DNA of 64,000 nt from Gemmatimonadota bacterium (lineage in GTDB: Bacteria > Gemmatimonadota > Gemmatimonadetes > Palauibacterales > Palauibacteraceae), in NCBI GenBank assembly GCA_039584255.1, contig JBDGYE010000005.1, positions 1,869-65,868 on the forward strand. Reading direction: 5' to 3'. A program made the translations under genes and the position numbers. Shown one piece after another: positions 1 through 64,000 of the stretch. Positions within the stretch are counted from its first letter, which is position 1, and every line of letters starts with the position of its first letter. Below the pieces are notes generated by a model. The model worked only from the letters and a program-made list of their open reading frames with translations, was not told where the DNA came from and ran no database searches.

Positions 1-358
1 AGGCGCCCTTGACGTTGATGTCGAAGTGCCGGTCGAACAGTTCGGGCGTCGTCTGACCGAATGGCGAAGGCGTTGCCACGCCCGCGTTCACGAACAGCGC
101 GTCAACACCGCCAAACCGTTCCTTCACGTCGTCGAACAGATGCTGAAGGTCGGCCTCGTTCGTCACATCACCCTGGATCGCGATCGCGCCGCCGTCTCCA
201 TTCAGCTCGGACACTGCTGCCTGCAGCGTCTCCGCATTGCGGCCGAAGATCGCAACCTGCGCGCCCTCACGAACGAAGGCGCGTGCGGCCGAGAGGCCGA
301 TACCACTGTTCCCGCCCGTCACCACCGCTACCTTCCCATTCATCCGCTTCATGGTCAT
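1..358 (-). CDS. SDR family oxidoreductase (short-chain dehydrogenase/reductase), 3' end runs off window
   Basis: Reverse-complement translation from 358 reads MTMKRMNGKVAVVTGGNSGIGLSAARAFVREGAQVAIFGRNAETLQAAVSELNGDGGAIAIQGDVTNEADL... This is the classic TGxxxGxG Rossmann motif with SDR N-terminal organisation. It is absent from the ORF track because there is no stop inside the window. Confidence 0.75.
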   Translation of the reverse strand, partial: MTMKRMNGKVAVVTGGNSGIGLSAARAFVREGAQVAIFGRNAETLQAAVSELNGDGGAIAIQGDVTNEADLQHLFDDVKERFGGVDALFVNAGVATPSPFGQTTPELFDRHFDINVKGA

Positions 359-444
359 CTCCTTTGGGTTTCGCCGACCGGCCTCGTACCGGCCTTATTG
401 GATCATTCGGTCAAAAATAGGATCAAATAATAAGGACCCCGTGG

Positions 445-1026
445 CTACTCGAGCAGCCGCCGGGTCGTCGCGAGCACGTCGCGTGCATACGTTGGGCTTG
501 ACGCCACCTTTCCGACCACGGCCAGTCCCTGGCCGGTGATCGTGATCGTGCGGGCGAGGGCGCGCGGGTCCCGGTCCGCGGAGAGCTCTCCCTGCTCCTG
601 GGCCCGGCGCAGGGCAGTATAGATCGCGTCCTCCATCTTCTGGAGCATCCGGTCGAGCCGGGCTTTGATTTTCGCGTCCCGCACTCCCAGCTCGGCCATC
701 GAGTTGACCATCAGGCAGCCCCGGAACTCGGGATCCGACCAGTTCGCTTCCCACGCGTCGAGCAGGGCACGAACGTTTCCCAGAGGGGAGCCCGGTGCCT
801 CCAGAAGCTCGATCAACATTCCGAGACGCTCGCACGAGTATCGGTCGAGAGCCTGCACGAACAGCGCCTTCTTGTCGCCGAACGCGTTGTACATGCTCTG
901 GCGCCCGATTTGGCACCGATCGGAGAGCTCGGCGATTCCGGTCGCTCCATAGCCCTGCTCCCAGAACAGGTCCATGGCCGTCTCGAGGACGGTGTCAGTG
1001 TCGAATTCCCGCGGCCTTCCAGTCAT
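445..1026 (-). CDS. TetR/AcrR family transcriptional regulator
   Basis: Track ORF 445..1083(-). An internal Met gives MTGRPREFDTDTVLETAMDLFWEQGYGATGIAELSDRCQIGRQSMYNAFGDKKALF, a typical TetR N-terminal HTH. It lies directly upstream of the SDR gene on the same strand. Confidence 0.8.
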   Translation of the reverse strand: MTGRPREFDTDTVLETAMDLFWEQGYGATGIAELSDRCQIGRQSMYNAFGDKKALFVQALDRYSCERLGMLIELLEAPGSPLGNVRALLDAWEANWSDPEFRGCLMVNSMAELGVRDAKIKARLDRMLQKMEDAIYTALRRAQEQGELSADRDPRALARTITITGQGLAVVGKVASSPTYARDVLATTRRLLE

Positions 1027-1122
1027 GGGAGACAGGATACACGTTGTTGAACGAGCTGTCAAGTATGAGGCATAACCAACCAACTGGTGGGGGTCCAGCT
1101 GCCCGACATGCCTAGGCCTGCT

Positions 1123-1623
1123 TCACTCGTCGCCGGCTGGGACCGCTACCGAAGGTTGATTCCACATCCACCGCCAGATGTGCCAGGCGCCGTCCGGCCC
1201 ACGTTGGTAGAGCGCGGACCACTTCCCGTTCGCAGCTTGGACCTCGGCGCCGGCTTCGGGTGTCGGATTGAGATTCCAGGTGCCGCGGCCGTAGGCATGG
1301 TCGCCGATCATCATGGCCTCGTCGACCGTGGCGGTCTGCTGGAGCAGCGCGACGTCATATCCATCGGCCATCGTCGCGAGGATCGCATCACGACCCTGGA
1401 GCACCGGTCCCTCCGGTTGCATGAGGACGGCGTCTTCCGCAACCATCGCACCAAGCACGGCCATGTCCGCCGTGTTCCACGCGGACACGAACTGGTCGAC
1501 ATGAGCGCGGACGGCTTCGGCATCGGCTGCCGTGGCCTCGGTGGTGTCCGCTGCCGGCTGCTGAGCGCAGGCCGCAAGGACGAGAACAAGGGCTGAACCG
1601 AGTACCCGATTACGATGCTTCAT
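1123..1623 (-). CDS. SnoaL-like/NTF2-like (DUF4440-type) lipoprotein
   Basis: MKHRNRVLGSALVLVLAAC is a lipobox-type signal. The remainder has an NTF2-like pattern (VDQFVSAWNTADMAVLGAMVAEDAVLMQPEGPVLQGRDAI...). Confidence 0.55.
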   Translation of the reverse strand: MKHRNRVLGSALVLVLAACAQQPAADTTEATAADAEAVRAHVDQFVSAWNTADMAVLGAMVAEDAVLMQPEGPVLQGRDAILATMADGYDVALLQQTATVDEAMMIGDHAYGRGTWNLNPTPEAGAEVQAANGKWSALYQRGPDGAWHIWRWMWNQPSVAVPAGDE

Positions 1624-1804
1624 TGGAGCCTCCCCCTGACGCTGCAGGTTGCGGATTCAGCTGGAGTATGCGCACTAAGACTCACCGGCTCGTGGCCAGG
1701 CAACAGTCCTTCCGGCATGGATTGGTACCACGATGCTCACCGGGAGCGTGAGCAGCAAGGACCAGATGCTCGTTCTGGCTCTCCCTTGTCACCGGAAACG
1801 TGCT

Positions 1805-2434
1805 TCACGAGTTTCTCGCGCCCTGCGTGCCCAACAGCTGATCTGGCCCTTCGCGGCAATCTCCCAACCGGCCAAGGACTGCCTCCCCGCGGGGGGACAA
1901 CCGATACCCCACCGGGAGACTCTCGGTGAGGCCGAGACCCTTCAGCTTGCGGACGCTGGACTTTAAGTCGGCCTTATCCATCCCGAAATCCCTGGCCAGG
2001 TCAGCGGCGCGCTCCCCGGGCCTTTCGTGGAGAAGCTTCAGAACGCGACAGGTCCACGGGCCGGGGGCGCCCCGCGAGTCGAGGCGCCCCAGACGCTGCA
2101 GAATCGATTCCAGCTCTGCCTCGTCGGGGATCTTCTCGCGCAGGGCGATGCGCGGATCGGGACCGGCTAGAGAGAGTCGAACTCGGTAGACATCACCCAC
2201 CGCGCGCCGCGACAACTGGAAGCGAAGCGAATCGAGATCCTGAAACCCGGCCGCCGCTGCTTCGGATTCCGTGATTCCTTCCAGGTCCACCCTATCCACG
2301 GCCTCGATCGCCAGCTGGCCGACTGACGTGAGGAGCGTTCCGCCGGCCTTCACGGTGGGGCGCCGCCACCTTCGAAACGCCAGGGTGATGGAGCCGCTCT
2401 CGATCCCTCTCAGAGTCTCCTGCTTCAGCAGCAT
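1805..2434 (-). CDS. ASCH (PUA-like) domain protein with C-terminal winged-helix
   Basis: N-terminus ...GSITLAFRRWRRPTVKAGG... resembles ASCH/EVE-type PUA-like domains. The C-terminal part (ADLARDFGMDKADLKSSVRKLKGLGL) looks like a wHTH. Confidence 0.45.
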   Translation of the reverse strand: MLLKQETLRGIESGSITLAFRRWRRPTVKAGGTLLTSVGQLAIEAVDRVDLEGITESEAAAAGFQDLDSLRFQLSRRAVGDVYRVRLSLAGPDPRIALREKIPDEAELESILQRLGRLDSRGAPGPWTCRVLKLLHERPGERAADLARDFGMDKADLKSSVRKLKGLGLTESLPVGYRLSPRGEAVLGRLGDCREGPDQLLGTQGARNS

Positions 2435-2494
2435 CTCATCAGCACCGTGGGGTGCGCGCCAACTCCTACTCGACGACCGAATCCGAAGCGCGGA

Positions 2495-2823
2495 TCAGTC
2501 TGTTCGCGGCATTAGCACTTGCCCTTTAGGTGTCTCCTCGTCTACTCCATCGACCGTGAAGTTCTCTCCGAAGCTCCCCCAAGAGAGCTCACTGTTTCCT
2601 AGCTCGTCCCTCCAGTAGTCATAGTGCCGGGTAGGAAGACGTAGACCGCCTTCGTGGGACCACCGTGTACCGAAAGGTCGGCCTGTCGGTCGCCCTCGAG
2701 ATTGTGCCCCCGAAGCGCCACCGGGCCGTCCACCGGTGCCTTGAATATGCCGGTCGTCACTGTCCTGCCTTTCCAAGTGACTTCGCGAGGAAGCCCGACG
2801 TTGACAGAGACTAGCCTTGCCAT
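2495..2823 (-). pseudogene. MOSC (YiiM-like) domain gene remnant, frameshifted and C-terminally truncated
   Basis: ORF 2599..2823(-) MARLVSVNVGLPREVTWKGRTVTTGIFKAPVDGPVALRGHNLEGDRQADLSVHGGPTKAVYVF matches the MOSC N-terminus. The continuation ...PTRHYDYWRDELGNSELSWGSFGENFTVDGVDEET is in a different frame (ORF 2495..2863). The break maps to ~2630-2640 (gtcttcCTAccc). The protein stops ~100 aa short of a full MOSC domain. Confidence 0.6.
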
Positions 2824-2914
2824 GAGTTCGCTCTCGTCGATCGAATGGGAAGCCTGACCGCAATCCGATGGCCGAGTCCGAAGGCGCTGAGAGGGAACGG
2901 TCCGCCGGAGAAGC

Positions 2915-3532
2915 TCACCCGCCGCTAGCTGAGATGCCGAGCTGATCGGCCGAGTCGTCTGCCGCCGATTGCTCCTCTTCCGCGAGGGGCGATTCGGCCA
3001 GCAGGCGGTCGTCTGGAAGCGACAGCTCCTTGGCGCTGATCTTGTCGATCCCGTCGACCGTGATCGCCAGTTGTCCGGAGTAGAGGGTTTCGATCCAGCC
3101 GCGCTGCTTCAGATACCAGATGGGAAACTCCAGGTGCTCGCGGGGAACCCCGAGCATCCTCTCCAGATGAACCGGGCCGAGGCCCCCCGACTCCGGGTCT
3201 CGCCGCCGTGCGACGTAGAGCAGCGAGAGCATGCCGTTGAAGATCCGCTGATCCTCCTCACGGCCGCCAAGCGCCGCGTCCTGCTCGAAGATCTCCCACT
3301 GCAGGCTCTTGTGCTTGTCATACTGGACGTCGAACTGGGCGCGCCGCTCCGGGTCCAACAGGACTTGGTAGGCCGTGTGCACCTCTCGAAACCTCTCCGC
3401 ATCTCCGGACGCCCCATTGTCCGGGTGGTAGCGCTTGGCGAGCAGCCGATAGACGCGTTCGATCGTCTCGGCATCCGCATTCTGGCTGAGCTGCAGGACT
3501 TCGTAATGGTCGACCAACGGGCTTTCGTTCAC
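2915..3532 (-). CDS. J-domain (DnaJ-like) protein
   Basis: DHYEVLQLSQNADAETIERVYRLLAKRYHPDNGASGDAERFREVHTAYQVL is a J domain with the HPD motif. Confidence 0.75.
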   Translation of the reverse strand: MNESPLVDHYEVLQLSQNADAETIERVYRLLAKRYHPDNGASGDAERFREVHTAYQVLLDPERRAQFDVQYDKHKSLQWEIFEQDAALGGREEDQRIFNGMLSLLYVARRRDPESGGLGPVHLERMLGVPREHLEFPIWYLKQRGWIETLYSGQLAITVDGIDKISAKELSLPDDRLLAESPLAEEEQSAADDSADQLGISASGG

Positions 3533-4174
3533 CAGATCTTCCTCTCACGTGTACGTTGTCGTTCGAGACGGCAGTCGCCAGCATGCCAGGCAAGACATGG
3601 CACGATGAGCCTGCAGCCGAGCGTACCGCCCGCTGAGCAGGCCGCTGGGAACTTGCTTCCAAGGTACTCAAGCGGCACAAGGTGACGAAATCCCGAGATA
3701 CCCAGTGCGATGAAGTCAATTGGGACTTGAGGTGGAGCGGCCCGTTTGCGGCGGCTGCAGTCCGGGGGCTATGCTGATAGCCAAGAGGGCGGTGCCGTGA
3801 GAGGTCGGATCGCGTTAACGGGAGGGCCTCCTGCCCTACAACAACACCCAGTCCGAGTCGCCAGCGGCCCTACGGCTCGACAGCCGGAAGGGGAGCGTGT
3901 GCGAACCGCGATAGACTTTCATTTCCAGCGCAGTTTCGTTACGCCCGTATCGGCCACATGGATACCGTGCGCCGAGTTCTGTATCCGCGGTATCGGCGAA
4001 GGCAGCCTGAAGACGACGGACGCGGCACCGGTTCCCCCGGGTCAAGAGCCCAGGAACGTTGGCGAAGTGATGGACGCTTTGCGACTGTGGGCGTTCTGAT
4101 CCAGCTCTCATTCCGTCGATCCCGACACCTGTGGTGACTTCCGCCGTCGACTTTGAGGCCGAAAGGGAACGCGA

Positions 4175-5743
4175 TTGCGCAAACTGAGAATCGGCATCGT
4201 AGATCTCGTCGCCCGGGCGCCGACTCGGACACTGTATGCCCGGTTGATGCACGCGAACCTGGCGAGCATCATGCCACAGGTCCTCGCGGTGTGGTGCGAG
4301 GAAGAGGGCCACGACGTTCGCCTGGTCTGCTATACGGGGTTAGAGGACCTCCTCGAGGAGCTTCCAGGGGACATCGACCTGCTCATCATAGGTGCGTTCT
4401 CACAGGCTGCTCAGCTCTCCTATGCGATCAGCGCCATGTTCCGCGGACGCGGGGTGGTGACCTGTCTCGGCGGGCCGCACGCGCGCTGCTACCCCGAGGA
4501 CGCGCAGAAGTACTTCGACTACGTCCTTGGTTTCACCGATAAGGCAGTGCTGAAAGACGTCCTGGACGACTGCACGCCCCACCGGCCGCTGGGTCAGTCT
4601 CTTTCCGCCTCCCAGCAACCGCTGGAGCTTCCGGGGTTGAGGGAGCGGTGGACGTACATCGAGGCCACCCTCCGCAAGAGCCCCGTTCTGAAGATCGTCC
4701 CGATGCTGGGTAGCCTCGGTTGCCCGTACACGTGCGCCTTTTGCATCGACTCGGAGGTGAAGTACCAGCCGCTCGACTTCGTCCAGATGCGGGACGATCT
4801 CAGTTTCCTGCTTACGAAGTGGAAGCGGCCCAAGGTGGCATGGCACGATCCCAACTTCGGCGTGAGATTCGACGACTACCTCGGGACGATCGAGGAAGCC
4901 GTTCCGCCCGGAAGCATAGACTTCATCGCGGAGAGCAGCCTCTCTCTTCTGTCGGAGCCCCGTCTGGAGCGCCTTCGGAGAAACGGGTTCGGGGCACTCC
5001 TGCCCGGTGTCGAGTCCTGGTACGACCTGGGGAACAAGGCGAGTACGGGCAGAAAGCAGGGGATCGAAAAGGTCCGGCAGGTCTCCGAGATGACGAACCT
5101 CATCGTCGATTACATTCCCTATCTGCAGGTCAACATGGTCCTCGGCCTCGACAGCGATGAGGGCCCCGAGCCGTTCGAGCTCACCAAACAGTACGTTGAC
5201 ATGTGTCCGGCCGCCTTTCCGGGCTATTCCCTGCTCACGGCTTTCGGTCAGGCGGCACCCCTGAATCTGGAGTACCAGCGGGACGACCGCGTGCTCCCGT
5301 TCCCGTTCCACTTCCTCAACAACCATCACGCCATGAACGTCCGGCCGAAGAACTACGAGTGGCCGGAGTTCTACGACCGGGTCATCGATCTGACGAAGCA
5401 CACCTTCTCCAGGCGCTCGATCGTGCGCCGCCTGCGAGCCAATCGTGGGGTGATTCCACGCATGATGAACGTCGTCCGGGCCATCTCTTCAGAGGGATAC
5501 GGGCGGATCAAGTACTTCAGCGAGGTACGCGACCGCCTCTCGACCGATTCGCTGTTTCGCGCTTACTTCGAGGGCGAGACGACCCGCCTGCCGGACTTCT
5601 TCCGACAGAGGGTCAAGCGCGACCTGGGCCCGCTGTGGGAGTTCCTGCCGGAGGGCGCTCTGGAACACGATCCCCGCGCCTACCTGCGGAAGGAGACTGC
5701 CGCTCAGAAACCCCTTGTTCAACTGAAGGTGGCCGGGGCGTAG
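4175..5743 (+). CDS. B12-binding domain radical SAM protein (class B rSAM, DUF4070-type C-terminus)
   Basis: N-terminal cobalamin-binding-like region (RIGIVDLV...LIIGAFSQ) is followed by the CPYTCAFC (CxxxCxxC) radical SAM cluster motif. It is 522 aa. Confidence 0.8.
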   Translation: MRKLRIGIVDLVARAPTRTLYARLMHANLASIMPQVLAVWCEEEGHDVRLVCYTGLEDLLEELPGDIDLLIIGAFSQAAQLSYAISAMFRGRGVVTCLGGPHARCYPEDAQKYFDYVLGFTDKAVLKDVLDDCTPHRPLGQSLSASQQPLELPGLRERWTYIEATLRKSPVLKIVPMLGSLGCPYTCAFCIDSEVKYQPLDFVQMRDDLSFLLTKWKRPKVAWHDPNFGVRFDDYLGTIEEAVPPGSIDFIAESSLSLLSEPRLERLRRNGFGALLPGVESWYDLGNKASTGRKQGIEKVRQVSEMTNLIVDYIPYLQVNMVLGLDSDEGPEPFELTKQYVDMCPAAFPGYSLLTAFGQAAPLNLEYQRDDRVLPFPFHFLNNHHAMNVRPKNYEWPEFYDRVIDLTKHTFSRRSIVRRLRANRGVIPRMMNVVRAISSEGYGRIKYFSEVRDRLSTDSLFRAYFEGETTRLPDFFRQRVKRDLGPLWEFLPEGALEHDPRAYLRKETAAQKPLVQLKVAGA

Positions 5744-5747
5744 GCCC

Positions 5748-6533
5748 TCACCCGGCCTGATTCAGAATTTCCTTCCTCAGTATGTTCTTGAATCGTCCCT
5801 TGCTCACGTAGTGATCGGATAGCAGCCGCCCGTTCCACACCAGGCTGAAGACACCGTAGTACGAGGGCGCGTTTTGCGCCTCGCGGGCGCTCTCGAGAAC
5901 GGTCACGTTCAGGTCCAGGCCGTGTTCGGCCGCCATGTCCGACAGGTCGTTCACCGACTTGGGCAGGTAAGGGCACTGGGCGGCATACACGATGTGCAGC
6001 CCCCGGTACTTCGCCAGGTTCGCGCCGATGTCGCGGAAGCGTGGCGGTGGCCCGTCCTTCAGCCGGTGAATCACGAGCTGGAAGCGATCGCTCTCCGCGA
6101 CCTGCTCGAATCCATTTCGGAGAAACACCTCTTTTCCCGCCATCCAGGGGCCGTCGCTCACCATGGCCGCAACGCCCCTGACGCCTGCCTTGCGCGCTTC
6201 CTCTATGCAGGCCTGGATCAGACGGCTTCCCAGCCTGCCCACCGGCTTCCCTCTGGGATAGACCCACAGGCAGTGGACGAACAGCCAGCCCTCGGCATCC
6301 ACCGGCCGCCACGCGTACGCGCCCGGCACGTATTCAAGGAAAGCGAGCGGCCTCCCCTCTTCGTCACGGAACACCAGGAAGCGTAGGCCCTCGGCGAACC
6401 GCGCATTGAGCCATTCGACTTTGGGTGTGTGGCCCTCATGCCTCGGATTCGTAATACAGCCGATGCCACAGTTCGACAGGTTGCCGGGCCCGACCTCTTC
6501 TAGGGTGGCCTCAGGCGTTCCTCGCTGCTTCAT
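5748..6533 (-). CDS. GNAT family N-acetyltransferase (YoaP-like C-terminal domain)
   Basis: The 261-aa ORF has acetyltransferase-like core GKPVGRLGSRLIQACIEEARKAGVRGVAAMV. It is convergent with the rSAM gene with a 4-bp gap. Confidence 0.55.
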   Translation of the reverse strand: MKQRGTPEATLEEVGPGNLSNCGIGCITNPRHEGHTPKVEWLNARFAEGLRFLVFRDEEGRPLAFLEYVPGAYAWRPVDAEGWLFVHCLWVYPRGKPVGRLGSRLIQACIEEARKAGVRGVAAMVSDGPWMAGKEVFLRNGFEQVAESDRFQLVIHRLKDGPPPRFRDIGANLAKYRGLHIVYAAQCPYLPKSVNDLSDMAAEHGLDLNVTVLESAREAQNAPSYYGVFSLVWNGRLLSDHYVSKGRFKNILRKEILNQAG

Positions 6534-6693
6534 GGATCTGCTCCGGACGATGGAGAACCCGGCCCATAGATTGAGCGCCGTCCTCGGGTCGCTACGGGAA
6601 GCGTCGCGGTCCTAAGATACAAGGCACCCGGGGGTTGCGTTTAGCTCCCCGACCCCCTCCCTTGCTTCGAGTCCGATCACGAGCGAGTCGACT

Positions 6694-7176
6694 GTGAGCG
6701 AGCGCGAGATGCAGCCAGCGGAGAGAGTCGACTGTCCGGCGCACAACGCCAGGGCGGCGGTATGGCCGGGGAGGTCACTGCGCCGTTGGATATACGCTCT
6801 GCTGGGCATCGTTTCGGTGGGGCTCGCCTTCCTCGGGGTCATCGTGCCCGGCCTCCCGACCACGATATTCCTGATCCTCGCATCGTATCTCTTTACCCGG
6901 AGCTGCCCCTGGCTCGAGGAGAAGCTAGTGCGGGCTCGCATCTTCAGGCCGTATCTGCGTTACCTCGACGGTGAGCGCGCGATGCCGCTAAGGGCGCGAA
7001 TCGGCACGATAGCCCTGATCTGGGTGGCCGTGGGGATCAGCTTCGCGGTGATGCTCGCGAGAGGCGCCCTGGAGCTCTGGTTCGTCGCCGTGGTCGGCGG
7101 CGCGGCGGTCGTGGGCTCGTGCGTGGTGGCGCTCGTCTTCCGGGAACCGCGCGGGACGGCCCGGGCGGCGGACTGA
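6694..7176 (+). CDS. YbaN/DUF454 family inner-membrane protein
   Basis: RRWIYALLGIVSVGLAFLGVIVPGLPTTIFLILASYLFTRSCPWLEEKL matches the DUF454 signature (LP-TT-F, F-RSSPR-W). The start may be at the internal Met 6709. Confidence 0.65.
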   Translation: MSEREMQPAERVDCPAHNARAAVWPGRSLRRWIYALLGIVSVGLAFLGVIVPGLPTTIFLILASYLFTRSCPWLEEKLVRARIFRPYLRYLDGERAMPLRARIGTIALIWVAVGISFAVMLARGALELWFVAVVGGAAVVGSCVVALVFREPRGTARAAD

Positions 7177-7280
7177 GTCCGGCGAGTCCGTTCCGCCTGA
7201 CCAGAAGGCTGCGCCGGTCGGGCCTGCGCATACCCCCCACTGGGCGAAGAATGCGGAGAAGTGCTCGCTGCTCCTCCCGC

Positions 7281-7754
7281 CTAGCCGATCGTCATCTCGG
7301 GTGGAGGTAGCTCAGACAGGTACAGCACTTCGAGCGCGCTGTCGGTCTCGGGCATGTGGAAGTAGCAGAACTCGCCTAGCTCTCCCAAGTCACCGCTCTG
7401 GATCATCTGACGGCCCTGTCCGGCCAGCTGGTCCCTCGCCTGCCGCATGGCCTCACGACTCGGGTAGAAGATGCAAGTGTGATGAAAGCCCTCGCCCTTC
7501 GCCTCCAAGTGCTCGACGTAGACGCTCCGGCCCGTCAGCGGCTCGATCAGCTCGAGGTTCGAATCTCCCACCGGTGCGATCGCGACTTTGAAAGAATAGG
7601 GGACTTCCTGCCCGTGCACCGTGTACCCGACGGGCTCGATCGTCCACACGCTCCACTGTATGGAAAGGGAATCCGCGAGCGCTTTCGCCGCTTTCTCCAG
7701 GTCGCGCACGACCCAGGCCGTATGATGAAACGTGCCCGAATCCCCTACTCCCAT
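7281..7754 (-). CDS. VOC family protein (glyoxalase/bleomycin resistance/dioxygenase fold)
   Basis: FHHTAWVVRDLEKAAKALADSLSIQWSVWTIEPVGY...GEGFHHTCIFYP shows typical paired βαβββ modules with metal-ligand His/Glu. Confidence 0.65.
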   Translation of the reverse strand: MGVGDSGTFHHTAWVVRDLEKAAKALADSLSIQWSVWTIEPVGYTVHGQEVPYSFKVAIAPVGDSNLELIEPLTGRSVYVEHLEAKGEGFHHTCIFYPSREAMRQARDQLAGQGRQMIQSGDLGELGEFCYFHMPETDSALEVLYLSELPPPEMTIG

Positions 7755-7910
7755 TCTTGCCTCCTGTTTCTTCGTCCCTCGAGTGTCCGGTGGCTCTCGA
7801 GGCCGACCTCAGGAACTCACGCTGCCACCGGAATGTGCTAGCCGTACGGATCCGGCGGACGTTCACGAGAAGGCGACGGCATGGTCCACCGCCCCGGGTC
7901 GCCCTGTCGT

Positions 7911-8192
7911 TCAGAGCGCCCGCCGGTTCTCCGTCGCTTCGAGGCCGCTGGCGAACTGCAGGAGCTGGTCGGCGCGTTCACGGAGAAGACGCGCCAACGC
8001 TAGTTTCCAACCCTCAGGCGGATCCAGGCGCCGCGGATCAAACCGGTCTGCCAGCGCCCTTTCGAGATCCTCTTTCGTGAGCCCGAGCGCTGTCGCCACC
8101 TGGGCCTCCGACACGAGGGAGAGTTCCTCCAGTCGTGCTACCGCATGCACGAAGTCCACTGATCCCTCCCCATTGAATGAGGCGTGTCTCAC
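7911..8192 (-). CDS. hypothetical small protein (possible HTH, low confidence)
   Basis: The 93-aa ORF (...VHAVARLEELSLVSEAQVATALGLTKEDLERAL...) shows no family motif I can name. It could also be antisense noise. Confidence 0.2.
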   Translation of the reverse strand: MRHASFNGEGSVDFVHAVARLEELSLVSEAQVATALGLTKEDLERALADRFDPRRLDPPEGWKLALARLLRERADQLLQFASGLEATENRRAL

Positions 8193-8389
8193 TCATTCCC
8201 ACCTCTGCGAAGATTGGGGGAGGTGGGGCGCGCCGCGGAAACTACCTGCCAGCTTCACGTGTGGCCAACGAAGGACAGTCACAAGCGCCTGGGCTGCCCT
8301 AACGCTCGCTCTCGCGGAGCTCCAGCAGCTTCTCGACGGCGTTCTGGTTCTCGGGGTCGACCTCGAGCGACTTCTCGTATCCGATCCCG

Positions 8390-8607
8390 GGCTCGAGGGA
8401 TTCCTGATGCGCGATGCCTGGGTTCAGAACCAGCCCGAGCTTCGGGGGCGTATCGCAGCGGCCAACGAGCTCCGGGGAGTCTCGCTTTCCGATGCCGAGG
8501 TCGCGGATCTGTTAGCGTTCCTGGAGAGTCTGACCGATCCCTCTTCGCGGGACCTCTCCGGCGTAGTCCCGGAGACCGTGCCGAGCGGGCTGTCGGTCGC
8601 GGACTGA
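8390..8607 (+). pseudogene. 3' fragment of a di-haem cytochrome c peroxidase/MauG-like gene (C-terminal ~65 aa only)
   Basis: The end of plus ORF 7732..8607 reads ...RIAAANELRGVSLSDAEVADLLAFLESLTDPS. This matches the conserved CCP C-terminal '...LSDEEIADLVAFLKTLTD' motif. The upstream 600 bp in any frame lacks CXXCH motifs and is low-complexity, so only a remnant survives. Confidence 0.35.
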
Positions 8608-8653
8608 GGCGGGCCGGGCTGTCGGTCGGCGAGCGGAGTGGGCGTGGCGCCGA

Positions 8654-9658
8654 CTATCGCTCGCGCTCCTCGCGCGGCGTGGCACCGATCTCCGCGGCGC
8701 TGAGGCCGAGTCCGACCGGCACATGAAGCCTCCACCAGTCGCGCGCCTCGTTGCGGCTCCAGGTCTCTGTGGCGGGGCAGGCGGACAGCCTGTCGGCGAG
8801 TTCCTCCGCGGTGCCCGGACGGCGGTCGGGATCCTTCTCCAGGCACGCGAGGATGACCCGTTCCAGGTCGTCCGGAACCTCGAGCTCGGTCCGCAGGGAT
8901 GGCCGGACGGGAGCGTCCTGCACGTGCTGCAGTACCGTTGCTAGGGGCGTTTCTGCGTCGAACACGGGCTGGCCTGTGAGCAGCCAGTATCCCACGCACC
9001 CGAGGGCGTACAGGTCCGCCCGGCCGTCCACCGGCGTCCCCGTGGCCACCTCGGGAGCCATGAAGGCGGGCGTGCCCACAACTACGTTCTCCGCCGTCAG
9101 ATCCCCTTTACCGGCCAGGAGGTCCTCCTTCGCCTTTACCAGGCCGAAGTCGAGCACCTTCACGAAGTCGTGGTCCGGGCCCTGGCGGCAGGCGAAGATG
9201 TTGGCGGGCTTGATGTCCCGATGGACCATTCCGGCATCGTGCGCCTCGCTCAGTGAATGACACACCTGGCGCAGCAGGTAGATCGACCTCCCGGCCGGCA
9301 TAGGACCGAAGCTCCGGACTAGCTCCGCCAGGCTGAGGCCGTCCAGCAGCTCCATGATGTAGTAGAAGGCCCCCTCTTCAGTTACGCCGAAATCGTGGAG
9401 CTCAATGGTGTGATGCGATCGGAGCGCGGCCGTCGCCCGGGCCTCGCGGACGAAGCGCCTCACGACCTGACGGCGGCTGTTCTCGTCCGCACCAAGCGCC
9501 TCCGGACGGATCATCTTCACCGCCGCGGGCCGGTCGAGCATACGGTGCCTGGCTACCCAGACCTCGCCCATGCCTCCCGCCCCGAGTGGACCCTCGAGCC
9601 GGTAGCAGCAGATCTCGCGGCCTGCCTCGAGGGGACCGCTGTACTTTTCCTTCGCCAT
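8654..9658 (-). CDS. Hanks-type serine/threonine protein kinase (kinase domain only)
   Basis: Gly-rich loop LGAGGMGEVWVA, AVK lysine (AAVKMI), catalytic HRDIKPANIF, DFG (DFGLV) and APE (APEV) are present. The start is taken at MAKEKYSG. Confidence 0.85.
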   Translation of the reverse strand: MAKEKYSGPLEAGREICCYRLEGPLGAGGMGEVWVARHRMLDRPAAVKMIRPEALGADENSRRQVVRRFVREARATAALRSHHTIELHDFGVTEEGAFYYIMELLDGLSLAELVRSFGPMPAGRSIYLLRQVCHSLSEAHDAGMVHRDIKPANIFACRQGPDHDFVKVLDFGLVKAKEDLLAGKGDLTAENVVVGTPAFMAPEVATGTPVDGRADLYALGCVGYWLLTGQPVFDAETPLATVLQHVQDAPVRPSLRTELEVPDDLERVILACLEKDPDRRPGTAEELADRLSACPATETWSRNEARDWWRLHVPVGLGLSAAEIGATPREERER

Positions 9659-9764
9659 GGTCAGCGGGGTTAAAGGGAGAGGACTCACATGGAAAGGAAC
9701 CTCCCGCCGTACCGTTCACAAGCTAAGCGGGTGCGGGGAGGGGAACGGGTGCCATCCTCCCCGC

Positions 9765-10268
9765 TCACTCTGCGCAGGCGACGCGGCGGTACGGGAAGTC
9801 GAAGCCACGGTCGCCCTCGCCGGCGTCGGCTCGGGCGACGAGGGAGTCCGCCCCCCTCCGCACGTACCGGATCCGGCGCGGGAAATCGTGCGCCGGGTTC
9901 TCGAAGGTCGCGCGCGAGGACGTCACCTCGGTCGCCTCGAACTCGGCGGGCGCCTGGCCCGACGGATGGGCCTCGAGAACCAGGCCCGACTCCGATTCCC
10001 GGAGGATGAGGAGCTCGTAGCCGGCGGTGCGTCCGCCCCGGATCACGCGGTTCATTCCGAGCATCGTCCCACCTCGCGGCGCCATCCACTGCTCTTCGAT
10101 CGACATGCCCTCGACCGACATCTCCCAGCAGCCGGCGAGCCATGACACATTCTCCAACGCCGGTGCCTCCTGGGGCGCCGCCTGCCGATGTCCAGTGGCG
10201 GCGGCGGTGCCTACCGCGGACATTCCGAGCGTCAACCTTGCCGCCAGCGGCCACGCGTTCACCCTCAT
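9765..10268 (-). CDS. DUF6265 family secreted protein
   Basis: Signal peptide followed by AGCWEM...EEQWM...GTMLGM...YELLILRE...AHPSGQ...FENPAHDFPRRIRY, the DUF6265 pattern. Confidence 0.5.
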   Translation of the reverse strand: MRVNAWPLAARLTLGMSAVGTAAATGHRQAAPQEAPALENVSWLAGCWEMSVEGMSIEEQWMAPRGGTMLGMNRVIRGGRTAGYELLILRESESGLVLEAHPSGQAPAEFEATEVTSSRATFENPAHDFPRRIRYVRRGADSLVARADAGEGDRGFDFPYRRVACAE

Positions 10269-10310
10269 GGTCCCGACTCCTACTTCTTGGCCTTTCCTCT
10301 GCTTCCGGTC

Positions 10311-11237
10311 CTACCGCCCGCTCGCGAGCAGGAGCTCCAGACGCTCGCGCCGCGGAAGGGAAGGACGCGCACCTCGCGCCGTCGCGGCCACCGCTCCCGC
10401 CGCGCAAGCGAAGCGAACGGCCTCCGCCAATGACGGCCCCTCCGCCAGGGCCACGGCGAGAGCGCCGCTGAAGGCGTCGCCCGCCGCGGTAGTGTCAACG
10501 GCATCAACAGAGAAGCCTTCTACGAGCTGCTCCTCTCCGGCCCGAGTGATGACGAGCGCTCCCGCGGCGCCGAGTGTGACCACGATCCGCCGCACGCCCC
10601 TCTCCAACAGTCTGCCCGCAGTCGCCTCGCGTGTCGCATCATCGCCCGGCAGCGCCGCCAGCAGCCGTGCCTCGCCTTCGTTCGGCGTCAGGACATCGAC
10701 CCGATAGAGCAGCGAGTCCGGCAGCGGCTGGGCCGGCGCGGGGTTCAGGATCACGGTCACGCCGGCGGCGGCGGCTACGGCCGCTGCACGCTCGACCGTC
10801 GGCAGCGGCGTCTCGAGCTGCAGAAGGAGCACGTCCGCGGTCTCGATCGCCCCGCCGGCCCTTTCCACGTCGTCTTCCGAGAGGGCGGCGTTGGCTCCGG
10901 GGGCCACCGCGATGGCGTTCTCTCCTCGCTCGTCCACGAAGATCAGCGCGACCCCCGAAGGCTCTTTCTCGTCGCGCGACACGTGGCTCACGTCGATTCC
11001 CTCATCGCGAAGTCCGGCGACCGCCCTCTCTCCCAGCTCATCGGCTCCGACGCGCCCGACGAAGGTGACCTCGGCGCCCAGGCGCGCCGCGGCCACCGCC
11101 TGGTTCGCGCCCTTCCCGCCGTCAGCGCGCAGGAACGAGCCACCCAACACCGTCTCGCCCGCCTCCGGGATGCGCGGGAGCCGGACGACCATGTCCGTGT
11201 TCGAGCTTCCGACGACGACTATTCTGGGAGACATCAT
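10311..11237 (-). CDS. rbsK: ribokinase
   Basis: MMSPRIVVVGSSNTDMVV...GGKGANQAVAAARLG...DTTAAGDAFSGALAVALAEG. These are the PfkB/ribokinase signatures (GG dipeptide, NxxE, DTxGAGD anion hole). The ORF-track N-terminal 167 aa is low-complexity read-through; the true start is 11237. Confidence 0.85.
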   Translation of the reverse strand: MMSPRIVVVGSSNTDMVVRLPRIPEAGETVLGGSFLRADGGKGANQAVAAARLGAEVTFVGRVGADELGERAVAGLRDEGIDVSHVSRDEKEPSGVALIFVDERGENAIAVAPGANAALSEDDVERAGGAIETADVLLLQLETPLPTVERAAAVAAAAGVTVILNPAPAQPLPDSLLYRVDVLTPNEGEARLLAALPGDDATREATAGRLLERGVRRIVVTLGAAGALVITRAGEEQLVEGFSVDAVDTTAAGDAFSGALAVALAEGPSLAEAVRFACAAGAVAATARGARPSLPRRERLELLLASGR

Positions 11238-11269
11238 GCATCTCGATGCTGAGGGAGTCTGTCCCGGGC

Positions 11270-12195
11270 CTATCTCAGAACGGAGTACAGCAGCTCCTTC
11301 CAGGCCGGGATGTCGATCTCCCAGCACACGGAGGCGTTGGGGTCTCGCCCGAGGAGCTCCGCCCACACTGGCGCGTTCCGCTCGTCGTCCACCACGTCGA
11401 GCGCGTCCACCACGGTCATCCCACGGGTGAGATCGCTCTCGGTCTCGACGTCGACGTAGTGGCGGGAGCTGCGGGTACAGATATCGGGATCGATGGCGAT
11501 CGCCATCGCCACGGGATCGGGGAGTGGAAGGCCCTTCTCGCCGGACTGGATGCGGGCGGCCTCCAGGGCCATCGAGTTGCAGTCGATGGCGAAGTGGGCT
11601 AGCGGCGTGTCGAAGGCTTTCACCATCGCCATCTCCTCGTGCGACAGGGTCGCCTCGCCGCGGCACAGCTCCCACCCGACCATCTCGATGGGAAGTCCAG
11701 AGTGGAAGACGGTGCTGGCCGCGTCCGGGTCGACCCACACATTATATTCCGCCGCCGGGGTCACGTTGCCCACCGTGCAGGCCGCTCCTCCCATCACGAC
11801 GCACCGGCTGACGTCGCCTGCGATATCGGGCTCTGCCATGAGGGGATCCCCGGATTGGCCATGATGGTCTCGATGAGGACCTCCACGGCATCGACCTCGC
11901 CGGGCGTGCCTAGCGGAGGGGGGTAGTCGTGGTCCCCGAGGCCGTCCAGGCCGTGGAAGAACTGCGCGACCTGCAGATCCCGGTACAGCGGCTTTGCGGC
12001 GCCCTTGTGCACCGGAACCTCGGCAGCGGCCAGCTCGACCGTGTACAAGGCGTTCCTGACTGCCTGGTCCAGCTCGACGTTGCCGGCGACGACGGTGATC
12101 GCCTCCACCCGGACATTGGGATTCCGCAGCGCCATCAGCAGCGCCACGGCGTCGTCCGAGGCGGTGTCGGTATCGATGATGAAAGATCGGGGCAT
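11270..12195 (-). pseudogene. nucleoside hydrolase (IunH/RihA family), frameshifted (possibly with small deletion)
   Basis: N-terminal part [23 protein letters not shown] (DxDxxxDD Ca-site motif) is in ORF 11794..12288 (start 12195) and stops at 11794. The C-terminal part ...[28 protein letters not shown]... continues in another frame (ORF 11270..12244). The junction lies ~11830-11860, and about 15 residues of the expected ITLVATGPLTN segment appear to be missing. Confidence 0.7.
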
Positions 12196-12197
12196 GA

Positions 12198-12671
12198 TCA
12201 GGGAGCGTCTCGCTGCTCCATGTACTCCGCGGCGCGCCTGGCAATCTCGTCGACTGTCATATCTTCCTGGTCGGTCGACACAATCCACAGGTGTCCGAAC
12301 GGATCGGCCAGCCGCCCGGCGCGATCGCCGTAGAACTGGTCGCTCACCGGAATCAGAACCTCCGCGCCCGCTTCGACAGCCCGGCTGGTCAGCGCGTCAA
12401 CGTCCTCCACGTAGAGATGAACGGCCGCCGAGGAACCGCCCAGCGTGCTGGGGCTGAGGTTCCCCCACTCCGGCGATTCCTCGGAGATCATGATCACCGA
12501 GTCGCCGACCTTGATTTCGGCGTGCATTACGTTCCCGGCCGGATCCGCCAGACGCATTACCTCGGCGGCGCCGAAGGCCTGCCTGTAGAAGTCGATGGCG
12601 GCTGCCGCGTCCCTGATAATCAGATAGGGCGTGGCGCTATGGTATCCCTCCGGGATCGGGCTCACTGACAT
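12198..12671 (-). CDS. VOC family protein (PhnB/glyoxalase-like)
   Basis: [65 protein letters not shown] is the classic PhnB-like VOC fold. It is tightly linked downstream of... upstream of the nucleoside hydrolase (stop 12198, hydrolase start 12195). Confidence 0.7.
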
Positions 12672-12781
12672 GGCCGTGTTCTCCTGGTGCGGGAGTCGTG
12701 CCTCTAACTGAAGGAGTCCCGTTCGGGTCCTGGAGGGTCGCCGGACTCGTCCTGGCTCTCCTCCTCCTCGACCGTGATTTC

Positions 12782-12967
12782 CTAGACCTGCTGGATTCCG
12801 GGATCGAACACCGAATGCATCTCCAGCATGTGGTAGACCGCACCCCGCGCGCGACCCTTGGTCCGCCGGTAGAAGATCAACCCCATCCTTTCGGCCCACA
12901 GCAGCAGGCGGTCCACCACGACCGCCGCCACCAGGACAGCGATTGCCCACACGAGCAGCCTGGGCAT
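12782..12967 (-). CDS. hypothetical small membrane protein with Met/His-rich tail, translationally coupled to copCD
   Basis: The 61-aa ORF has an N-terminal TM helix (LLVWAIAVLVAAVVV) and C-terminal VYHMLEMHSVF. Its ATG overlaps the CopCD stop (ATGA) at 12965-12969. Confidence 0.35.
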   Translation of the reverse strand: MPRLLVWAIAVLVAAVVVDRLLLWAERMGLIFYRRTKGRARGAVYHMLEMHSVFDPGIQQV

Positions 12968-14394
12968 CAGTGGCCCGCCGGAGGAGTGATCCGGGCCAGG
13001 TAGGCTGCCAAAAGGACGACCAGGAGCATCACGATCATTTCCAGTCGCACGGAGCGTCGCAGCGAGCCTCCGTGCGGGTCCTCCCCGGACCTGACGGCGG
13101 GCAGCAGGCGGAGGCGGTGGTAGGCACCGAACAGCACCAGGGCCACCAGTCCGATCACCTTGAGCACAACCGCCCAGCCGTACCGGGTCCCGAAGTACTC
13201 GCCGAGGCCGCCCACGAACAGGAAGGACTGAACGATACCGGAGCCGGTAACCAGAAGGACTGCGAGCAGCGCGGCAGCCGAAACGGCCTTGGCTACGTCC
13301 CTATAGCGCCATCGGTCCGAGTCGTCCTCCGCCTCGATCGACGGACCGTCCGGGCAGAGGATCAACAGCGACAATCCGCCGGCCCAGATCGCCGCCGCAC
13401 CTAGGTGAAGGCCGTTCGCGGGAACCGCCACGTACGGAGAGATGCCGGCCGGATGTCCGCTGAGCGCGCCCGCCACCACGGCCAGGAGTGCCAGGAATGC
13501 GGCAGCCCTGCCCCTCGACCCGAGTAGCGAGAGGACAGCGACGACGACCAGAAGAAGCTTGACCAGGCCCACGACGCCGCTGCGCGTGCCCAGGGCCGTT
13601 CCGAGGCCATCGAGCCCTGAGCCAGGCGGGGTCACCTGAGCCGTCCACGTCGCCAGCCCCAGGGCCATCAGGACTGCCGCCCCGGTGCCCAGCACGAGCG
13701 CCGCGCGCCTGAGCCTCGATTCAGCCGCCAGTGCACCGGTTCCGGTGAACCACAGCAGGCCCGCGAAAGCCAGCAGAAGGGCCATCCCCAAGCCGCCGAC
13801 GAGTGTCTCTCCAAGCCCCGGCCTCTCGTCGGCGTCGACGGCGGCCTCCGCGACCGCCTCCGTGCCCGCCTCGACCTCGGCGGCCCCTGCGTCGACCTCC
13901 GCCTCGCTGCCGGCCTGAACGGCTACGGCGTCCACGACAGAGGCCGCCTCCTCCGCGACGTGGAAGGTGATCGTGCCGCTCACCGGGTGACCATCGACCG
14001 ACACCGTCTGCCAGCGCAGGGTGTGTCGACCCGCCGCCAGAAGCGGTGCATCAGCCAGGAGAACGTGTGCACTGTCGTCAGAACTATACGGGGTAAGCTT
14101 GGCCGCTTCCCCACCGGGAACTTCCAGCTCCAGGGAGCTCAGTTGAGCATTCACTTCGCTGCTGAACACGAGCCGGAAGCGCTCTAGAAACGCGCGAACC
14201 GTGTCATCGCTCGCCGGTACGGAGGAAACCAGCCGCGTGTGAATCGTCCACACCGAGGCTTCCGGAGTAGAGGCGCGCGCCACGGAACTGGAGGTTGTCC
14301 CGGCTGCGAGCCCAACGAGGGCCAGGAGCACGGCCGGGGCGATCGAACTCACGAAAGGCGCCCGGATGGGGCGTCGCCTGCCTGCCGTCTTCAT
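12967..14394 (-). CDS. copCD: copper resistance protein CopC-CopD fusion
   Basis: Signal peptide MKTAGRRRPIRAPFVSSIAPAVLLALVGLAAG is followed by a CopC-like periplasmic domain (VWTIHTRLVSSVPASDDTV...VNAQLSSLELEV...HTLRWQTVSVDGHPVSGTITFHV). After a linker comes an 8-TM CopD-like domain. Confidence 0.8.
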   Translation of the reverse strand: MKTAGRRRPIRAPFVSSIAPAVLLALVGLAAGTTSSSVARASTPEASVWTIHTRLVSSVPASDDTVRAFLERFRLVFSSEVNAQLSSLELEVPGGEAAKLTPYSSDDSAHVLLADAPLLAAGRHTLRWQTVSVDGHPVSGTITFHVAEEAASVVDAVAVQAGSEAEVDAGAAEVEAGTEAVAEAAVDADERPGLGETLVGGLGMALLLAFAGLLWFTGTGALAAESRLRRAALVLGTGAAVLMALGLATWTAQVTPPGSGLDGLGTALGTRSGVVGLVKLLLVVVAVLSLLGSRGRAAAFLALLAVVAGALSGHPAGISPYVAVPANGLHLGAAAIWAGGLSLLILCPDGPSIEAEDDSDRWRYRDVAKAVSAAALLAVLLVTGSGIVQSFLFVGGLGEYFGTRYGWAVVLKVIGLVALVLFGAYHRLRLLPAVRSGEDPHGGSLRRSVRLEMIVMLLVVLLAAYLARITPPAGH

Positions 14395-14643
14395 CAGGTT
14401 CCTTCGAGCCATGTACATCGGGAGGGGGAAGGATCCCGGTCGCTGCATCTCAGTCCCGGGGCACGCCGCCGCCGGATACGCCGCGCGGGTATCGTAGCCG
14501 GCCGTGTGGGAACCGGCAATCGAGCCCCGCTGTTCGTGGGAACGACTGGCCCGGGCCGGTTTAGAACAGCGATCGAATCCCTCCCGGGGCACCGAGGCGC
14601 TCCGGCGCGGGGCATCCGACAGCGCGAGCAGGGAGATACGGAC

Positions 14644-16410
14644 GTGATCTCAGCCACGCGGGGCGGACTCAGCCTCTCTCTCGTCGTCACGGCCGGCGTA
14701 CTGGCTGCGGCCTGCAGTGGCAACGAGGGTCCGGCGCCGTCCGATCCGACGACCACGATCCAGGTCCAGTTCTCGCCGGCCAGCATCGACTTCGGAGACA
14801 CGCGGATGGCCACGGTCGAGGTTCGAAACGCGGGGCAGGCGACGGTCGGACCGGTCGAGCTGGTCGCGGGCACCGTCCGCGACGCCGGGGGCGCGGCAAT
14901 CGCCGGATCGCGACTGGCTGTCACGCCGTCCGAGATCCCGACACTCGCCTCCGGGGCGACCCGAGAGGTGGCACTCGAACTCTCGCTCGGCACGGACATC
15001 GGTCCGGGAGAATACACCGTAGGTCTCGAGGCGCGCGTGGGCGGCGAGCTGGCCGCCTCGCTGGGCGCCGGCTTTTCAGTGTCGCCGGGAGGGCCGCCGA
15101 TCGGCTTCCTCAGCATCAGCGGACCGTCCTCCTCCTCCCAGGGCGATGTGTTCGCCATCACGGTCGAGGCCCGGGACGCGGCCGGCCAGCCGGTGGAAGA
15201 CCCCGAGATCGCCTGGTCGGTATCTCCCGTGTCCGCGGGCTTCGTCAGCGCCGACGGTAGGTTCGTGGGCTACACGCCAGTCACGGCGCGCGTGTCAGCC
15301 GAGGCCGGAAGCGTGGCCGACACGATCGAGGTGACCGTCACTCCCCGCAGCGTACCGCAGGGAGTCTTCCAGGTGCGTGCACAGGGTCTGGTGTCGAGTC
15401 GCTTCACCTCGGACCACTGGGAACACGGAAGGGCCGCGTACACAGGCACGTGGAGCTGCCGGGACGGCGGTGCGTGCGGTAACACGCTCTACGTTTGGGA
15501 CGTGATCGACCCCGCATCCCCCGTGCTCTCAGACTCCGTCCGCGTCGATGCTCGCGTGGTGAACGACGTCAAAGTCCGCGACGGTGGAGACCTGGCGATC
15601 ATCACCCACGAGTCGTCGCTGGATGGGCTGAACGGCATCACGCTGCTCGACGTGACGGATCCCCTCCATCCCGTCGAGATCACACGGTTCACGGCACCCG
15701 ACCTCAGCCCCGGCATTCACAACGTCTGGATCGACGGCGACTACGCCTACCTCGTGGTGGACGGAGCCATGACCTCCGCGGGCCTGCGGGTATTGGACAT
15801 ATCCGACCCGGCGAATCCGAGCATCGTGGCCAGCTTCTACGGCGGCTCGAGCTTCCTGCACGACGTCTACGTTCGCGACGGGCTGGCCTTCCTGTCGCAC
15901 TGGTCGGCGGGCCTGATCGTGCTCGACGTCGGGAACGGAATCGCGGGCGGCTCGCCCACGAGCCCGAGAGAGGTGAGCCGGATCGTCATCCCGGGCTACC
16001 GGGTGCACAACACTTGGTACTGGCCGGGGTCGGGATACGCCTTCGTCGGCGACGAGATAGGGGTACCCGGCGCCGTCCAGGTGATCGACCTCACGGATCT
16101 ACGGAATCCGCGGTGGGTCGCCACGTTCACGCTTCCCGCAGCGGCTCCGCACAACTTCTGGGTCGACGAGGCTCGCGAGATCGCCTACTTCGCCTGGTAC
16201 GAGAACGGCGTACAGGCGGTAGACGCCTCCGGCGAGCTACTGGGAGCGCTCGAAGAGCAGGGTCGGCAGATCGCAGGCCTCCAATACGGAACCGGCAACT
16301 TCTGCTTCGGCTCGGGAGGAACATGCACTTGGGCGCCGCAGCTTCACGACGGCCACATCTTCGTCTCGGACCTGAACACCGGGCTGTGGGTGCTCCAGCC
16401 CACGTTCTGA
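14644..16410 (+). CDS. LVIVD-repeat beta-propeller lipoprotein
   Basis: GTG start with RBS AGGGAGA, lipobox LVVTAGVLAAACSG, and repeated LAIITHE/LVVDGA/LIVLDVG/VQVIDL units characteristic of LVIVD repeats. The upstream 135 aa of track ORF 14239..16410 is low-complexity read-through. Confidence 0.6.
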   Translation: MISATRGGLSLSLVVTAGVLAAACSGNEGPAPSDPTTTIQVQFSPASIDFGDTRMATVEVRNAGQATVGPVELVAGTVRDAGGAAIAGSRLAVTPSEIPTLASGATREVALELSLGTDIGPGEYTVGLEARVGGELAASLGAGFSVSPGGPPIGFLSISGPSSSSQGDVFAITVEARDAAGQPVEDPEIAWSVSPVSAGFVSADGRFVGYTPVTARVSAEAGSVADTIEVTVTPRSVPQGVFQVRAQGLVSSRFTSDHWEHGRAAYTGTWSCRDGGACGNTLYVWDVIDPASPVLSDSVRVDARVVNDVKVRDGGDLAIITHESSLDGLNGITLLDVTDPLHPVEITRFTAPDLSPGIHNVWIDGDYAYLVVDGAMTSAGLRVLDISDPANPSIVASFYGGSSFLHDVYVRDGLAFLSHWSAGLIVLDVGNGIAGGSPTSPREVSRIVIPGYRVHNTWYWPGSGYAFVGDEIGVPGAVQVIDLTDLRNPRWVATFTLPAAAPHNFWVDEAREIAYFAWYENGVQAVDASGELLGALEEQGRQIAGLQYGTGNFCFGSGGTCTWAPQLHDGHIFVSDLNTGLWVLQPTF

Positions 16411-18308
16411 TCGACCGACCCGGCGACCGGTGGAGGGCCCGCGGCTCCGGCGGCCCGACGCGCCTGGTCATACTTGCGCTCGCCTTCGGCTCGCTGGCCT
16501 GCGAAGGCTCCTCGGCGCCGCCGCCCGGCGCCGTGCTCTGGCTCTCGGCAGATTCCCTGGGAGCCGAAGCCGGTACGTACGTCGAGGCGTGGCCTGACGC
16601 GTCCGGGTATGGCCATGACGTGGCGGTCGTGCCTTTTCCCCCCGGCATCAGGCCGAGTGGCGATCCGCCGGACAGGCGCCCCCGTCTTACCCCTCCGGAA
16701 GAGGGACTGGCCGGTCATTCCGTGGCCAGGTTCGACGGCGCGGATGATCTGCTGGGCATTGCCGACGCGGACCTGCTCAACGTGGGCGGCCCCTATGGGC
16801 GGCGGACCATATTCCTCGCGTTTCGAACCGGTGTGGATGTGCGGCGCCGGCAGATGCTCTTCGAGACCGGCGGAGACCTGCGCGGGTTCAACGTCTATCT
16901 GGACGAGGGCGTGCTTCGTCTGGGGGTCTACAACCTGTGGAACGACGACCGGGGAAGCACGACCCCGTTCGGACCCCTGACCATCTTCGCTCCGATTCGG
17001 CCCGGCACGGGCTACCTGGTCACCCTGGAGCTGGACCAGCCGCGCGGCTTGCTGCGGGGCTGGCTGAACGAACGGCCCATCGGCTCGGTGGCCGGTGCGG
17101 GCCGCGTATTCGTCCACCATGAGGACATCGGCATCGGCGCCATCAACGAAGACACCTACTACCACGACGGAGTCCGGCAAGGGGTGCCCACCGGCGATTT
17201 CTTCGCCGGGGATGTAGCCGAGATCCTCGTCTATAACGACGTCCTGACCGACCGTGCGCGAAGAGCTACGGAACGGTACCTGGGCGGAAAGTACGGCCTC
17301 GGGCGACAGTCGAGTCCGGCCGCCCCGGATTCCGGCTCCCGCCTGTACGCCGCCTCGGGCATTACCGACGAGATCCTGAGGCTGGATCCCGCCGACGGCT
17401 CGCGCACGGGCACCGTCGACGTGGACCGGCGCCGGGGAGAGGTGGACGAGCCGCATGGAGTGGCAGTCGGCCCCGAGGGGCTTCACTGGTACGCCACCCT
17501 CTCCCACGGCGAGCCGACGCTCTGGAAGTTCGAGCTGGCCGGCGACCGCCTCGTCGGCCGCGTCCGGCTCCCGACCGCGGGCGCGGCGCGAATCGGCATC
17601 ACGCCGGACGGGAAGCGGGCATTCATCCCCGACTATGACCGCAGCAGGCCCGGACACCCTGGCAAGGTCGCCGTAGTAGGACTCGCGGATCTCTCCATCG
17701 AGGCTACGCTTAGCCCGTGCGCCGGTCCGCATCACGCGGCGCCCGATCCGACCGGCCGGCTCGTCGCCGTGGCCTGCAGCCTCAGCGATGAGGTCGTGAT
17801 CCTCGACGCGCGGACGCTGGAGGAGGTGCGCCGGTTCCCTGTTGACGAGAGCCCGGGCCCTCCCGGCGCCCCAGGCTTCAAGCCGCTGAACCTCGCCTGG
17901 TCCACGGACGGCGCGACGCTGTACGTGGCGATGCACCTCACGGATGCGATCCGGGCCTTCGACCGCGACGGCAACGTCGTGGGCACCGTCACCGTCGGCG
18001 ACGGACCGGCCCAGATCGCCGTCAGTCCCGACGGGCGGACCCTGGTGTCGGCGAACAGGCGCGACGGCAGCCTGTCCGTGGTCGCGGTTCCGGATCTGAT
18101 CGAGCAAAAGAGGGTCGCGCTGGACACGGCGCGCCCCCACGGCGTGGCACTGGATACGGCCGGCGCCACGGCCTTCGTCACCTGTGAGGGGACGCCGGAG
18201 AGCCGAGCGCGTGTGGTCGCCGTCGATCTGGAAGCCGGTCGAGTAAAGTGGACGGCGGACGGGGGCGGATACGCGCTCGGAATCGCCTACGCTGCCGGCC
18301 CCCGGTAG
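16386..18308 (+). CDS. secreted LamG (concanavalin-A-like) domain + YVTN-family beta-propeller repeat protein
   Basis: Start tentatively at in-frame GTG 16386, overlapping the previous gene by 25 nt. Lipoprotein-like signal ...RLVILALAFGSLAC. The LamG-like region ends ...FAGDVAEILVYNDVLTDRARRATERYLGGKYGL. The C-terminus has YVTN-type repeats (RLYAASGITDEILRLDPADG, HGVAVGPEG, RIGITPDGKRAF, VAVACSLSDEVVILDARTLE, AQIAVSPDGRTLVSANRRDGSLSVV). Confidence 0.6.
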   Translation: MGAPAHVLIDRPGDRWRARGSGGPTRLVILALAFGSLACEGSSAPPPGAVLWLSADSLGAEAGTYVEAWPDASGYGHDVAVVPFPPGIRPSGDPPDRRPRLTPPEEGLAGHSVARFDGADDLLGIADADLLNVGGPYGRRTIFLAFRTGVDVRRRQMLFETGGDLRGFNVYLDEGVLRLGVYNLWNDDRGSTTPFGPLTIFAPIRPGTGYLVTLELDQPRGLLRGWLNERPIGSVAGAGRVFVHHEDIGIGAINEDTYYHDGVRQGVPTGDFFAGDVAEILVYNDVLTDRARRATERYLGGKYGLGRQSSPAAPDSGSRLYAASGITDEILRLDPADGSRTGTVDVDRRRGEVDEPHGVAVGPEGLHWYATLSHGEPTLWKFELAGDRLVGRVRLPTAGAARIGITPDGKRAFIPDYDRSRPGHPGKVAVVGLADLSIEATLSPCAGPHHAAPDPTGRLVAVACSLSDEVVILDARTLEEVRRFPVDESPGPPGAPGFKPLNLAWSTDGATLYVAMHLTDAIRAFDRDGNVVGTVTVGDGPAQIAVSPDGRTLVSANRRDGSLSVVAVPDLIEQKRVALDTARPHGVALDTAGATAFVTCEGTPESRARVVAVDLEAGRVKWTADGGGYALGIAYAAGPR

Positions 18309-18338
18309 CTCGACGGCCGGGATCGCCGCCGGGGCTGG

Positions 18339-18734
18339 CTACAGCGACGCGATCGCTCTCTGCAGCCCTTCCTCGGCCCCATCCGCGACTGGCCGGATGG
18401 AATCGGACTCGGCCACATCCATCATCGAACGCGGACGCGCGATCGCCACCTCGGAGCCGCCATCCGTCTCGGCCACCACCACGTTGCACGGCAGCACGAG
18501 CCCAATGGAGTCCTCTGTGGTGAGGGCGCGGTGGGCCAGGGACGGGTTGCACGCCCCGAGGATCACGTAAGGCCGGAAGCCGACATCCAGCTTCTGCCTG
18601 AGCGTATCGCGCACGTCGATGGTGGTGAGGATGCCGAACCCTTCGTCCTTCAGAGCCTCGGTCACGCGTTCGACGGCCTCCTCGTAGCCCACTCCAGGCA
18701 GTTCTCTGTACATGTTGTAGCCCGTCTGCTTCAT
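18339..18734 (-). CDS. DUF302 domain protein
   Basis: MKQTGYNMYRELPGVGYEEAVERVTEALKDEGFGILTTIDVRDTLRQKLDVGFRPYVILGACNP is the DUF302 consensus. The upstream part of the track ORF is read-through. Confidence 0.7.
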   Translation of the reverse strand: MKQTGYNMYRELPGVGYEEAVERVTEALKDEGFGILTTIDVRDTLRQKLDVGFRPYVILGACNPSLAHRALTTEDSIGLVLPCNVVVAETDGGSEVAIARPRSMMDVAESDSIRPVADGAEEGLQRAIASL

Positions 18735-18864
18735 CGATCCGCTCCTGGCAGTCCGTGTCGCGCCGCCATCCGGGAAGCCACTACGGCCCACTATCGTAAT
18801 GCCGTCGCCGCCTCCGTCAAACCCGTACTTGCGCGTTCGCCATAACGGCTGTCTACTCTGGGGT

Positions 18865-19518
18865 ATGCCAGTCTCTCCGCAGTCCGGGCGCTGTGTCCAA
18901 CGGCCCGGCGGGTTCCCGCCCACTACCGCCCTGCTGGGGTTCGTCTTGCTCTCGGCCTGCGCCGGCTCCTCGCCTCCGCCGATGACATCCGCGTCGGAGG
19001 GCTGGACCGAGGAGGGGGTCGCTTCGTGGTACGGGCCGGGGTTCGATGGGAAGCGAACGGCCTCCGGCGAGGTCTACGACATGGAGGCCATGACAGCCGC
19101 CCACAGGCGCCTGCCGTTCGGGACGCGGGTCAGGGTGAACAACCTGGACAACGGGCGGCGGACGGAAGTGCGCGTTAACGACCGCGGACCGTTCGTGGAC
19201 GACAGGATCATCGATCTGTCGCGGGCCGCCGCCAGGGAGATCGGCATGCTGGGCTCGGGAACCGCCCGCGTGCGGATCATCGTTGTCGAGATGTCGGAGC
19301 TGCTCCAGTGTAGCGTGGTCCAGGTGGGGGCGTTCTCGGAACGGTCCAACGCTGAGGCCCTGGAGCTCCGTCTCCGCTCCGCCGGAGAGCCGGTTCGCAT
19401 CCTGCGCGGAGGCGACGGCATGAGCCGCGTCCTGCTGGGACCGTACGACGATCTGGAGACCGCCGAGAGCGTGAGCAGGCGCTACGAAGGCATGTTGAGG
19501 CCCTGCGAGTCGGTTTGA
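18865..19518 (+). CDS. rlpA: septal ring lytic transglycosylase RlpA family protein (DPBB + SPOR domains)
   Basis: Lipobox LLSACAG. The DPBB is GVASWYGPGFDGKRTASGEVYDMEAMTAAHRRLPFGTRVRVNNLDNGRRTEVRVNDRGPFVDDRIIDLSRAAA. The C-terminal SPOR-like is CSVVQVGAFSERSNAEALELRL. Confidence 0.8.
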   Translation: MPVSPQSGRCVQRPGGFPPTTALLGFVLLSACAGSSPPPMTSASEGWTEEGVASWYGPGFDGKRTASGEVYDMEAMTAAHRRLPFGTRVRVNNLDNGRRTEVRVNDRGPFVDDRIIDLSRAAAREIGMLGSGTARVRIIVVEMSELLQCSVVQVGAFSERSNAEALELRLRSAGEPVRILRGGDGMSRVLLGPYDDLETAESVSRRYEGMLRPCESV

Positions 19519-19636
19519 GTCGAACGACAGAAACACGGCCGCCTTTCGGAGTGTATGGAAGGGGCCGCTAGAGATGACGGAAGATGATGGACGGACGATC
19601 GACCAGCCTCGAGCGCCCGATCCGAGGGAGGATGGA

Positions 19637-22600
19637 ATGACACGTGGGCCTATCCGTTACCGGTCACTCCTCGTTGCCGGCGCCCTGCTCCTGGCAGGGG
19701 CCGCGCTTCCCGCGACCGCGGAGGCTCAGTACTTCGGGCGCAACAAGGTCCAGTACGAGAGTTTCGATTTCGAGGTCCTCAAGACCGAGCACTTCGACAT
19801 CTACTACTACGACGAAGGGGAGGAGGTCATCCGGGAGGCGGCCCGCATGGCGGAGCGCTGGTACGCACGCATCGCGCGCCTTCTCGACCATCAGCTGAGG
19901 GGCCAGCAGCCGCTGATCCTGTATGTCAGCCATCCTCACTTCGAGCAGACGAACGCGATCTTCGGAGAGATCGGCGAGTCGACGGGCGGCGTCACGGAGG
20001 TGCTGAAGCGGAGGATCGTGCTCCCGCTCGCCGGCCCGCTGAAGGAGTCCGATCACGTCCTGGGCCACGAGCTGGTCCACGCCTTCCAGTTCGACATCAC
20101 CGCCTTCTCGGGCGACGGAGGAGTCGGCTTCCGGGGGCCGACGGCGCTCCTGCTTCCGCTGTGGTTCATCGAGGGGATGGCCGAGTACCTGTCCGTGGGA
20201 CCCTTGGACGCCCACACCGCCATGTGGATGCGCGACGCCGCCAGCGGGTGCTGCGAGCTGCCCACACTCATGGACCTGACGCAGAACCCTTACAGGTACT
20301 TTCCGTACCGCTGGGGACAGGCCTTCTGGGCTTTCGTGGCGGGCAACTGGGGAGATGAAGCGATCGGCAAGATCCTCAAGGTCGCGGGGCGCAACGGAAA
20401 CACCATCGGTGCCATCGAGGCGGTGCTCCAGGTGCCGGTCGATTCGCTGACGGCGGAGTGGCACCGGGCGATCATCGATATGTACGCTGAGGTGGCGGAG
20501 GACGATGAGGGAGCCCTGGCGGGGCTAGAGGCCAGGCAACCGGACGCCGAGGTGCCGGAAGGCGAGGAGGGCGACCGGCCGGAACCGCTCGACGACGAAG
20601 AGATGCTGGCAGTCTTCGCCGCTCAGCACGGCGGGGCCACCCCGCTGGTCTCGAAGCGCACCGGGGCCGGAGGTCTGAACGTCGGTCCGGCCCTCAGCCC
20701 GGACGGAAGCCGGGTCGTCTTCCTGTCGGAGAAGGACCTGTTCTCGATCGAGATGTTCCTGGCCGACGCACAGACCGGGGAAGTCATCCGGCGCCTGACC
20801 AAGGCCGCTTCGGACCCGCATTTCGAGAGCCTCCAGTTCATCAACTCATCGGGCGCCTGGAGCTACGACAGCCGCCACTTCGCCTACGCTTTTGTCACCG
20901 CCGGACGGCCGGCGATAATCATCATCGAGGCGGAGACCGGGAAGAAGGTGAGGGAACTCCGCTTCGAGACGCTGGGCGAGATCTTCACCCCGACCTTCTC
21001 GCCGGACGGGCGGTCGCTAGCCTTCTCGGCCATCGTGAACGGCTACACGGACCTGTTCGTCGTGGACATCGAGACCGAGGAGCTACGGCGCCTGACCAGC
21101 GACATGTTCGCCGACCTGCAGCCAGCCTGGTCCCCGGACGGGGCGGCGATCGCCTTCGTCACCGATCGCTTCTCGAGCGACCTCGGCACGCTCGAGTACG
21201 GCAACTACCGGCTGGCGATCATTGACCCGGCCACGTCCGAGATTCAAGCCCTGCCGGTGTTCGGCGTCGGAAAGCACATCGACCCTCAGTGGTCGGCCGA
21301 CGGCCAGAGCATCTACTTCGTGACCGACGTGAGCGGGATCTCGAACGTCTACCGGTTCGAGTTCCAGGGAGGCAACCTGTACCAGGTCACCGACCTGAAC
21401 ACGGGCGTGAGCGGCATCACCGCGTTGAGCCCCGCCATCTCCGCCGCGGCCGCGTCGGACAAGCTGGTGTACACCGCGTTCGAGGGCGGCGACTACAACC
21501 TCTACGCCATCGATGATCCGGCCCGGCTGGAAGGTGAACCCATCGAGGCGGCCATCGCCGGGGTGAGCCCGGCGATGCTGCCGCCGCAGGACAGGTCCGC
21601 GGGGCTGGTGAGTGTGCTCATGGACGAGCCGGAGCTGGGTCTCGCGGACACCCTCACGTTCACCGCCGACAACTACCGGCCGGGCCTGGCCCTGGATTAC
21701 GTGAGCCAACCCCAGCTTGCGGCTGGTGCCGACCGGTACGGGGCCTTCCTCGCGGGCGGGATATCGCTCTTCTTCAGCGACATGCTGGGGAACCGCAACC
21801 TGGGCACCGTGGTGAACATCAACACCGCCGCCGGCGACATCCTCAGGAGCTCGTCGCTGGTCGTGAGCTATCAGAACCGGCGGACGCGCTGGAACTGGGG
21901 CATCGAGGCCGGACAGGTTCCGTTTGTCACGAGCCAATTCCGGCTATTGGACCTCGGCAACGGCTTATTCCAACAGGAAGAGCTCAGGCAGTGGCAGATC
22001 AACCGCCTGGTCACGACGGGAGTCTCCTATCCGTTCAGCAGGGCGTCACGCGTGGAGTTCGGCGCCGGGTTCCAGGGGATCGACTTCGCGAACGAGATCC
22101 GGCGCACCGTCTTCGATAGCTTTGGCGTCCAGGTCAGCGAAACGGAGAAGGAAGAGTTGCCGTCCCCGGAGACGCTTCTCATGGGGATCTTCACGGCGGC
22201 GCTGGTCTACGACAACACGCTGTTCGGAGGGACCGGGCCGATCCTGGGGCAGCGCTACCGGCTCGAGATCTCGCCCAGGGTCGGGGACCTGAACTACTAC
22301 ACGCCCTTGGTGGACTACCGCCGTTACTTCATGCCGGTGAGACCCACGACGTTAGCGTTCCGACTCCTCGGATTCGGCCGCTTTGGTCAGGACGCGGAGG
22401 ACATCCGGCTGTCCTCATTGTACCTCGGGTACCCATCGCTGATGCGGGGATACAATGACGGATCGTACTCCTTCGACGAGTGCGAGGGCGGCGTCACGGA
22501 TCAGGGACTGACCTCGTGCCCCGCCTTCGACCAGTTGTTCGGGAGCCGGATCGCCGTCGCCAACTTCGAGTACCGGATCCCGCTGCTCGGCTTCTTCGGT

Positions 22601-22864
22601 TTGATCCCGTCCGCAGGAGCTCCGCCGGTTGAGACGGCGCTGTTCTTCGACGCCGGAGTTGCCTGGAATAGAGCCCTCGATCCCACTTTCTCCTGCGCCA
22701 GCGACCTCACCGCCGGTGTCGACTGCCGGGAGGTGGTTACGAGCCACGGGATCGCCATGCGCGTGAACCTGCTGGGGCTGCTGCTCATGGAGCTGGACTT
22801 CGTGCACCCCAACAACCGGCCGAGGGGCTGGTACTGGCAGTTCAGCCTGGTCCCGTCGTTCTGA
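19637..22864 (+). CDS. large secreted protein: peptidase-MA-like (HExxH) domain + TolB-like PD40 beta-propeller repeats + C-terminal outer-membrane beta-barrel
   Basis: RBS GGGAGGATGG. The signal peptide ends AEAQ. HELVHAF zinc-metalloprotease motif is present. PD40-type repeats are seen (SPDGSRVVFLSEKD, SPDGRSLAFSA, SPDGAAIAFVTDR, SADGQSIYFVTD). The last ~400 aa have alternating β-strand patterns ending ...WYWQFSLVPSF with a terminal Phe typical of OM barrels. Confidence 0.55.
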   Translation: MTRGPIRYRSLLVAGALLLAGAALPATAEAQYFGRNKVQYESFDFEVLKTEHFDIYYYDEGEEVIREAARMAERWYARIARLLDHQLRGQQPLILYVSHPHFEQTNAIFGEIGESTGGVTEVLKRRIVLPLAGPLKESDHVLGHELVHAFQFDITAFSGDGGVGFRGPTALLLPLWFIEGMAEYLSVGPLDAHTAMWMRDAASGCCELPTLMDLTQNPYRYFPYRWGQAFWAFVAGNWGDEAIGKILKVAGRNGNTIGAIEAVLQVPVDSLTAEWHRAIIDMYAEVAEDDEGALAGLEARQPDAEVPEGEEGDRPEPLDDEEMLAVFAAQHGGATPLVSKRTGAGGLNVGPALSPDGSRVVFLSEKDLFSIEMFLADAQTGEVIRRLTKAASDPHFESLQFINSSGAWSYDSRHFAYAFVTAGRPAIIIIEAETGKKVRELRFETLGEIFTPTFSPDGRSLAFSAIVNGYTDLFVVDIETEELRRLTSDMFADLQPAWSPDGAAIAFVTDRFSSDLGTLEYGNYRLAIIDPATSEIQALPVFGVGKHIDPQWSADGQSIYFVTDVSGISNVYRFEFQGGNLYQVTDLNTGVSGITALSPAISAAAASDKLVYTAFEGGDYNLYAIDDPARLEGEPIEAAIAGVSPAMLPPQDRSAGLVSVLMDEPELGLADTLTFTADNYRPGLALDYVSQPQLAAGADRYGAFLAGGISLFFSDMLGNRNLGTVVNINTAAGDILRSSSLVVSYQNRRTRWNWGIEAGQVPFVTSQFRLLDLGNGLFQQEELRQWQINRLVTTGVSYPFSRASRVEFGAGFQGIDFANEIRRTVFDSFGVQVSETEKEELPSPETLLMGIFTAALVYDNTLFGGTGPILGQRYRLEISPRVGDLNYYTPLVDYRRYFMPVRPTTLAFRLLGFGRFGQDAEDIRLSSLYLGYPSLMRGYNDGSYSFDECEGGVTDQGLTSCPAFDQLFGSRIAVANFEYRIPLLGFFGLIPSAGAPPVETALFFDAGVAWNRALDPTFSCASDLTAGVDCREVVTSHGIAMRVNLLGLLLMELDFVHPNNRPRGWYWQFSLVPSF

Positions 22865-22923
22865 TCGACTGCGACGGGCCACGCCGGTAGGCATTTGCGT
22901 GGCTCTTCTCCTCCGGAGGGTGT

Positions 22924-23271
22924 TTGAAGCTTGTCCTGAAATGGCTAATCAACGCCGCCGCTCTCTACGTGGCGGAGCGCCTGGTCCCCGGGATCCAGGT
23001 CGACGATACCGGTTCTCTTCTTCTGGCGGCGGCGGTAATCGGCTTGGTGAACGCGGGTCTCAAGCCGCTGGCAGTCGTGCTTACGCTCCCCGTCACGGTC
23101 CTGACCCTCGGGTTGTTTTATCTTGTGGTTAACGGAGCGATGCTCTATCTGGCGGCCGCGCTGACTCCCGGCTTCGAACTGAGCGGATTCGGCGCCGCCG
23201 TTCTGGGGGCGCTGGTGATGTCGATCGTCGCCATGCTTCTGAGCGGAATCGTAGATGCCGAAGCGGATTGA
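22924..23271 (+). CDS. phage holin family protein (DUF360/holin superfamily IV-like 4-TM membrane protein)
   Basis: TTG start with GGAGGG RBS 4 nt upstream. MKLVLKWLINAAALYVAERLVPGIQVD...GLVNAGLKPL... matches the DUF360 pattern; it is 115 aa. Confidence 0.55.
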   Translation: MKLVLKWLINAAALYVAERLVPGIQVDDTGSLLLAAAVIGLVNAGLKPLAVVLTLPVTVLTLGLFYLVVNGAMLYLAAALTPGFELSGFGAAVLGALVMSIVAMLLSGIVDAEAD

Positions 23272-23295
23272 CACGCCAACCTGAGCCCCGTCCTC

Positions 23296-24486
23296 GTGAC
23301 GGGTCCATGCGGCTTTCGGGCGAAAGGAGCCGTGGCCATCGTGGATTACTTCGGACGAGATCACCTCAGAGAACTGTTCGAAATCGAAGACGGATACGCC
23401 GTCTCCATCTACATGCCCACCCACCGACGCGGCGCCGACGTGGCGGCCCAGTCGCTGCGGCTCAGGGCGGCGCTGAAGGAGGCACGAGACCTCATCGGCG
23501 CGGACGGTGCGGCCGACGGAAGACGGGTGCTGGAAGCGTTCGAGCCATTGGTGGCGGATAACGAGTTCTGGCGCCACCAGGCGGACGGGCTGGCGCTGTT
23601 CGCCTGCAGGGGGTTCGAGAGGCTGTACAGGCTCCCGGTCCAGGTGCCCGAGCTCGTGGTGGTCGGGCCCACGTTCCATACCAAGCCACTCATCGAGTTC
23701 CTCCAGGCCCCGGATCGCTTTTGGGTCCTGGCGCTCACGCAGAAAGAAGTGCGCCTGTGGGAGGGATCGACGACTGGGCTCGCACCCGTGAACCTGGCCA
23801 CGGTCCCCACCAGCCTCCAGGAAGTCCTCGGGACGCCGATCGAAAAGGACCAGCTGTCGGTACGAAGCCCTCGGGGGCCGAACAGCACCGCCTACTTCCA
23901 CGGTCACGGGGCCGGAAAGGACGACAGCAAGCAGGAGCTCGAAAAGTACTTCCGGCATGTCGACTATGGGGTGAACGCGCTGCTGGAGGATGAGATAGGA
24001 CCGATCGTCCTGGCGGCCGTCGACTACTACCACCCCATCTACCAGGGCATCAGCAAGCTGGAAAACCTGGCCGCCGATGGGATCGTCGGGAACGTCACCG
24101 ACTGGGACGAGGCGCGCATACACGCGTCTGCATGGCCCATCGCGAGGAAAGTGGTGGACCGGAAGATCGACAAAGCCCTGAACCTGTGGGAGACCTCGTA
24201 CGGGCGAGGCAAGGTCGAGTCGGACGTCTCGGCGGCAGGCCGCCTGGCCGTCGCGGGCCGGGTCCGGCTGCTGCTGGCGGAGAAGAGCAGGCGAGTCTGG
24301 GGTCGTCTGGACCGAGTCACTGGGGCCGTGGAGGTCATCCGCGAGAACGGCAAGGACCCGGGGAACGAGATCGTCGACCTGCTGGACGAGCTGGCGGAGA
24401 TCACGATCAAGTACGGGGGACGGGCTCTAGTGCTTCCCCCGGAGAGGATGCCGACGGGGACGGGGCTGGCGGCGGTGCTTCGGTAG
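23296..24486 (+). CDS. bacterial eRF1/Pelota-like (baeRF family) protein
   Basis: The 396-aa protein has N-terminal ...VSIYMPTHRRG... and a central ...FHTKPLIEFLQAPDRFWVLALTQKEVRLWEG... The C-terminal domain ends ...GRALVLPPERMPTGTGLAAVLR, resembling eRF1/Pelota domain 3 (archaeal Pelota ends ...GGIAAILRF). No GGQ motif is seen. A GTG start at 23296 or 23341 is possible. Confidence 0.45.
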   Translation: MTGPCGFRAKGAVAIVDYFGRDHLRELFEIEDGYAVSIYMPTHRRGADVAAQSLRLRAALKEARDLIGADGAADGRRVLEAFEPLVADNEFWRHQADGLALFACRGFERLYRLPVQVPELVVVGPTFHTKPLIEFLQAPDRFWVLALTQKEVRLWEGSTTGLAPVNLATVPTSLQEVLGTPIEKDQLSVRSPRGPNSTAYFHGHGAGKDDSKQELEKYFRHVDYGVNALLEDEIGPIVLAAVDYYHPIYQGISKLENLAADGIVGNVTDWDEARIHASAWPIARKVVDRKIDKALNLWETSYGRGKVESDVSAAGRLAVAGRVRLLLAEKSRRVWGRLDRVTGAVEVIRENGKDPGNEIVDLLDELAEITIKYGGRALVLPPERMPTGTGLAAVLR

Positions 24487-24628
24487 GGCATGGGGCGCCG
24501 GCGCCCGCGTGACAAACAGGACTGCGCGCGCCGATTTCATCCCAGACAGCGAGCGGCCCGCCCGGGGGCGCGCCGCTCGTCGTGTCAAGTAAGTTGTGTG
24601 GCCTGGGCTCCTTGGCCCCTAATGCGGC

Positions 24629-25954
24629 TCAGTTCGCCGTGATGACCTCCGTGTCGATTTCCTCGGGGTCGCCGATGACCCCGAAGCGGTAGCCACCCAC
24701 GTAGTTGTTCGCTACGCGACGGACATCCTCGGGAGTCACGGAGCGGAGCTTCCCCTGGAAGTCGAGGGAGTTCTCCCAGCCGCCTCCGACGACCTCGTAG
24801 GTGGCCAGCATGCTGGCCTGCCCCATGTTCGTCTCCTGCCCCATCCAGTATCCAGTGAGGTAGGGATTGATGAACTCACCCACTGCCTCCGGCGTCATGG
24901 TCTCGTTCTGGAGGCGGTCCACCTCGTGGAACATCACCTTGATCGTCGTGTCGGGATCGACCGCGGTGACGTAGAGGAGCCCGTAGTTCGCCTCGCGCTG
25001 CGACATGCCTGCCCCAACCGCGTAGCTCAGGCTCCGCTTCGTGCGCACCTCCTCCCACAACCGTCGCGACAGCGTCGTGATCGCGGCCTGCATCGCCGGA
25101 TAGTCCGGGTCGTCGAGGCTGGGAGCCGGGAACTGGCCCCGGATGTAGTTAGTAGGGATCTCCCGGTCGACGATCTCCAGCTCCTCCGCTCCCGGCGCGG
25201 AGGGCGGAGCCGTTTGGGCCGTTCCCCCCGTTGCGGGAAGCGAGCCGAAGGCGTCGGCGATCTTCGACTCCAGGTCGGCGCGGTCGACGTTTCCGACGAC
25301 CACGAACACGAGGTTCTCCTTCGTCAGCCGCTCGCTGTGCCAGCCGACCAGGTCGTCGCGCGTCAGCGCCTCGATGCTCTCCACGGTCCCCCGCGGATCC
25401 AGCTCGTAGGGGTGACCGGCGTAGAAGAGGTTGTTCGCCAGAACCTCCAGGTAGTCGTCCGGGTCGTCGACGCGCTGCCGAAGCCCGTCCAGGATCTGCC
25501 CCCGTGCCAGCTCGACCTCCTCCTCGGGGAAGGTCGGCCGGAGGATCGCCTCCGTGAACAGCCCCCACGAGACGTCCCAGTGATCACGGACCGCCTGCAG
25601 TGTGGCCACGGAGTAGTCATGGAGCGCCTGCCCGCCGATCTGCGTTCCCGTGGCCTGTGCGCGCGCCGCGAACTCGTCCTTCGCGTAGTTCTCGGTCCCT
25701 CGTGTGAGTAGCATTCCGATGAAGGACTCGATTCCCTGGGTCTCCGGAGTCAGGTTGGCGCTGCCGCCCCGGAGTACGGCCCGGATCGCGATGACGTCGT
25801 TCGCCTCGATCGGCTTGTAGATCACGGGGATGCCCGCCACCTCGAATTCCACGACGCCGGCGTCGCCGGTCGGTTCCTCGGCCGGCGTGCAGCCCGCCAT
25901 CGAGCAGGCGACGAGGGCGGTGCCGGCGAGCAGGAAGTTCTTCGAGCGCCTCAT
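24629..25954 (-). CDS. M16 family peptidase-like lipoprotein (non-catalytic partner subunit; no HxxEH)
   Basis: Lipobox LVACSMAGC. The M16 fold pattern ...NYAKDEFAARAQATG...FYAGHPYELDPRGT... is present but the inverzincin HxxEH is absent. It overlaps the upstream M16 gene by ATGA. Confidence 0.75.
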   Translation of the reverse strand: MRRSKNFLLAGTALVACSMAGCTPAEEPTGDAGVVEFEVAGIPVIYKPIEANDVIAIRAVLRGGSANLTPETQGIESFIGMLLTRGTENYAKDEFAARAQATGTQIGGQALHDYSVATLQAVRDHWDVSWGLFTEAILRPTFPEEEVELARGQILDGLRQRVDDPDDYLEVLANNLFYAGHPYELDPRGTVESIEALTRDDLVGWHSERLTKENLVFVVVGNVDRADLESKIADAFGSLPATGGTAQTAPPSAPGAEELEIVDREIPTNYIRGQFPAPSLDDPDYPAMQAAITTLSRRLWEEVRTKRSLSYAVGAGMSQREANYGLLYVTAVDPDTTIKVMFHEVDRLQNETMTPEAVGEFINPYLTGYWMGQETNMGQASMLATYEVVGGGWENSLDFQGKLRSVTPEDVRRVANNYVGGYRFGVIGDPEEIDTEVITAN

Positions 25955-27321
25955 GAGATCACCTCCTCGGCCAGCAGCGCCTCAGTCGTCAGCCCGGTCT
26001 CGGCTCGGGCCTCCGGGCTGATCAGCACGCCGGACACGTACGGCTTGTCCTTCAGGTACGTGCCGACGAAGCGGGCGATGTCGTCCCGCGTCACCTGCTG
26101 GATGTTGTCTATGTAGTCCTTGTAATAGTCGATTCCGGCCACGGCCCACCAGAAACCGACGGTATGAGCGATCTGGCTGCTGCTCTCGCGGCTGTATGTC
26201 TCGTTGATCGCCATCTGGGCCTTCGCCGAGGACATGTCCTCATCGCTGAAGTAGTCGGGGTCGTCCAGACGCGCGATCTCCTCGTGGATGGCCCGGTGCA
26301 GGCCAACGACGTTCTCCGGCGTGGTCTGGGCGAACACCGAGATCGGCCCGACGTGGGAAAGGGTGTAATAGCTGAAGTTGACACCGACTCCGAGCCCGCT
26401 GTCGACCAGCGCCTTCTGAAACGGGCTGCCCTGTCGGTTCAGCATGTAGATCATGAGGTCGGCGGCATAGGTGGCCCCGGGATCCTCGTCCACGCTCGGG
26501 CCGTGCCACTGGACCATGGCGGCCGTTGCCTGGACCGGCAGCTCCACGATCACCGCGTCCGCCCTCTCGAGCGCCGGCGGGTCACCCACGGGCTCGGCGA
26601 ACGGGTCGGGGCCGCGGGCCCAGTCGCCGAACACCTGCTCGGCCAGCCGGAAGCCCTCCTCCGGGGTGATGTCGCCGGAGAGAATGAGCGCCGAGTTGTT
26701 CGGCACGTAGTACCTCTCCTGGACGGCGAACATCTTCTCCTGGGTCGCGGTGCTGATGATCTCGCGATCTCCGATGACGTTCTTCCGCGAGAAATACTCG
26801 GGCGACCACGTCTTCTCGCCGACCGCCTGGAACAGGTGAAAGAACGGGCTCGCCTCGTTGCGGTCGTACTCACCGAGGACGACCGGCCGTTCCCGCTCCA
26901 GCTCGTCCTGGAGGAAGAGCGGGTACCGGATCGCGTCCTCCATGAACTCCAGGCCCGCCCGCAGGCTGTCCACGCCCAGCGTGAAGTAGTAATTCACCCG
27001 CTCCTCGCTCGTGGTCCCGTTGAACACGGCTCCGAGCTGGCGGACGCGCGCCATATACGATTCCTGGTCTGGAATCGTGCGGTTCGCCTTGAAGAACATG
27101 TGCTCGTAGAGGTGAGAAAGTCCGTCGTACTCCGGGCTCTCGGTGTAGGCGCCGTTCCGCACGTCCATCTCGACGGTCACGAGGGGGACCGAGTGGTTCT
27201 CGATCACGATCACCTCGAGTCCGTTGTCGAGTACGGTGGTCGCGATGTCCTGAGCCGCCAGCGGCGCGGCCAGGTACGCGACTGCGAGACAGACGCCTCC
27301 GGCTAGTGTCCAGAAGCGCAT
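25951..27321 (-). CDS. M16 family zinc peptidase (pitrilysin/insulinase-like), catalytic subunit
   Basis: Signal peptide MRFWTLAGGVCLAVAYLAAPLAAQD. The inverted zinc motif HLYEHMFFK (HxxEH) is present, with ...E...NAYT downstream. Confidence 0.85.
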   Translation of the reverse strand: MRFWTLAGGVCLAVAYLAAPLAAQDIATTVLDNGLEVIVIENHSVPLVTVEMDVRNGAYTESPEYDGLSHLYEHMFFKANRTIPDQESYMARVRQLGAVFNGTTSEERVNYYFTLGVDSLRAGLEFMEDAIRYPLFLQDELERERPVVLGEYDRNEASPFFHLFQAVGEKTWSPEYFSRKNVIGDREIISTATQEKMFAVQERYYVPNNSALILSGDITPEEGFRLAEQVFGDWARGPDPFAEPVGDPPALERADAVIVELPVQATAAMVQWHGPSVDEDPGATYAADLMIYMLNRQGSPFQKALVDSGLGVGVNFSYYTLSHVGPISVFAQTTPENVVGLHRAIHEEIARLDDPDYFSDEDMSSAKAQMAINETYSRESSSQIAHTVGFWWAVAGIDYYKDYIDNIQQVTRDDIARFVGTYLKDKPYVSGVLISPEARAETGLTTEALLAEEVIS

Positions 27322-27477
27322 CGATATACCTCCGGTTATGAATTAGAGACTCCGACGGGGGGGTGTCCGCCGCCTCCTCCACACCCCATGAGATTCGGGG
27401 TTCGCGCGCCAAAAGTCAAAAGAACGAAGCACCGAATACTGTCGTGGGCCGGCGAGAGACGGAACCGGCCTGCCGCT

Positions 27478-28056
27478 CTAGTAATACGGGTTCACGCCCG
27501 CCTCGTGGTTGGTCACGTCGACGATGTCCTCGATCTCCGGCACGGTCTCCACGAGTATCCGCCTGATGCCCTGGGCCAGCGTCACCGCCGCCATTCCACA
27601 TCCCTGACAGCCGCCCTGCATCTCTAGATAGACGACGTTGCCGCGGACCTCGATCAGGGTCACGGCACCTCCATGGCCGGCGATCGCCGGATTGATCTGA
27701 TAGTCGATCACCTGGCGAACCCGATCCGCGAGCGGGCCCTCGGCCGTACTCTCGCCAATCGGCCTGATGTTGGGGTTCTCGATCTTGAAGCCCCCTCCCT
27801 GAATCGTCTCGACCCAGTCCACCGTGGAACCGCCGAGCAGCTCGGCGCTGTCGGGATCCACGACGACCTGGAACTCGCCCAGGTCGAAGACGATGTCATC
27901 TTCCTCCCGCTCCGATTGGTCGATCAGAGACAGATCATACCGTGGCGCCAGGGGGCTCGAGTCGAGCAACCGTATGCGGACGGCCAGCGGCTCGTCCTCC
28001 AGCTCCATGAACGCCCGGACATGCTCGCGGGCCTCATCTGTGAAAGTGACCACCAT
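27478..28056 (-). CDS. nfuA: Fe-S biogenesis protein NfuA-like (A-type carrier-like N-domain + Nfu domain)
   Basis: The start is at MVVTFTDEAREHVRAF (28056), with a HesB/IscA-like N-terminus. The C-terminal Nfu domain is ...GHGGAVTLIEVRGNVVYLEMQGGCQGCGMAAVTL, containing the CxxC. Confidence 0.7.
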   Translation of the reverse strand: MVVTFTDEAREHVRAFMELEDEPLAVRIRLLDSSPLAPRYDLSLIDQSEREEDDIVFDLGEFQVVVDPDSAELLGGSTVDWVETIQGGGFKIENPNIRPIGESTAEGPLADRVRQVIDYQINPAIAGHGGAVTLIEVRGNVVYLEMQGGCQGCGMAAVTLAQGIRRILVETVPEIEDIVDVTNHEAGVNPYY

Positions 28057-28067
28057 CCGTTTCCTTC

Positions 28068-28979
28068 CTAGTCGCCCAGCGCCGCCCGGACCACAAACAG
28101 CAGGTTCGCGGGGCGCTCCGCCATGCGGCGCATGAAATACGAGTACCACTGCGATCCGTACGGCAGGTAGATCCGCATGTTCAGCCCGTTGTGCACGAGC
28201 CGTTTCTGGTAATCCCGCCGCACGCCGTACAGCATCTGGAGCTCGAACGCGTCGTCGGGTATCCCTCTCCTTTGAGCGTGCTCCAGGGTGGCATCGATCA
28301 TCCGCTCGTCGTGTGTGGCGATGGCCGTCGGAGAGCCTCCGTCGAGCAACATCCGCATGAGGCGCACGAAGTTGTCGTCCACGTCCTTCTTCGACTGGAA
28401 GGCTACCGATTCATGCTCCGCGTACGCTCCCTTGCACAGCCGCACCGGGGCGCCCAGGCGCACCAGCTCGGAGATATCGTCCTCGCTTCTGTACAGATAA
28501 GACTGAATGACGATCCCTACGTTCCTGTACTCGGCGAACACCTTGTAGAAGATGTCGAGCGTCGGCCCGGTATGTTCCGAGCTCTCCATGTCTATCCGCA
28601 CGAAGTTGTCGAGCTCGGCGGCCCGCCGGACGATGCCCAGCAGGTTCTCGCGGCAGAAGTCGGGGTCGATTTCGAGCCCGAGCTGGGTGAGCTTCAGCGA
28701 GATGGTCGAAACGGCGTCGCTGGCGCAGATCTCCTCGAGGCTCTCGCGGTACTCGCTGGCGGCCCGTTCGGCGGTGGAGCGATCGGACACGCTCTCTCCG
28801 AGCAGGTCGAGGGTCACCCGGAAACCCTCTTCGTTCAGCCTCTTCGCGGCGGCCAGCGCCTCGTCCGAAGTGTCGCCGGCGACGAATCGGCCCGACATCT
28901 GGCGAGCGAAGGGGAGTCGAATGAGCACGTTCTTGAGATCGTCGTGCTCGCTGAGGAAGAGCAGAGTGTGCCTAAGCAT
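28068..28979 (-). CDS. proline dehydrogenase (PRODH, monofunctional PutA-like)
   Basis: MLRHTLLFLSEHDDLKNVLIRLPFARQMSGRFVAGDT...RIDMESSEHTG...IVIQSYLYRSEDD...LCKGAY... is the typical PRODH β8α8 barrel signature. Confidence 0.8.
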   Translation of the reverse strand: MLRHTLLFLSEHDDLKNVLIRLPFARQMSGRFVAGDTSDEALAAAKRLNEEGFRVTLDLLGESVSDRSTAERAASEYRESLEEICASDAVSTISLKLTQLGLEIDPDFCRENLLGIVRRAAELDNFVRIDMESSEHTGPTLDIFYKVFAEYRNVGIVIQSYLYRSEDDISELVRLGAPVRLCKGAYAEHESVAFQSKKDVDDNFVRLMRMLLDGGSPTAIATHDERMIDATLEHAQRRGIPDDAFELQMLYGVRRDYQKRLVHNGLNMRIYLPYGSQWYSYFMRRMAERPANLLFVVRAALGD

Positions 28980-29547
28980 CCGCCTTTTCTTGTAGTGACA
29001 GTTGGGCCTTGAACTCGTCCACACCGTACAGGGTGAGGACCCGGTGTCCCTCCGCCTCGATCGTCTCCCGGCCCCCCTCCTGCCGGTCGACAGCCGCCAG
29101 CACCGCCAGGACCATGCCGTTCTCCTCGCGCACCGCCTCGCACGCCTGCAGGGCGGATCCGCCCGTAGTGATGACGTCCTCCACGACCACCGCCCGGGCC
29201 CCGGCCTCGAAACATCCTTCGATCCGGCGTCCTGTGCCGTGGCGCTTGGGCCGCTTGCGAACCGAGAAGGCGTGGATAGGCGTGCCGCGTCTATGGCTCT
29301 CGCCGGCGATGGCGTAGGCCAGGGGGTCGGCTCCCATTGTCAGGCCACCGATCACGTCCGGCTGCAGCCCCGCTTCCTCGAGCTTGTCGAGGCCGACCAC
29401 GCCCAGGAGGGCGTGTCCCTCGGCATGCATGGTCGTCGTCCGGCAGTCGACATAGAACTCGCTGTGCCGCCCCGACGTCAGAACGAAATCTCCGATGCGG
29501 AACGAGCGTTCGACGAACAGGCTCAAGAGCCTCTCTCGCGGAGTCAT
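28972..29547 (-). CDS. pyrE: orotate phosphoribosyltransferase
   Basis: MTPRERLLSLFVERSFRIGDFVLTSGRHSEFYVDCR...VVVEDVITTGGSALQA contains the PRPP-binding motif. Confidence 0.85.
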   Translation of the reverse strand: MTPRERLLSLFVERSFRIGDFVLTSGRHSEFYVDCRTTTMHAEGHALLGVVGLDKLEEAGLQPDVIGGLTMGADPLAYAIAGESHRRGTPIHAFSVRKRPKRHGTGRRIEGCFEAGARAVVVEDVITTGGSALQACEAVREENGMVLAVLAAVDRQEGGRETIEAEGHRVLTLYGVDEFKAQLSLQEKADA

Positions 29548-29572
29548 TGGAAACCCGTGGGTTGGAGGTGCT

Positions 29573-30025
29573 TCAGTCGTTCCGGTACGCCTCGCGTGTC
29601 TCCCGGCAAGCCTCCTGCTCGCCGCAGGTGCCGAAGATCTTGATCTGCCTCGTAATCGCCTCGAAGCCCAGAGAATCTGCGACTTCCGCTAGGATCCGCT
29701 CCAGCCCCGGATGCTGGAACTGGACTACCTGTCCGCAGGCCGTGCAGATCAGGTGGTCGTGGTGCGCCGCTCCCACCTGCAGCTGATACCGCTTGAAGCC
29801 CTCGTCGAAATCGTGCTCCGTGGCCAATCCCAGTTCGACGAGGAGGGCGAGCGTACGGTAAACGGTAGCCTTTCCGATATGCTCCCCGCGTCCGCGCAGC
29901 TCTTCGGCGACGTCGTCGGCCGAGAGATGACGGGTCGATTCGAACAAGACCTGTGCTATGGCCTCGCGCTGATGCGTGAACGGGAGCTCCCGCTCGCGCA
30001 GCTCGCCACGGAGCACTTCCATCAT
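29573..30025 (-). CDS. Fur family transcriptional regulator (Fur/Zur/PerR)
   Basis: ...REAIAQVLFESTRHLSADDVAEELRGRGEHIGKATVYRTLALLVELGL... is the wHTH. The metal sites are HHDHLICTACGQVVQF...C(x)C. The start is taken at MMEVL. Confidence 0.8.
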   Translation of the reverse strand: MMEVLRGELRERELPFTHQREAIAQVLFESTRHLSADDVAEELRGRGEHIGKATVYRTLALLVELGLATEHDFDEGFKRYQLQVGAAHHDHLICTACGQVVQFQHPGLERILAEVADSLGFEAITRQIKIFGTCGEQEACRETREAYRND

Positions 30026-30219
30026 GACCGCCGCGCATCCCAGAGGCGGGCGGGTGGACACGATCGTCGAAGGACTTTGCATGATCTGAACAGCGCGGAT
30101 TCGTAAGGTCTAGAGAGCGTGCGGCGGGCCCGGAGCGACCCCGCGCGCGGACATTCTCAATCGATTGAGAATATATCCTCGTTGAGGCTGGTTCTCAATG
30201 AGGGCAGTTGGCCGCCCGC

Positions 30220-31656
30220 TCAGCCTTTGACCACTCCGATCGGCCGCAGCTTTACGACGGGCCGCCCGATGCCTGCGGAGGCCACCACACGCACCACGTC
30301 CTCGACGTCCTTGTAGGCCTCGGGGACCTCCTCGGCGACGGTCCGGTCCTTGGCGGAGCGGATCTCGATACCCCGCCGGTGGAACTCTTGCTTGATGTTC
30401 CTGCCGTGCATGCTCTTTCGCGCCTTCGTGCGGCTCATCCTTCGGCCGGCGCCATGGCAGCTCGAGCCCAGCGCCTCGTCGAATCCGGCCTCCGTGGCGA
30501 CGGCGACGAACGAGTACCGGCCCATGTCGCCGGGGACGAGGACCGGCTGGCCCGTAGCGCGGTAGCGTGGCGGAAGCTCTTCGTGGCCGGCGGGAAAGGC
30601 GCGCGTGGCCCCCTTGCGGTGCACGCAGACTTCCCGCCGCTCGCCCTCGAACGTGTGCTCCTCGAACTTCGCGATGTTGTGGCATACGTCGTAGACGGTG
30701 CGCATTCCTGCTGCCACGGACTCGCCGAACACCCTCCCGAAAACCTCGCGCGCCCGCGCGGTAAGCATCTGCCGGTTCCCAAAGGCGAAGTTGGCGGCGG
30801 CGTTCATTCCCCCCAGGTACCACTGCCCTTCGGGTGAGGGAATGGGAGCACAGCAGAGCTGCCGGTCCGGGAGTTTGATCCCGTACTTGGCCGCCGCGTC
30901 GAGCATCGTCTCGAGCGAGTCGTCGCACACCTGGTACCCCAGTCCGCGAGAGCCGCAGTGAATCATGAACGCCACGGATCCGGGCTCCAGGCCGAAGGCC
31001 GACGCTGTATCGGGGTCGTGCACCTCCTCCACGACCTGAATCTCGGCGAAGTGGTTGCCGGAGCCGAGGGTGCCGAGCTGGTCGCGGCCGCGCTTCCGGG
31101 CACGCTCCGAAAGGGCTTCGGGATCTGCGCCGGGGAGGCGGCCACGGCTCTCGATCGCCTCCAGGTCGTCCTCGTTGCCCAGTCCCCGCGCGACGACCCA
31201 ACCCGCTCCCTCGGCGAGGACTCCTCTGAGGTCGGCGGGCTTGAGAACGAAGTCGGTCCGCCGCGACCCGACCCCGCTCGGAAGATCGCGGAACAGGCGG
31301 TCCATGAGCGTGTCCAGCCTCGACCGGACCTCAGCCTCGGTCAGGTCGGATCGGAGCAGCCTCACGCCGCAGTTGATGTCGTAGCCGACACCGCCGGGCG
31401 AGATGACGCCGTCCTCGACGTCGAAGGCGGCCACACCCCCGATCGGAAAACCGTATCCCCAGTGAATGTCGGGCATGGCGAGGGATTTCCCGACGATACC
31501 CGGAAGGCAGGCCACGTTCGCCACCTGCTCCAGGGCCTTGTCGTGGCGCAGGGTCTCCATAAGCCGGTCGTCGGCGAACACGAGGCCGTCCGTCAGCATG
31601 TCGCCGGAGCGGGGAATGAGCCACCGGGAGTCGTCGAGCCTCTCGAGAGTTACCAT
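30220..31656 (-). CDS. rtcB: RtcB family RNA ligase
   Basis: MVTLERLDDSRWLIPRSGDM...LPGIVGKSLAMPDIHWGYGFPIGG...GYDINCGVRL...GSGNHFAEIQVV...HCGSRGLG...SSCHGAGR carries all the RtcB metal/GTP site motifs. The true start is 31656; the track N-terminal 100 aa is read-through. Confidence 0.9.
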   Translation of the reverse strand: MVTLERLDDSRWLIPRSGDMLTDGLVFADDRLMETLRHDKALEQVANVACLPGIVGKSLAMPDIHWGYGFPIGGVAAFDVEDGVISPGGVGYDINCGVRLLRSDLTEAEVRSRLDTLMDRLFRDLPSGVGSRRTDFVLKPADLRGVLAEGAGWVVARGLGNEDDLEAIESRGRLPGADPEALSERARKRGRDQLGTLGSGNHFAEIQVVEEVHDPDTASAFGLEPGSVAFMIHCGSRGLGYQVCDDSLETMLDAAAKYGIKLPDRQLCCAPIPSPEGQWYLGGMNAAANFAFGNRQMLTARAREVFGRVFGESVAAGMRTVYDVCHNIAKFEEHTFEGERREVCVHRKGATRAFPAGHEELPPRYRATGQPVLVPGDMGRYSFVAVATEAGFDEALGSSCHGAGRRMSRTKARKSMHGRNIKQEFHRRGIEIRSAKDRTVAEEVPEAYKDVEDVVRVVASAGIGRPVVKLRPIGVVKG

Positions 31657-31718
31657 GGTCTGCCGCCTCCTCACCAGAGCCTCGCCGGCGGCACGGGAGC
31701 GCCGCTGGCCGGTGCCCG

Positions 31719-32162
31719 TCAGACGTCGAATAATACCCGGGCGCACCACATGTCGCCGCGCCGCTCCACGCGGAGCCCGTGATAGGTGACCGCCTTTACC
31801 TCGCGGGTCGGTCCCTCTCCGGAGGTCCAGCGTACGCGCGCCGTGAGGCCGAAGCGTCCGCCTTGCGCCGAGGGAACGTGGGTCCCGACGGACAGGCCTT
31901 CGAAGAAGGGCGTTGCCCGCTCCACCTGTGCGGTCACGAGCAGCTCGCGCAGCCACGCCACCAGCAGCCGCTCGAGGTCGGGGCGCTCGAGCACGATCTC
32001 CTCGGCCTCACCTGAGCCTCGCGCCTCAGCGTCAAGTAGCCCCAGGGCCTGGGTCAGCCCGAGTCCCGCCAGCTCGAAGAGCTCATCGAGCGAGTGGGCC
32101 TCGATCTCGAAGCCGACGTCGGCGTCGTGCTCGAACTCACGCAGAGTGGATCGCCTGCTCAC
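31719..32162 (-). CDS. archease (RtcB activator)
   Basis: MSRRSTLREFEHDADVGFEIEAHSLDELFELAG...REVKAVTYHGLRVERRGDMWCARVLFDV is the archease fold signature. It sits directly upstream of rtcB. Confidence 0.8.
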   Translation of the reverse strand: MSRRSTLREFEHDADVGFEIEAHSLDELFELAGLGLTQALGLLDAEARGSGEAEEIVLERPDLERLLVAWLRELLVTAQVERATPFFEGLSVGTHVPSAQGGRFGLTARVRWTSGEGPTREVKAVTYHGLRVERRGDMWCARVLFDV

Positions 32163-32302
32163 CTCGGAGTGTACCCTCCATCGATGCGCCGCGGTCCCGG
32201 TGCGGCCGTTCGTTCAGCGGGTTGCGACCCTGCCCGGTGAGCACATCTTGCGGTCTGACGGACTTCGATCTTCACCCTTTACTCTACCCGACGAAAGCTG
32301 CC

Positions 32303-32833
32303 ATGATCAACGCTATGTCTCTGCTCCTAGGCTGCGTGACCCTCATTGCGTCGATCTGTCTCACGGGCTGCGACGGTGCGGCCGGCGGATCGTCCTCGGG
32401 CGGCTCCACGACAGCGACCGCTGGAACCGCGGATCAGGAGCCCGCGGGCACCCAACCTCGGCTGGGCGCTGACGGGCAACTAGTGCGGACGACGCAGATA
32501 CGGCTCGGAGGGATCGCGGTGACGGCCGAGATCGCCGACACCCCGGAGCTGCGCCAGCGTGGCCTCATGTACCGTGACTCGCTTCCCGACGACTATGGCA
32601 TGTTTTTCGTATATCCCGATGAGACGGTCCGCTCCTTCTGGATGCGGAACGTGAAGATCCCGCTCGACATAGCGTTCATCGACCGCTCCGGCCACATCAT
32701 CAGCATCGAGCAGATGGAGCCCCAGGACGACATGAACTACTACTCCCAGGGACCCATGATGTATGCGCTCGAGATGCGGCTGAACTGGTTCACCGACAAC
32801 GGCATCGAGCCGGGAGCACGCATAGAGTTCTGA
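32303..32833 (+). CDS. DUF192 domain lipoprotein
   Basis: The start is at MINAMSLLLGCVTLIASICLTGC (lipobox). The DUF192 core is ...IAVTAEIADTPELRQRGLMYRDSLPDDYGMFFVYPDETVRSFWMRNVKIPLDIAFID... Confidence 0.65.
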   Translation: MINAMSLLLGCVTLIASICLTGCDGAAGGSSSGGSTTATAGTADQEPAGTQPRLGADGQLVRTTQIRLGGIAVTAEIADTPELRQRGLMYRDSLPDDYGMFFVYPDETVRSFWMRNVKIPLDIAFIDRSGHIISIEQMEPQDDMNYYSQGPMMYALEMRLNWFTDNGIEPGARIEF

Positions 32834-32845
32834 GCAAAGGCGGGT

Positions 32846-34249
32846 ATGACCATGTCGCAGCACCGAGAGGAACGGGACTCGATGGGTCCCGTCAGAATCC
32901 CGGCTGAAATGCTCTACGGCGCGCAGACCGAGCGCGCTCGCCAGAATTTCCCGATCAGCAAGCTCCGCTTCGACCGGCGCTTCCTGTACGCGCTGGCGGC
33001 GATCAAGCGAGCGGCGGCCGAGGTGAACGAGGAGCTTGGCCTTCTCGACTCCGAGCGAGCCGATGCGATAAAGCAGGCCGCGCAGGAGATGATGGACGGG
33101 GAGCTCGACGAGAACTTCGTCCTCGACATCTTCCAGACCGGCTCCGGCACCTCGACCAACATGAACGCCAACGAGGTGCTGGCGAACCGGGCGATCCAGA
33201 TCCTCGGGGGCGAGGTCGGCTCGAAGAGCCCCGTCCATCCGAACGATCACGTCAACATGGGCCAGTCCAGCAACGACGTGATTCCCACCGCCGTCCACGT
33301 CTCGGCGCTGGTGGCCGTCGAGAACGAGCTGATCCCCGCGCTCCGCTACCTTCAGGAAGCCCTCGAGGTCAAGCGCGACGAATTCGACGATGTCTACAAG
33401 GCGGGGCGCACGCACCTGCAGGACGCCACCCCGATCCGCCTGGGTCAGGAGTTCGGCGGCTACGCCAGCCAGGTCGAGCACGGCGTCCGCCGTGTGGAGA
33501 TGGCCCGCGAGTCCCTGCGCGAGCTGGCGATCGGCGGCACGGCCGTGGGCACGGGGATCAACACGCACCCCGAGTTCGGGCGGCGCATGGCCGAGCGCAT
33601 CAGCGCGATCACCGGGGTCGACTTCCTCGAGGCCGATGACCACTTCGAGGCGCAGTCGGCACGTGACGCAACGGTCGAGGCGAGCGGTATGCTCAAGGTG
33701 GTGGCCTGCAGCCTCATGAAGATCGCCAACGATATCAGGTGGCTGGCGTGCGGTCCGCGTACGGGAATCGGCGAGCTCAACCTTCCGGAGCTCCAGCCGG
33801 GTTCCTCCATCATGCCGGGGAAGGTGAATCCGGTGATGTCGGAGATGGTGACGATGGTGGCGGCGCAGGTGATCGGGAACGACGCGGCGATCACGATCGG
33901 CGGCGAGCGCGGCAATTTCGAGCTGAACGTCATGATCCCGATCATGATCCACAATCTGCTGGAGTCGATAGAGATCCTTTCGACGGGCAGCCGCACCTTC
34001 GCCGACCGTTGCGTGACGGGGATCACCGCAAACGTAGAGCGCTGCCAGCGTAACGCCGAGTCGACGGGCGCGCTGTCGACGGCGCTCGCGCCGCACATCG
34101 GCTACGACAAGGCGGCCGAGGTGGCGAAGAAGTCGCTCAAGGAGGACAAGACGCTGCGCGAGGTCGTGCGGGAGATGGACCTGATGAGCGACGAGGAACT
34201 CGACGAGATCATAGACTTCGCCAGAATGACGGCTCCGAACGTTAGCTGA
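32846..34249 (+). CDS. fumC: class II fumarate hydratase
   Basis: FQTGSGTSTNMNANEV...VHPNDHVNMGQSSND...GSSIMPGKVNP is the lyase-1 SS-loop signature. The C-terminus ...APHIGYDKAAEVAKKSLKEDKTLREV... matches fumC better than aspA (QTGSGT rather than QGGAGT). Confidence 0.85.
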   Translation: MTMSQHREERDSMGPVRIPAEMLYGAQTERARQNFPISKLRFDRRFLYALAAIKRAAAEVNEELGLLDSERADAIKQAAQEMMDGELDENFVLDIFQTGSGTSTNMNANEVLANRAIQILGGEVGSKSPVHPNDHVNMGQSSNDVIPTAVHVSALVAVENELIPALRYLQEALEVKRDEFDDVYKAGRTHLQDATPIRLGQEFGGYASQVEHGVRRVEMARESLRELAIGGTAVGTGINTHPEFGRRMAERISAITGVDFLEADDHFEAQSARDATVEASGMLKVVACSLMKIANDIRWLACGPRTGIGELNLPELQPGSSIMPGKVNPVMSEMVTMVAAQVIGNDAAITIGGERGNFELNVMIPIMIHNLLESIEILSTGSRTFADRCVTGITANVERCQRNAESTGALSTALAPHIGYDKAAEVAKKSLKEDKTLREVVREMDLMSDEELDEIIDFARMTAPNVS

Positions 34250-34323
34250 GGAGACGGCGGGTTCGGTCCCGCGACCACCACTCCTCGGCGCGGATGAACT
34301 CGCGGCGGCCCTGCTTTACCGGG

Positions 34324-35259
34324 CTATTCGCCCAGCAGCTCTTCCCGCTCCGGCAGCAGTTGCCTGGTGAGAGACACGCTCAACGTGTACATCAGCGGGC
34401 GGTCCGCCCGCCGGACAAGGAAGTTGGGAGGCTCGTCCGGAAGCACGAAGAGGAGCGACAGCACGGGAATCGCTCTTGTGGTGCCGGGCTGGGTCTCGAA
34501 AATGTCCAGAACGGCGAAAGGCCGGTCGAAGTCTGCCGCCAGGATCTGCGAATCGGAAGGGAACCCCGAGGCACGCAAGTCGGCGACCGTCTCCAGCACC
34601 CGGCCGGCGAGGGCCGAATCCGCCGGCGCTCCGTCGACGCTCCAACGTGCGAGCGAGTCCGCTCGCGTGCGCGATACGCTCAGCTCATCCGAGTCGCGGC
34701 GGATGCGGTACCACGCCACGGCAGCGGTGTCCACGGAGGCGATGGCTCGATCCCGCCAGTCGTCCAGTCCGCGGTCGAACCACCGGACCGCTTCGGCGGC
34801 CACCACGTAGACCTCCGGTGAATCGGGCAGCCGGACGTACCGGCCCTCCCGGCCCGAGTCGCCCAGGTAGAACTGGAGAACGGGCTCTTCGGGGAGGCCG
34901 ACCCCCACCAGGCGCGAAGCACCCTCGGCGACCCCGAGTCGTTCGTGGTTCGATATGCTGCGCGCGACCAGACGACCGGTGCGCGCCGTGTCCAGGTCCG
35001 CCAGCGCCTGCCGAATGATCGCCGTGTCGGCGGGATAGCCGTTGACCGTCCAGACGCCGTCCTTCAGCTGCAGCCGGATCGAGTCGGCCGGCTCCGCGGT
35101 GGTGATGCGAACGAGGTCGGCGGTGGTGTCCACGTAGGCACCGATGTCGGGCCCCCCGGCCGCCGGCCGCTCCGTGGAACCGACCACCTGAAGGCCCAGG
35201 TAGATGAGCAACAGGACGCCCAGGGACCCGAAGATGATGCCCAGATGACGCCGGCTCAC
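34324..35259 (-). CDS. DUF4340 domain protein (GldG-associated)
   Basis: N-terminal TM anchor. It is the last gene of the ABC-2/GldG operon and overlaps the GldG stop by ATGA, typical of DUF4340 partners of GldG. Confidence 0.55.
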   Translation of the reverse strand: MSRRHLGIIFGSLGVLLLIYLGLQVVGSTERPAAGGPDIGAYVDTTADLVRITTAEPADSIRLQLKDGVWTVNGYPADTAIIRQALADLDTARTGRLVARSISNHERLGVAEGASRLVGVGLPEEPVLQFYLGDSGREGRYVRLPDSPEVYVVAAEAVRWFDRGLDDWRDRAIASVDTAAVAWYRIRRDSDELSVSRTRADSLARWSVDGAPADSALAGRVLETVADLRASGFPSDSQILAADFDRPFAVLDIFETQPGTTRAIPVLSLLFVLPDEPPNFLVRRADRPLMYTLSVSLTRQLLPEREELLGE

Positions 35260-37559
35260 CCCGCCGTCTCCTTGCCGGTCTCGTCATCACGTGGTGCCAC
35301 TGGGGCAGCCCCACCTGCCGACAAGGGCACATACGGCAGGCTCTGAAGTCGCCGACGCCTCACGAGCCGCACGGCGCCGATGAGCACGAACAGCAACGGG
35401 ATTCCTATCAGATTCCCGTACTTGGCGAGATCGCGAGAGCCTTCCGACGAATAGAGCAGCGACGGCGCCTGTCTGGCCTTGGATCGGATTGCGATCAGCG
35501 ACTCGTCCTGAGCCAGCCAGTCGACGGCGTTCTGCGCGAAGAGCACATTCTCGGGGTTCGCCTGCAGGAAGCGGTTGGTGACGAAGTCGGCGTCGCCCAC
35601 AACGACAAGCCTTCCTCTCGAGCCGCCCCCATCCTCGGATCCGGCTCCGTCAGGCGGCAGAACCGCTGCCGCGATCGGCATGGGCCTCATGTCCGAGGCC
35701 ACCGAATTCCAGTCGAACTGGGGACTGATCGGAAAGGCGCCCGTCAGGTGGCCACCGAACTCGGTCGTGGAGAGCAGCGGGATCACGGTCGCCGAGTCCG
35801 CCTGCGACAGATCCAACGGACTCGTCCAGGCCGTCAGAACGCTGCTGAGGCCCTCGACGATAGTGTGCGGAGACGCGGGGAGCGCTCTCGGCCACAACGG
35901 ATACGGAACCAGCAGAGCCATGCCCCCGGCGCCCGGCATCGTGACCCGGCCGTTGGAGCGAATGTCGAACACCATTCCATCGGCGACCCGCACGCCGTAT
36001 GGGGCGACCAGCGAGTCCAGCACCGGATGCGGTGCCGGGTTGCTGAACAGTCGCGTGTCGTCGATGGAAACGGCCTGAACCAGCAAGAACAAGTTCCCGC
36101 CACGGTCCAGGAATTGAGCCAGCTTTCGGCCCTCTTCCGGGGCCAACGGAGTCTGCGGCCCTGGAACCACCAGCACGCCCACCGAGTCGGCGATCGCTGC
36201 CGTGTCGGCGGCGATGTTCACCGCCAGCACACTGTAGGTTTCGCGTAGTATCTCGCCGAGACCCGAGAGCTCACCGACGATGTCTGGCTCGCCGTGTCCG
36301 GTGAGGAACCCCACGGCGGTGCTGGTGGGGCTGGTCATGCCCATGATGGAGCTGGTGAGGCGATACTCCAGGTCGTCCGACCGCCCGACGAAGGGGATGA
36401 TCTCGGTCGCCTCGGCGTATTGGATCGCTATCCCCAGGTACCCCTGCTTGACCTGGAACTCCTCCTGCCCGAGGACGTTGAACTGGATCGACGGAATGCC
36501 CAGGCGCTCCGCCTCGCTCCGATCCTCGTCCTCCCCAGACGGCGCGTATCGCCTCAGCTGCAGGTTGTCGCCGGCCACCGCCTCGTAGTCGGCCAGGATG
36601 TCTTCGACGTCCCGACGGACGATCTCCGCCTGCGGCGGCAGCTCCCGTGAGGCGAAGAAGCTCACGGTGACCACGTCCTCCAGTCCCTCGAGCGTCGAGC
36701 GGGTGGTCTCCGAGAGCGTGTAGGCCTTTCCCGGCGTGAGATCCAGTCGGCCGCGGATGTCGCGGCCCAGAAGGTTGAGGACGACGCAGATGGCCAGAAG
36801 GCCCAGGGTTCCCAGCTGCAGCGTGCGGTAGGTGCGGCCCCTGGGGCTGAGGCGGCCCCGCTGTATGCTCAGGTACGCGAGCGCGAGGAAGGCGACGGTC
36901 ACGCTGGCGAAGTAGACCAGATCCCTGAGATCCAGTACGCCTCGCGTGATATTGGAGAAGTGCGTCAGCAGTCCCAGTCGAGTGGCCGCGGCGGCCAGGA
37001 ACGGCGGCAACCCGATCAGGACTATCTCCATCGTGAGCGCCATCAGGACGAAGGTGGTGGCCACCGCCGTGATGAAAGCCGTGATCTGGTTGCGTGTGAG
37101 CGAGGAAGCCCAGAGCCCGATCGCTACCAGGGCGCTGGCGAACAGCAACGCGCCCACGTACTGCGCTACGATCACGCCCAGGAAAGGCTCTCCGCCCATA
37201 CGCAGCGCCACCGCCGCTCCCAGCGTTCCGCCCATCGCCACCGAGAGGAATCCCATGATGCCCAGGAACTTCCCGAGCAAGTACTCGCTCTCGCGGATCG
37301 GCTGCGCCAGTACGAGCTCCTCCGTTCCGCGCGACCGCTCCTCGGCCAGCGATCGCATCGAGACCGCCGGCGCGAAGAAGAGCAGCAGCCACGGAAGCAG
37401 CTCGAACATCGGCCGTAGGCTCGCCTCGCCGGTGACGAAGACGGTCCGGAAGTAGAAGAAGAAGTTGATGGCCAGGAAGACGACCAGCAGGATGTAGGCG
37501 GTCGCCTGGTCGAAGTAGCTCCGAAACTCCCGGCCGGCTATGGCGCGAACGTTCCCCAT
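35256..37559 (-). CDS. ABC-2 type permease fused to GldG-like auxiliary domain (gliding-motility-associated ABC transporter GldF/GldG-like)
   Basis: The start is at MGNVRAIAGREFRSYF (37559, ATGA overlap with the ATPase stop). The N-terminal ~250 aa form a 6-TM ABC-2 permease. After ~270 aa comes a large periplasmic GldG-like domain and a C-terminal TM. Confidence 0.7.
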   Translation of the reverse strand: MGNVRAIAGREFRSYFDQATAYILLVVFLAINFFFYFRTVFVTGEASLRPMFELLPWLLLFFAPAVSMRSLAEERSRGTEELVLAQPIRESEYLLGKFLGIMGFLSVAMGGTLGAAVALRMGGEPFLGVIVAQYVGALLFASALVAIGLWASSLTRNQITAFITAVATTFVLMALTMEIVLIGLPPFLAAAATRLGLLTHFSNITRGVLDLRDLVYFASVTVAFLALAYLSIQRGRLSPRGRTYRTLQLGTLGLLAICVVLNLLGRDIRGRLDLTPGKAYTLSETTRSTLEGLEDVVTVSFFASRELPPQAEIVRRDVEDILADYEAVAGDNLQLRRYAPSGEDEDRSEAERLGIPSIQFNVLGQEEFQVKQGYLGIAIQYAEATEIIPFVGRSDDLEYRLTSSIMGMTSPTSTAVGFLTGHGEPDIVGELSGLGEILRETYSVLAVNIAADTAAIADSVGVLVVPGPQTPLAPEEGRKLAQFLDRGGNLFLLVQAVSIDDTRLFSNPAPHPVLDSLVAPYGVRVADGMVFDIRSNGRVTMPGAGGMALLVPYPLWPRALPASPHTIVEGLSSVLTAWTSPLDLSQADSATVIPLLSTTEFGGHLTGAFPISPQFDWNSVASDMRPMPIAAAVLPPDGAGSEDGGGSRGRLVVVGDADFVTNRFLQANPENVLFAQNAVDWLAQDESLIAIRSKARQAPSLLYSSEGSRDLAKYGNLIGIPLLFVLIGAVRLVRRRRLQSLPYVPLSAGGAAPVAPRDDETGKETAG

Positions 37560-38497
37560 CACCCGGACTCCGTGAGCTCCCGGAAGAACTGCTCGAGGTT
37601 CTCCTGTTCGCGCCTCATCTCCCACAGAACCCAGCCGCGCTCGCGTGCCAGTGAAAAGACCTCCGGCCTGGGATCGGCCCCGGCGCTGCCCACGACCAGG
37701 TAGCGTGGCCGCGAGGCCTCTTGTCCCGCCGGGTGAACCCTCGATACGCCGGGGATGTTCTCCAGAGCCTGCCGCACCTCCGCGGCGTCGCCCTCCATCT
37801 CGACCGTTACCCGAAGGCCCCGCCCCTCTCCGGCCAGCAGCGATCCGACACCTCCATCCGCGATGATGGCGCCCTGATGGATTATGAGCAGCCTGTCACA
37901 GACCGCCTGGACCTCCTGCATGACGTGAGTGCTGAGCAGGACCGTATGATCCTGCCCCAGCCGCGTGATGAGCTTGCGGATCTCCACCCGCTGGTTGGGA
38001 TCCAGACCTTCCGTCGGCTCGTCCAGTATCAATACGTCGGGCTCGGCCAGAATCGCCTGCGCCAGGCCGACCCGCTGGCGGAATCCCTTGGAGAGGTGTC
38101 CGATCGGCCGGTTGAACACCTCTCCGATACCGGTCTGCTTCACGGTCGGGTCGATACGGTGAGCCAGATCGGCATCCGAGATCCCCTTGAGACGGCCCAC
38201 GTAAGCCAGAAACTCTCCCACCAGCATCTCGTCGTAGAGCGGGTTGGTCTCCGGTAGGTACCCGATGCGGCGGCGTGCTTCCAGCGGGGACTCCTCCACG
38301 GAGCGTCCATCGATCTCGACCCATCCCGAGTCGGGCTGCAGCGCCTGCGTAATGAGCCGCATGGTCGTCGTCTTTCCGGCGCCGTTGGGCCCGAGAAACC
38401 CCACGACCTCGCCACGGTCGATCGAGAACGAGACGTGGTCGACGGCCTTTATACCGTCGAAGCTCTTTGCGACCTCGTGCAGGCGAACCAGCGACAT
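37559..38497 (-). CDS. ABC transporter ATP-binding protein (GldA-like)
   Basis: Walker A GPNGAGKTT, signature LSKGFRQRV, Walker B ILILDEPTEGLD and H-loop are present. The start is at MSLVRLHEVAKSF. Confidence 0.9.
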   Translation of the reverse strand: MSLVRLHEVAKSFDGIKAVDHVSFSIDRGEVVGFLGPNGAGKTTTMRLITQALQPDSGWVEIDGRSVEESPLEARRRIGYLPETNPLYDEMLVGEFLAYVGRLKGISDADLAHRIDPTVKQTGIGEVFNRPIGHLSKGFRQRVGLAQAILAEPDVLILDEPTEGLDPNQRVEIRKLITRLGQDHTVLLSTHVMQEVQAVCDRLLIIHQGAIIADGGVGSLLAGEGRGLRVTVEMEGDAAEVRQALENIPGVSRVHPAGQEASRPRYLVVGSAGADPRPEVFSLARERGWVLWEMRREQENLEQFFRELTESG

Positions 38498-38683
38498 ACC
38501 GACCTCTGGAATCCGTAGGTTGGGGCCCGGCAAAGTACGCCCGACCGCGGTACTGTCAAGATGGACACCTGGGTCTCATCCGGAGGTTGCCGCTGAGGAC
38601 GCGCGAGGCGAGTTTTCCGTGCTCGGCGGGGCGGTTCCTCGCCCCGTGGGGAGGCAGCAGATACGTCCGGAGGTTGATTCCCC

Positions 38684-39676
38684 ATGCGTATACTTGTCGG
38701 GACGAAGGGCGGGCTCCACGTGGTGCGGTGGGTTCACGGCGAGCGCGCGGCCAAGATCGAAAAGAAGGAGTTCGTCGGTCAGGACGTGACATCGATCGTC
38801 CCCGCCGGCGACGGCCTCTATGTCGCGGTGGCCGGGGCAGGAGTGTTCAGGAGCGACGACGACGCAGATAGCTGGCACCGTGTGACGGCCAACCTCGATG
38901 GCCACAAGGTAAGCACAGTCACCGTCTCGCCTCGGGACCCGTTACTGCTCTACGCCGGAACGGAGCCGCCGGCTATACACATCTCCCGAGACGGCGGCGA
39001 AACCTGGGAGGAGCTCAAGGAGTTCCGCGTTCTGGGCGTGCGCGAGGGCTGGCGGGACTACGGAACTGGGGCAGCGCATGTGCAGTCCATTGCCTGCGAT
39101 CCTCACGAGCGGCGTCGGGTGTACGCCGGCGTAGAGATCGGCGGGGCGTACCGGAGTGACAACGGGGGCCAGACCTGGAAGCCGATCAACGAGGGCCTGT
39201 TCGACGACATCCACCAGCTCGTCGTCGATCCGCGGGATGGCAGCCGGCTCTACGCCGCCACGGGAGGCGGACTCTTCATGAGCAAGGACCGGGGGTCCCA
39301 CTGGAAGGCCCATCCCGAGGAGCTGGCCGAGCGCTACTGCATTCGCCTGGAGGCGGTGGTGGAGCAGGGAACCGACCGTTCGGCGGTGGTGATTGTAACG
39401 GCCGCCGGCCCGCCGGGTACCTGGGAAGGGAGCAAGGGAAACGCGCACCCGCGGCTTCACCTGAGTCGGGACGCCGGCGAGAGATGGGAAGAGTTCGATA
39501 CGCGAGGGATGTCAGAGAAGGGCGCGTTCACGGCACTGGCCGCCGACCCGACGGCCCGTCAGGCAGGCTTCATCGGCACCAGCACGGGGCGCCTCTATTA
39601 CGGGAGCGCCGGAGCCAGCCGATGGTCGAAGATCCTGTACGGACTCCCGCCCGTGAGGGTGCTACGTCTGCTTTGA
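38684..39676 (+). CDS. BNR/Ycf48-like (sortilin-type) beta-propeller repeat protein
   Basis: Repeated S-x-D-x-G-x-T-W motifs are present (SRDGGETWEEL, SDNGGQTWKPI, SKDRGSHWKA, SRDAGERWEEF). Confidence 0.55.
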   Translation: MRILVGTKGGLHVVRWVHGERAAKIEKKEFVGQDVTSIVPAGDGLYVAVAGAGVFRSDDDADSWHRVTANLDGHKVSTVTVSPRDPLLLYAGTEPPAIHISRDGGETWEELKEFRVLGVREGWRDYGTGAAHVQSIACDPHERRRVYAGVEIGGAYRSDNGGQTWKPINEGLFDDIHQLVVDPRDGSRLYAATGGGLFMSKDRGSHWKAHPEELAERYCIRLEAVVEQGTDRSAVVIVTAAGPPGTWEGSKGNAHPRLHLSRDAGERWEEFDTRGMSEKGAFTALAADPTARQAGFIGTSTGRLYYGSAGASRWSKILYGLPPVRVLRLL

Positions 39677-39695
39677 GCCGAAGGGTGCACCTAGC

Positions 39696-41981
39696 ATGAT
39701 GGGCCGCGGTCGGACAATGGCTGCGACGCGATGGGTGGCGCCAGCGCTGGCGGCGATGTGCCTGCCGGCTCTTCCGCTGGTCGGGGATGCCCAGACACCG
39801 GACGACGCTCTCACGGTAGAGCGCATCTACGGCAGCGACTACTTCGACGGCGACTCGATTTCGCTGCGCTGGATGCCTGATGGGCGTCACTGGACCACGG
39901 TCGAGCAGGACATGGAGGGGCGGGACGAGCTGTGGAGGGTCGACGCCCAAAGCGGAAGCCGCCAGAAGCTCATCTCGGCGGTCGAGCTGGTTCCCGAGGC
40001 GGGTCAGGATCCCATCGCCATCGAGGGGCACCAACTCTCGGAGGACGGTCGGCGGGTCCTCATCTTCACGAACTCGCAGCAGGTGTGGAGGCAGCGGACG
40101 AAGGGCGAGTACTACGTCTTCGAGTTCGACTCCCGCCGCCTGAGCCCGGTCAGCGCAGGTACGGGCTGGCAGATGTTCGCGAAGCTCTCTCCCGACGGCC
40201 ACCGGGCAGCGTTCGTGCGCGACCACGACCTCTACCTGGTGGACCTCACCACGGGCGCTGAACGCCAGCTCACCTTCGACGGCAGCGAGACCGTCGTCAA
40301 CGGCACCTCTGACTGGGTCTACGAGGAGGAGCTGCGCCTCCGCGACGCCTTCCGCTGGAGCACCGACGGCGAGCGGATCGCCTACTGGCGGTTCGATCAG
40401 AGCCCTGTACGGCCGTATCCGCTAGTGGATCATTCGCCGCTCTATCCGGAGCTCAAGCAGATCAGGTACCCGAAGGCCGGAGAGGCCAACTCGAGAGTGC
40501 AGGTCGGCTCGCTCGAGCTCTCCACCGGCCGCACCACCTGGTTCGACATCGGCCCGGAGGAGGACATCTATATCGCCCGGATGGAGTGGGCCGAGTCGCC
40601 CCACGAGGTGGTCATCCAGCGCCTCAACCGGTGGCAGAACCGGCTCGACCTCCTGCTGGGCGACGCTCACACCGGCGAGACCACGCTGCTGTTCAGCGAG
40701 GAGGACGACGCCTGGGTCGACGCGAACGACGACCTCCGCTGGATCGACGGCGGTAGCCGGTTCACGTGGACAAGCGAACGCGACGGCTACCGTCACGTCT
40801 ACCTGTATCATCGTAGCGGCCGGCTGGTGCGGCAGCTGACCCGCGGGCCCTGGGACGTGATCGCGTTCCACGGAGCGGACCAGGTGTCGGGCCGCATCTT
40901 CTTCACCGCTGCCTCCGAGACGCCGCTCACCAGAACCGTGCACTCGGTGTCGCTGGAAGGCACCGACATGCTCACGCTCGCCGGCGGACGCGGAAGCCAC
41001 TCGGCGGGTTTCAGCCCCGACTTCGAGCTCTTCGGCAACACGCATTCCACAATCGGTAGCCCCCCAACCACTGCTTTGCGCAGAGCCGCAGACGGCTCGC
41101 TGGTGCGGATTCTGGTGAACAACGCCGAGCTCGCGAGCCGCATCGACGCACTCGGCCTCCGCGAGCCGGAGTTCTTCACGATCGGAGCTGCCGACGGAAT
41201 CCCGCTGAACGGCTGGATCATCAAGCCACGCGACTTCGATCCGGGACGGGCCTATCCCCTCCTGCTGTACGTCTACGGTGGGCCCGGATCGCAGACGGTG
41301 CGAGACTCGTGGGGCGGAAGCCGCTATCTGTGGCACCAGATGCTTGTACGTCAGGGGATGCTCGTGGCGAGCATCGACAACCGGGGGACCGGGGCGAGAG
41401 GCCGCGACTTCAAGAAGCAGGTCTACATGCGGCTGGGGATGCTGGAGCCTGCCGACCAGCTGGCAGCCATCCGCCAGCTCACCGAGCAGTCGTACGTCGA
41501 CGAGTCACGAATCGGCGTGTGGGGATGGAGCTACGGCGGCTACTTGACGCTCATGACCTCTCTCCTGGGGGAGGGCGCCGTATCGGTCGCGGTGGCGGGG
41601 GCGCCGGTAACGTCGTGGGAGCTGTACGACACGATTTACACCGAGCGTTTCATGAGGACACCGGCCGAGAACCCGGAGGGATACCGGCTCGGTGCCCCCC
41701 TCGGCTATGCCGACCGCCTCGAAGCGGACCTGCTGATCATCCATGGAACGGCGGACGATAACGTTCACCCCCAGAACACCATGCGCATGGTGCAGACCCT
41801 GGAAGAGGCGGGGAAGCAGTTCCGAATGCGCCTGTACCCGGGCCAGCGGCATGGATTCGCCGGATCGGACATTCTCGTGAACCTGTGGCAGCTCGTCTCC
41901 GACTTCCTGGTCGAGCATCTGGTGGGCTCGCCGTCCGGCACACGTACCGCAGGCCCGGTGGCGCCGCCTCCGATTCCATAG
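39696..41981 (+). CDS. S9 family peptidase, dipeptidyl-peptidase IV-like
   Basis: An N-terminal DPP-IV β-propeller region is followed by an α/β hydrolase with GWSYGGY (nucleophile Ser), ...HGTADDNVH... (Asp/His). The signal peptide is present. Confidence 0.85.
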   Translation: MMGRGRTMAATRWVAPALAAMCLPALPLVGDAQTPDDALTVERIYGSDYFDGDSISLRWMPDGRHWTTVEQDMEGRDELWRVDAQSGSRQKLISAVELVPEAGQDPIAIEGHQLSEDGRRVLIFTNSQQVWRQRTKGEYYVFEFDSRRLSPVSAGTGWQMFAKLSPDGHRAAFVRDHDLYLVDLTTGAERQLTFDGSETVVNGTSDWVYEEELRLRDAFRWSTDGERIAYWRFDQSPVRPYPLVDHSPLYPELKQIRYPKAGEANSRVQVGSLELSTGRTTWFDIGPEEDIYIARMEWAESPHEVVIQRLNRWQNRLDLLLGDAHTGETTLLFSEEDDAWVDANDDLRWIDGGSRFTWTSERDGYRHVYLYHRSGRLVRQLTRGPWDVIAFHGADQVSGRIFFTAASETPLTRTVHSVSLEGTDMLTLAGGRGSHSAGFSPDFELFGNTHSTIGSPPTTALRRAADGSLVRILVNNAELASRIDALGLREPEFFTIGAADGIPLNGWIIKPRDFDPGRAYPLLLYVYGGPGSQTVRDSWGGSRYLWHQMLVRQGMLVASIDNRGTGARGRDFKKQVYMRLGMLEPADQLAAIRQLTEQSYVDESRIGVWGWSYGGYLTLMTSLLGEGAVSVAVAGAPVTSWELYDTIYTERFMRTPAENPEGYRLGAPLGYADRLEADLLIIHGTADDNVHPQNTMRMVQTLEEAGKQFRMRLYPGQRHGFAGSDILVNLWQLVSDFLVEHLVGSPSGTRTAGPVAPPPIP

Positions 41982-41984
41982 TCG

Positions 41985-42626
41985 ATGCGCATCACAGAGG
42001 TCTTCTTCTCGATACAGGGTGAATCGACGTACGCCGGCCGGCCCTGCGTCTTCGTGCGCACCACGGGCTGTAACCTCCGCTGCGTGTGGTGCGACACCGA
42101 GTATGCCTTCCATGGTGGCACCGACATGACGGTGGATGAGATCGTCGCCGAGGTCGGTCGCCTGGGCGGCTCGTGCCGGCTGGTCGAGCTGACCGGCGGC
42201 GAGCCGCTGCTCCAGCACGAGATCGGAGAGCTGGCAGAGCGTCTGCTGGCCGATGGATACACGGTGATGTGCGAGACCAGCGGCAGCATCCCCGTCGACA
42301 GGGTGCCCTCGGAGGTGATCAGAATCGTCGACTTCAAAGCCCCGGGAAGCGGCGAAGAGGAGGCCAACGACTGGTCCAACCTCGAACTGCTGGACCCTGC
42401 CCGCGACGAGCTGAAGTTCGTCATCGCCGATCGTGCCGACTACGAGTGGGCGGCTCGTCAGATACGCGACAGAGGCCTCGACCGCTTCGTCGTGCATTTC
42501 TCGCCGGAGTTTAGCGGGATGGACCGGCGGACCCTGGCGGAGTGGATACTGGAGGACGGTCTTCCGGTCCGCCTCCAGCTACAGCTTCACAGGTTCTTGT
42601 GGGATCCCGACGCCCGGGGGGTGTAA
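41985..42626 (+). CDS. queE: 7-carboxy-7-deazaguanine synthase
   Basis: MRITEVFFSIQGESTYAGRPCVFVRTTGCNLRCVWCDTEYAF is the QueE-type CxxxCxxC-variant radical SAM motif. The size is 213 aa. Confidence 0.85.
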   Translation: MRITEVFFSIQGESTYAGRPCVFVRTTGCNLRCVWCDTEYAFHGGTDMTVDEIVAEVGRLGGSCRLVELTGGEPLLQHEIGELAERLLADGYTVMCETSGSIPVDRVPSEVIRIVDFKAPGSGEEEANDWSNLELLDPARDELKFVIADRADYEWAARQIRDRGLDRFVVHFSPEFSGMDRRTLAEWILEDGLPVRLQLQLHRFLWDPDARGV

Positions 42627-42633
42627 GCCCGGG

Positions 42634-43833
42634 TCAGCCTGCGGTCGAAGGCTCCGCCGGCGCCGACTCCTCGGAGGCCGACCACGGAGGGAGCACTTTC
42701 ACGAGCGCCCACAGGATCAAGAAGGGCAGGAGCATGAGCGCCGCAGCCATCAGCAGGCCCTCGAACCCGAACAGCTCCAGTCGGTAGAGCGTCAAACCTC
42801 GCAAGCTCTTCGAGAACAGCTGGCCGCCGATGACGACATTCCACCGGATGCTGAAGATGCCTATCTGCACGAGGATCGCGCTGCCCAGGTAGATCAGTCG
42901 TCGAACCTCGGGCGGCACGCGGTCCGACGCCTTCCTTCTCAGGGCAGGCGAAGTGATCCACAAAGCGACGAGCGGAACCAGCGTTCCGATTACGATCTGG
43001 AGTACGATCAGGCTGATGAACAGCCGACTCTCGATCATCTGCGAGAGGATCTCGATCGACTCCTCCGACTCGTAGAGACGGTGAATGAAGTCCAGCATCT
43101 CCAACGAGAAGTCGACCACCATGGCGTAGAACAGGAAGGACGCGAGCTTGTCCGCGCACTTCATGTCGACGGCCTTCCCCCGGAGAAGGGTCGACAGCAG
43201 GTAGAGTATCAGGACGAGGGCGATGCCGGATACGATCGCGGAGAACAGGAACACCACCGGCATGAGGACGCTGCTCCACCACGGGTTCGCCTTCACCGAG
43301 CCGAAGATGAAGCCGACATACCCGTGCAGCAGAAACGCCGACGGGATGCCGATGATCGTGATCCAGCGGCCGGCGGAGTCGTCGAAGCGGAGGGAGTCCT
43401 CCGAGAGGTCAGTCGCCCCAAGCGTCAGTAAGTAGTGAAGCCACTTCTTCGGCCCGCGCTCGCCGCGCGCCCACAGCACGAGGTCCTTCCGGTACTCGAA
43501 CCAGATCTCGAGAAGCAGCACCACCGCCAGGTACCACGCGTAGACGAAGCCGAACATGGCCATCGCCGATTGGCGGTTGGGCGTGAGGAAGATCTCGTAC
43601 GAGCGCTCCGGATGTCCGAGGTGAGCCAACAGCGGGAGCGGTGCCACGAGCAGGAAAGCCAGCGCGGTCAGAAGCGCGAGGCGATACGTCGGCTCGACCT
43701 CCTTGACGTTGAACACCCTCTCCAGCGAGGCAAGGATGAAGGCACCCGCCACGAGCCCTGTGAGGTACGGGTAGAGCACGATGAGAAGGCTCCACCGGAG
43801 CTCGAACTCGTTAGGATAGATGTAGCCCTGCAT
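42634..43833 (-). CDS. NrfD/PsrC family polytopic membrane subunit (ActF-like?)
   Basis: The 399-aa protein has ~8-10 TM helices. NrfD-type pattern: ...YPYLTGLVAGAFIL...HLGHPERSYEIF... Confidence 0.8.
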   Translation of the reverse strand: MQGYIYPNEFELRWSLLIVLYPYLTGLVAGAFILASLERVFNVKEVEPTYRLALLTALAFLLVAPLPLLAHLGHPERSYEIFLTPNRQSAMAMFGFVYAWYLAVVLLLEIWFEYRKDLVLWARGERGPKKWLHYLLTLGATDLSEDSLRFDDSAGRWITIIGIPSAFLLHGYVGFIFGSVKANPWWSSVLMPVVFLFSAIVSGIALVLILYLLSTLLRGKAVDMKCADKLASFLFYAMVVDFSLEMLDFIHRLYESEESIEILSQMIESRLFISLIVLQIVIGTLVPLVALWITSPALRRKASDRVPPEVRRLIYLGSAILVQIGIFSIRWNVVIGGQLFSKSLRGLTLYRLELFGFEGLLMAAALMLLPFLILWALVKVLPPWSASEESAPAEPSTAG

Positions 43834-43836
43834 CGG

Positions 43837-44643
43837 CTAGCTCACCTCTCCGTCCAGATGGGCGTAATAGACCTTGGGCTTGGTGTTCAGGTGCGACTTC
43901 AGGACCTGGATCTCGTTGTGGCGCATGAACCTGGCGAGTGGGGTGGCACGGTGCTCCACTTCGCCGAAGATCCTGGCGGCGGTCGGGCAGACTTCAACGC
44001 AGGCCGGCACGAGGCCCTCTGCCAACCGGTGGTAGCAGAAGGTGCACTTCGCGGCGACGCGTTTCTCGGGATGGAACCACCTGGCTCCGTATGGGCAGGC
44101 CTGGATGCAGTACCCGCAGCCGATGCAGTACTCCTCGTCCACCAGGACCACGCCGTCTTCGGTCGTGAACGTAGCCCCCACCGGGCAGACCTGGACGCAG
44201 GGGGCGTCCTCGCAGTGATTGCAGAGCTTGGGGACGAAGAACGTCCGCAGAATGCCACCTTCGCTCTGCGTCGTCGGGAATCCGTCGATACCTCCGTTGG
44301 GGCTGTCGACCACCACCTCGCCGTCGGTGCGGATCTGGTACCTCTCGACCCACGTATTGAAGTAATACGGTTCGTGGGGGACGTCGTTCTCGGCCTTGCA
44401 GGCGTGGGCACAGCGGCCGCACCCGATGCACTTCGAGATGTCGACACCCATCCCGTAGTAGTGCTCGGATGCGTCGTACCCTTCCTGGATCCCGCCCGCG
44501 CAGAGGTCACCGACGCGGACCACACCCAAAACGATCGGCACGCCGAGACTGGCCTTCAGCGCCTCGCGCACGAATTCCCGGCGGGCTACGGCTTGAGCGT
44601 CCGCATCCGGATCCCGTCGTAGCCGCTCTCGCCCCGCCGCCAT
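43837..44643 (-). CDS. Tat-exported 4Fe-4S ferredoxin-type iron-sulfur subunit (NrfC/PsrB-like)
   Basis: Tat motif ARREFVREALKASLG. Four Cys clusters are present (CIGCGRCAHAC, CNHCEDAPCVQVCP, CIGCGYCIQACP, CTFCYHRL...C). The start at MAAG (44643) overlaps the octahaem stop. Confidence 0.8.
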   Translation of the reverse strand: MAAGRERLRRDPDADAQAVARREFVREALKASLGVPIVLGVVRVGDLCAGGIQEGYDASEHYYGMGVDISKCIGCGRCAHACKAENDVPHEPYYFNTWVERYQIRTDGEVVVDSPNGGIDGFPTTQSEGGILRTFFVPKLCNHCEDAPCVQVCPVGATFTTEDGVVLVDEEYCIGCGYCIQACPYGARWFHPEKRVAAKCTFCYHRLAEGLVPACVEVCPTAARIFGEVEHRATPLARFMRHNEIQVLKSHLNTKPKVYYAHLDGEVS

Positions 44644-45371
44644 CACTCGGTCTCCGGGTAGTGCGGGTAATGACACTGCCAGCACAGGTAGTCATCTCCG
44701 TGTGTCGAGAGACTGATCCTTGGCACGTGCGAGGGACTCGGAGCACCCTCGCCATGGCAAATGCCGCAGAAGCCGCGATCCGTGGGCTTCCCCGGCCTGA
44801 CCGCGCGTGGCGTCACCTTGTGCTCGTCAGGAGTCTCGTGACAGATCTCGCAGGGCAGGGTGGCGTGGTGCGAGACCGTCTTCTGCCGGCCGATCTGTCC
44901 GTGGCAGGCGGTGCACTCGCCGGGGACCACGGGCGGTTCGGGTGCGTGCGGGTCGTGGCAGGACATGCACGGAACGAGAGGATTGTGCGCCACCGGGTCG
45001 ATCTGTGGGAAGCCGGTCGGGCGCGAGGCATCGTAGCCGTGGCAGAGCGGGCAGAAGCCACGCTCCCTGGGGGCAGGTGGCTTCACCTCGCCGGGGGACG
45101 CCACGTGTGTTGCGGCGGGCCCGTGGCACACCTCGCAGGACACCCCGCGGTGGTTTGATGTCTCCCGCTTCTCAGCGATCCGTGTGTGGCACACCCCGCA
45201 TATGTCGCGGCCCGCGTACTTGATCGGGTGCGCGACGATGGAGTCTACGGCAGCCGCCCGGTAGTGACCGGTCTCGCCAAACGTCTCCGGGACCAAAACC
45301 TCCCGCCCGACGACGAACAGGGCCGCCAGCAGGGCGAACGCTACCGCGAGACGCACGACTTGTTGAGGCAT
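44643..45371 (-). CDS. octahaem c-type cytochrome with N-terminal membrane anchor
   Basis: Eight CXXCH motifs (CGVCH, CEVCH, CPLCH, CMSCH, CTACH, CEICH, CGICH, CWQCH) occur in ~240 aa. N-terminal TM VVRLAVAFALLAALFVV. Confidence 0.8.
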   Translation of the reverse strand: MPQQVVRLAVAFALLAALFVVGREVLVPETFGETGHYRAAAVDSIVAHPIKYAGRDICGVCHTRIAEKRETSNHRGVSCEVCHGPAATHVASPGEVKPPAPRERGFCPLCHGYDASRPTGFPQIDPVAHNPLVPCMSCHDPHAPEPPVVPGECTACHGQIGRQKTVSHHATLPCEICHETPDEHKVTPRAVRPGKPTDRGFCGICHGEGAPSPSHVPRISLSTHGDDYLCWQCHYPHYPETE

Positions 45372-45680
45372 GGCTTGGAGTCGGCTCGGAAGCCCTTTTC
45401 CCTTTCGGTGCCGGATCCGTTTCCGCTTCCGCCGCTCTTCGCAGCGCCGGCTCCTGGGGGGCAAGTTCGGTGCCGCATAGCCTGAGCTCGCCCATCAGTT
45501 CGCCCGATGACTCAAATCGCGACCCGACCGCCAGCTCGTAACGGCCACGCGGGGATCAGTTTGGGACACTGCGTCACGGGACGTGGCAGAATGACCGCTC
45601 GCGGGAGGGCTCGAAACGCGCGTGAGCGCCCGCACGGCAACTAGCTGTCGCACTGCGACGGAGCCGAGGTGGATCGCGCC

Positions 45681-46901
45681 TCAGAGACCTTCCCGGGCGG
45701 GGGCGGCCATCTCTCTCAGGTAGGCCGAGAGGTCTAGCATCTCCCGCCCTTCAAAGCGTGGCCAGTCCTCATGCTCCAGCTGCACCAGGCCGTACATGGC
45801 TGGGGCGTGGTTCCACATCGAGGTGGCCAGTCCGAGCGGCGTGAGTATGGCTTGTGACTGCGAAAGATCAGGACCGAGCGACGCCTGCTCACCGCTGGCG
45901 TGGCAGTTGGAGCACCTCTTGCGCACGAAGACGAGCTCGCCGTCCCGCACATCTCCGCCCGTCTCGTAAAAGCGAAGGTAGTACAGAAACGCGATGAGGT
46001 CTGCCATCTCCGCGCCCTCGAACTGCGGAAATGCTATTCCCCGCTGCTCCATGGCGGCCGCCATCTGAAACGAGTGGTTCCACAGCTCGCCTGAGATCTC
46101 CGACACGCTCAGCCGTTCGGTGGCCGTTCCTAGGTCGGGCCCGAAAGATGTGCCGCCTCCGGCGCTTCCATGGCAAGCCTGGCACCCCTTGGAGTGGAAG
46201 AGGCGCCGGCCCAAGTCGGGATCGGGCGGCTGGAGGAAGACGGCCTGGCGCCCGCGCAGGGCTGAAGACTCACGGATGAATGCGTGGATGTCTGCCAGTT
46301 CCCTTTCGACGAATACAGGCATGGGGATGGCCCGTGCGCGCTGTTGTGCGCGCATCGCGGGCCCGTGATTCCACATCCCCTGGGCCAGCGCGATGGGCGC
46401 GATGTAGCGCGCGTAGTCATCGAGCGGTAAGCTGCCACTGCCAGGCGCCTCTCCGATCGAATGGCATGCCGCGCACCGCTTCTCCCGGAACCACCTCTCT
46501 CCCCTCTCGGGATCCCCGGGCTCGTCGAACAGCTTTATGTAGTAGATGTAGCTGATGATGTTCGCGAGCTCGGATTCGGTGAACGTGGGCCATTCGAACC
46601 CCCTGTCCCTAACCGTTTCTATCATCCGGGGCGTGTGGTTCCAAAACAGACCTGCGAGCTGATGAAGGCTCCGCCCTGCACCGACAACCGCGAAGTCTGG
46701 TCCGAGGGTCCCACCGTTGCCCCAGATCGAGTGGCAGCGGATGCAGTCCCGCTCGACGAACAGCTGCCGGCCGGCTATCGGATCGCCCGGGTAGGAAGAA
46801 GCAGGCTGGGCAGACGTCGCTGCCGGCCCGATTAGCCATACCGGGGCGACGGTAGCCACCAGGACCACCGTCCGCGTCAGGACGGAGAGTGAATCACTCA
46901 T
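45681..46901 (-). CDS. c-type cytochrome with four class-I monohaem domains (4 x CXXCH)
   Basis: Signal peptide, then four ~100-aa repeats. Each has G..LF...C..CH...G.GG..GPDL, then ...MWNH/LWNH..M... and ...E..DL.A(F/Y)L (CIRCH, CAACH, CQACH, CSNCH). It is paralogous to 55066..56280. Confidence 0.75.
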   Translation of the reverse strand: MSDSLSVLTRTVVLVATVAPVWLIGPAATSAQPASSYPGDPIAGRQLFVERDCIRCHSIWGNGGTLGPDFAVVGAGRSLHQLAGLFWNHTPRMIETVRDRGFEWPTFTESELANIISYIYYIKLFDEPGDPERGERWFREKRCAACHSIGEAPGSGSLPLDDYARYIAPIALAQGMWNHGPAMRAQQRARAIPMPVFVERELADIHAFIRESSALRGRQAVFLQPPDPDLGRRLFHSKGCQACHGSAGGGTSFGPDLGTATERLSVSEISGELWNHSFQMAAAMEQRGIAFPQFEGAEMADLIAFLYYLRFYETGGDVRDGELVFVRKRCSNCHASGEQASLGPDLSQSQAILTPLGLATSMWNHAPAMYGLVQLEHEDWPRFEGREMLDLSAYLREMAAPAREGL

Positions 46902-48270
46902 CGCCAGCCTCCGCTGCAGCCACCGAAGGGGCGCCGGGCAAGTATCCCGCCACCCGTTCCGCGACCTCCTGCACTGATTCTTCACGTCCCTCCTTCATCT
47001 CCCAGATCGAGACGATCGGGAAAAACTTGGTGGCGACCATGTACAGCAGGATGAAGCCGGAGAACGTTGCGGCCATGATAGACAGCTCAATCCAGGACGG
47101 CGCGTATCGGCCTATCCCCTCGAACTCCCAGCGCGGGTTCACCGAGGTCGGGACGACGATGTTGAACCGCTCAAGCCACATTCCGATGAGAACGGCCACG
47201 CCGGCCACCAGCGTTCCCGCCGGCGTGCGAGTAGACCGCCGCCACATCAGGATCAGCGGAATGAAGAAACAGCCGGCGACCATCGTCCAGAACGGGATGG
47301 CGAAAGGTCCGGCCAGCTTGGCCCAGAGCGCCCTCATCTCGGCGGGCTCACCGCCGTAGAAGGCCGTCAGGTACTCCGCGAAAGTGAAGTAGAACCACAG
47401 CAGGCTGAAGATGAGAAGGAGTCGCCCCATGTAGTCGAAATGGACCGGCTTGAAGTAGTCCTCCAGGTGGTACACGCGCCTCAGCACGACCATGGCGACG
47501 AGCAGGGCGGCGATCCCCGAGTAGATGGCTCCCATCACGAAATAGGGGCCGAAGATGGTGCTGTGCCACATCGGCCGCAGCGTCATGGCGAAGATCCAGC
47601 CGATGATCGTGTGCACGGATACAGCGACCGGGATCACGGCTATCGCCAGAACGCCGATGACTCGCTCGAGACGTCTTCGCTGTTCCGGCGTGTGCTGGTA
47701 ACCTGCGGCCAGCAATCTGTATAGGCGCGGGGCCTTGATGCCCGAGTCGCGGATGATCGCCAGATCCGGCAGCATCGGAACGTACAGGTAGATGGAGCTC
47801 GCGGTGAAATACACGCCTATGCTGACCACGTCCCACAGGAGCGGAGAGAGCCCCTGGGCGTGGAGAATGACGTTCAGCACCCGGTCCGGGCGTCCGAGAT
47901 CAATGATCGGCTGAATCGCTCCGAATCCGAGAACGAGGACAGTGATGAACTCCGCCGAGCGGGTAATCGCCCGGCGCCATTCCGCCTGGCTGATTCTCAA
48001 GATCGCGGAGATGAGAGTACCGGCGTGGCTGATCCCGATGAAGAAGACGAAGCAGATGATATAGATGCCCCAGTACTCGGGCCGGTTGAGTCCCGTGCGG
48101 CCGAGGCCGTATCGGACCTGAAGGTAGTAGGCGAACGCGCCCCACAGAGTGATCGCTCCCAGCACGGCCGCGGCGAGGTAGAACCCGCGCGACGTCTCGA
48201 CCAGAGGTCGAAGGAGTGTCTGTTCATCCGGCGACAGACGAGCGAATCTCTCGGCTACGCCGTGGCGCAT
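46894..48270 (-). CDS. NrfD/PsrC family membrane quinol-interacting subunit (ActC-like)
   Basis: The start is at MRHGVAERF, 1 nt after the FeS gene stop. About 10 TM helices with the NrfD pattern. Confidence 0.8.
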   Translation of the reverse strand: MRHGVAERFARLSPDEQTLLRPLVETSRGFYLAAAVLGAITLWGAFAYYLQVRYGLGRTGLNRPEYWGIYIICFVFFIGISHAGTLISAILRISQAEWRRAITRSAEFITVLVLGFGAIQPIIDLGRPDRVLNVILHAQGLSPLLWDVVSIGVYFTASSIYLYVPMLPDLAIIRDSGIKAPRLYRLLAAGYQHTPEQRRRLERVIGVLAIAVIPVAVSVHTIIGWIFAMTLRPMWHSTIFGPYFVMGAIYSGIAALLVAMVVLRRVYHLEDYFKPVHFDYMGRLLLIFSLLWFYFTFAEYLTAFYGGEPAEMRALWAKLAGPFAIPFWTMVAGCFFIPLILMWRRSTRTPAGTLVAGVAVLIGMWLERFNIVVPTSVNPRWEFEGIGRYAPSWIELSIMAATFSGFILLYMVATKFFPIVSIWEMKEGREESVQEVAERVAGYLPGAPSVAAAEAGDE

Positions 48271-48271
48271 C

Positions 48272-48955
48272 TCATTCCCTCGAAGCCAGATAGTAGACCT
48301 TGGGCTCGGTTCCAAGTTCTTCCATGATGCGCATCGCCCGCGACTCCTCCGCGAGTTGCGCTACGCGGTGCTCCGGATTGTCCAGGTCGCCGAAGACGAT
48401 GGCTTCGGTCGGGCACACTTCGGCGCACGCGGGCTGGTAGTCCTCCTCGCGAAGCGGCCGGCCGTCGGCGCGAGCGGCCTCGCGGGCCTTCTGGAGACGA
48501 TGATGGCAGAAGGTGCACTTCTCGATGACGCCCTTGGGCCGAACGGATACGTCGGGATTGAGATGCCGGCGCTCCGACTCGGCCCACTCCGGTCCGTACC
48601 AGTTGAAATACTTGACCACGTAGGGACAGGCGTTCGCGCAATAGCGGCAGCCGATGCAGCGCGGGTAGATCTGTCCGACGATTCCCTCATCGCTGATGTA
48701 GGTTGCCTCGACCGGACACACCTTGGTGCACGGCGGGTTGTCGCAGTGCATGCAGGGCCGCGGGTAGAACCTCATGGCCGTGTCGGGGAAATCGCCCTCG
48801 ATTTCCGTCACGACCGTCATCCAGCTCATGGCGCGACCGATCTCGGCCTGCCCGGGCGATACCGTGGGAATGTTGTTCTCGCTCTTGCACGCCACTTCGC
48901 AGGCCAAGCAGCCCGTGCAGCGGTCGAGGTCGATCACCATGCCCCATCGCGTCAT
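48272..48955 (-). CDS. 4Fe-4S dicluster iron-sulfur subunit (PsrB/DmsB/ActB2-like)
   Basis: MTRWGMVIDLDRCTGCLACEVACKSEN...CMHCDNPPCTKVCP...CIGCRYCANACP...CTFCHHRL...CAEVCP are four ferredoxin-type Cys clusters. Confidence 0.85.
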   Translation of the reverse strand: MTRWGMVIDLDRCTGCLACEVACKSENNIPTVSPGQAEIGRAMSWMTVVTEIEGDFPDTAMRFYPRPCMHCDNPPCTKVCPVEATYISDEGIVGQIYPRCIGCRYCANACPYVVKYFNWYGPEWAESERRHLNPDVSVRPKGVIEKCTFCHHRLQKAREAARADGRPLREEDYQPACAEVCPTEAIVFGDLDNPEHRVAQLAEESRAMRIMEELGTEPKVYYLASRE

Positions 48956-48968
48956 CGTCGCCAGCCTC

Positions 48969-51332
48969 TCACACCCGTTGGAGGCGCACGAAGGTCGTCG
49001 ACCAGGACTGAACACCCGTCAGGGGGTCGATCGAGCCATCGAGCACGCTGAGCGGGTTTGCGATTTCGCCGTCGGGGTGGCGGAGCCCGTAGGGTGCGCA
49101 AACGTGATCCGGGGGCGCACCCAAGAACAGCTTCAGCCGAGCGCGGTATCTGCCGCGTGACGACTCGACCCAGACCTGGGTGTCGTCCTCCAGACCTAGC
49201 GAGCGGGCCGTAGCCGGGTTCACCTCCACCCACGGATCCCAGTGAACTTCGGGGAACAGGCCGGGCTTTTCGGCGAGCCAACGCTCGAGGGCGAGGCTTC
49301 CGGATGCGAGCGTCGACACGCGGTACGGGACAAGACGCAGCGGGAAGCCATCGGTCGGGGCCACACCCCTGCTTCCCACATCGATGTAGGGCCGCCGCGG
49401 TCTGCCTTGGGCGTCCAGTACGACCGGCAGCCCCGGCGGCATCAGCTGGACGCGGCCATCAGACGTTCGGGCCAGGCGGCCGGGATCTGTGTGATCGTAG
49501 AACAGGTCCGTCCAGCCGCCTCTCTCCGTGAGCGCATCCCAGAACTCATCGAACTCCGTGTGCTGCGGCAGCCACCAGCCGCGCGACTCCATCTGCTCGT
49601 AATGCCTGCTCTCGAAGTCGCTTCTGAATGTCATGCCACGGCGTGCCGCGAACAGCCCTCGGGCGCGCTCTCTGAGCAGCGTTTCCACGCCGTCGTACGG
49701 AAGCGCCTCACGAACACCTCCGCCGAGCGCCCGCGCGATCTCGAGGACGGCATCGATCGTGTGCGTTCCACCCTCGTGCGGCGCAACGAGCGGCTGCGCG
49801 AGACCCCACACGGGATACGGGTAGGACTGTGGTGTGGGGGCGTCCTGCCAGCGCTCGTACGGAAGCAGGTCCGGCAACACGAGGTCTGCGTGCCGCGTGG
49901 TCTCGTCGAGGAAAGGCGAGAAGCTCACCACGTAGTCGATCATCTCCAATGCCTCACGCCAGACGTCAGGCGCGACCGACGAGGCGATCGGATTCGAATA
50001 GTAGAGGAAGAGGACTTCGACCTGTGCCGCGGCGCTTCCGACGATGGCCTCGGCGAATCGGTCGCGCTGGCCACCCGCCCCGAAGGCCGGAAGCGGGCCG
50101 GCCACACGCTCCCGGTCCAATCCGCGGCGCGCGGTATCGTCCAGAACCAGCGGCGCCAGCGGAGCGAGCGGCAGATCGTCCCCGAGCAGCACCCCGCCCG
50201 GCCGGTTGAGGTTGGCCGTGATCACGTTGACGCTGTGCACGGCCATGCCGGCGAGAAGTCCGTTCGGCGCAGCTGTGACGTCGCTCCCACAAATCGCAAC
50301 CGCTGCCGGGCTCTCGGCGTACGTCCTCGCCAGGGAGGTGATTCTCTCCACCGGCACACCGGTGATCGCCGATACCTCTTCTGTGCGGAAATTCCGGCTC
50401 ACGATAGACCGGTAGCCCTCTTGCAGCTGGCCTTCCACGTCCGTGAAGTCCTCGAAGCCGGACACTCGCTCGGCTATGAAGTCGAGTTCGAGCAGCTCGT
50501 CTCGGATCAGCACGTACGCGATCCCGAGTGCTAGGACCGCGTGGGTCCCCGGCCGGACACCCACCCACTCATGTGCTCGCGCCGCCGTCCTTGAGAAGCG
50601 CGTGTCCACCTGAATGAAACGGGAGCGCCGCGTTTCGTCGGATTCCGGATGGGCAAAACCCACGAAGGCCTGAAGGGGCGACCACCACGCCTCGAAGAGG
50701 GGGGCACCGAAGGAGAGCACCAGCTCTGAGTGGCCGAGATCGTAGCTCGGCCGCCGCTCGACCCCGTGCATCAGGGCCATCACCCCGTCGGTTCCGTCGC
50801 GGTAGTCATCGGCTATGTAATTCGGAGAGCCGAAAGCGGTGAGGAATTGGCGCCAGACATCCTCAACGGAGCCAGCACAGTATCCGGCGAGCAGGGCCAG
50901 CGCCTCGGGCCGGTCGGCCGCCCGCAGGCCCTTCAGGCGCTCAGCGATCAGAGCGAGAGCTTCATCGCGAGTCACCTGCCGCCACTGTCCTGAGCCCCGC
51001 GGGCCGTCTCTCACGATGGGTCCCGTGAGCCGCTGCGGATGGTAGAGTACCTGTACTCCCGCGATGCCACGCGGGCAGATACCCCCACGGCTCATCGGGT
51101 GAAGCGGGTTTCCGGCGATGCCTACGAGACGGCCGTCGACCAATCTGCCCCGAATGCCGCAACGCGCCGGGCAGAGCAAGCACGTCGACGCGCGAGCCTC
51201 CTCGAGCCCGGGCTCCCAGCCCTCGTATCCGTCCTGGTCCTGCGGCCACAAGACCTCCGGGACCCCCTGGAACGCCACGGCAGCCGCGGCCGCGCTGGCC
51301 GTCCAGAAGAACTCGCGACGAGTAGGGCTCAT
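48969..51332 (-). CDS. Tat-exported molybdopterin-oxidoreductase-family catalytic/large subunit (PsrA/PhsA/TtrA-like or cofactor-less ActB1-like)
   Basis: GGAGG RBS. The Tat signal is MSPTRREFFWTASAAAAAVAF. N-terminal Cys cluster C-x2-C-x3-C-x27-C (CLLCPARCGIRG...GGICPRG). Total ~787 aa. Confidence 0.8.
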   Translation of the reverse strand: MSPTRREFFWTASAAAAAVAFQGVPEVLWPQDQDGYEGWEPGLEEARASTCLLCPARCGIRGRLVDGRLVGIAGNPLHPMSRGGICPRGIAGVQVLYHPQRLTGPIVRDGPRGSGQWRQVTRDEALALIAERLKGLRAADRPEALALLAGYCAGSVEDVWRQFLTAFGSPNYIADDYRDGTDGVMALMHGVERRPSYDLGHSELVLSFGAPLFEAWWSPLQAFVGFAHPESDETRRSRFIQVDTRFSRTAARAHEWVGVRPGTHAVLALGIAYVLIRDELLELDFIAERVSGFEDFTDVEGQLQEGYRSIVSRNFRTEEVSAITGVPVERITSLARTYAESPAAVAICGSDVTAAPNGLLAGMAVHSVNVITANLNRPGGVLLGDDLPLAPLAPLVLDDTARRGLDRERVAGPLPAFGAGGQRDRFAEAIVGSAAAQVEVLFLYYSNPIASSVAPDVWREALEMIDYVVSFSPFLDETTRHADLVLPDLLPYERWQDAPTPQSYPYPVWGLAQPLVAPHEGGTHTIDAVLEIARALGGGVREALPYDGVETLLRERARGLFAARRGMTFRSDFESRHYEQMESRGWWLPQHTEFDEFWDALTERGGWTDLFYDHTDPGRLARTSDGRVQLMPPGLPVVLDAQGRPRRPYIDVGSRGVAPTDGFPLRLVPYRVSTLASGSLALERWLAEKPGLFPEVHWDPWVEVNPATARSLGLEDDTQVWVESSRGRYRARLKLFLGAPPDHVCAPYGLRHPDGEIANPLSVLDGSIDPLTGVQSWSTTFVRLQRV

Positions 51333-51355
51333 CCGTAACCTCCAGCCTCTATTCT

Positions 51356-51874
51356 CTATCGATGGCAGGCGTTGCAGTCGAGCGTAGCCCCCCGCTCGAG
51401 ATGGCAATCCATGCAGAAATCCATCGTCATCTCCACCAGCGGCCGGTTTGGTGGCCTAGTGGTCTCTGCTATCCTGCCGTGACATTCCTCGCACGGGAGC
51501 TCGGCGATTCCGACGTGCCGGCGGTGCGTGTAGAAGACGTGAGGTTCGAGCCGGAAAAGCTTGTTGAATCTCAGCGGGTCACCCTGGGCGATCAGTTCCG
51601 TGACCCGGGCGGCCTCTGGCGATGTCCCCTGCACGGTCTCGTGGCAGGCCGAACACGTTTCGGCGTCCGGAAGCCCGGCGTGGGCACCGGTGCCCACGTA
51701 AGGGTGGCAGAAGTCGCAGGCCATCTGGAACTCCCCGGCGTGTTTCAAATGGTTGAATTGAACGGGCTGGGGCACACGCGGACCGGGCGCAGCGACCAGG
51801 GATACTACCGACGCGATGACGACAATCGTCACGAAGACCACGACTCTTCGGCGCGAGATGCTGCGTCGCTTCAC
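51356..51874 (-). CDS. pentahaem c-type cytochrome with N-terminal TM anchor (ActA-like)
   Basis: N-terminal TM RRVVVFVTIVVIASVVSLVAA. Five CXXCH motifs (CDFCH, CSACH, CEECH, CMDCH, CNACH) in 172 aa. It is the first gene of the operon. Confidence 0.75.
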   Translation of the reverse strand: MKRRSISRRRVVVFVTIVVIASVVSLVAAPGPRVPQPVQFNHLKHAGEFQMACDFCHPYVGTGAHAGLPDAETCSACHETVQGTSPEAARVTELIAQGDPLRFNKLFRLEPHVFYTHRRHVGIAELPCEECHGRIAETTRPPNRPLVEMTMDFCMDCHLERGATLDCNACHR

Positions 51875-52188
51875 GCCAGCTTCCTTCCTTAACGTCGCCA
51901 GGAGAGACCGGACCGGTGAGCATCATGTCCGGCGTCGCAATGCCTAGGCACAAGCAATGCCGATGCCAGCATGTCCGTTGAATGAACGATTACGATAATA
52001 CCATATCATAAAACACGTTACCATTACAACTGTCGCACTCCATCTCGCCGGGGCCACAACAACGCGTGTCAGATTATGTGCCGTTATGACCCACGTCATC
52101 GCGCATGTGGGAGAGCTGTCCAGCGGGTGTCGGTGGGGTCCAGCTTCCGAGCGGAGTCGGGAACCGGGCTGCAAGCGCGGCCCCGCCG
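51875..52188 (-). promoter_or_regulatory. AT-rich intergenic region, putative promoter/regulatory region of the pentahaem-Mo-FeS-NrfD operon
   Basis: There is a local GC drop (…cgattacgataataccatatcataaaacacgttaccattacaactgtcgcac…). On the coding strand it contains TTGTAA...TATTAT-like hexamers. It shares a 10-mer CTGTCGCACT with the 45640 region. Confidence 0.3.
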
Positions 52189-53286
52189 TCAGACGGTGGG
52201 GCTGGCCGTGTAACCCAGAATAGTGAGCACGATGATATAGACTATGATGCCGACACCTATCCACGTGAACAGGTGGCTTCGCTCGCCACGTGCAGACCCT
52301 CGATCCAGGAAGGGAATGATCAGAAGGAGGAGCCCGGCCAGGGCAAACGCCATCGCGCCCACGACTTCGCCCTCGAACACGAGAATGTGGCTAGGGAGCA
52401 GCTTCAAGGTGTGGAACATGAACATGAAGTACCACTCGGGCTTGATGCCGATCGGAGCGGGCGCGAAAGGATCCGCCTTCGTTCCGAGCTCCGCCGGCAC
52501 GAAGGCCGCGAGCGCGGCAAGCACGCCGAGGGCGGCGAGCCAACCCACGAGGTCTCGGAGGAGGAAGTTGGGAACGAACGGAAGGCTCCGCCTGGTCTCC
52601 CTTTTCTCGGCGACATCTGGCGGAATGCTCATGCCGTGCCGCTGAACCATGAACAGGTGCAAGCCTATGAGAAGGACGGTGATAGAGGGAAGAATCGCAA
52701 CGTGGATCGCGTAGAAACGCGTCAGCGTCGCGCCTGACACATCTTCGCCTCCGCGCAGGAGTTGTTTGGCGAACGACCCCACCAGCGGGAAGACCCCCAC
52801 GATCTCGGTGCCGACTCTCGTGGCGAAGAACGCGAGCTCATTCCACGGCAGAAGGTAGCCCGTGAAGCCGAACGCCAGAGCCAGAACCAGCAGTCCGACA
52901 CCCGACAGCCACGTGATCTCCCGCGGCGGCCGGTAAGCCTTCAGAAGCAGTACGCTGAAGAGATGGATGAATACCGTGAAGATCATCAGGTTCGCCGCCC
53001 AGGAGTGCAGCGAGCGCACCAGCCAGCCGAATTCCACTTCGGCCATCAAGAACTGAACCGACTCGTACGCCTCCTCTGCGCTGGGCCGATAATAGAACAG
53101 AAGCAGCACGCCGGTGACCACCTGCACCAGGAAGAGAAACAGCGTCATTCCTCCCAGGTAATACCAGACGCTGTGCCGGTGGACCGGTACCTCTTTCTTC
53201 CTGGCGAGCTCGGCGAACGGAGCGAAGCCGATGCGATCGTCCAGCCACTTCCAGAGGTCACTCAGCGCCTGCCGGGATCTTCCCAT
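52189..53286 (-). CDS. cytochrome b (cytochrome bc complex, fused b6+subunit IV-type)
   Basis: The start [21 protein letters not shown] overlaps the Rieske stop (ATGA). The motifs ...[26 protein letters not shown]...[24 protein letters not shown]...[13 protein letters not shown] are canonical haem bL/bH His positions. Confidence 0.85.
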
Positions 53287-53288
53287 GC

Positions 53289-53744
53289 TCACGCCCCCCG
53301 GCTCACAACTATCTGATCGCCTCGCACGTTGACTTCGAAGGCATCGAGCGGTCGGGGTGGCGGGCCGGCGACGTTTCGACCGCTGAGGTCGAAGTGGCCG
53401 TTGTGGCAGGCACACCAGATGCGGCTGATGTCGTCGCGGTACTGCACGGTGCACTCGAGGTGAGAGCACACGGCCGAGAAGGCGCGGAGCTCTCCGTCTG
53501 GCGTGCGGACCAAGATTCCGGCCCGGTTGCCGAATCTGAACAGCCGGCCGTTGTTCGGAGCGATTTCCTCCGGCGCGAACGGCAACACGACCGAGCTCGC
53601 CGCCGATTCGGCGCTCGCGGGTGGAATGAGGTACCTGGTCACCGGGTAAAAGATCGCCAGCAGAATCCCCCCCACACCGGTCCCGAGGATCCAGTTGACG
53701 AACCTCCGTCGGGAAGCTCCGCCGGACTGTGAGGCTCCGCTCAT
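53289..53744 (-). CDS. Rieske [2Fe-2S] iron-sulfur subunit
   Basis: Tat-like [11 protein letters not shown] plus a TM. Box I CSHLEC and box [10 protein letters not shown] are present. Confidence 0.85.
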
Positions 53745-53782
53745 CAGTGCTCTCTCCTCCGCGAATCCAGAGGTTCGGGTGC

Positions 53783-55069
53783 TCAGGTCGTGCGACCTGC
53801 GGTGTGCCTTCCCTCGATCTGATGGATCTTCATCACAAGCCCGACTATCAGCACGATGATGACGATCACCGATGCGGCGAGGCCCATCCGACGGACCTGC
53901 AGATCGCGCAGCGCCCGAACGCCGCGCTCGACGCCCTCGGCGGCGATCTCCAGTCCTCCCTCGACTTCCGCACCGACAACGTCGGGGTTGAAGGCGTGAA
54001 CGGCCGCTCTGGCCTTTACGAGACCATCGTGGGCCCCCGTCATCTCGAATTGAGCCTGGCCGACCTCCATGCCGGCGTTCTCCGCTCGCGACAGGACCCA
54101 TTCCGCCGAATCCACAACGGTGCGCAACGAGTCGATCATGGCACGCATTGCCGCGGCGGCCTGACCGCCGGGATCATCCGCGGAATGGCATTGACTGCAT
54201 ACCGCATCGTCGGCCAGGCCGAGCATCGCGTCGCCGGCTTCGCCGATGTCGTGATTCCGGTGGCAGGTGGCGCACCCGGGAGTGCCGAGCAGGGTGAAGA
54301 CTTCTGCGTGGCGGGACTCTACGAAGTGGCCTGCCATCACGGCGTGACACTGCCCGCAGACATTGCCCACCCAAGAGATCCCGGGTGGGGCCGCGCCGTG
54401 ATTGCCGTGACAGTCGTTACAGGTAGGGGCCGAGAGGTCGCCCTCCTCGGACAGCATCCGCCAGTGCAGGCTGCGGTCGTACTTGTCCACCTGGTCCGAA
54501 GGCAGGCCGTACGGCTCCATGCGTTCCGGGTCTGCGTGACACTTCCCGCAAGTCTCCGTAACCCGTAGGGGGTGGACGCTCGAATTCGGGTCCGTCGGCC
54601 GCAGAATCTCGTGAGCGGGGTGACAGCTGATACATGTCGCAACGTTCGGGTCTCCGAGCTCCGTCAATCGGCGACCATGGGTGGAGGTCGCGTATTCCGC
54701 CAACTGGTCCACGCGGAGAGAGGGATTGTACCGCCTCATGAACTCAGCGTCCGCGTGGCACCGACCGCAAACCTCGAGGACCTGCCTGTGATCCGGAACG
54801 CCGATGTACCCCTTCATCGGGTCCATGGCCTCCAGTCCAGCCAACGTGGCGTCTCCCCCGTGGCACGCGATACAGCCGAATCCCTTGGCGGCGTGCACGT
54901 CCCGGGGGTAGCTCTCGGCCGGAGCGGCGAGACGCCCGCCGAGGGCTGCATGGCAGGTCAGGCACGTGCCGGTGGGCGGCTGGGCTTCCTGGCCCGGCGA
55001 TGCCGTTGGCCAGCCGGCAGCCGCGACGGCGATGGTCAGCAGACCGGCCCCTCTGTTGAGCCTCCTCAT
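53783..55069 (-). CDS. nonahaem c-type cytochrome with C-terminal membrane anchor
   Basis: Signal peptide. Nine CXXCH motifs (CLTCH, CIACH, CGRCH, CISCH, CGKCH, CNDCH, CGQCH, CATCH, CSQCH). C-terminal [23 protein letters not shown] overlap with the upstream cytochrome gene. Confidence 0.8.
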
Positions 55070-56280
55070 CGCGGCACCGCCAGAGATTCCAGAAACGCCC
55101 CTAGATCTGCCATCTCGCTTGGCGTAAAAGTAGGCCAGACTTCCCCGATGCCCGACTCGTACATAGCCGGGGCATGGTTCCAGAGCGAGGCAGCCATTCC
55201 GCCCGGAGAGTCGACGCCTCTCACCGCGGCCAGGTCCGGAGCGTTCGTCCCCCCGCGGCCGTTCAACGAATGACAGGCGAGGCAGCCCTTATCCCTCAAC
55301 AGGAGTCGTCCGCGGTCCGGATCGCCGGAATCCGCGAAGTACTGGACAGAGTGGAGGTATGCCACGAGATCCGCCATCTGTACGGCCGACAGCTTGGGGA
55401 CCGACAGCCCTCTGGCCCTCAACGCGCGGCGCATCGCCGGAGCTTTGTTAAGCATAGCCGCAGCGAACTCGGTCATGCTCCGCCTGCCCCGGCCCCCTGC
55501 CAGATCGGGACCGAGCCGTCCTCCTCGGCCCAGGATGCTGTGGCAATCGATGCAACCCTTCTCCACGACCAGCCGCCTTCCCTCGTCCGCCCGCCCGGGC
55601 AATACGTGCAGAGGGCCTTGTGGCCAATCCCCCGCGGCGGATTCCAGGTAAGAGATCAGGTCGATGAGCTCGCTGCCCGAGACAGACGACCGCTCGATGC
55701 CGAGAGCGTTCATCGCTTCGTCCATGGCCGGCCCGTGGTTCCACATCGCCGCCGCGACCTGGATCGGCGATCCGAAGTAGCTCACGAACTCGAGGTTCGG
55801 ACCGATTACGCCGCCCACGCCGCCGACCTGATGGCACATCACGCAGCGCTTTTCCGTGAACAGCTCCCGGCCGTGCGCGGCATCGCCGGGAGGATCGAAG
55901 TAGTCGAGCGTGAACAGGAAGGCGATGAGATCGCTCGTCTCCTGCGCCGTCATCTGTGGCCGGTCGATGCCGAGGCTCCCCATGCGTTCGACCATCCGTG
56001 GAACGTGGTTCCACATGTGCGCGGCCAGCTCATAGAACGTCTTCCTCTCGGAAGAGGCTCCCAGATCCGGGCCCTCGTCTCCGCCGAGCCCGCGGACGGC
56101 GTGGCACTTCACGCAACCCTTTTCCCCGAAGACCTGCGCTCCGGCGAAGGCGTTCTGAGCCGGTCCCGCCGGCGTCTGCGCAAGGCTCGCCGTAGTGGCT
56201 CCGAACAGCGCAAGTACGGCAGCCAGGGGGACGATGATGGACCGGTGCGGATGCCCCATGCGGATACTCTCGTCAGTCAT
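55066..56280 (-). CDS. c-type cytochrome with four class-I monohaem domains (paralog of 45681..46901)
   Basis: CVKCH, CVMCH, CIDCH, CLACH, each followed by the G.GG..GP(D/N)L and MWNH/LWNH motifs. Signal peptide present. Confidence 0.75.
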   Translation of the reverse strand: MTDESIRMGHPHRSIIVPLAAVLALFGATTASLAQTPAGPAQNAFAGAQVFGEKGCVKCHAVRGLGGDEGPDLGASSERKTFYELAAHMWNHVPRMVERMGSLGIDRPQMTAQETSDLIAFLFTLDYFDPPGDAAHGRELFTEKRCVMCHQVGGVGGVIGPNLEFVSYFGSPIQVAAAMWNHGPAMDEAMNALGIERSSVSGSELIDLISYLESAAGDWPQGPLHVLPGRADEGRRLVVEKGCIDCHSILGRGGRLGPDLAGGRGRRSMTEFAAAMLNKAPAMRRALRARGLSVPKLSAVQMADLVAYLHSVQYFADSGDPDRGRLLLRDKGCLACHSLNGRGGTNAPDLAAVRGVDSPGGMAASLWNHAPAMYESGIGEVWPTFTPSEMADLGAFLESLAVPR

Positions 56281-56528
56281 GGTGTACCAACCTGCATATC
56301 GACCGCGGACAGCTTAAGGGCAAGAATGGCAGATGCTGCGAAGGCTTATAATGAGCGGCTGTCGCCCCCATACGCCAGACCCGTGAGGCCGCGGTCCGGA
56401 CAGCGGTCGAGCTTTCGTCCATCGGGGCCCGTTGGTATCGTAATTGCGAGGGCACACGGTGACACACGGCCGCCAGGGCCGAACGGTCTGTAGACCAGGC
56501 CGGGAGCTCGACAACAAGGAGAGCGAGC

Positions 56529-56924
56529 ATGAGGAGAGCGCTGAGTTTGATGCTGGGCCTGACCCTTGTCTTCGGTTTCGGCTTGCAGGCCGCGGCCGCA
56601 CAGGAGTCTGGCAAGCCGGCTGCCGTGACCCACGATCTCGAGGGCAAGGACAACTGCCTGATGTGCCACAAGACCGGGGTCATGGAAGCTCCGGTCGCGC
56701 CCGAGAGCCATGCCGACCGCACGAGCGACGTGTGCCTGCTATGCCACGGCGAGGGCTCGCCGATGCAGACAGCGGATGCGGGAGCGATCCCCCACGATCT
56801 CGAGGGCAAGGACAACTGCCTGATGTGCCACAAGACCGGGGTCATGGAGGCGACGAAGATTTCGGAGAATCACGGCGAGGTGGCGAACGAGCAGTGTCAG
56901 CTCTGCCATACGCCGGCCGGCTGA
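56529..56924 (+). CDS. small periplasmic tetrahaem c-type cytochrome (tandem dihaem modules)
   Basis: The signal peptide is MRRALSLMLGLTLVFGFGLQAAAAQE. Four CXXCH motifs (CLMCH, CLLCH, CLMCH, CQLCH) occur in a ~105-aa mature protein. Confidence 0.75.
   Translation: MRRALSLMLGLTLVFGFGLQAAAAQESGKPAAVTHDLEGKDNCLMCHKTGVMEAPVAPESHADRTSDVCLLCHGEGSPMQTADAGAIPHDLEGKDNCLMCHKTGVMEATKISENHGEVANEQCQLCHTPAG
56631..56849 (+). repeat. 162-bp-period tandem duplication inside the tetrahaem gene; first ~57 bp of each unit identical except 1 nt
   Basis: cacgatctcgagggcaaggacaactgcctgatgtgccacaagaccggggtcatgga(a/g)g occurs at 56631-56687 and 56793-56849 (HDLEGKDNCLMCHKTGVMEA twice). The rest of each unit has diverged (ESHADRTSDVCLLCHGEG vs ENHGEVANEQCQLCHTPAG). 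Confidence 0.85.
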
Positions 56925-57075
56925 GCCGGACCCTCCGACTCCTGGAGGCAAGCGCTTCCGGAGTCGCAAGTAGGGAGTAGATAGACTCATAAACTCAGAT
57001 CGCCGCGGCGCCTGACCGACGCCGCGGCGATCTTCTTTGTTGTCCGCAGGGCTTTGAGCCCCCTGCCCGATACCT

Positions 57076-58470
57076 CTACGGCGAGTCCAGCTGGAATCCG
57101 AAGTGGCAGATGCCGCAGGACATCTCGCTCTTCTCCCGGACGTGCTCGGGGTCGAAGTCGGGCCCGTGTGGGTTGATCCGGAAGCCTTCCTTCGCCGAGT
57201 GGCAGCGTAGACACGAATCCTGCTGGTGGCAGGAGACGCAGGTCTCCAGGTTCTGTCGGGCCGCCTGCCCGTGGCTCTGAAACCAGTTCGGATCCGCGTC
57301 GTGGTAGCCGCCGGCGGTCCTTTCGTCCTGGCCGGCACCCTGGCTCTCATGGCAGTTCCGGCAGAAGACCTCGCGCGAGTGGCACTCGGCGCATTCCATC
57401 GGCGCGGCCCAGGCCTCCGCGGGGTGACGCTGGACGAAGTTCACCGGATGAAAGACGGGCCGCCCCGCTCCGTCGTGACAGTCGATGCAGAACGTCTCGG
57501 CATGGCAGGCGGAGCACTTTGGAGTCGCCGCCACGGCCGCCTCGCCGTGCGCCACCGCGAAGGTCGGTCCGTGACCGGGAACTTCCCCGCTGGCCGGCAC
57601 GGCTCTGGCAGAAGCTCCGTGGGCCTCCGGGAAGCCGTCGGTCACGCGGTCACCCGTGTCGAGGTGACAGGCAGAGCACGTCTCCGCCGCGTGGCAGGTG
57701 GAGCAGCTCTGAGGCGAGGTCTCCGCAAGCGCGGAGTGCGTCATCTGCCAGTCGGACGCCTGGTGGCTCGGCGGAATCGGCCAGCTTCCCTCGCGGCCGG
57801 TAACCATCTCGGCCACGCGCCCGTCCGCGGCGAGAGCCATGATTGGCGCCACCGCCGCGGCGTTGGCGTGGCAGCGGGTGCAGCTCTCCCGGGCGTGGCA
57901 GACTGAGCACCGGGCCACGTCGTCAAGGGCCGCTGCGCCGTGCTGGAAGGCGAAGTCGGCCGACCCGTGATCCGGTGGCGCGGAAAACGCCGCGATCGTG
58001 GCCGCCGTCATCGCCGGCGCCTCGGAGAGTGTCATGTGGCACTGTGCACACGGCACGCCCGCGGCCTGGTGATCCTCCGTGCCGGGCGCGTGGCAGGCCA
58101 TGCAGGCCTCGGCGGCGGCGGCCTGAACCTCCATCTCGCCGCCGGTGCCGGGAGTCTGGTGGCAGGCGCCGCAGGGGAGCTCCGGGTGGCCCGGGTGGAC
58201 CGTCTTAAGGTTCCCCGCCGGTTGCTCGGCCCGGCCCTCCCACGCAACCGCCGGGAGGTTGGTGCCATCGTGGCATCCGCCGCACAGCGTCGGCTCGACG
58301 GATACCGACTGCTCCGGCTCTCCCGCCTCGATGCCTTCGTGACACGCGGTGCAGGTGGGGAAGATCCCCTGATGCCGCGCGTGCGGGAACGGCGTCTCCT
58401 GTGGGCGCGAGAGCATGACCCCCACACCGAACAGCAGCCCGACGGAAGCTAGCAACGCCGCTCGTTTCAT
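57076..58470 (-). CDS. 16-haem c-type cytochrome (secreted; very high haem density)
   Basis: The start MKRAALLASVGLLFGVGVML (58470) overlaps the stop of the upstream beta-barrel gene (ATGA). Sixteen CXXCH motifs occur in ~464 aa, about 1 per 29 aa. Confidence 0.8.
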   Translation of the reverse strand: MKRAALLASVGLLFGVGVMLSRPQETPFPHARHQGIFPTCTACHEGIEAGEPEQSVSVEPTLCGGCHDGTNLPAVAWEGRAEQPAGNLKTVHPGHPELPCGACHQTPGTGGEMEVQAAAAEACMACHAPGTEDHQAAGVPCAQCHMTLSEAPAMTAATIAAFSAPPDHGSADFAFQHGAAALDDVARCSVCHARESCTRCHANAAAVAPIMALAADGRVAEMVTGREGSWPIPPSHQASDWQMTHSALAETSPQSCSTCHAAETCSACHLDTGDRVTDGFPEAHGASARAVPASGEVPGHGPTFAVAHGEAAVAATPKCSACHAETFCIDCHDGAGRPVFHPVNFVQRHPAEAWAAPMECAECHSREVFCRNCHESQGAGQDERTAGGYHDADPNWFQSHGQAARQNLETCVSCHQQDSCLRCHSAKEGFRINPHGPDFDPEHVREKSEMSCGICHFGFQLDSP

Positions 58471-59942
58471 CAGTAGCCTCCGATTCCCCGCAGCGAGGTG
58501 CGCGGCTGGGCCGCCATGGTGCCGAAGCGGTAACCGAGCGACAGGTGGGCCCGCGCCTGAGTCCAATCCGGGCTGTCCGGTCGCTTGTCGTACGTCATTC
58601 GGTAAAGGCCACCGCTTCCCGACACGGAAAACGTCCCGACATTCCAGGAGAAGTCGAGCCCGCCGCCGGAGGCGACCTGCTCACCGACGCGAAACTCGCC
58701 GAACGTCTGGGTGACGGTACCGTGCAGTGCCAGCCTGATATCGGGTCCGAAGGTTCGGCCCACGGTGAGATCACCTCCGTAGCGCGCGGCGCCGAAGCCG
58801 GTCTCCGACCGGTAGCCCCCGTCGACGAACCAGTCGCGTCCCCGCCACCGCCCACCGGCCAGAAGGCGCCAGCCGTCGGTCTTCATGGGTGCTAATTCTG
58901 CGCCCGCGTTGGCCTTCTCGTAGTCGCGGTATCCGCCTCCCACCTCCAGCGTCAGGGTCGAGCCGGGGAGGGTCCAGCTCAGCAGTCCACGGCCCTCCTT
59001 GAATCCGACCGGAGTAAAGGCGCCCCAGATCGTCCACAGCTCGAAGAAAGGAGTGTAGTGCCTTCCCTCCAGCGTCAGGTGGAAGCCTTTCGGAAGCGGG
59101 GCGGCGGCGGCCAGCCGGGCCGAGTTGACCTCCTTGTAGGCCAGGTCATAAGCCAGTGAGCCGTCGATCACGACCTGCGGCAGCATCAGCCGCGCATCTG
59201 CAGCGATCCGCTCGGAGTAGAGGGCCAGGCGATCGGTGCGGATCTCGCGCTGGTACAGGCCGCTGAGGAAGAATTTCCTCTGGACGTCGACTCCGGCCTC
59301 GAAGCCGTAGATCAGGGCCCGCTTGTCCGGCGCGAAGACGTCGTTCTCGCTGAGCAACTTCCCGCTTCGCGGAGCGTTCGTGCCCGGGTAGAGGCTCCAA
59401 CCTCCCCAGGCCTCCAGCCGGAGCACGTCGAGTCCCTTCCAGAGAACCGACCCTCCATCGAAGTTGCGGTAGCCCAGGCTGCTCGCTCGCAGCAGCCGGC
59501 CCGCCGTGGCGCGCCACCCGGCCCGCTCGTACCGCGCGTAGCCCGTGATCAGGTCGAACTCCTGGCTCGACTTCGGCCACACCTCGTCGCTCAGAAAGCG
59601 GGTCCGCATCTGGCTGTGCACGGAGAGTCCTTCCACCCCGAGCCAGGCCGCGAACCGGATGTCGCCGTAGGTCGGAGTGACCGTCTGCACATCGCCAGCA
59701 CGGTACCAGCGGCAGAAGTCGTCGGTGAGGCAGGTAACGATGGTGCCGTTCGCGAGCCGTCTCTGAAGCCCGTCGCCAGGAACGCTGCTCTCCGGGACGC
59801 TGTCTCGCACCAGGCCGCGCAGCTCGAGCACGTCTCCCCGTACCCTTACCTCGGCCTGGTATCCCTGAGCGGCGAGTGAAAGTGGACTCAGCGGGGCTGC
59901 CAGGAGGAGGAGAGCGAGCGCCCGTCGATGGACGGTCATCAT
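58470..59942 (-). CDS. outer-membrane beta-barrel protein (candidate cytochrome-associated porin, MtrB/OmbB-like role)
   Basis: Signal peptide MMTVHRRALALLLLAAPLSPLSLAAQG. About 490 aa with abundant alternating hydrophobic/polar β-strand segments (…GLDFSWNVGTFSVSGSGGLYRMTY…, …HLSLGYRFG…). The C-terminal residue is Tyr. An N-terminal C-x5-C (CLTDDFC) is present. Confidence 0.55.
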   Translation of the reverse strand: MMTVHRRALALLLLAAPLSPLSLAAQGYQAEVRVRGDVLELRGLVRDSVPESSVPGDGLQRRLANGTIVTCLTDDFCRWYRAGDVQTVTPTYGDIRFAAWLGVEGLSVHSQMRTRFLSDEVWPKSSQEFDLITGYARYERAGWRATAGRLLRASSLGYRNFDGGSVLWKGLDVLRLEAWGGWSLYPGTNAPRSGKLLSENDVFAPDKRALIYGFEAGVDVQRKFFLSGLYQREIRTDRLALYSERIAADARLMLPQVVIDGSLAYDLAYKEVNSARLAAAAPLPKGFHLTLEGRHYTPFFELWTIWGAFTPVGFKEGRGLLSWTLPGSTLTLEVGGGYRDYEKANAGAELAPMKTDGWRLLAGGRWRGRDWFVDGGYRSETGFGAARYGGDLTVGRTFGPDIRLALHGTVTQTFGEFRVGEQVASGGGLDFSWNVGTFSVSGSGGLYRMTYDKRPDSPDWTQARAHLSLGYRFGTMAAQPRTSLRGIGGY

Positions 59943-60087
59943 GCATGCTCCGGGGAGTGTGGGTTCAACCACCGTCGAGTCCCGCTATTCGGCTGCCTCA
60001 ACTTGATGTACGCTTCCCAATGCATCAACCCCGCCGGGGGACGGCTCAGTGACCGGTCCCCGGGGAGCCACCTGATATGGCCGCGGC

Positions 60088-62922
60088 TCACCGATAGCCG
60101 AACAGCGCCGAGTACACGATGAGGAGGATCAGAAAGGTCCCAACGCCCAGCATCGTGAATCCGAAGATCCGGAACGCCAGCTCCACTCTTTGCGGGTAAG
60201 GCACCACGAGTCGCTGTTCGAACTCACCCTGCGCGACCATCCGCTCGTACTCGCGTGGCTTGTCGCGTCTGAGCTCCTCCACCGAGACCCGGCCCGTGAA
60301 GATCACCGGATCCATGGGAAACTTGTCGAGTCGGAAGTGCGTGTTGAAGAAGTGGATGGTGAAGATAAACGCCACCGCAAGTAGCGCTTCGTCGCTGTGG
60401 ATGATCGTCGCCACGTTCACCAGCTTCCCCGGAAGGAGGATCGTGAAGAACTCGGGAAACCAGAGCAGAAGCCCCGTCGAGCCGATCACGAACATCCCCC
60501 AGAACACGGCGAAGTAGTCGAACTTCTCCCAGTATGTGTAGCGCCCGTACTTCGGTCGTGGCCCCCGCCCGAGGAACCACTTGACCGAGGCCATGAACTC
60601 CCGGACGTCGTCCATGTTGAACACCAGGGAGTCGCGGGACTTGATCAACTCCAACCAGGTCTGGCCGGCGCGCTTCTTCTGCTTACGTACATCGATGAGG
60701 TGAATAATGAACACCGCGATCAGCGCCACGGCTCCGAGCCGGTGCCATACTCCCAGGGCCCCGAAGCCGCCCAAGAGCCACGCGAAACTCTGGGCCCAGC
60801 CCATGTGCGAGAACTTGAGTGCCATCCCGGTCGCCGCGAGCGTCATGAAGCTGAGCATCATGACTATGTGGAGCGAGCGCTGGAACGTCGTGAACCGGCG
60901 GTACTCCTTCCGGGACCTAGCCGCGGCGTCCACCGTCTCAGGTGCCTTCCACTCGTCCGGTGAGCGCCACAACCGCCACAGCCAGGCGGCCGTATGGGTC
61001 GTAGCGACGGTCAACGTGCCGATCAGCAGGCTCGCCATGAACCAGAAGGTCCAGAACAGGAAGGGGTACCGATCCGGATCGTGGTGCGTGGCGTGCGTCA
61101 GGTAGCCCGTGAACCTTCTGTTGGCTCCTCGGTGACATTGCCCGCACGTGTCGACGATGTGACGGCGGCTCAGGGTGGAAGCCGGCTCGCTGGGCGGGAG
61201 GATGGAGTGCGTTCCGTGGCAGTCGTAGCACTTCGCGGCCCGCTCTTCCCCGAGGCGCGAGACCTTGCCATGGTACGTGTCGAAGAAGGTCTCGGCCTCA
61301 CTCTCATGGCAGCGGCCGCACTGGTCCATCATCAGCAGCCTGAAGTCGGCCCTGTCCGTGCGGCTGATGGTGTGCGATGTGTGACAGTCCTCGCAGGTCG
61401 GCAGCTCGTGCTCCCCGGTGGGCTCGCCCACTCCCGGCCAGTGGATGCTCCCCCGGAACTGCTCTTCGATCCCGTGGTGACACTCGCCGCATGTGATGGC
61501 GACGTTCGCGGGGTGCACCTTCGAGCCCTCGTCCTCGGCCGGGAGCTCACTGTGCGCGCCGTGGCAGCTCGTGCAAGTGGCCGTGACCACGAGGCCGCTC
61601 TCGATGAGCCCCTTCCCGTGGATGCTCATCTCGTAGGAGCCGACGATGTCGCCGAAGCGACTCGGGATTCGGGTCGCAGCCGCCTCGCCGGGCCGATGAC
61701 AGCGTGCGCACAGGTCCGGTACGTTCCTCGGGTAGGTGGGCGAGGTCGGCACCCGCTTGTCCATCTCGGCGTGCTTGTCGTGGCAGTCGTAGCACGTAGG
61801 GGCATCCGCGTCGCCCTGCGCCGCCAGGGTGCCGTGTGCGCTCCTCTCGTACTCCGCCATCACGTCGGCGTGGCAGATTCCGCAATCGACGGGCGACTCT
61901 ATCGTCTCACAGGGTCGCTCGTCGTAGAGCGCCGTCACCTCGACGTGACACTGCGCACACGAGGTGCCCGAATGATCCGACTCGTTGAAGGCCTCCTCGT
62001 CCACGTGCATGGACACATGCTGGACGCCTCTCCGGTCGACCACGAGGTTCGGGTCGGCGTGGCAGCGCATGCAGTCCTGGTTGGAGACCCCCGCGTCGTA
62101 GAACACCTGCCGGATCCTGTGCGGCGAGTGACAGTCCACGCAGGCCGGGATGACCTCGGGCTCCTCCTCCCACAGGTGCCCCTCGATGACCTGGACATGC
62201 ACCTCCTCGATCCGCCCGTGGCACCGCGTGCAGGTGGCGGCGACGTTGTCGAGGTGGATGCTGGAGCGCGGATCGGTATGCGGCAGAATCCGGTGCGACG
62301 TATGGCATGACGTGCAAACCGCCGTGACCGTGAGTCCCTGCCGGAACAGCCCGGTTCCGTGAATCGAGAGTGAGTAGTTCTCGAGGATCCTGTCCTCCGG
62401 GATGTCCCTCGTGCGCGAGACCTCCGTTCCTTCGTGGTGGCATTCCCCGCACAGCAAGGGGATGTTCATCACCGCGGTCGGAGACTCCGGGTCCGAGCTC
62501 CGGAGGACATCGTGCCTGCCGTGGCAGTCGGAGCAGCTCGGAGCGAGGGGGTCTCCCCTGGCCGCCGCCCGCCCGTGTAGCGACTCGCTGTGCTCTCGGT
62601 CCTGGATCGAGTGACAGCGCCCGCAGTCGGCCGGCGCGCGGTCCTCAGGATGGGGGAAGGAGAGTCCTGCGTGGCAGTCGGTGCACCCGAGGCGGGCGTG
62701 AACCGATCCGTCGAGCTGGTCCTGGGTGATCACGAAGCGCTGCCCGTCGGCCCGGGTCTGCCAGAACTCGGGGTTCTGGTGGCACATCAGACAGGCCGCG
62801 TTGTCCTGCGCGCGCGCCGGGGTCACGGCCGTCAGTAGAACCGCGAGCGTCAGGCACAGCGGCAGGATGCCTGAGGACAGGCGGATCCACCTGTTCCATC
62901 TATGCCCGAATCGAGACGTCAT
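60088..62922 (-). CDS. 19-haem c-type cytochrome fused to a C-terminal HydC/FdnI-like dihaem b-type cytochrome membrane domain (CbcL-like)
   Basis: The start is at MTSRFG (or MRNGPRDR, 62946), followed by a signal/anchor. There are 19 CXXCH motifs in the first ~640 aa. The last ~330 aa are 4-5 TM and clearly paralogous to ORF 63273..63983 (e.g. RFTTFQRSLHIVMMLSFMTLAATGMALKFSH vs VFFQRSELIQHMLLAVSFIVLVITGFALRYPD; ...YWEKFDYFAVFWGMFVIGSTGLLLWFP... vs ...YWALIWGTLLMVFTGLVLWFP...). Confidence 0.8.
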   Translation of the reverse strand: MTSRFGHRWNRWIRLSSGILPLCLTLAVLLTAVTPARAQDNAACLMCHQNPEFWQTRADGQRFVITQDQLDGSVHARLGCTDCHAGLSFPHPEDRAPADCGRCHSIQDREHSESLHGRAAARGDPLAPSCSDCHGRHDVLRSSDPESPTAVMNIPLLCGECHHEGTEVSRTRDIPEDRILENYSLSIHGTGLFRQGLTVTAVCTSCHTSHRILPHTDPRSSIHLDNVAATCTRCHGRIEEVHVQVIEGHLWEEEPEVIPACVDCHSPHRIRQVFYDAGVSNQDCMRCHADPNLVVDRRGVQHVSMHVDEEAFNESDHSGTSCAQCHVEVTALYDERPCETIESPVDCGICHADVMAEYERSAHGTLAAQGDADAPTCYDCHDKHAEMDKRVPTSPTYPRNVPDLCARCHRPGEAAATRIPSRFGDIVGSYEMSIHGKGLIESGLVVTATCTSCHGAHSELPAEDEGSKVHPANVAITCGECHHGIEEQFRGSIHWPGVGEPTGEHELPTCEDCHTSHTISRTDRADFRLLMMDQCGRCHESEAETFFDTYHGKVSRLGEERAAKCYDCHGTHSILPPSEPASTLSRRHIVDTCGQCHRGANRRFTGYLTHATHHDPDRYPFLFWTFWFMASLLIGTLTVATTHTAAWLWRLWRSPDEWKAPETVDAAARSRKEYRRFTTFQRSLHIVMMLSFMTLAATGMALKFSHMGWAQSFAWLLGGFGALGVWHRLGAVALIAVFIIHLIDVRKQKKRAGQTWLELIKSRDSLVFNMDDVREFMASVKWFLGRGPRPKYGRYTYWEKFDYFAVFWGMFVIGSTGLLLWFPEFFTILLPGKLVNVATIIHSDEALLAVAFIFTIHFFNTHFRLDKFPMDPVIFTGRVSVEELRRDKPREYERMVAQGEFEQRLVVPYPQRVELAFRIFGFTMLGVGTFLILLIVYSALFGYR

Positions 62923-63272
62923 TCGATCTCTCGGTCCGTTTCTCATCCGCACGACCGGTTGGCAGGGCAGGTCGTGCCTAATCCATGTAGCTGCAAGAAG
63001 CGGACTCGGTCGAGCGGAGGTGGCCGCTGGGCATTGTGCCGCTTCGGGACGGGGAATCTGCTGGTTGGCCGATCGGGTCGCGCGCCCTTTCCGCACAACG
63101 GCGCGCGGGTCGCGGGGTCAATGTGTCACATCATGTTCGTGAAAGACCGCGCAGGAGTGTAGTGAGAACAGCCGCAAGGCTGTAACGCCATGCTGCAGAT
63201 CCGGTTGTGGCCCTCAGAATGGGCCCGGGGCCCAACCGGGCGCCCGGCGGCCCCCCGTCCATCGAATGATCC

Positions 63273-63983
63273 TCAGCTTCCGCTCATCTGCGAGGGCTTG
63301 ACTTCCTCCTCGTACCACTCGCTGTGGTGCTCCTTTACCTCTTCCTCCGGCATCCGACCCGTCAGCCAGGTCCAGCTCATCGGATATACGTCGGGATGGA
63401 AAATCACGAAGAAGAAGTGCCACACGACGATGGCCAGGGTCGCCAGCCAGGCCTCATAGAAGTGCACCGTCTGAGAAGCCGAGACGATCCAGTACGGAAA
63501 AATCCGCACCGAGGCCTGCGGAAACCACAGCACCAGCCCGGTAAACACCATGAGCAGCGTTCCCCAGATGAGGGCCCAGTACTCCGCCTTCGCTGGATAC
63601 CCAAAGCGACCGAAGCGAGCCTTGTCACGGCTCCGCCAGGTGTGGAAGCGGATGTTGTCGGCCAGATCCCGGAAGTCCTTCATCGCCGGCAGCATATCAC
63701 TTAGAACCCGGCGGCCTCGCCGTATGCTGAGCAGGTACGTGCCATGCCAGACGGACACCACCATCAGAGCGACACCGGCGACGCGATGGACGGTGGAGCG
63801 CACGGTCTCGCCCAGCCCGAGCTCGCCCGCCGCTTGGACCCAGAACGCGTCCGGGTACCGCAGAGCGAATCCCGTAATCACCAGCACGATGAAGGAAACG
63901 GCGAGGAGCATGTGCTGGATGAGCTCGCTCCGCTGGAAGAAGACAATCCCTCCCTCGCGCCGCTCCGCCCGCCGCTTCTCCAC
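63273..63983 (-). CDS. dihaem b-type cytochrome, HydC/FdnI/PhsC-like (Ni/Fe-hydrogenase / formate dehydrogenase gamma-subunit family)
   Basis: Four TM helices with conserved His positions (…HMLLAVSF…H.VAGVALMVVSVWHG… …HFYEAWLATLAIVVWHFFF). A GTG start at 63981-63983 is possible. The ORF is open to the window edge, so the true start may be outside. Confidence 0.65.
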   Translation of the reverse strand: MEKRRAERREGGIVFFQRSELIQHMLLAVSFIVLVITGFALRYPDAFWVQAAGELGLGETVRSTVHRVAGVALMVVSVWHGTYLLSIRRGRRVLSDMLPAMKDFRDLADNIRFHTWRSRDKARFGRFGYPAKAEYWALIWGTLLMVFTGLVLWFPQASVRIFPYWIVSASQTVHFYEAWLATLAIVVWHFFFVIFHPDVYPMSWTWLTGRMPEEEVKEHHSEWYEEEVKPSQMSGS

Positions 63984-64000
63984 CAGGTAGTAGTTGATGA

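Follow-up and report, generated by a model that had tools for sequence, protein, structure and literature searches.

Conduits of the MtrCAB/MtoAB/PioAB type (6R2Q) consist of a large plug-less barrel which sheathes an all-bis-His multihaem wire, the genes for the barrel and the periplasmic cytochrome being adjacent. In the Geobacter-type Pcc clusters (OmbB-OmaB-OmcB) the porin gene comes first and is followed by that of a periplasmic, non-lipoprotein multihaem cytochrome, while two-gene clusters of a porin and a periplasmic 12-14-haem cytochrome have been described in Anaeromyxobacter and Ca. Kuenenia, where the high haem count was proposed to let a single cytochrome span the membrane (Shi et al. 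2014, PMC4245776). Some Mtr/Mto/Pio clusters also contain MtrH/MtoC genes of the CbcL type, a family reported to have 3-23 haems and to include one Gemmatimonadetes member (PMC6295460). In the candidate clusters PCC3 and PCC4 of iron oxidisers, a porin occurs together with cytochromes of very high haem content and an inner-membrane protein of the dihaem-b type (He et al. 2017, PMC5566968), and PCCs with petB/petC neighbours, that is an association with bc-complex genes, have already been reported (PMC13264449).

The window analyzed here is a stretch of 64,000 nt from a Gemmatimonadota bacterium (GCA_039584255.1, contig JBDGYE010000005.1, positions 1,869-65,868, forward strand). Its features (Table 1) indicate that the locus probably encodes a porin-cytochrome trans-envelope conduit for respiratory electrons which is built on a Gemmatimonadota-specific barrel family. 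Six-frame translation placed 70/70 CXXCH motifs of the window within positions 42634-64000 and none in the remaining 85,266 residues, a clustering far above chance. The minus-strand open reading frames of the 19-haem fusion, the barrel and the 16-haem cytochrome contained 19, zero and 16 of these motifs respectively. These three genes of the four proposed in the first-pass annotation are real, whereas the other, a stand-alone dihaem cytochrome b, proved to be an artefact of the window edge.

Table 1. Features of the locus and its neighbours; positions are those of the window.
Feature	Position	Strand	Remarks
C-terminal FdnI/HydC-like dihaem cytochrome b domain of a second CbcL-like fusion, predicted 11 haems	63273..64000	-	cut by window edge
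CbcL-like fusion, 944 aa: signal peptide, ~600-aa periplasmic domain with 19 CXXCH, 6-TM FdnI-like dihaem b	60088..62922	-	
Outer-membrane beta-barrel, 490 aa, new unnamed family (predicted)	58470..59942	-	Sec signal ending AAQ/G, ~24 strands, no plug domain
Periplasmic 16-haem c-type cytochrome, 464 aa, candidate barrel-inserted wire	57076..58470	-	translationally coupled to barrel gene
Small secreted tetrahaem cytochrome, 131 aa, two dihaem repeats	56529..56924	+	4 CXXCH, signal peptide
Neighbouring bc-type operon, four genes	52189..56280	-	Pfam
Protein with four class-I cytochrome c domains	55066-56280	-	Pfam
9-haem cytochrome with C-terminal TM anchor	53783-55069	-	Pfam + TM prediction
Rieske protein	53289-53720	-	Pfam
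Cytochrome b	52189-53280	-	Pfam

The barrel sequence had no match in Pfam, NCBIfam or PDB, and comparison with unrelated porin families likewise returned none. A confident AlphaFold model predicted a plug-less barrel with short loops in which ~24 strands are accommodated within 465 residues; the Pcc porins are also compact and have multihaem genes alongside, but are predicted to contain 18-22 strands. Within the family a Cys71/Cys77 pair was invariant and a PFFELWTIWGAF loop was present. The terminal aromatic residue to which attention had first been drawn is not conserved (Y in 9/46 and R in 24/46 homologues), the conserved C-terminal element being a last strand ending ...YRFG which is followed by a variable tail. 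The family is specific to Gemmatimonadota, and the related loci are almost all from this phylum, a taxon that sets them apart from the Pcc clusters.

The 16-haem cytochrome is made up of five dihaem modules in tandem, gave only generic c3/c7 matches in Pfam and matched no catalytic family. Sixteen non-motif His residues were invariant across 61 homologues, and every one of the 16 haems has an invariant second His, which suggests a function as wire and not as enzyme. That the protein is not a lipoprotein, as previously proposed, was borne out by a Sec-type N-terminus with no Cys ahead of the first haem motif and no lipobox in 61/61 homologues; periplasmic barrel partners normally are not, and MtrA, PioA and OmaB likewise are not. 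The signal peptide in the window genome has a weak cleavage site, so the protein may stay tethered to the inner membrane. The stop codon of the barrel gene and the start of the cytochrome gene overlap as TGATG with one shared base (58472-58468) and not as ATGA, as had been read. The AF2 model of the cytochrome was poor in its C-terminal third, and a structural search with this model gave no match.

In both predicted inner-membrane proteins the four haem ligands of FdnI are kept, as is the 6-TM layout of CbcL. As in CbcL (GSU0274), MtrH and MtoC, an N-terminal periplasmic multihaem domain precedes a HydC/FdnI-like dihaem b in which the His ligands are kept, but with 19 and a predicted 11 haems as compared to 9 in CbcL, and here as two tandem paralogues, with b domains 29% identical to each other, directly upstream of the porin gene. 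The 19-haem fusion matched c7/c3 domains and a C-terminal PF01292 in Pfam as well as TIGR01583 (1.9e-12), and His685/727/842/857 together with at least 21 non-motif His of the periplasmic domain were kept across 29 homologues. Its 19 motifs and FdnI-like b end had been correctly recognized, but the length of 1002 aa given for 62922->60088 was not correct: these coordinates encode 944 aa, 1002 aa requires the upstream GTG at 63096, and a good signal peptide follows the ATG at 62922. The second protein was initially taken for a complete stand-alone dihaem cytochrome b (63983->63273). However, its frame has no stop up to base 64000, its INYYL residues correspond to the preceding TM helix of full-length homologues, and its counterpart in 13/13 relatives examined forms the C-terminal domain of a larger protein, 650-720 aa long and carrying 11 CXXCH; the gene is therefore a second CbcL-like fusion that the edge truncates. 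Its product matched PF01292 (6e-15), scored under the cut-off of TIGR01583, and aligned with FdnI (1kqf_C, E 1.4e-5), the four His that ligate the haems all falling in register.

The synteny of barrel and cytochrome was strict. All related loci with room for it (76/76) carried, immediately 3' of the barrel gene and on the same strand, a 12-16-haem homologue of the 16-haem protein, and the pairing also held in a branch only 29-37% identical, with four genes overlapping by 4 nt. This order is that of the Geobacter-type Pcc, a likeness of layout, although the partner here has 16 haems (or 12-14 in relatives). A multihaem cytochrome gene lies directly upstream of the barrel in 57/65 loci, so that the barrel is flanked on both sides. 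In 25 loci this slot holds a CbcL-type protein with 19 haems, in 16 loci one with 17-18 haems and in 13 an 8-haem protein; among its occupants is a lipoprotein octahaem related to OcwA. An NrfH/NapC-type N-terminus was demonstrated for one 17-haem and one 21-haem upstream example, and thus two unrelated quinol-dehydrogenase families would fill one position. PCC3 and PCC4, whose function is likewise hypothesized from genomics only, differ in that their membrane protein has 5 TM helices with WX3HX13H motifs where ours is FdnI-like or NrfH-like, in their haem counts (4, 5 and 10, or >20 with an extracellular cytochrome) and in their mostly proteobacterial taxa.

Upstream of the barrel, relatives also encode a 10-haem protein and this lipoprotein octahaem, which has a lipobox (~38/80 loci), whereas in Pcc an OmcB-like protein is downstream. 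The nearest solved relative of this octahaem is OcwA (6I5B, E 8.6e-9), the surface terminal reductase of Thermincola potens; the match is partial (residues 164-285), and the octahaem, a lipoprotein of Gram-negative bacteria, has 8 haems as compared to 9. The window lacks it, and within these 64 kb neither a lipoprotein nor a clearly extracellular cytochrome was found, and the locus, earlier called complete, is cut at the window edge. Nor is the list of parts foreign to described clusters, as was supposed, since a non-lipoprotein partner is normal and there are precedents in the 3-23-haem CbcL homologues (PMC6295460) and the 12-14-haem two-gene clusters (PMC4245776).

On the other side, the tetrahaem gene is convergent with the 16-haem gene; a 61-nt repeat within it is 98% identical. 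A homologue is present in 19 related loci, and in ~9 of them the arrangement is that of the window, with the tetrahaem gene right behind the 16-haem gene and on the other strand. Its product is a candidate periplasmic shuttle. The products of the adjoining operon together are predicted to be a bc-type quinol:cytochrome complex, and the same haem island holds an ACIII-like complex and NrfD/FeS modules.

The same hardware might work inward, a reading we consider less likely. The barrel/16-haem pair would then draw electrons from donors outside the cell or within reach of the outer membrane (for example Fe(II) or Mn(II), a reduced mineral, a cathode, another cell) and pass them to high-potential cytochromes/oxidases; the quinone pool would be reached by reverse operation of the bc, ACIII-like and CbcL-like modules, following the logic of MtoAB/PioAB. 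The two-component pair of porin and non-lipoprotein cytochrome resembles MtoAB/PioAB, it adjoins the Rieske/cytochrome b complex, the protein with four class-I domains and the ACIII-like complex, and a Rieske-type cytochrome b lies <10 kb from the barrel gene in 38/76 loci. CbcL homologues (MtoC) are also present in iron oxidisers, and no feature tells quinol-oxidising from quinone-reducing forms (PMC6295460). The OcwA-like octahaem of many relatives, with a terminal reductase as its nearest solved relative, the stand-alone cassettes among relatives with no bc or oxidase neighbour, and a window in which we found no gene for carbon fixation or an oxidase all speak against inward flow, though not decisively. 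The balance tips slightly towards outward flow, with Fe(III), Mn(IV), humics or a partner cell as the acceptor. We know of no Gemmatimonadota isolate that respires minerals, and electron uptake would be as compatible as export with the bc complex, ACIII-like complex and class-I cytochromes nearby.

It is improbable that the barrel is an ordinary substrate/diffusion channel, or a channel for cytochrome export/assembly, which is merely co-transcribed with periplasmic multihaem cytochromes that reduce or oxidise a soluble substrate admitted by the barrel, with no haem chain crossing the membrane. Porins of that kind align over only ~275/490 residues as compared to ~355 for 22-26-strand barrels, and ~24 strands with short loops and no plug would leave an unusually wide open hole unless filled. 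Co-occurrence and translational coupling with one specific all-bis-His cytochrome in 76/76 loci, down to 29% identity, and the multihaem genes on both flanks also argue against it. More improbable still is that the 16-haem protein is a periplasmic subunit of an Hmc/ACIII/Nrf-type membrane complex for periplasmic chemistry, the barrel being incidental. Desulfovibrio HmcA is a 16-haem protein, and the best PDB sequence matches were indeed HmcA (1h29, 1gws, 1z1n; E ~1e-8) and ACIII ActA, with NrfD/FeS modules in the same island; however, the match is restricted to residues 38-156, a generic c3/c7 domain, and the NrfD/FeS genes lie at a distance of 8-14 kb and are missing from stand-alone cassettes, while the barrel gene is always adjacent.

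With its constant 12-16-haem cytochrome partner and the quinol-type membrane cytochromes that precede it, the barrel is thus most likely part of a trans-envelope wire. The core of the first-pass annotation, a quinol-interacting b/c fusion together with a barrel sheathing a cytochrome, came through the comparisons with unrelated porins, catalytic families and homologous loci; its completeness and its first gene did not. In the conduit that we favour, the two CbcL-type proteins of the inner membrane (19-haem and the edge-cut, predicted 11-haem), each with an FdnI-like dihaem b, would exchange electrons with the (mena)quinone pool and feed them to long periplasmic bis-His haem chains. From there electrons would pass, directly or through the small tetrahaem, to the 16-haem cytochrome, which we infer to be inserted in the barrel and to span the outer membrane. 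The outermost, surface-exposed component would likely be the OcwA-related lipoprotein octahaem found in relatives, probably encoded just past base 64000 here. The same conduit logic is described in other phyla (PMC4245776, PMC6295460, PMC5566968), and the locus would therefore represent a known kind of electron conduit, here made from a new protein family.

All 70 CXXCH motifs in the six-frame translation of the window fell within 42634-64000, while none was present in the remaining 85,266 six-frame residues, a clustering far beyond chance. The minus-strand open reading frames reported by the first-pass annotation at 57076-64000 were present, and its 19 and 16 CXXCH motifs for two of the products were both reproduced by motif counting, but its account of the first gene, a length of 1002 aa, an ATGA overlap and a terminal aromatic residue needed correction. 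The length of 1002 aa results from an upstream GTG at 63096; 62922-60088 encodes 944 aa, with an ATG start and, directly after it, a clear signal peptide (...TPARA/QD). The stop of the barrel gene and the start of the cytochrome gene are joined as TGATG, with one base in common (58472-58468), and not as ATGA. A promoter and terminator scan gave counts no higher than chance level.

The first gene had been described as a dihaem cytochrome b at 63983-63273. This gene is incomplete: its frame is open as far as base 64000, with the residues INYYL ahead of the supposed GTG start, and close homologues of the b domain (55-61% identity) form the C-terminal part of a 650-720-aa protein in 13 of the 13 loci examined. 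These homologues consist of a signal peptide, 11 CXXCH motifs, a TM helix with ...FNYYMVEKRR at its end and, last, the b domain. What the window edge interrupts is therefore a second CbcL-like fusion, and the reading of 63273-63983 as a stand-alone FdnI-like cytochrome b was ruled out by the position of the domain in its homologues. Both b domains matched PF01292 and, under the cut-off, the FdnI model TIGR01583, and the four haem-ligand His residues of E. coli FdnI (1kqf_C) aligned in register with both. The b-haem ligands in the 19-haem protein are His685, His727, His842 and His857, which are kept in 29 homologues. Its periplasmic domain has at least 21 conserved non-motif His residues, sufficient to give each of the 19 haems bis-His ligation, and a hydropathy scan gave a signal peptide and the helices expected of the 6-TM CbcL layout. 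Judged from domain content, the two fusions have the defining architecture of CbcL/MtrH/MtoC proteins, with an N-terminal periplasmic multihaem c part, a C-terminal HydC/FdnI-like b part with about 6 TM helices, and conservation of the His residues expected to ligate two b haems. Identity between the b domains is only 29%, so the fusions are old paralogues. The published family spans 3-23 haems and 15 phyla, with one Gemmatimonadetes sequence among them, and this range already embraces both fusions (PMC6295460).

The barrel protein (490 aa) has a Sec signal ending AAQ/G, which is invariant across its family, and was modelled by AF2 with approximately 24 strands. Searches against Pfam and NCBIfam gave no match at E<=0.01, Pfam searches gave none for 46 family members at E<=1 or for five distant members at E<=0.01, and a family profile found nothing among PDB sequences. 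The terminal aromatic residue is not conserved, the last position being Y in 9 and R in 24 of 46 homologues, and its role as a beta-signal was rejected for that reason; the conserved C-terminal element is the last strand ...YRFG, beyond which the tail varies. Conservation is highest at an invariant Cys71/Cys77 pair (CX5C) close to the N-terminus and at an aromatic motif, PFFELWTIWGAF, which spans residues 298-309 in a loop with AlphaFold pLDDT below 50; both are candidate cytochrome contact sites. MtrB homologues likewise carry a functionally important N-terminal CXXC. An exhaustive profile search collected 425 clusters at 50% identity; nearly all of their named members belong to Gemmatimonadota, apart from two of Ca. 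Eisenbacteria and a few apparent mis-binnings. By these Pfam, NCBIfam and PDB searches the family appears to be without a relative among named families.

Only generic c3/c7/paired-CXXCH matches were obtained for the 16-haem protein in Pfam and NCBIfam. The C-terminal two thirds of the protein are built of five tandem dihaem modules (H-x8-H-x10-CxxCH-x4-CxxCH). Besides the 16 motif His residues, 16 non-motif His residues are invariant in a 61-sequence alignment, and bis-His ligation is therefore possible for every haem; nothing in the alignment indicates an open catalytic site. The protein has a Sec signal, and none of the homologues has a Cys residue ahead of the first haem motif; it is therefore secreted yet not a lipoprotein, in agreement with the first-pass annotation. 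Its signal-peptidase site is weak in the window genome.

A scan of one genome per species found 234 barrel relatives, and genomic context was analysed in 80 of these loci. A homologue of the 16-haem protein lay directly 3' of the barrel gene on the same strand in all 76 analysed loci with room downstream, which upheld the synteny of barrel and cytochrome; the 73 complete copies have 16 haems in 54 cases, 12 in 15 and 13-14 in four. A multihaem cytochrome was found directly upstream of the barrel in 57 of the 65 analysed loci with room on that side (19-haem CbcL-type in 25, 17-18-haem in 16, 8-haem in 13, other in three). NrfH/NapC-type membrane-anchored N-termini were identified in a representative 17-haem protein (TIGR03153, 1.9e-11) and in a 21-haem protein (TIGR03153, 1.3e-12; PF03264) which sits further upstream in other loci. 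Large anchored cytochromes of this type, with 17-21 haems, fill the slot held in the window by the CbcL-like fusions, and a 10-haem protein encoded separately in other loci corresponds by homology to the C-terminal portion of the 21-haem form. The 8-haem protein carries a lipobox (e.g. VFSAC, LTSAC, LEAC), and such a lipoprotein octahaem (approximately 450-530 aa) occurs near the barrel, upstream, in about 38 of the 80 loci. Its nearest solved relative is OcwA, a cell-surface terminal reductase of Thermincola potens (6i5b, E 8.6e-9); the match to MccA was weaker.

One divergent branch of the family, whose barrels share only 29-37% identity with the protein in the window, is found in a stand-alone cassette amid unrelated genes, in the order lipoprotein 8-haem, TM-anchored 18-haem, barrel and 14- or 16-haem protein. 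Overlaps of 4 nt join the barrel gene to its neighbours on both sides in locus L084 and on the downstream side in locus L083. From the synteny across loci, this divergent branch included, the conserved unit therefore comprises the barrel and the cytochrome encoded downstream. Ahead of this unit there is usually an inner-membrane multihaem protein of quinol-dehydrogenase type, from one of two unrelated families, and often a lipoprotein octahaem as well. The window holds the CbcL version of the cassette. Neither a lipoprotein octahaem nor any other lipoprotein cytochrome was found within its 64 kb. The closer relatives with upstream sequence (loci L003-L007, L057, L058 and L063) have the order octahaem, 10-haem, 11-haem CbcL, 19-haem CbcL, barrel, 16-haem and convergent tetrahaem, and by analogy the octahaem and 10-haem genes of the window locus are therefore predicted to lie just past base 64000.

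Coordinates of the genes of the proposed conduit and of neighbouring modules in the window, and of cytochromes in related loci (designated L) carrying a barrel homologue
Feature	Sequence	Position	Strand	Module
16-haem protein (16 CXXCH)	window	57076-58470	-	conduit cassette
Barrel (0 CXXCH)	window	58470-59942	-	conduit cassette
19-haem CbcL-like fusion (19 CXXCH)	window	60088-62922	-	conduit cassette
Second CbcL-like fusion, cut by window edge	window	63273-64000	-	conduit cassette
Pentahaem ActA-like protein	window	51356-51874	-	ACIII-like complex
Molybdopterin-family subunit	window	48969-51407	-	ACIII-like complex
4Fe-4S subunit	window	48272-49015	-	ACIII-like complex
NrfD-type membrane subunit	window	46894-48315	-	ACIII-like complex
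434-aa protein, 4 CXXCH, class-I cytochrome c domains	window	45681-46985	-	ACIII-like complex
8-haem cytochrome	window	44643-45464	-	MHC/FeS/NrfD module
4Fe-4S protein	window	43837-44685	-	MHC/FeS/NrfD module
NrfD-type membrane protein	window	42634-43833	-	MHC/FeS/NrfD module
Large NrfH/NapC-type cytochrome	L074	2681-4645		
Large NrfH/NapC-type cytochrome	L054	8100-9992		
Large NrfH/NapC-type cytochrome	L083	6124-7989		
Lipoprotein octahaem	L006	2624-4042		
Lipoprotein octahaem	L003	2454-3812		
Lipoprotein octahaem	L083	4517-6112		
Lipoprotein octahaem	L084	1638-3104		

Five quinone-linked modules lie inside 22 kb of the window, namely the bc complex, the ACIII-like complex, the MHC/FeS/NrfD module and the two CbcL-like fusions. 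In the Rieske/cytochrome b complex (52189-56280, minus strand) the place of cytochrome c1 is seemingly taken by a 9-haem cytochrome that is anchored by a C-terminal TM segment (residues 395-413), and a 404-aa protein with four class-I cytochrome c domains precedes the complex. About half of the related loci have the same set no more than 10 kb from the barrel gene. An ACIII-like respiratory complex occupies 45681-51874 and a second quinone-interacting module (MHC/FeS/NrfD) 42634-45464, both on the minus strand. The tetrahaem gene (56529-56924) contains a 61-nt direct repeat, 98% identical, at 56629-56689 and 56791-56851, and its product is made up of a dihaem unit (HDLEGKDNCLMCHKTGVMEA...) present twice; this pattern suggests that the gene recently underwent an internal duplication or gene conversion. 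The tetrahaem and 16-haem genes converge across a gap of 151 bp, in which the two 14-nt arms of a perfect inverted repeat enclose a 9-nt loop (AGATCGCCGCGGCG / CGCCGCGGCGATCT, 56997-57033), possibly a bidirectional terminator hairpin, though it has no T tract. Two other products, a 1096-aa protein with PD40/WD40-like beta-propeller repeats and a C-terminal Omp85-superfamily domain (19574-22864, plus strand) and a CopC-CopD fusion protein (12967-14592, minus strand), appear unrelated to the cytochrome island.

The best-supported reading of the cassette, and one we consider probable, is a porin-cytochrome conduit, in which the barrel has a secreted, non-catalytic multihaem cytochrome as its conserved neighbour. 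The evidence so far consists of domain content, ligand conservation, the predicted barrel fold and synteny, and from it we infer docking of the cytochrome in the barrel, coupling to quinol, surface exposure and the direction of flow. The interpretation in the first-pass annotation was partly supported, in its conduit but not in its stand-alone cytochrome b. The barrel matched none of the MtrB/PioB or porin models that the annotation had named for comparison. Members of MtrB/PioB have 26-28 strands and an adjacent TIGR03508 decahaem, compared with approximately 24 strands and a 16-haem partner here, and the 16-haem protein scored 18.8 bits against TIGR03508 (MtrA/PioA/DmsE; cut-off 192.2). With the family models unmatched (PF11854 and TIGR03509 in the case of MtrB/PioB), membership of both MtrB/PioB and MtrA/DmsE was rejected for the window system. 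An identity as an OprD/Occ, FadL, OprP or maltoporin-type porin was likewise rejected, there being no Pfam, NCBIfam or PDB-sequence match; general and specific porins are recognised by a family HMM, a 14-18-strand barrel and the lack of a cytochrome partner, none of which was observed. For the 16-haem protein, a catalytic octahaem had been named as the outcome that would count against a wire. NrfA chains matched it at 1e-4 to 9e-3, across one haem-motif stretch only; no catalytic family HMM matched, a motif scan found no CXXCK, and a catalytic reading of NrfA/HAO/OTR/MccA type was ruled out by this lack of CXXCK, the generic Pfam matches and the 16 distal His residues. A match to HmcA covers residues 38-156 only and the neighbour is a barrel, not FeS/NrfD, so this identity was also rejected.

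The same function is proposed for the cassette as for Mtr/Mto/Pio and Geobacter Pcc systems. In layout it most resembles the two-gene clusters of Pcc type, in which a periplasmic 12-14-haem cytochrome comes after the porin (PMC4245776). Agreement with the Geobacter Pcc (OmbB/OmaB/OmcB) is in this gene order only, and the Geobacter clusters encode an outer-membrane lipoprotein multihaem whereas the window has no such gene in 64 kb. PCC3 and PCC4 have another membrane protein (5-TM, two WX3HX13H motifs) and other haem counts, whereas the window cassette and its relatives have FdnI-like or NrfH-like membrane partners and haem counts of 19, 16, 11 and 8; membership was rejected on this composition, as described in PMC5566968, rather than by sequence comparison. 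Porin-multihaem clusters of divergent sequence are emerging phylum by phylum (PMC5566968, PMC13264449, bioRxiv 10.64898/2026.05.27.727921), and the cassette is not categorically new and no surprise in kind.

In the conduit as proposed, the periplasmic haem chains of the inner-membrane CbcL-type fusions would take electrons outward, the 16-haem wire, seated in the 24-strand barrel, would traverse the outer membrane, and a surface lipoprotein cytochrome would be the outermost contact in loci having one. CbcL relatives are known in iron reducers and iron oxidisers alike (PMC6295460), and the window neighbourhood (Rieske/cytochrome b, ACIII-like and MHC/FeS/NrfD modules) would fit either uptake or export; export is slightly favoured by the OcwA-like octahaem and the stand-alone cassettes. 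We regard as unlikely a fully hard-wired, envelope-spanning cable of more than 35 c-haems, running from quinone site to cell surface with no diffusible shuttle. In such a cable the approximately 600-aa, 19-haem periplasmic domain of the CbcL-type protein, or in relatives the 17-21-haem NrfH-type protein, would bridge the periplasm, and this haem domain would dock straight onto the 16-haem cytochrome inside the 24-strand barrel.

Gemmatimonadota are abundant in soils and marine sediments and are regarded mainly as aerobes, denitrifiers and phototrophs. Our literature searches found no porin-cytochrome cluster described in this phylum. The cassette is present in two named Palauibacterales MAGs, Ca. 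Carthagonibacter metallireducens (L007) and Ca. Benthicola marisminoris (L056); the name 'metallireducens' was argued from a NiFe hydrogenase and abundance in metal-polluted sediment, with the cluster unmentioned (PMC10469786). The barrel is carried by at least 234 species-level genomes, and because of this, if the cable reading is true, the Gemmatimonadota of sediments and soils would widely be capable of extracellular respiration, a trait so far unrecognised in them. The cassette is of solid interest for the extracellular-electron-transfer field. The interchange of CbcL-type with NrfH-type proteins at a single genomic position offers a natural experiment in the coupling of such conduits to the quinone pool. 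The conserved cassette would add a phylum able to exchange electrons with minerals, humics, electrodes and partner cells, and would also be an independent solution to sheathing a haem wire in a membrane.

Follow-up and report, generated by a model that had tools for sequence, protein, structure and literature searches.

Probable tandem, anciently diverged c-b fusion cytochromes of the CbcL/MtrH/MtoC family in a Gemmatimonadota genome

The locus described here lies near one end of the window, the 64,000-nucleotide stretch of Gemmatimonadota DNA that was analysed. We consider it probable that it pairs two paralogues of the CbcL/MtrH/MtoC family that stand in tandem and diverged long ago, and that these 11- and 19-haem bc cytochromes would serve, by analogy, as electron conduits between the membrane quinone pool and the periplasm or outer membrane. 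We document the architecture, paralogy, ligand conservation, topology and taxonomic distribution of the pair and weigh its possible functions.

Results

The features of the locus, all on the reverse strand, are the following.

57076..58470 (-): 464-aa secreted cytochrome with 16 CxxCH (motif count, N-terminus)
58470..59942 (-): 490-aa secreted protein, predicted large outer-membrane beta-barrel of ~22-24 strands (AF2)
60088..62922 (-): 19-haem c / dihaem b fusion cytochrome gene, 944 aa from Met59 (19 CxxCH, homologue lengths)
60091..61065 (-): membrane domain, six TM helices (AF2 helices, Foldseek, family profile, His conservation, loop charges)
61066..62808 (-): periplasmic multihaem c domain, 19 CxxCH (motif positions and spacings; Pfam Cytochrome_C7, Cytochrom_c3_2, Paired_CXXCH_1)
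62809..62922 (-): Sec-type signal peptide, MTSRFGHRWNRWIRLSSGILPLCLTLAVLLTAVTPARA followed by QD (hydrophobic segment at residues 15-33, then an AxA motif)
63273..64000 (-): 3′ portion of another c-b fusion gene, of the 11-haem class and cut off at the window edge (open frame, PF01292, orthologues)

The mechanical ORF at 60088..63096 (-) encodes 1002 aa from a GTG at 63096. It holds exactly 19 CxxCH motifs, at residues 102-655, and towards the C-terminus it scores 40.2 bits with PF01292 (Ni_hydr_CYTB; cutoff 30.1), which bears out the preliminary description of 19 motifs joined to a cytochrome b domain in one ORF. The true start is likely Met59, at 62922; homologues are about 920-960 aa long and can be aligned from the signal peptide onward. 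The signal peptide ends in TPARA before QD, a layout repeated in the consensus of 61 homologues.

In the membrane domain, a core of four FdnI-like helices (TM2-5) is flanked by one additional helix before it (TM1) and one after it (TM6, at the C-terminus), with AF2 helices at 620-653, 679-703, 720-752, 797-821, 832-862 and 911-942 (pLDDT about 80-90). The best structural match of the AF2 model in Foldseek was E. coli FdnI (1kqf_C; target-normalised TM-score 0.77, rmsd 4.0 Å), and a family profile run against the PDB matched FdnI alone (E=1.4e-11, FdnI residues 3-211). FdnI H18, H57, H155 and H169, the haem ligands of the 1kqf structure, fall at positions where His is invariant in 125-126 family sequences once these are aligned with E. 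coli FdnI (127 sequences in all). Together with the PF01292 scores, these matches uphold the assignment of the b domains to the HydC/FdnI type. In all, six membrane His are invariant (1002-aa numbering): H701 in TM1, H743 in TM2, H785 and H799 in TM3, and H900 and H915 in TM5. Judged from the alignment, H701 and H799 are not accounted for by a simple FdnI-like dihaem model. Successive membrane-domain loops carry 6/0/8/0/9 K+R residues which, taken with the signal peptide, fit the positive-inside rule and the periplasmic placement of the c domain that had been proposed.

In the c domain, the homologue consensus contains 21 further invariant His outside the motifs for 19 haems. These could serve as distal ligands, and the c haems are apparently bis-His electron-transfer haems throughout. 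The AF2 model of this domain is of moderate confidence (mean pLDDT 70.7). The c domain of an 11-haem paralogue (L002) aligns with it in two registers, at residues 20-361 (E=2e-57) and 281-604 (E=2e-44), revealing an internal duplication of about eight haems; the 19-haem domain probably arose from an 11-haem-like ancestor through duplication of a block of roughly eight haems.

The upstream neighbour had been described as a standalone 236-aa protein, encoded by 63273..63983 (-). Its frame and its relatives indicate that it is instead the final part of another c-b fusion gene, whose 5′ part lies beyond the window edge. Upstream of the GTG at 63983 the frame has no stop codon up to the window end; it reads INYYLVEKRRAERREG and is open through 63998. 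The sequence from 63273 to 64000 encodes the last residues of TM1, the four core FdnI-like cytochrome b helices and a cytoplasmic tail, without a sixth TM helix. The ORF matches PF01292 at 55.9 bits, and its His24, His66, His174 and His189 (236-aa numbering) align with FdnI H18, H57, H155 and H169. Its closest orthologue, L054, matches it with 78% identity along 240 aa (residues 454-693 of the L054 protein), and the alignment passes uninterrupted across the supposed GTG start; the L054 stop-to-stop ORF has 699 codons, a signal peptide and 11 CxxCH. All orthologues with an intact reading frame and 54-78% identity (13 of 13) are 11-haem fusions; those at 54-61% identity are L002-L006, L008, L012-14, L016, L020, L021 and L027. 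The fragment corresponds to the C-terminal domain of these ~650-700-aa proteins, each with 11 CxxCH, and every database relative of it that was examined extends N-terminally into TM1 and CxxCH motifs. From the open frame and the 11-haem orthologues it follows that the locus is a tandem of c-b fusions with 11 and 19 haems, rather than one standalone and one fused b domain. A stop and a start site just past base 64000 are unlikely, because the 78% identity to L054 spans the junction.

Over a 228-residue alignment the b domains of the two ORFs share 29% identity (compositionally adjusted E=7e-28), confirming that they are paralogous. Since the His ligand positions coincide and are invariant in the 127-sequence alignment, the similarity is not merely one of hydrophobic composition. 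The b domains of the 19-haem clade are on average 64% identical to one another and those of the second clade 43%, but identity between the clades is only 29%. Since each clade has members in several phyla, the duplication is an old one, contrary to the suggestion of a recent innovation. For a heterodimeric b module, also raised at the outset, we found nothing in support, and 35 of 81 loci hold the 19-haem gene without a second module nearby.

The barrel gene follows the 19-haem gene at a distance of 145 bases (60088 to 59942) and keeps this place directly after it in 19 Gemmatimonadota loci. Its product has no Pfam or NCBIfam match. The AF2 model is all-beta (pLDDT 87.4, pTM 0.80), and Foldseek returned only generic outer-membrane barrels (MOMP, the FimD usher pore, AlgE; TM 0.3-0.46); MtrB was absent from the top 50 matches, and no likeness to a known EET porin was seen. 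The ATG of the 16-haem cytochrome gene shares one base with the barrel stop codon, and the 464-aa gene call is repeated on contig L083. The two genes co-occur in 20 loci and as a pair are confined to Gemmatimonadota; many genomes carry the 19-haem gene without an obvious conduit nearby. At 25 loci of other phyla, a 3-TM cytochrome adjoins the 19-, 21- or 23-haem gene. Its haem-motif spacing (25, 49, 108, 117, 21) resembles that of Geobacter ImcH (24, 49, 106, 117, 20), and both types of Geobacter EET quinol oxidase therefore appear to be co-located there. Elsewhere in the window, a molybdopterin oxidoreductase gene (48969..51407) stands next to FeS and NrfD anchor genes of its own. In a complete genome (L001) the 19-haem gene adjoins the hydrogenase-maturation genes hypCDE and hypFBA, and at three loci (L007, L009, L011) a split c and b gene pair sits just upstream of the 19-haem gene.

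Uninterrupted full-length relatives of the 19-haem type occur in at least 598 species-level genomes, and the form is found across Gemmatimonadota, Acidobacteriota, Woeseiaceae and Ignavibacteria. Among 75 complete ORFs, drawn from 80 fetched loci plus L001, the number of CxxCH motifs is 19 in 55, 20 in one, 21 in nine and 23 in ten. The idea that 19 haems would place this protein among the largest of its kind gives way to these 21- and 23-haem relatives, and in PMC6295460 (Zhong & Shi 2018) the CbcL/MtrH/MtoC homologues range from 3 to 23 haem motifs and reach 1034 aa.

Discussion

By analogy, the most likely role of these proteins is that of an inner-membrane quinol:multihaem-cytochrome oxidoreductase, a function carried over to the 11- and 19-haem classes from nine-haem Geobacter CbcL. 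Each polypeptide would be exported by its Sec signal peptide, the c haems of the N-terminal domain being attached covalently in the periplasm. A TM helix leads into the FdnI-like four-helix core, where two b haems would be stacked across the membrane, and the 19-haem form adds a sixth helix. A site in the b domain would oxidise (mena)quinol or reduce quinone, haems bC and bP would carry electrons across the membrane, and the 11- or 19-haem chain would hand them on to multihaem partners in the periplasm or outer membrane. In the Gemmatimonadota genome the partner is probably the beta-barrel and 16-haem cytochrome encoded downstream, which would form a porin-cytochrome-like conduit. We infer quinone reactivity, the direction in which electrons flow and the role of the barrel and 16-haem proteins as partners.

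Electrons may also flow in reverse, although we regard this as rather unlikely. The fusions would then be quinone reductases, as proposed for MtoC: donors outside the cell or in the periplasm (Fe(II), reduced minerals or a partner cell, for example) would supply electrons, which the barrel/16-haem conduit and then the haem chain would bring inward to the quinone pool. The last motif spacings of the c domain (32, 25, 30, 28) do resemble those of Dechloromonas MtoC (31, 25, 30, 28), MtoC homologues are present in Fe(II) oxidisers according to PMC6295460, and a Rieske/cytochrome b complex and a four-domain monohaem cytochrome c, typical of higher-potential chains, are encoded on the same strand. 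Against this, ImcH-like genes are co-located with the 19-haem gene in other phyla, ImcH homologues are reported solely from Fe(III) reducers in that same source, and no Cyc2 or MtoA/MtoB homologue was recognised within the window.

It is improbable that the fusions anchor soluble dehydrogenases of the periplasm (a hydrogenase, formate dehydrogenase or molybdoenzyme, for instance) to the membrane and collect their electrons, forming FdnI/HydC-like redox loops with a haem chain in place of the Fe-S subunit. FdnI is the closest relative of the b domain, and both the hyp genes of L001 and the molybdopterin oxidoreductase of the window could be read this way. However, the hyp adjacency is limited to that one locus, the Mo enzyme already has its neighbouring anchor genes, and no adjacent FdnG/H or hydrogenase structural gene is found in the window or at most loci. 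The NCBIfam equivalogs for FDH-gamma and hydrogenase cytochrome b also fall well short of their cutoffs (47.5 and 70.2 bits against 115.85; 27.6 against 121.5).

A standalone dihaem b subunit beside a c-b fusion, whether as a heterodimeric b module or through very recent duplication and fusion, is very unlikely. The paralogy of the b domains is genuine, and L007, L009 and L011 do carry split versions, in which one gene covers the c domain and TM1 and the next, a gene of its own for 294 aa, the b domain. The supposed standalone ORF, however, runs to the window edge without an upstream stop, its orthologues are 11-haem fusions, the relatives examined reach into TM1 and CxxCH, and the paralogue clades diverge far more from each other (29%) than within themselves across phyla (43-64%). 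In a metagenome-derived contig, an assembly error or frameshift could a priori have united a multihaem c gene with a separate b gene to give the 1002-aa ORF. This can be dismissed, as a continuous ~920-960-aa ORF is kept in more than 120 protein clusters, the full-length relatives include those on closed chromosomes CP070815 and CP070716, and the identical sequence occurs on the independent 18.8-kb contig L083. The 19-haem form is a genuine one and did not arise recently.

Comparison with known systems

The closest counterparts of the tandem fusions are CbcL of Geobacter sulfurreducens (GSU0274) and its homologues MtrH of Rhodoferax and MtoC of Dechloromonas and Gallionella, bc-type proteins of the inner membrane that act in extracellular electron transfer as quinol oxidases or quinone reductases. 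The likeness to CbcL drawn in the preliminary description is apt: Geobacter CbcL combines nine c haems with a dihaem b domain of six helices (PMC9129911; PMC6295460), the same layout as here. Shared by architecture are a signal peptide, a multihaem c domain, a TM helix, an FdnI/HydC-like dihaem b core and, in the 19-haem protein, a helix after that core that brings the total to six TMs. The last CxxCH lies 28 residues from TM1 in both, TM spacing is similar, invariant distal His suffice for all-bis-His ligation, and other multihaem cytochrome genes adjoin. Unlike CbcL, the window proteins have 19 and 11 c haems, the larger with its internal eight-haem duplication and the smaller without a sixth helix; they form two tandem paralogues in a Gemmatimonadota host and are known from sequence alone.

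In PMC6295460, identity across the family falls to 28.6%, and Table S2 lists as a homologue the Gemmatimonadetes protein MAF27600.1 (951 aa, 19 haems, six TMs; CxxCH at 53, 90, 113, 143, 171, 216 ... 603), together with 19-haem Ignavibacteria proteins such as OGU58019.1 (952 aa) and 11-haem proteins of about 700 aa. The CxxCH pattern of our protein matches that of MAF27600.1 at an offset of 45-49 residues, and length, motif number, six TMs and phylum agree, placing it by sequence in a subclass already catalogued there. That source gives the 19-haem homologues as list entries, without functional or evolutionary analysis; neither the tandem pairing with an 11-haem paralogue and the eight-haem duplication, nor the six invariant membrane His and the barrel/16-haem neighbours, were found in its available part.

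E. coli FdnI (1kqf chain C), the only solved structure detectable by sequence, has the four-helix core and all four haem-ligand His positions in common with the window proteins. Identity is only about 19%, however, and the window proteins fall below the NCBIfam FDH-gamma cutoff, have no FdnG/H partner, add TM helices on both sides of the core and carry a fused periplasmic c domain. The family also has two extra invariant His, one of them where FdnI has Met71. Geobacter CbcBA, by description, likewise combines an FdnI-like b protein (CbcB) with a multihaem c protein (CbcA), but as separate subunits comparable to the split versions noted above; each c-b pair of the window is a single polypeptide. 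The window pair joins a catalogued, little-studied family thought to link the membrane quinone pool and the cell envelope.

Two fused cytochromes in tandem

The 19-haem gene encodes a multihaem cytochrome c fused to a membrane cytochrome b, and its upstream neighbour carries a paralogue of the same b domain.

60088-63096, minus strand: 19-haem c-b fusion ORF, 1002 aa from a GTG codon, with exactly 19 CxxCH motifs within residues 102-655

The motifs lie at residues 102, 138, 158, 188, 216, 261, 289, 319, 342, 380, 405, 435, 463, 508, 536, 568, 593, 623 and 651. Pfam places multihaem c families over the N-terminal 600 residues and, towards the C terminus, the FdnI/HydC family model PF01292 (Ni_hydr_CYTB), with a score of 40.2 bits; the small upstream ORF (63273-63983, minus strand) scores 55.9 bits with the same model, so that both are above the gathering threshold of 30.1 bits. 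In BLASTP, the last 350 residues of the 19-haem protein align with the small ORF over 228 residues, of which 29% are identical (E = 7e-28 with compositional adjustment). Taken together, the Pfam matches, this alignment and the motif count show that the paralogy of the b domains, the 19 haem motifs and the fusion, all proposed in a preliminary description of this DNA, are real. Because homologues of the 19-haem protein are about 920-960 aa long and align from the signal peptide onward, its true start is most likely Met59 (base 62922). Translation from Met59 gives a 944-aa precursor whose Sec-type signal peptide has the hydrophobic core LSSGILPLCLTLAVLLTAV and a cleavage motif of the AxA type, between ARA and QD. 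A promoter and terminator scan of 56000-64000 gave nothing above shuffled expectation, and an Rfam scan gave no match.

The small ORF had been described as a standalone 236-aa cytochrome b, and this description reflects the edge of the window. Its frame has no stop from the GTG at 63983 to the window end, reading INYYL-VEKRRAERREG... through base 63998. In L054, the contig with the closest relative, the orthologue is 78% identical over 240 residues with an alignment that is unbroken across the supposed start; the counterpart of the window fragment is residues 454-693 of an ORF that spans 699 codons from stop to stop and encodes a signal peptide and 11 CxxCH motifs. On contig L002, similarly, the orthologue forms the C-terminal end of a 668-aa, 11-CxxCH protein. 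A second b-domain gene lies near the 19-haem gene at 46 of 81 loci and is an 11-haem fusion at 32 of the 46; all 13 orthologues of the small ORF that have an intact frame (54-78% identity) are 11-haem fusions, and a fourteenth, on contig L028, appears frameshifted. On the basis of the open frame and these orthologues, the small ORF is best read as the 3′ end of a second c-b fusion gene, in a predicted tandem of an 11-haem followed by a 19-haem gene. The last 241 codons of the 11-haem-class gene fall within the window, and its haem count is read from the orthologues. An exact-sequence look-up of the 236-aa ORF found no match, as expected if it is a fragment, and a partial Gemmatimonadetes entry carries NYYLVEKRRADRRERG, in agreement with the window edge.

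Most database matches to the truncated ORF are entries of 200-410 aa, which might be taken for standalone b proteins. The ten short entries that we read all begin within TM1 (motif GGMxLHN) or within the c domain, and a signal peptide is missing from every one; we therefore rejected such entries as fragments or mis-started gene calls. On contig L007 (8311-10810), and likewise on L009 and L011, a split module is found immediately upstream of the 19-haem fusion gene, in which a gene for a multihaem c domain plus TM1 (with its conserved His) is followed by a gene for a 294-aa five-TM b protein. These split b proteins represent a separate paralogue: their identity is 43-45% with the 19-haem b domain and 29-32% with the window fragment.

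On L002, the 11-haem c-b gene is preceded by the gene for a 660-aa cytochrome (5580-7562, plus strand), which has about 19-20 haem motifs and is anchored in the membrane by an NrfH/NapC-like N-terminal part. Its family is present at 19 loci, just upstream of the 11-haem gene in Gemmatimonadota relatives, a position that in our contig falls past the window edge. As the 660-aa cytochrome gene precedes the 11-haem gene in these relatives, there may be three candidate quinone-linked multihaem proteins in a row.

The membrane domain and its histidines

An AF2 model of the 19-haem protein, built from 61 sequences, has a mean pLDDT of 70.7 and values of about 80-90 in the membrane part (60091-61065). 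It contains six TM helices, at 620-653, 679-703, 720-752, 797-821, 832-862 and 911-942 (numbered from Met59). Successive TM loops hold 6, 0, 8, 0 and 9 Lys and Arg residues, a pattern that makes the loops following TM1, TM3 and TM5 cytoplasmic and leaves the short loops, like the c domain, on the periplasmic side; with the signal peptide, this agrees with the periplasmic c domain first envisaged.

The assignment of the b domain to the HydC/FdnI type was borne out by sequence and by fold. In a Foldseek search of the PDB, E. coli FdnI (1kqf chain C) was the only significant match (E = 3.9e-4, target-normalised TM-score 0.77, rmsd 4.0 Å), and HyaC (4gd3_A) reached a TMt of 0.50 with E = 5. A single-sequence phmmer search of the PDB was weak (E = 0.006), so a family profile was needed; the profile of 29 family b domains matched FdnI only, over its residues 3-211 (E = 1.4e-11). 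When 126 family b domains were aligned with E. coli FdnI (sequence from NC_000913), FdnI His18, His57, His155 and His169 coincided with family-invariant histidines, equivalent to H743, H785, H900 and H915 in the 19-haem protein (numbering of the 1002-aa ORF) and to H24, H66, H174 and H189 in the fragment. We take the haem ligands in 1kqf to be H18/H169 for bC and H57/H155 for bP. A merely compositional resemblance between hydrophobic segments with unaligned His ligands can be dismissed, since all four FdnI positions align and are invariant across the family.

Two further membrane histidines are 100% conserved in 118-126 sequences from both paralogue clades, so that six membrane histidines are invariant across 9- to 23-haem members.

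60994-60996, minus strand: codon of H701, near the cytoplasmic end of the extra TM1
60700-60702, minus strand: codon of H799, in TM3, 14 residues past the bP ligand H785, where FdnI has Met71

A plain FdnI-like dihaem model leaves H701 and H799 unexplained. Both lie at the cytoplasmic end, beside the FdnI-type bC ligands, and judging from their conservation and placement they could ligate a third b haem, provide an alternative, bc1-like two-helix ligation of bC, or line a quinone site.

Origin of the c domain and distribution of the family

The c domain of the 11-haem protein aligns with that of the 19-haem protein in two registers, at residues 20-361 (E = 2e-57) and 281-604 (E = 2e-44), and the CxxCH spacing within the 19-haem domain repeats as 30, 28, 45, 28, 30-32, 23-25. 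These two observations show the 19-haem c domain to be an 11-haem-like domain in which a block of about eight haems has been duplicated. Apart from the histidines of its 19 motifs, the c domain has 21 that are invariant in 61 homologues, so that each haem could have two His ligands. For CbcL, spectroscopy has shown that all nine haems are bis-His-ligated (PMC9129911), and by analogy the supply of invariant histidines points to the 19-haem domain being an electron-transfer chain, as opposed to a catalytic haem site. The sole Foldseek match of the c part, to anammox hydroxylamine oxidoreductase, is weak (E = 0.014, TM 0.13-0.24) and is regarded as generic multihaem packing.

Full-length relatives of the 19-haem gene are present in at least 598 genomes in a scan of one genome per species. 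The best 80 of these are 50-79% identical, include closed chromosomes, and come from Gemmatimonadota, Acidobacteriota (Thermoanaerobaculia, Bryobacteraceae, Solibacteraceae), Woeseiaceae and other Gammaproteobacteria, Ignavibacteria/Chlorobi, Zixibacteria and Myxococcota; the best matches, at 72-79% identity, are in Gemmatimonadota MAGs, and the window, which itself comes from a Gemmatimonadota genome, has a GC content of about 65%. That the fusion is a frameshift or an assembly artefact is discounted by the uninterrupted relatives in at least 598 species genomes, closed chromosomes among them. The protein had also been thought exceptional in size. Of 75 complete ORFs, 55 have 19 CxxCH motifs and the others have 20 (one ORF), 21 (nine) or 23 (ten), and proteins with 3-23 motifs are already recorded in a published survey (PMC6295460), so that this distinction falls away.

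Two b domains of the 19-haem clade share 64% identity on average and two of the second-module clade 43%; across the clades the mean is 29% (maximum 37%), and each clade is spread over several phyla. These values indicate that the b-domain duplication long predates this genome, and they are at odds with the suggestion of a recent innovation.

Family assignment

The features that characterise the inner-membrane bc-type cytochromes CbcL (GSU0274, Geobacter), MtrH (Rfer_4073) and MtoC (Daro_1404) recur here. The 19-haem protein and the 11-CxxCH orthologues of the truncated ORF have a signal peptide and a multi-CxxCH periplasmic domain; both have a C-terminal TM domain with HydC/FdnI-like similarity, of six helices in the former and five in the 11-haem paralogue; and the TM histidines for b haems are conserved (H743, H785, H900 and H915, with two further). 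The family usually has six TM helices and rarely four or five (PMC6295460). We therefore place the window protein in the CbcL/MtrH/MtoC family as its probable home, a presumed sequence similarity to GSU0274 itself resting on the layouts in the published Table S2 (PMC6295460).

Among the other families weighed, the formate dehydrogenase (FDH) gamma subunit provides the best NCBIfam models for the window b domains. The scores are far under the equivalog cutoffs (47.5 and 70.2 bits against 115.85 for TIGR01583), and no FdnG or FdnH gene lies next to the window genes, whose neighbours are cytochromes and a barrel protein. On the family's protein database entries (P0001-P0120 and P0241-P0360), JGI widely uses the name 'cytochrome b subunit of formate dehydrogenase' or 'formate dehydrogenase gamma subunit'. 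Given the low FDH-gamma scores, and since no FdnG/H gene was seen next to family members at the loci examined, this naming looks like systematic over-annotation, which would reflect a family-level resemblance and not an identification. For the Ni/Fe-hydrogenase b-type subunit (TIGR02125) the truncated ORF scores 27.6 against a cutoff of 121.5 bits, the 19-haem ORF is not listed, and the fold match to HyaC stays at the TMt of 0.50. The cytochrome b of bc1/b6f complexes (PF00033) was considered for its 14/15 His spacing and rejected, as its profile matches neither ORF, the spacing of 14 and 15 on two helices being the only reminiscent trait.

Genomic context

Downstream of the 19-haem gene are two genes for secreted proteins.

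58470-59942, minus strand: 490-aa secreted protein, modelled by AF2 as a beta-barrel of about 22-24 strands (pLDDT 87.4, pTM 0.80)
57076-58470, minus strand: secreted 16-CxxCH cytochrome, whose start overlaps the barrel stop codon by one base (translationally coupled)

The barrel protein has no family match in Pfam or NCBIfam. Foldseek matches to its model are generic porin, usher and outer-membrane barrels, with MtrB outside the top 50, so no specific porin family can be assigned. It is 100% identical to database entry P0121, which is carried on the 18.8-kb contig L083, a contig that begins within a 19-haem gene. The barrel and 16-haem pair directly follows the 19-haem gene at 19-20 Gemmatimonadota loci and is absent in other phyla; judged from the model, it is a candidate porin-cytochrome conduit of unclassified type. 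On the opposite strand, a 131-aa tetrahaem cytochrome (56529-56924, plus strand) has an internal tandem duplication in which the segment HDLEGKDNCLMCHKTGVMEA occurs twice, and its homologues lie near the cluster at many Gemmatimonadota loci.

Neighbour clusters were drawn from an all-against-all comparison of six-frame ORFs at 81 loci, which antisense shadow ORFs contaminate, and only clearly featured clusters were used. In 25 loci from phyla other than Gemmatimonadota, a 19-, 21- or 23-haem gene adjoins a gene for a 3-TM cytochrome of about 490 aa, the N-terminal part of which resembles NrfH/NapC. The haem-motif spacing of this cytochrome (25, 49, 108, 117, 21) matches that of Geobacter ImcH (24, 49, 106, 117, 20).

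L021, L029-L033, L035, L036, L038, L041, L043, L048, L051, L052, L056, L058-L060, L062, L066-L068, L072, L075, L078, L080: loci with the 3-TM cytochrome
L052, 7681-9243, minus strand: example of the 3-TM cytochrome

The complete Gemmatimonadota chromosome CP070815 (L001, 10001-18972) has a 19-haem gene without an adjacent 11-haem paralogue; the hydrogenase maturation genes hypCDE and hypFBA follow it, and on the opposite strand, about 7-10 kb beyond, are genes for the barrel and for multihaem and monohaem cytochromes.

Other respiratory genes of the window lie further downstream on the minus strand. At 52189-56280 there is an unusual bc-type complex gene set: a 9-CxxCH cytochrome anchored by a C-terminal TM segment and a 404-aa cytochrome that consists of four monohaem class-I domains come before a Rieske protein and a cytochrome b in which b6 and a subunit IV-like part are fused. 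The true PF00033 cytochrome b of the window is at 52189-53469. Two modules occupy 42634-51874: the first comprises a small multihaem c, a molybdopterin oxidoreductase (48969-51407), a 4Fe-4S protein, an NrfD-type membrane protein and a cytochrome c, and the second a multihaem c (44643-45464), a 4Fe-4S protein and an NrfD protein in an arrangement similar to ACIII or Qrc.

Possible function

Only a few gateways are known to link the quinone pool with extracellular electron transfer, the CbcL-type bc cytochromes among them. By analogy, the family assignment and the association with barrel/16-haem and ImcH-like neighbours support a role for the 11- and 19-haem proteins as an electron gateway from the quinone pool to the periplasm, or in reverse, feeding multihaem partners; in Gemmatimonadota the partner would possibly be a porin-cytochrome-like conduit. 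For both proteins we infer which way electrons flow, where the quinone binds and which partners take part. A more ambitious proposal combines two ideas: that the membrane domain is not a plain dihaem b, having a third haem or a bc1-like re-ligation of bC with a His-lined quinone site, and that the duplicated 19-haem chain is long enough to act as an inner-membrane-anchored wire reaching a new type of outer-membrane conduit, the 490-aa barrel with the 16-haem cytochrome, operating without soluble periplasmic shuttles. We think it improbable that both hold together.

The Gemmatimonadota, Acidobacteriota, Woeseiaceae and Ignavibacteria are abundant in soil and sediment. That at least 598 species genomes from these groups have the 19-haem class, often beside the 11-haem paralogue or an ImcH-like gene, suggests that the capacity for redox exchange with minerals or particles is far more widespread than model organisms imply.

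Comparison with known CbcL-type cytochromes

CbcL serves as a quinol oxidase for low-potential extracellular acceptors. To our knowledge, the 9-haem Geobacter protein alone has been studied among CbcL-type bc cytochromes, and the 19-haem architecture has never been studied experimentally. Geobacter CbcL has a nine-haem periplasmic c domain and a six-helix dihaem HydC/FdnI-like b domain (PMC9129911; PMC6295460). In the literature consulted we found no mention of the 11-haem and 19-haem genes as a conserved tandem, of the internal duplication of eight haems, of the two invariant membrane histidines beyond the four ligands, of a barrel and a 16-haem cytochrome as neighbours specific to Gemmatimonadota, or of the ImcH-like neighbour in other phyla.

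The 19-haem fusion architecture is already catalogued. The survey of Zhong & Shi (2018) records CbcL/MtrH/MtoC homologues in 15 phyla, with 3-23 CxxCH motifs, 416-1034 residues and mostly six TMs, and its Table S2 contains 19-haem Ignavibacteria proteins, 11-haem proteins of about 700 aa, and the 951-aa, six-TM Gemmatimonadetes protein MAF27600.1 (PMC6295460). The CxxCH motifs of MAF27600.1, at 53, 90, 113, 143, 171, 216, 244, 274, 297, 333, 357, 387, 415, 460, 488, 520, 545, 575 and 603, follow the same pattern as those of the window protein, offset by 45-49 residues. Because the architecture is already catalogued, the locus adds no new principle; it offers a candidate Gemmatimonadota pathway of two quinone-linked cytochromes, a barrel and a 16-haem cytochrome, and it raises a structural question in the two extra invariant histidines, H701 and H799. 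In the same table, the rows for GSU0274 and MtoC (Daro_1404) show, as in the window protein, 28 residues separating the last haem motif from TM1, with a congruent TM layout (PMC6295460). The tandem 11- and 19-haem CbcL-type bc cytochromes are widely conserved proteins of a kind that the literature already lists.
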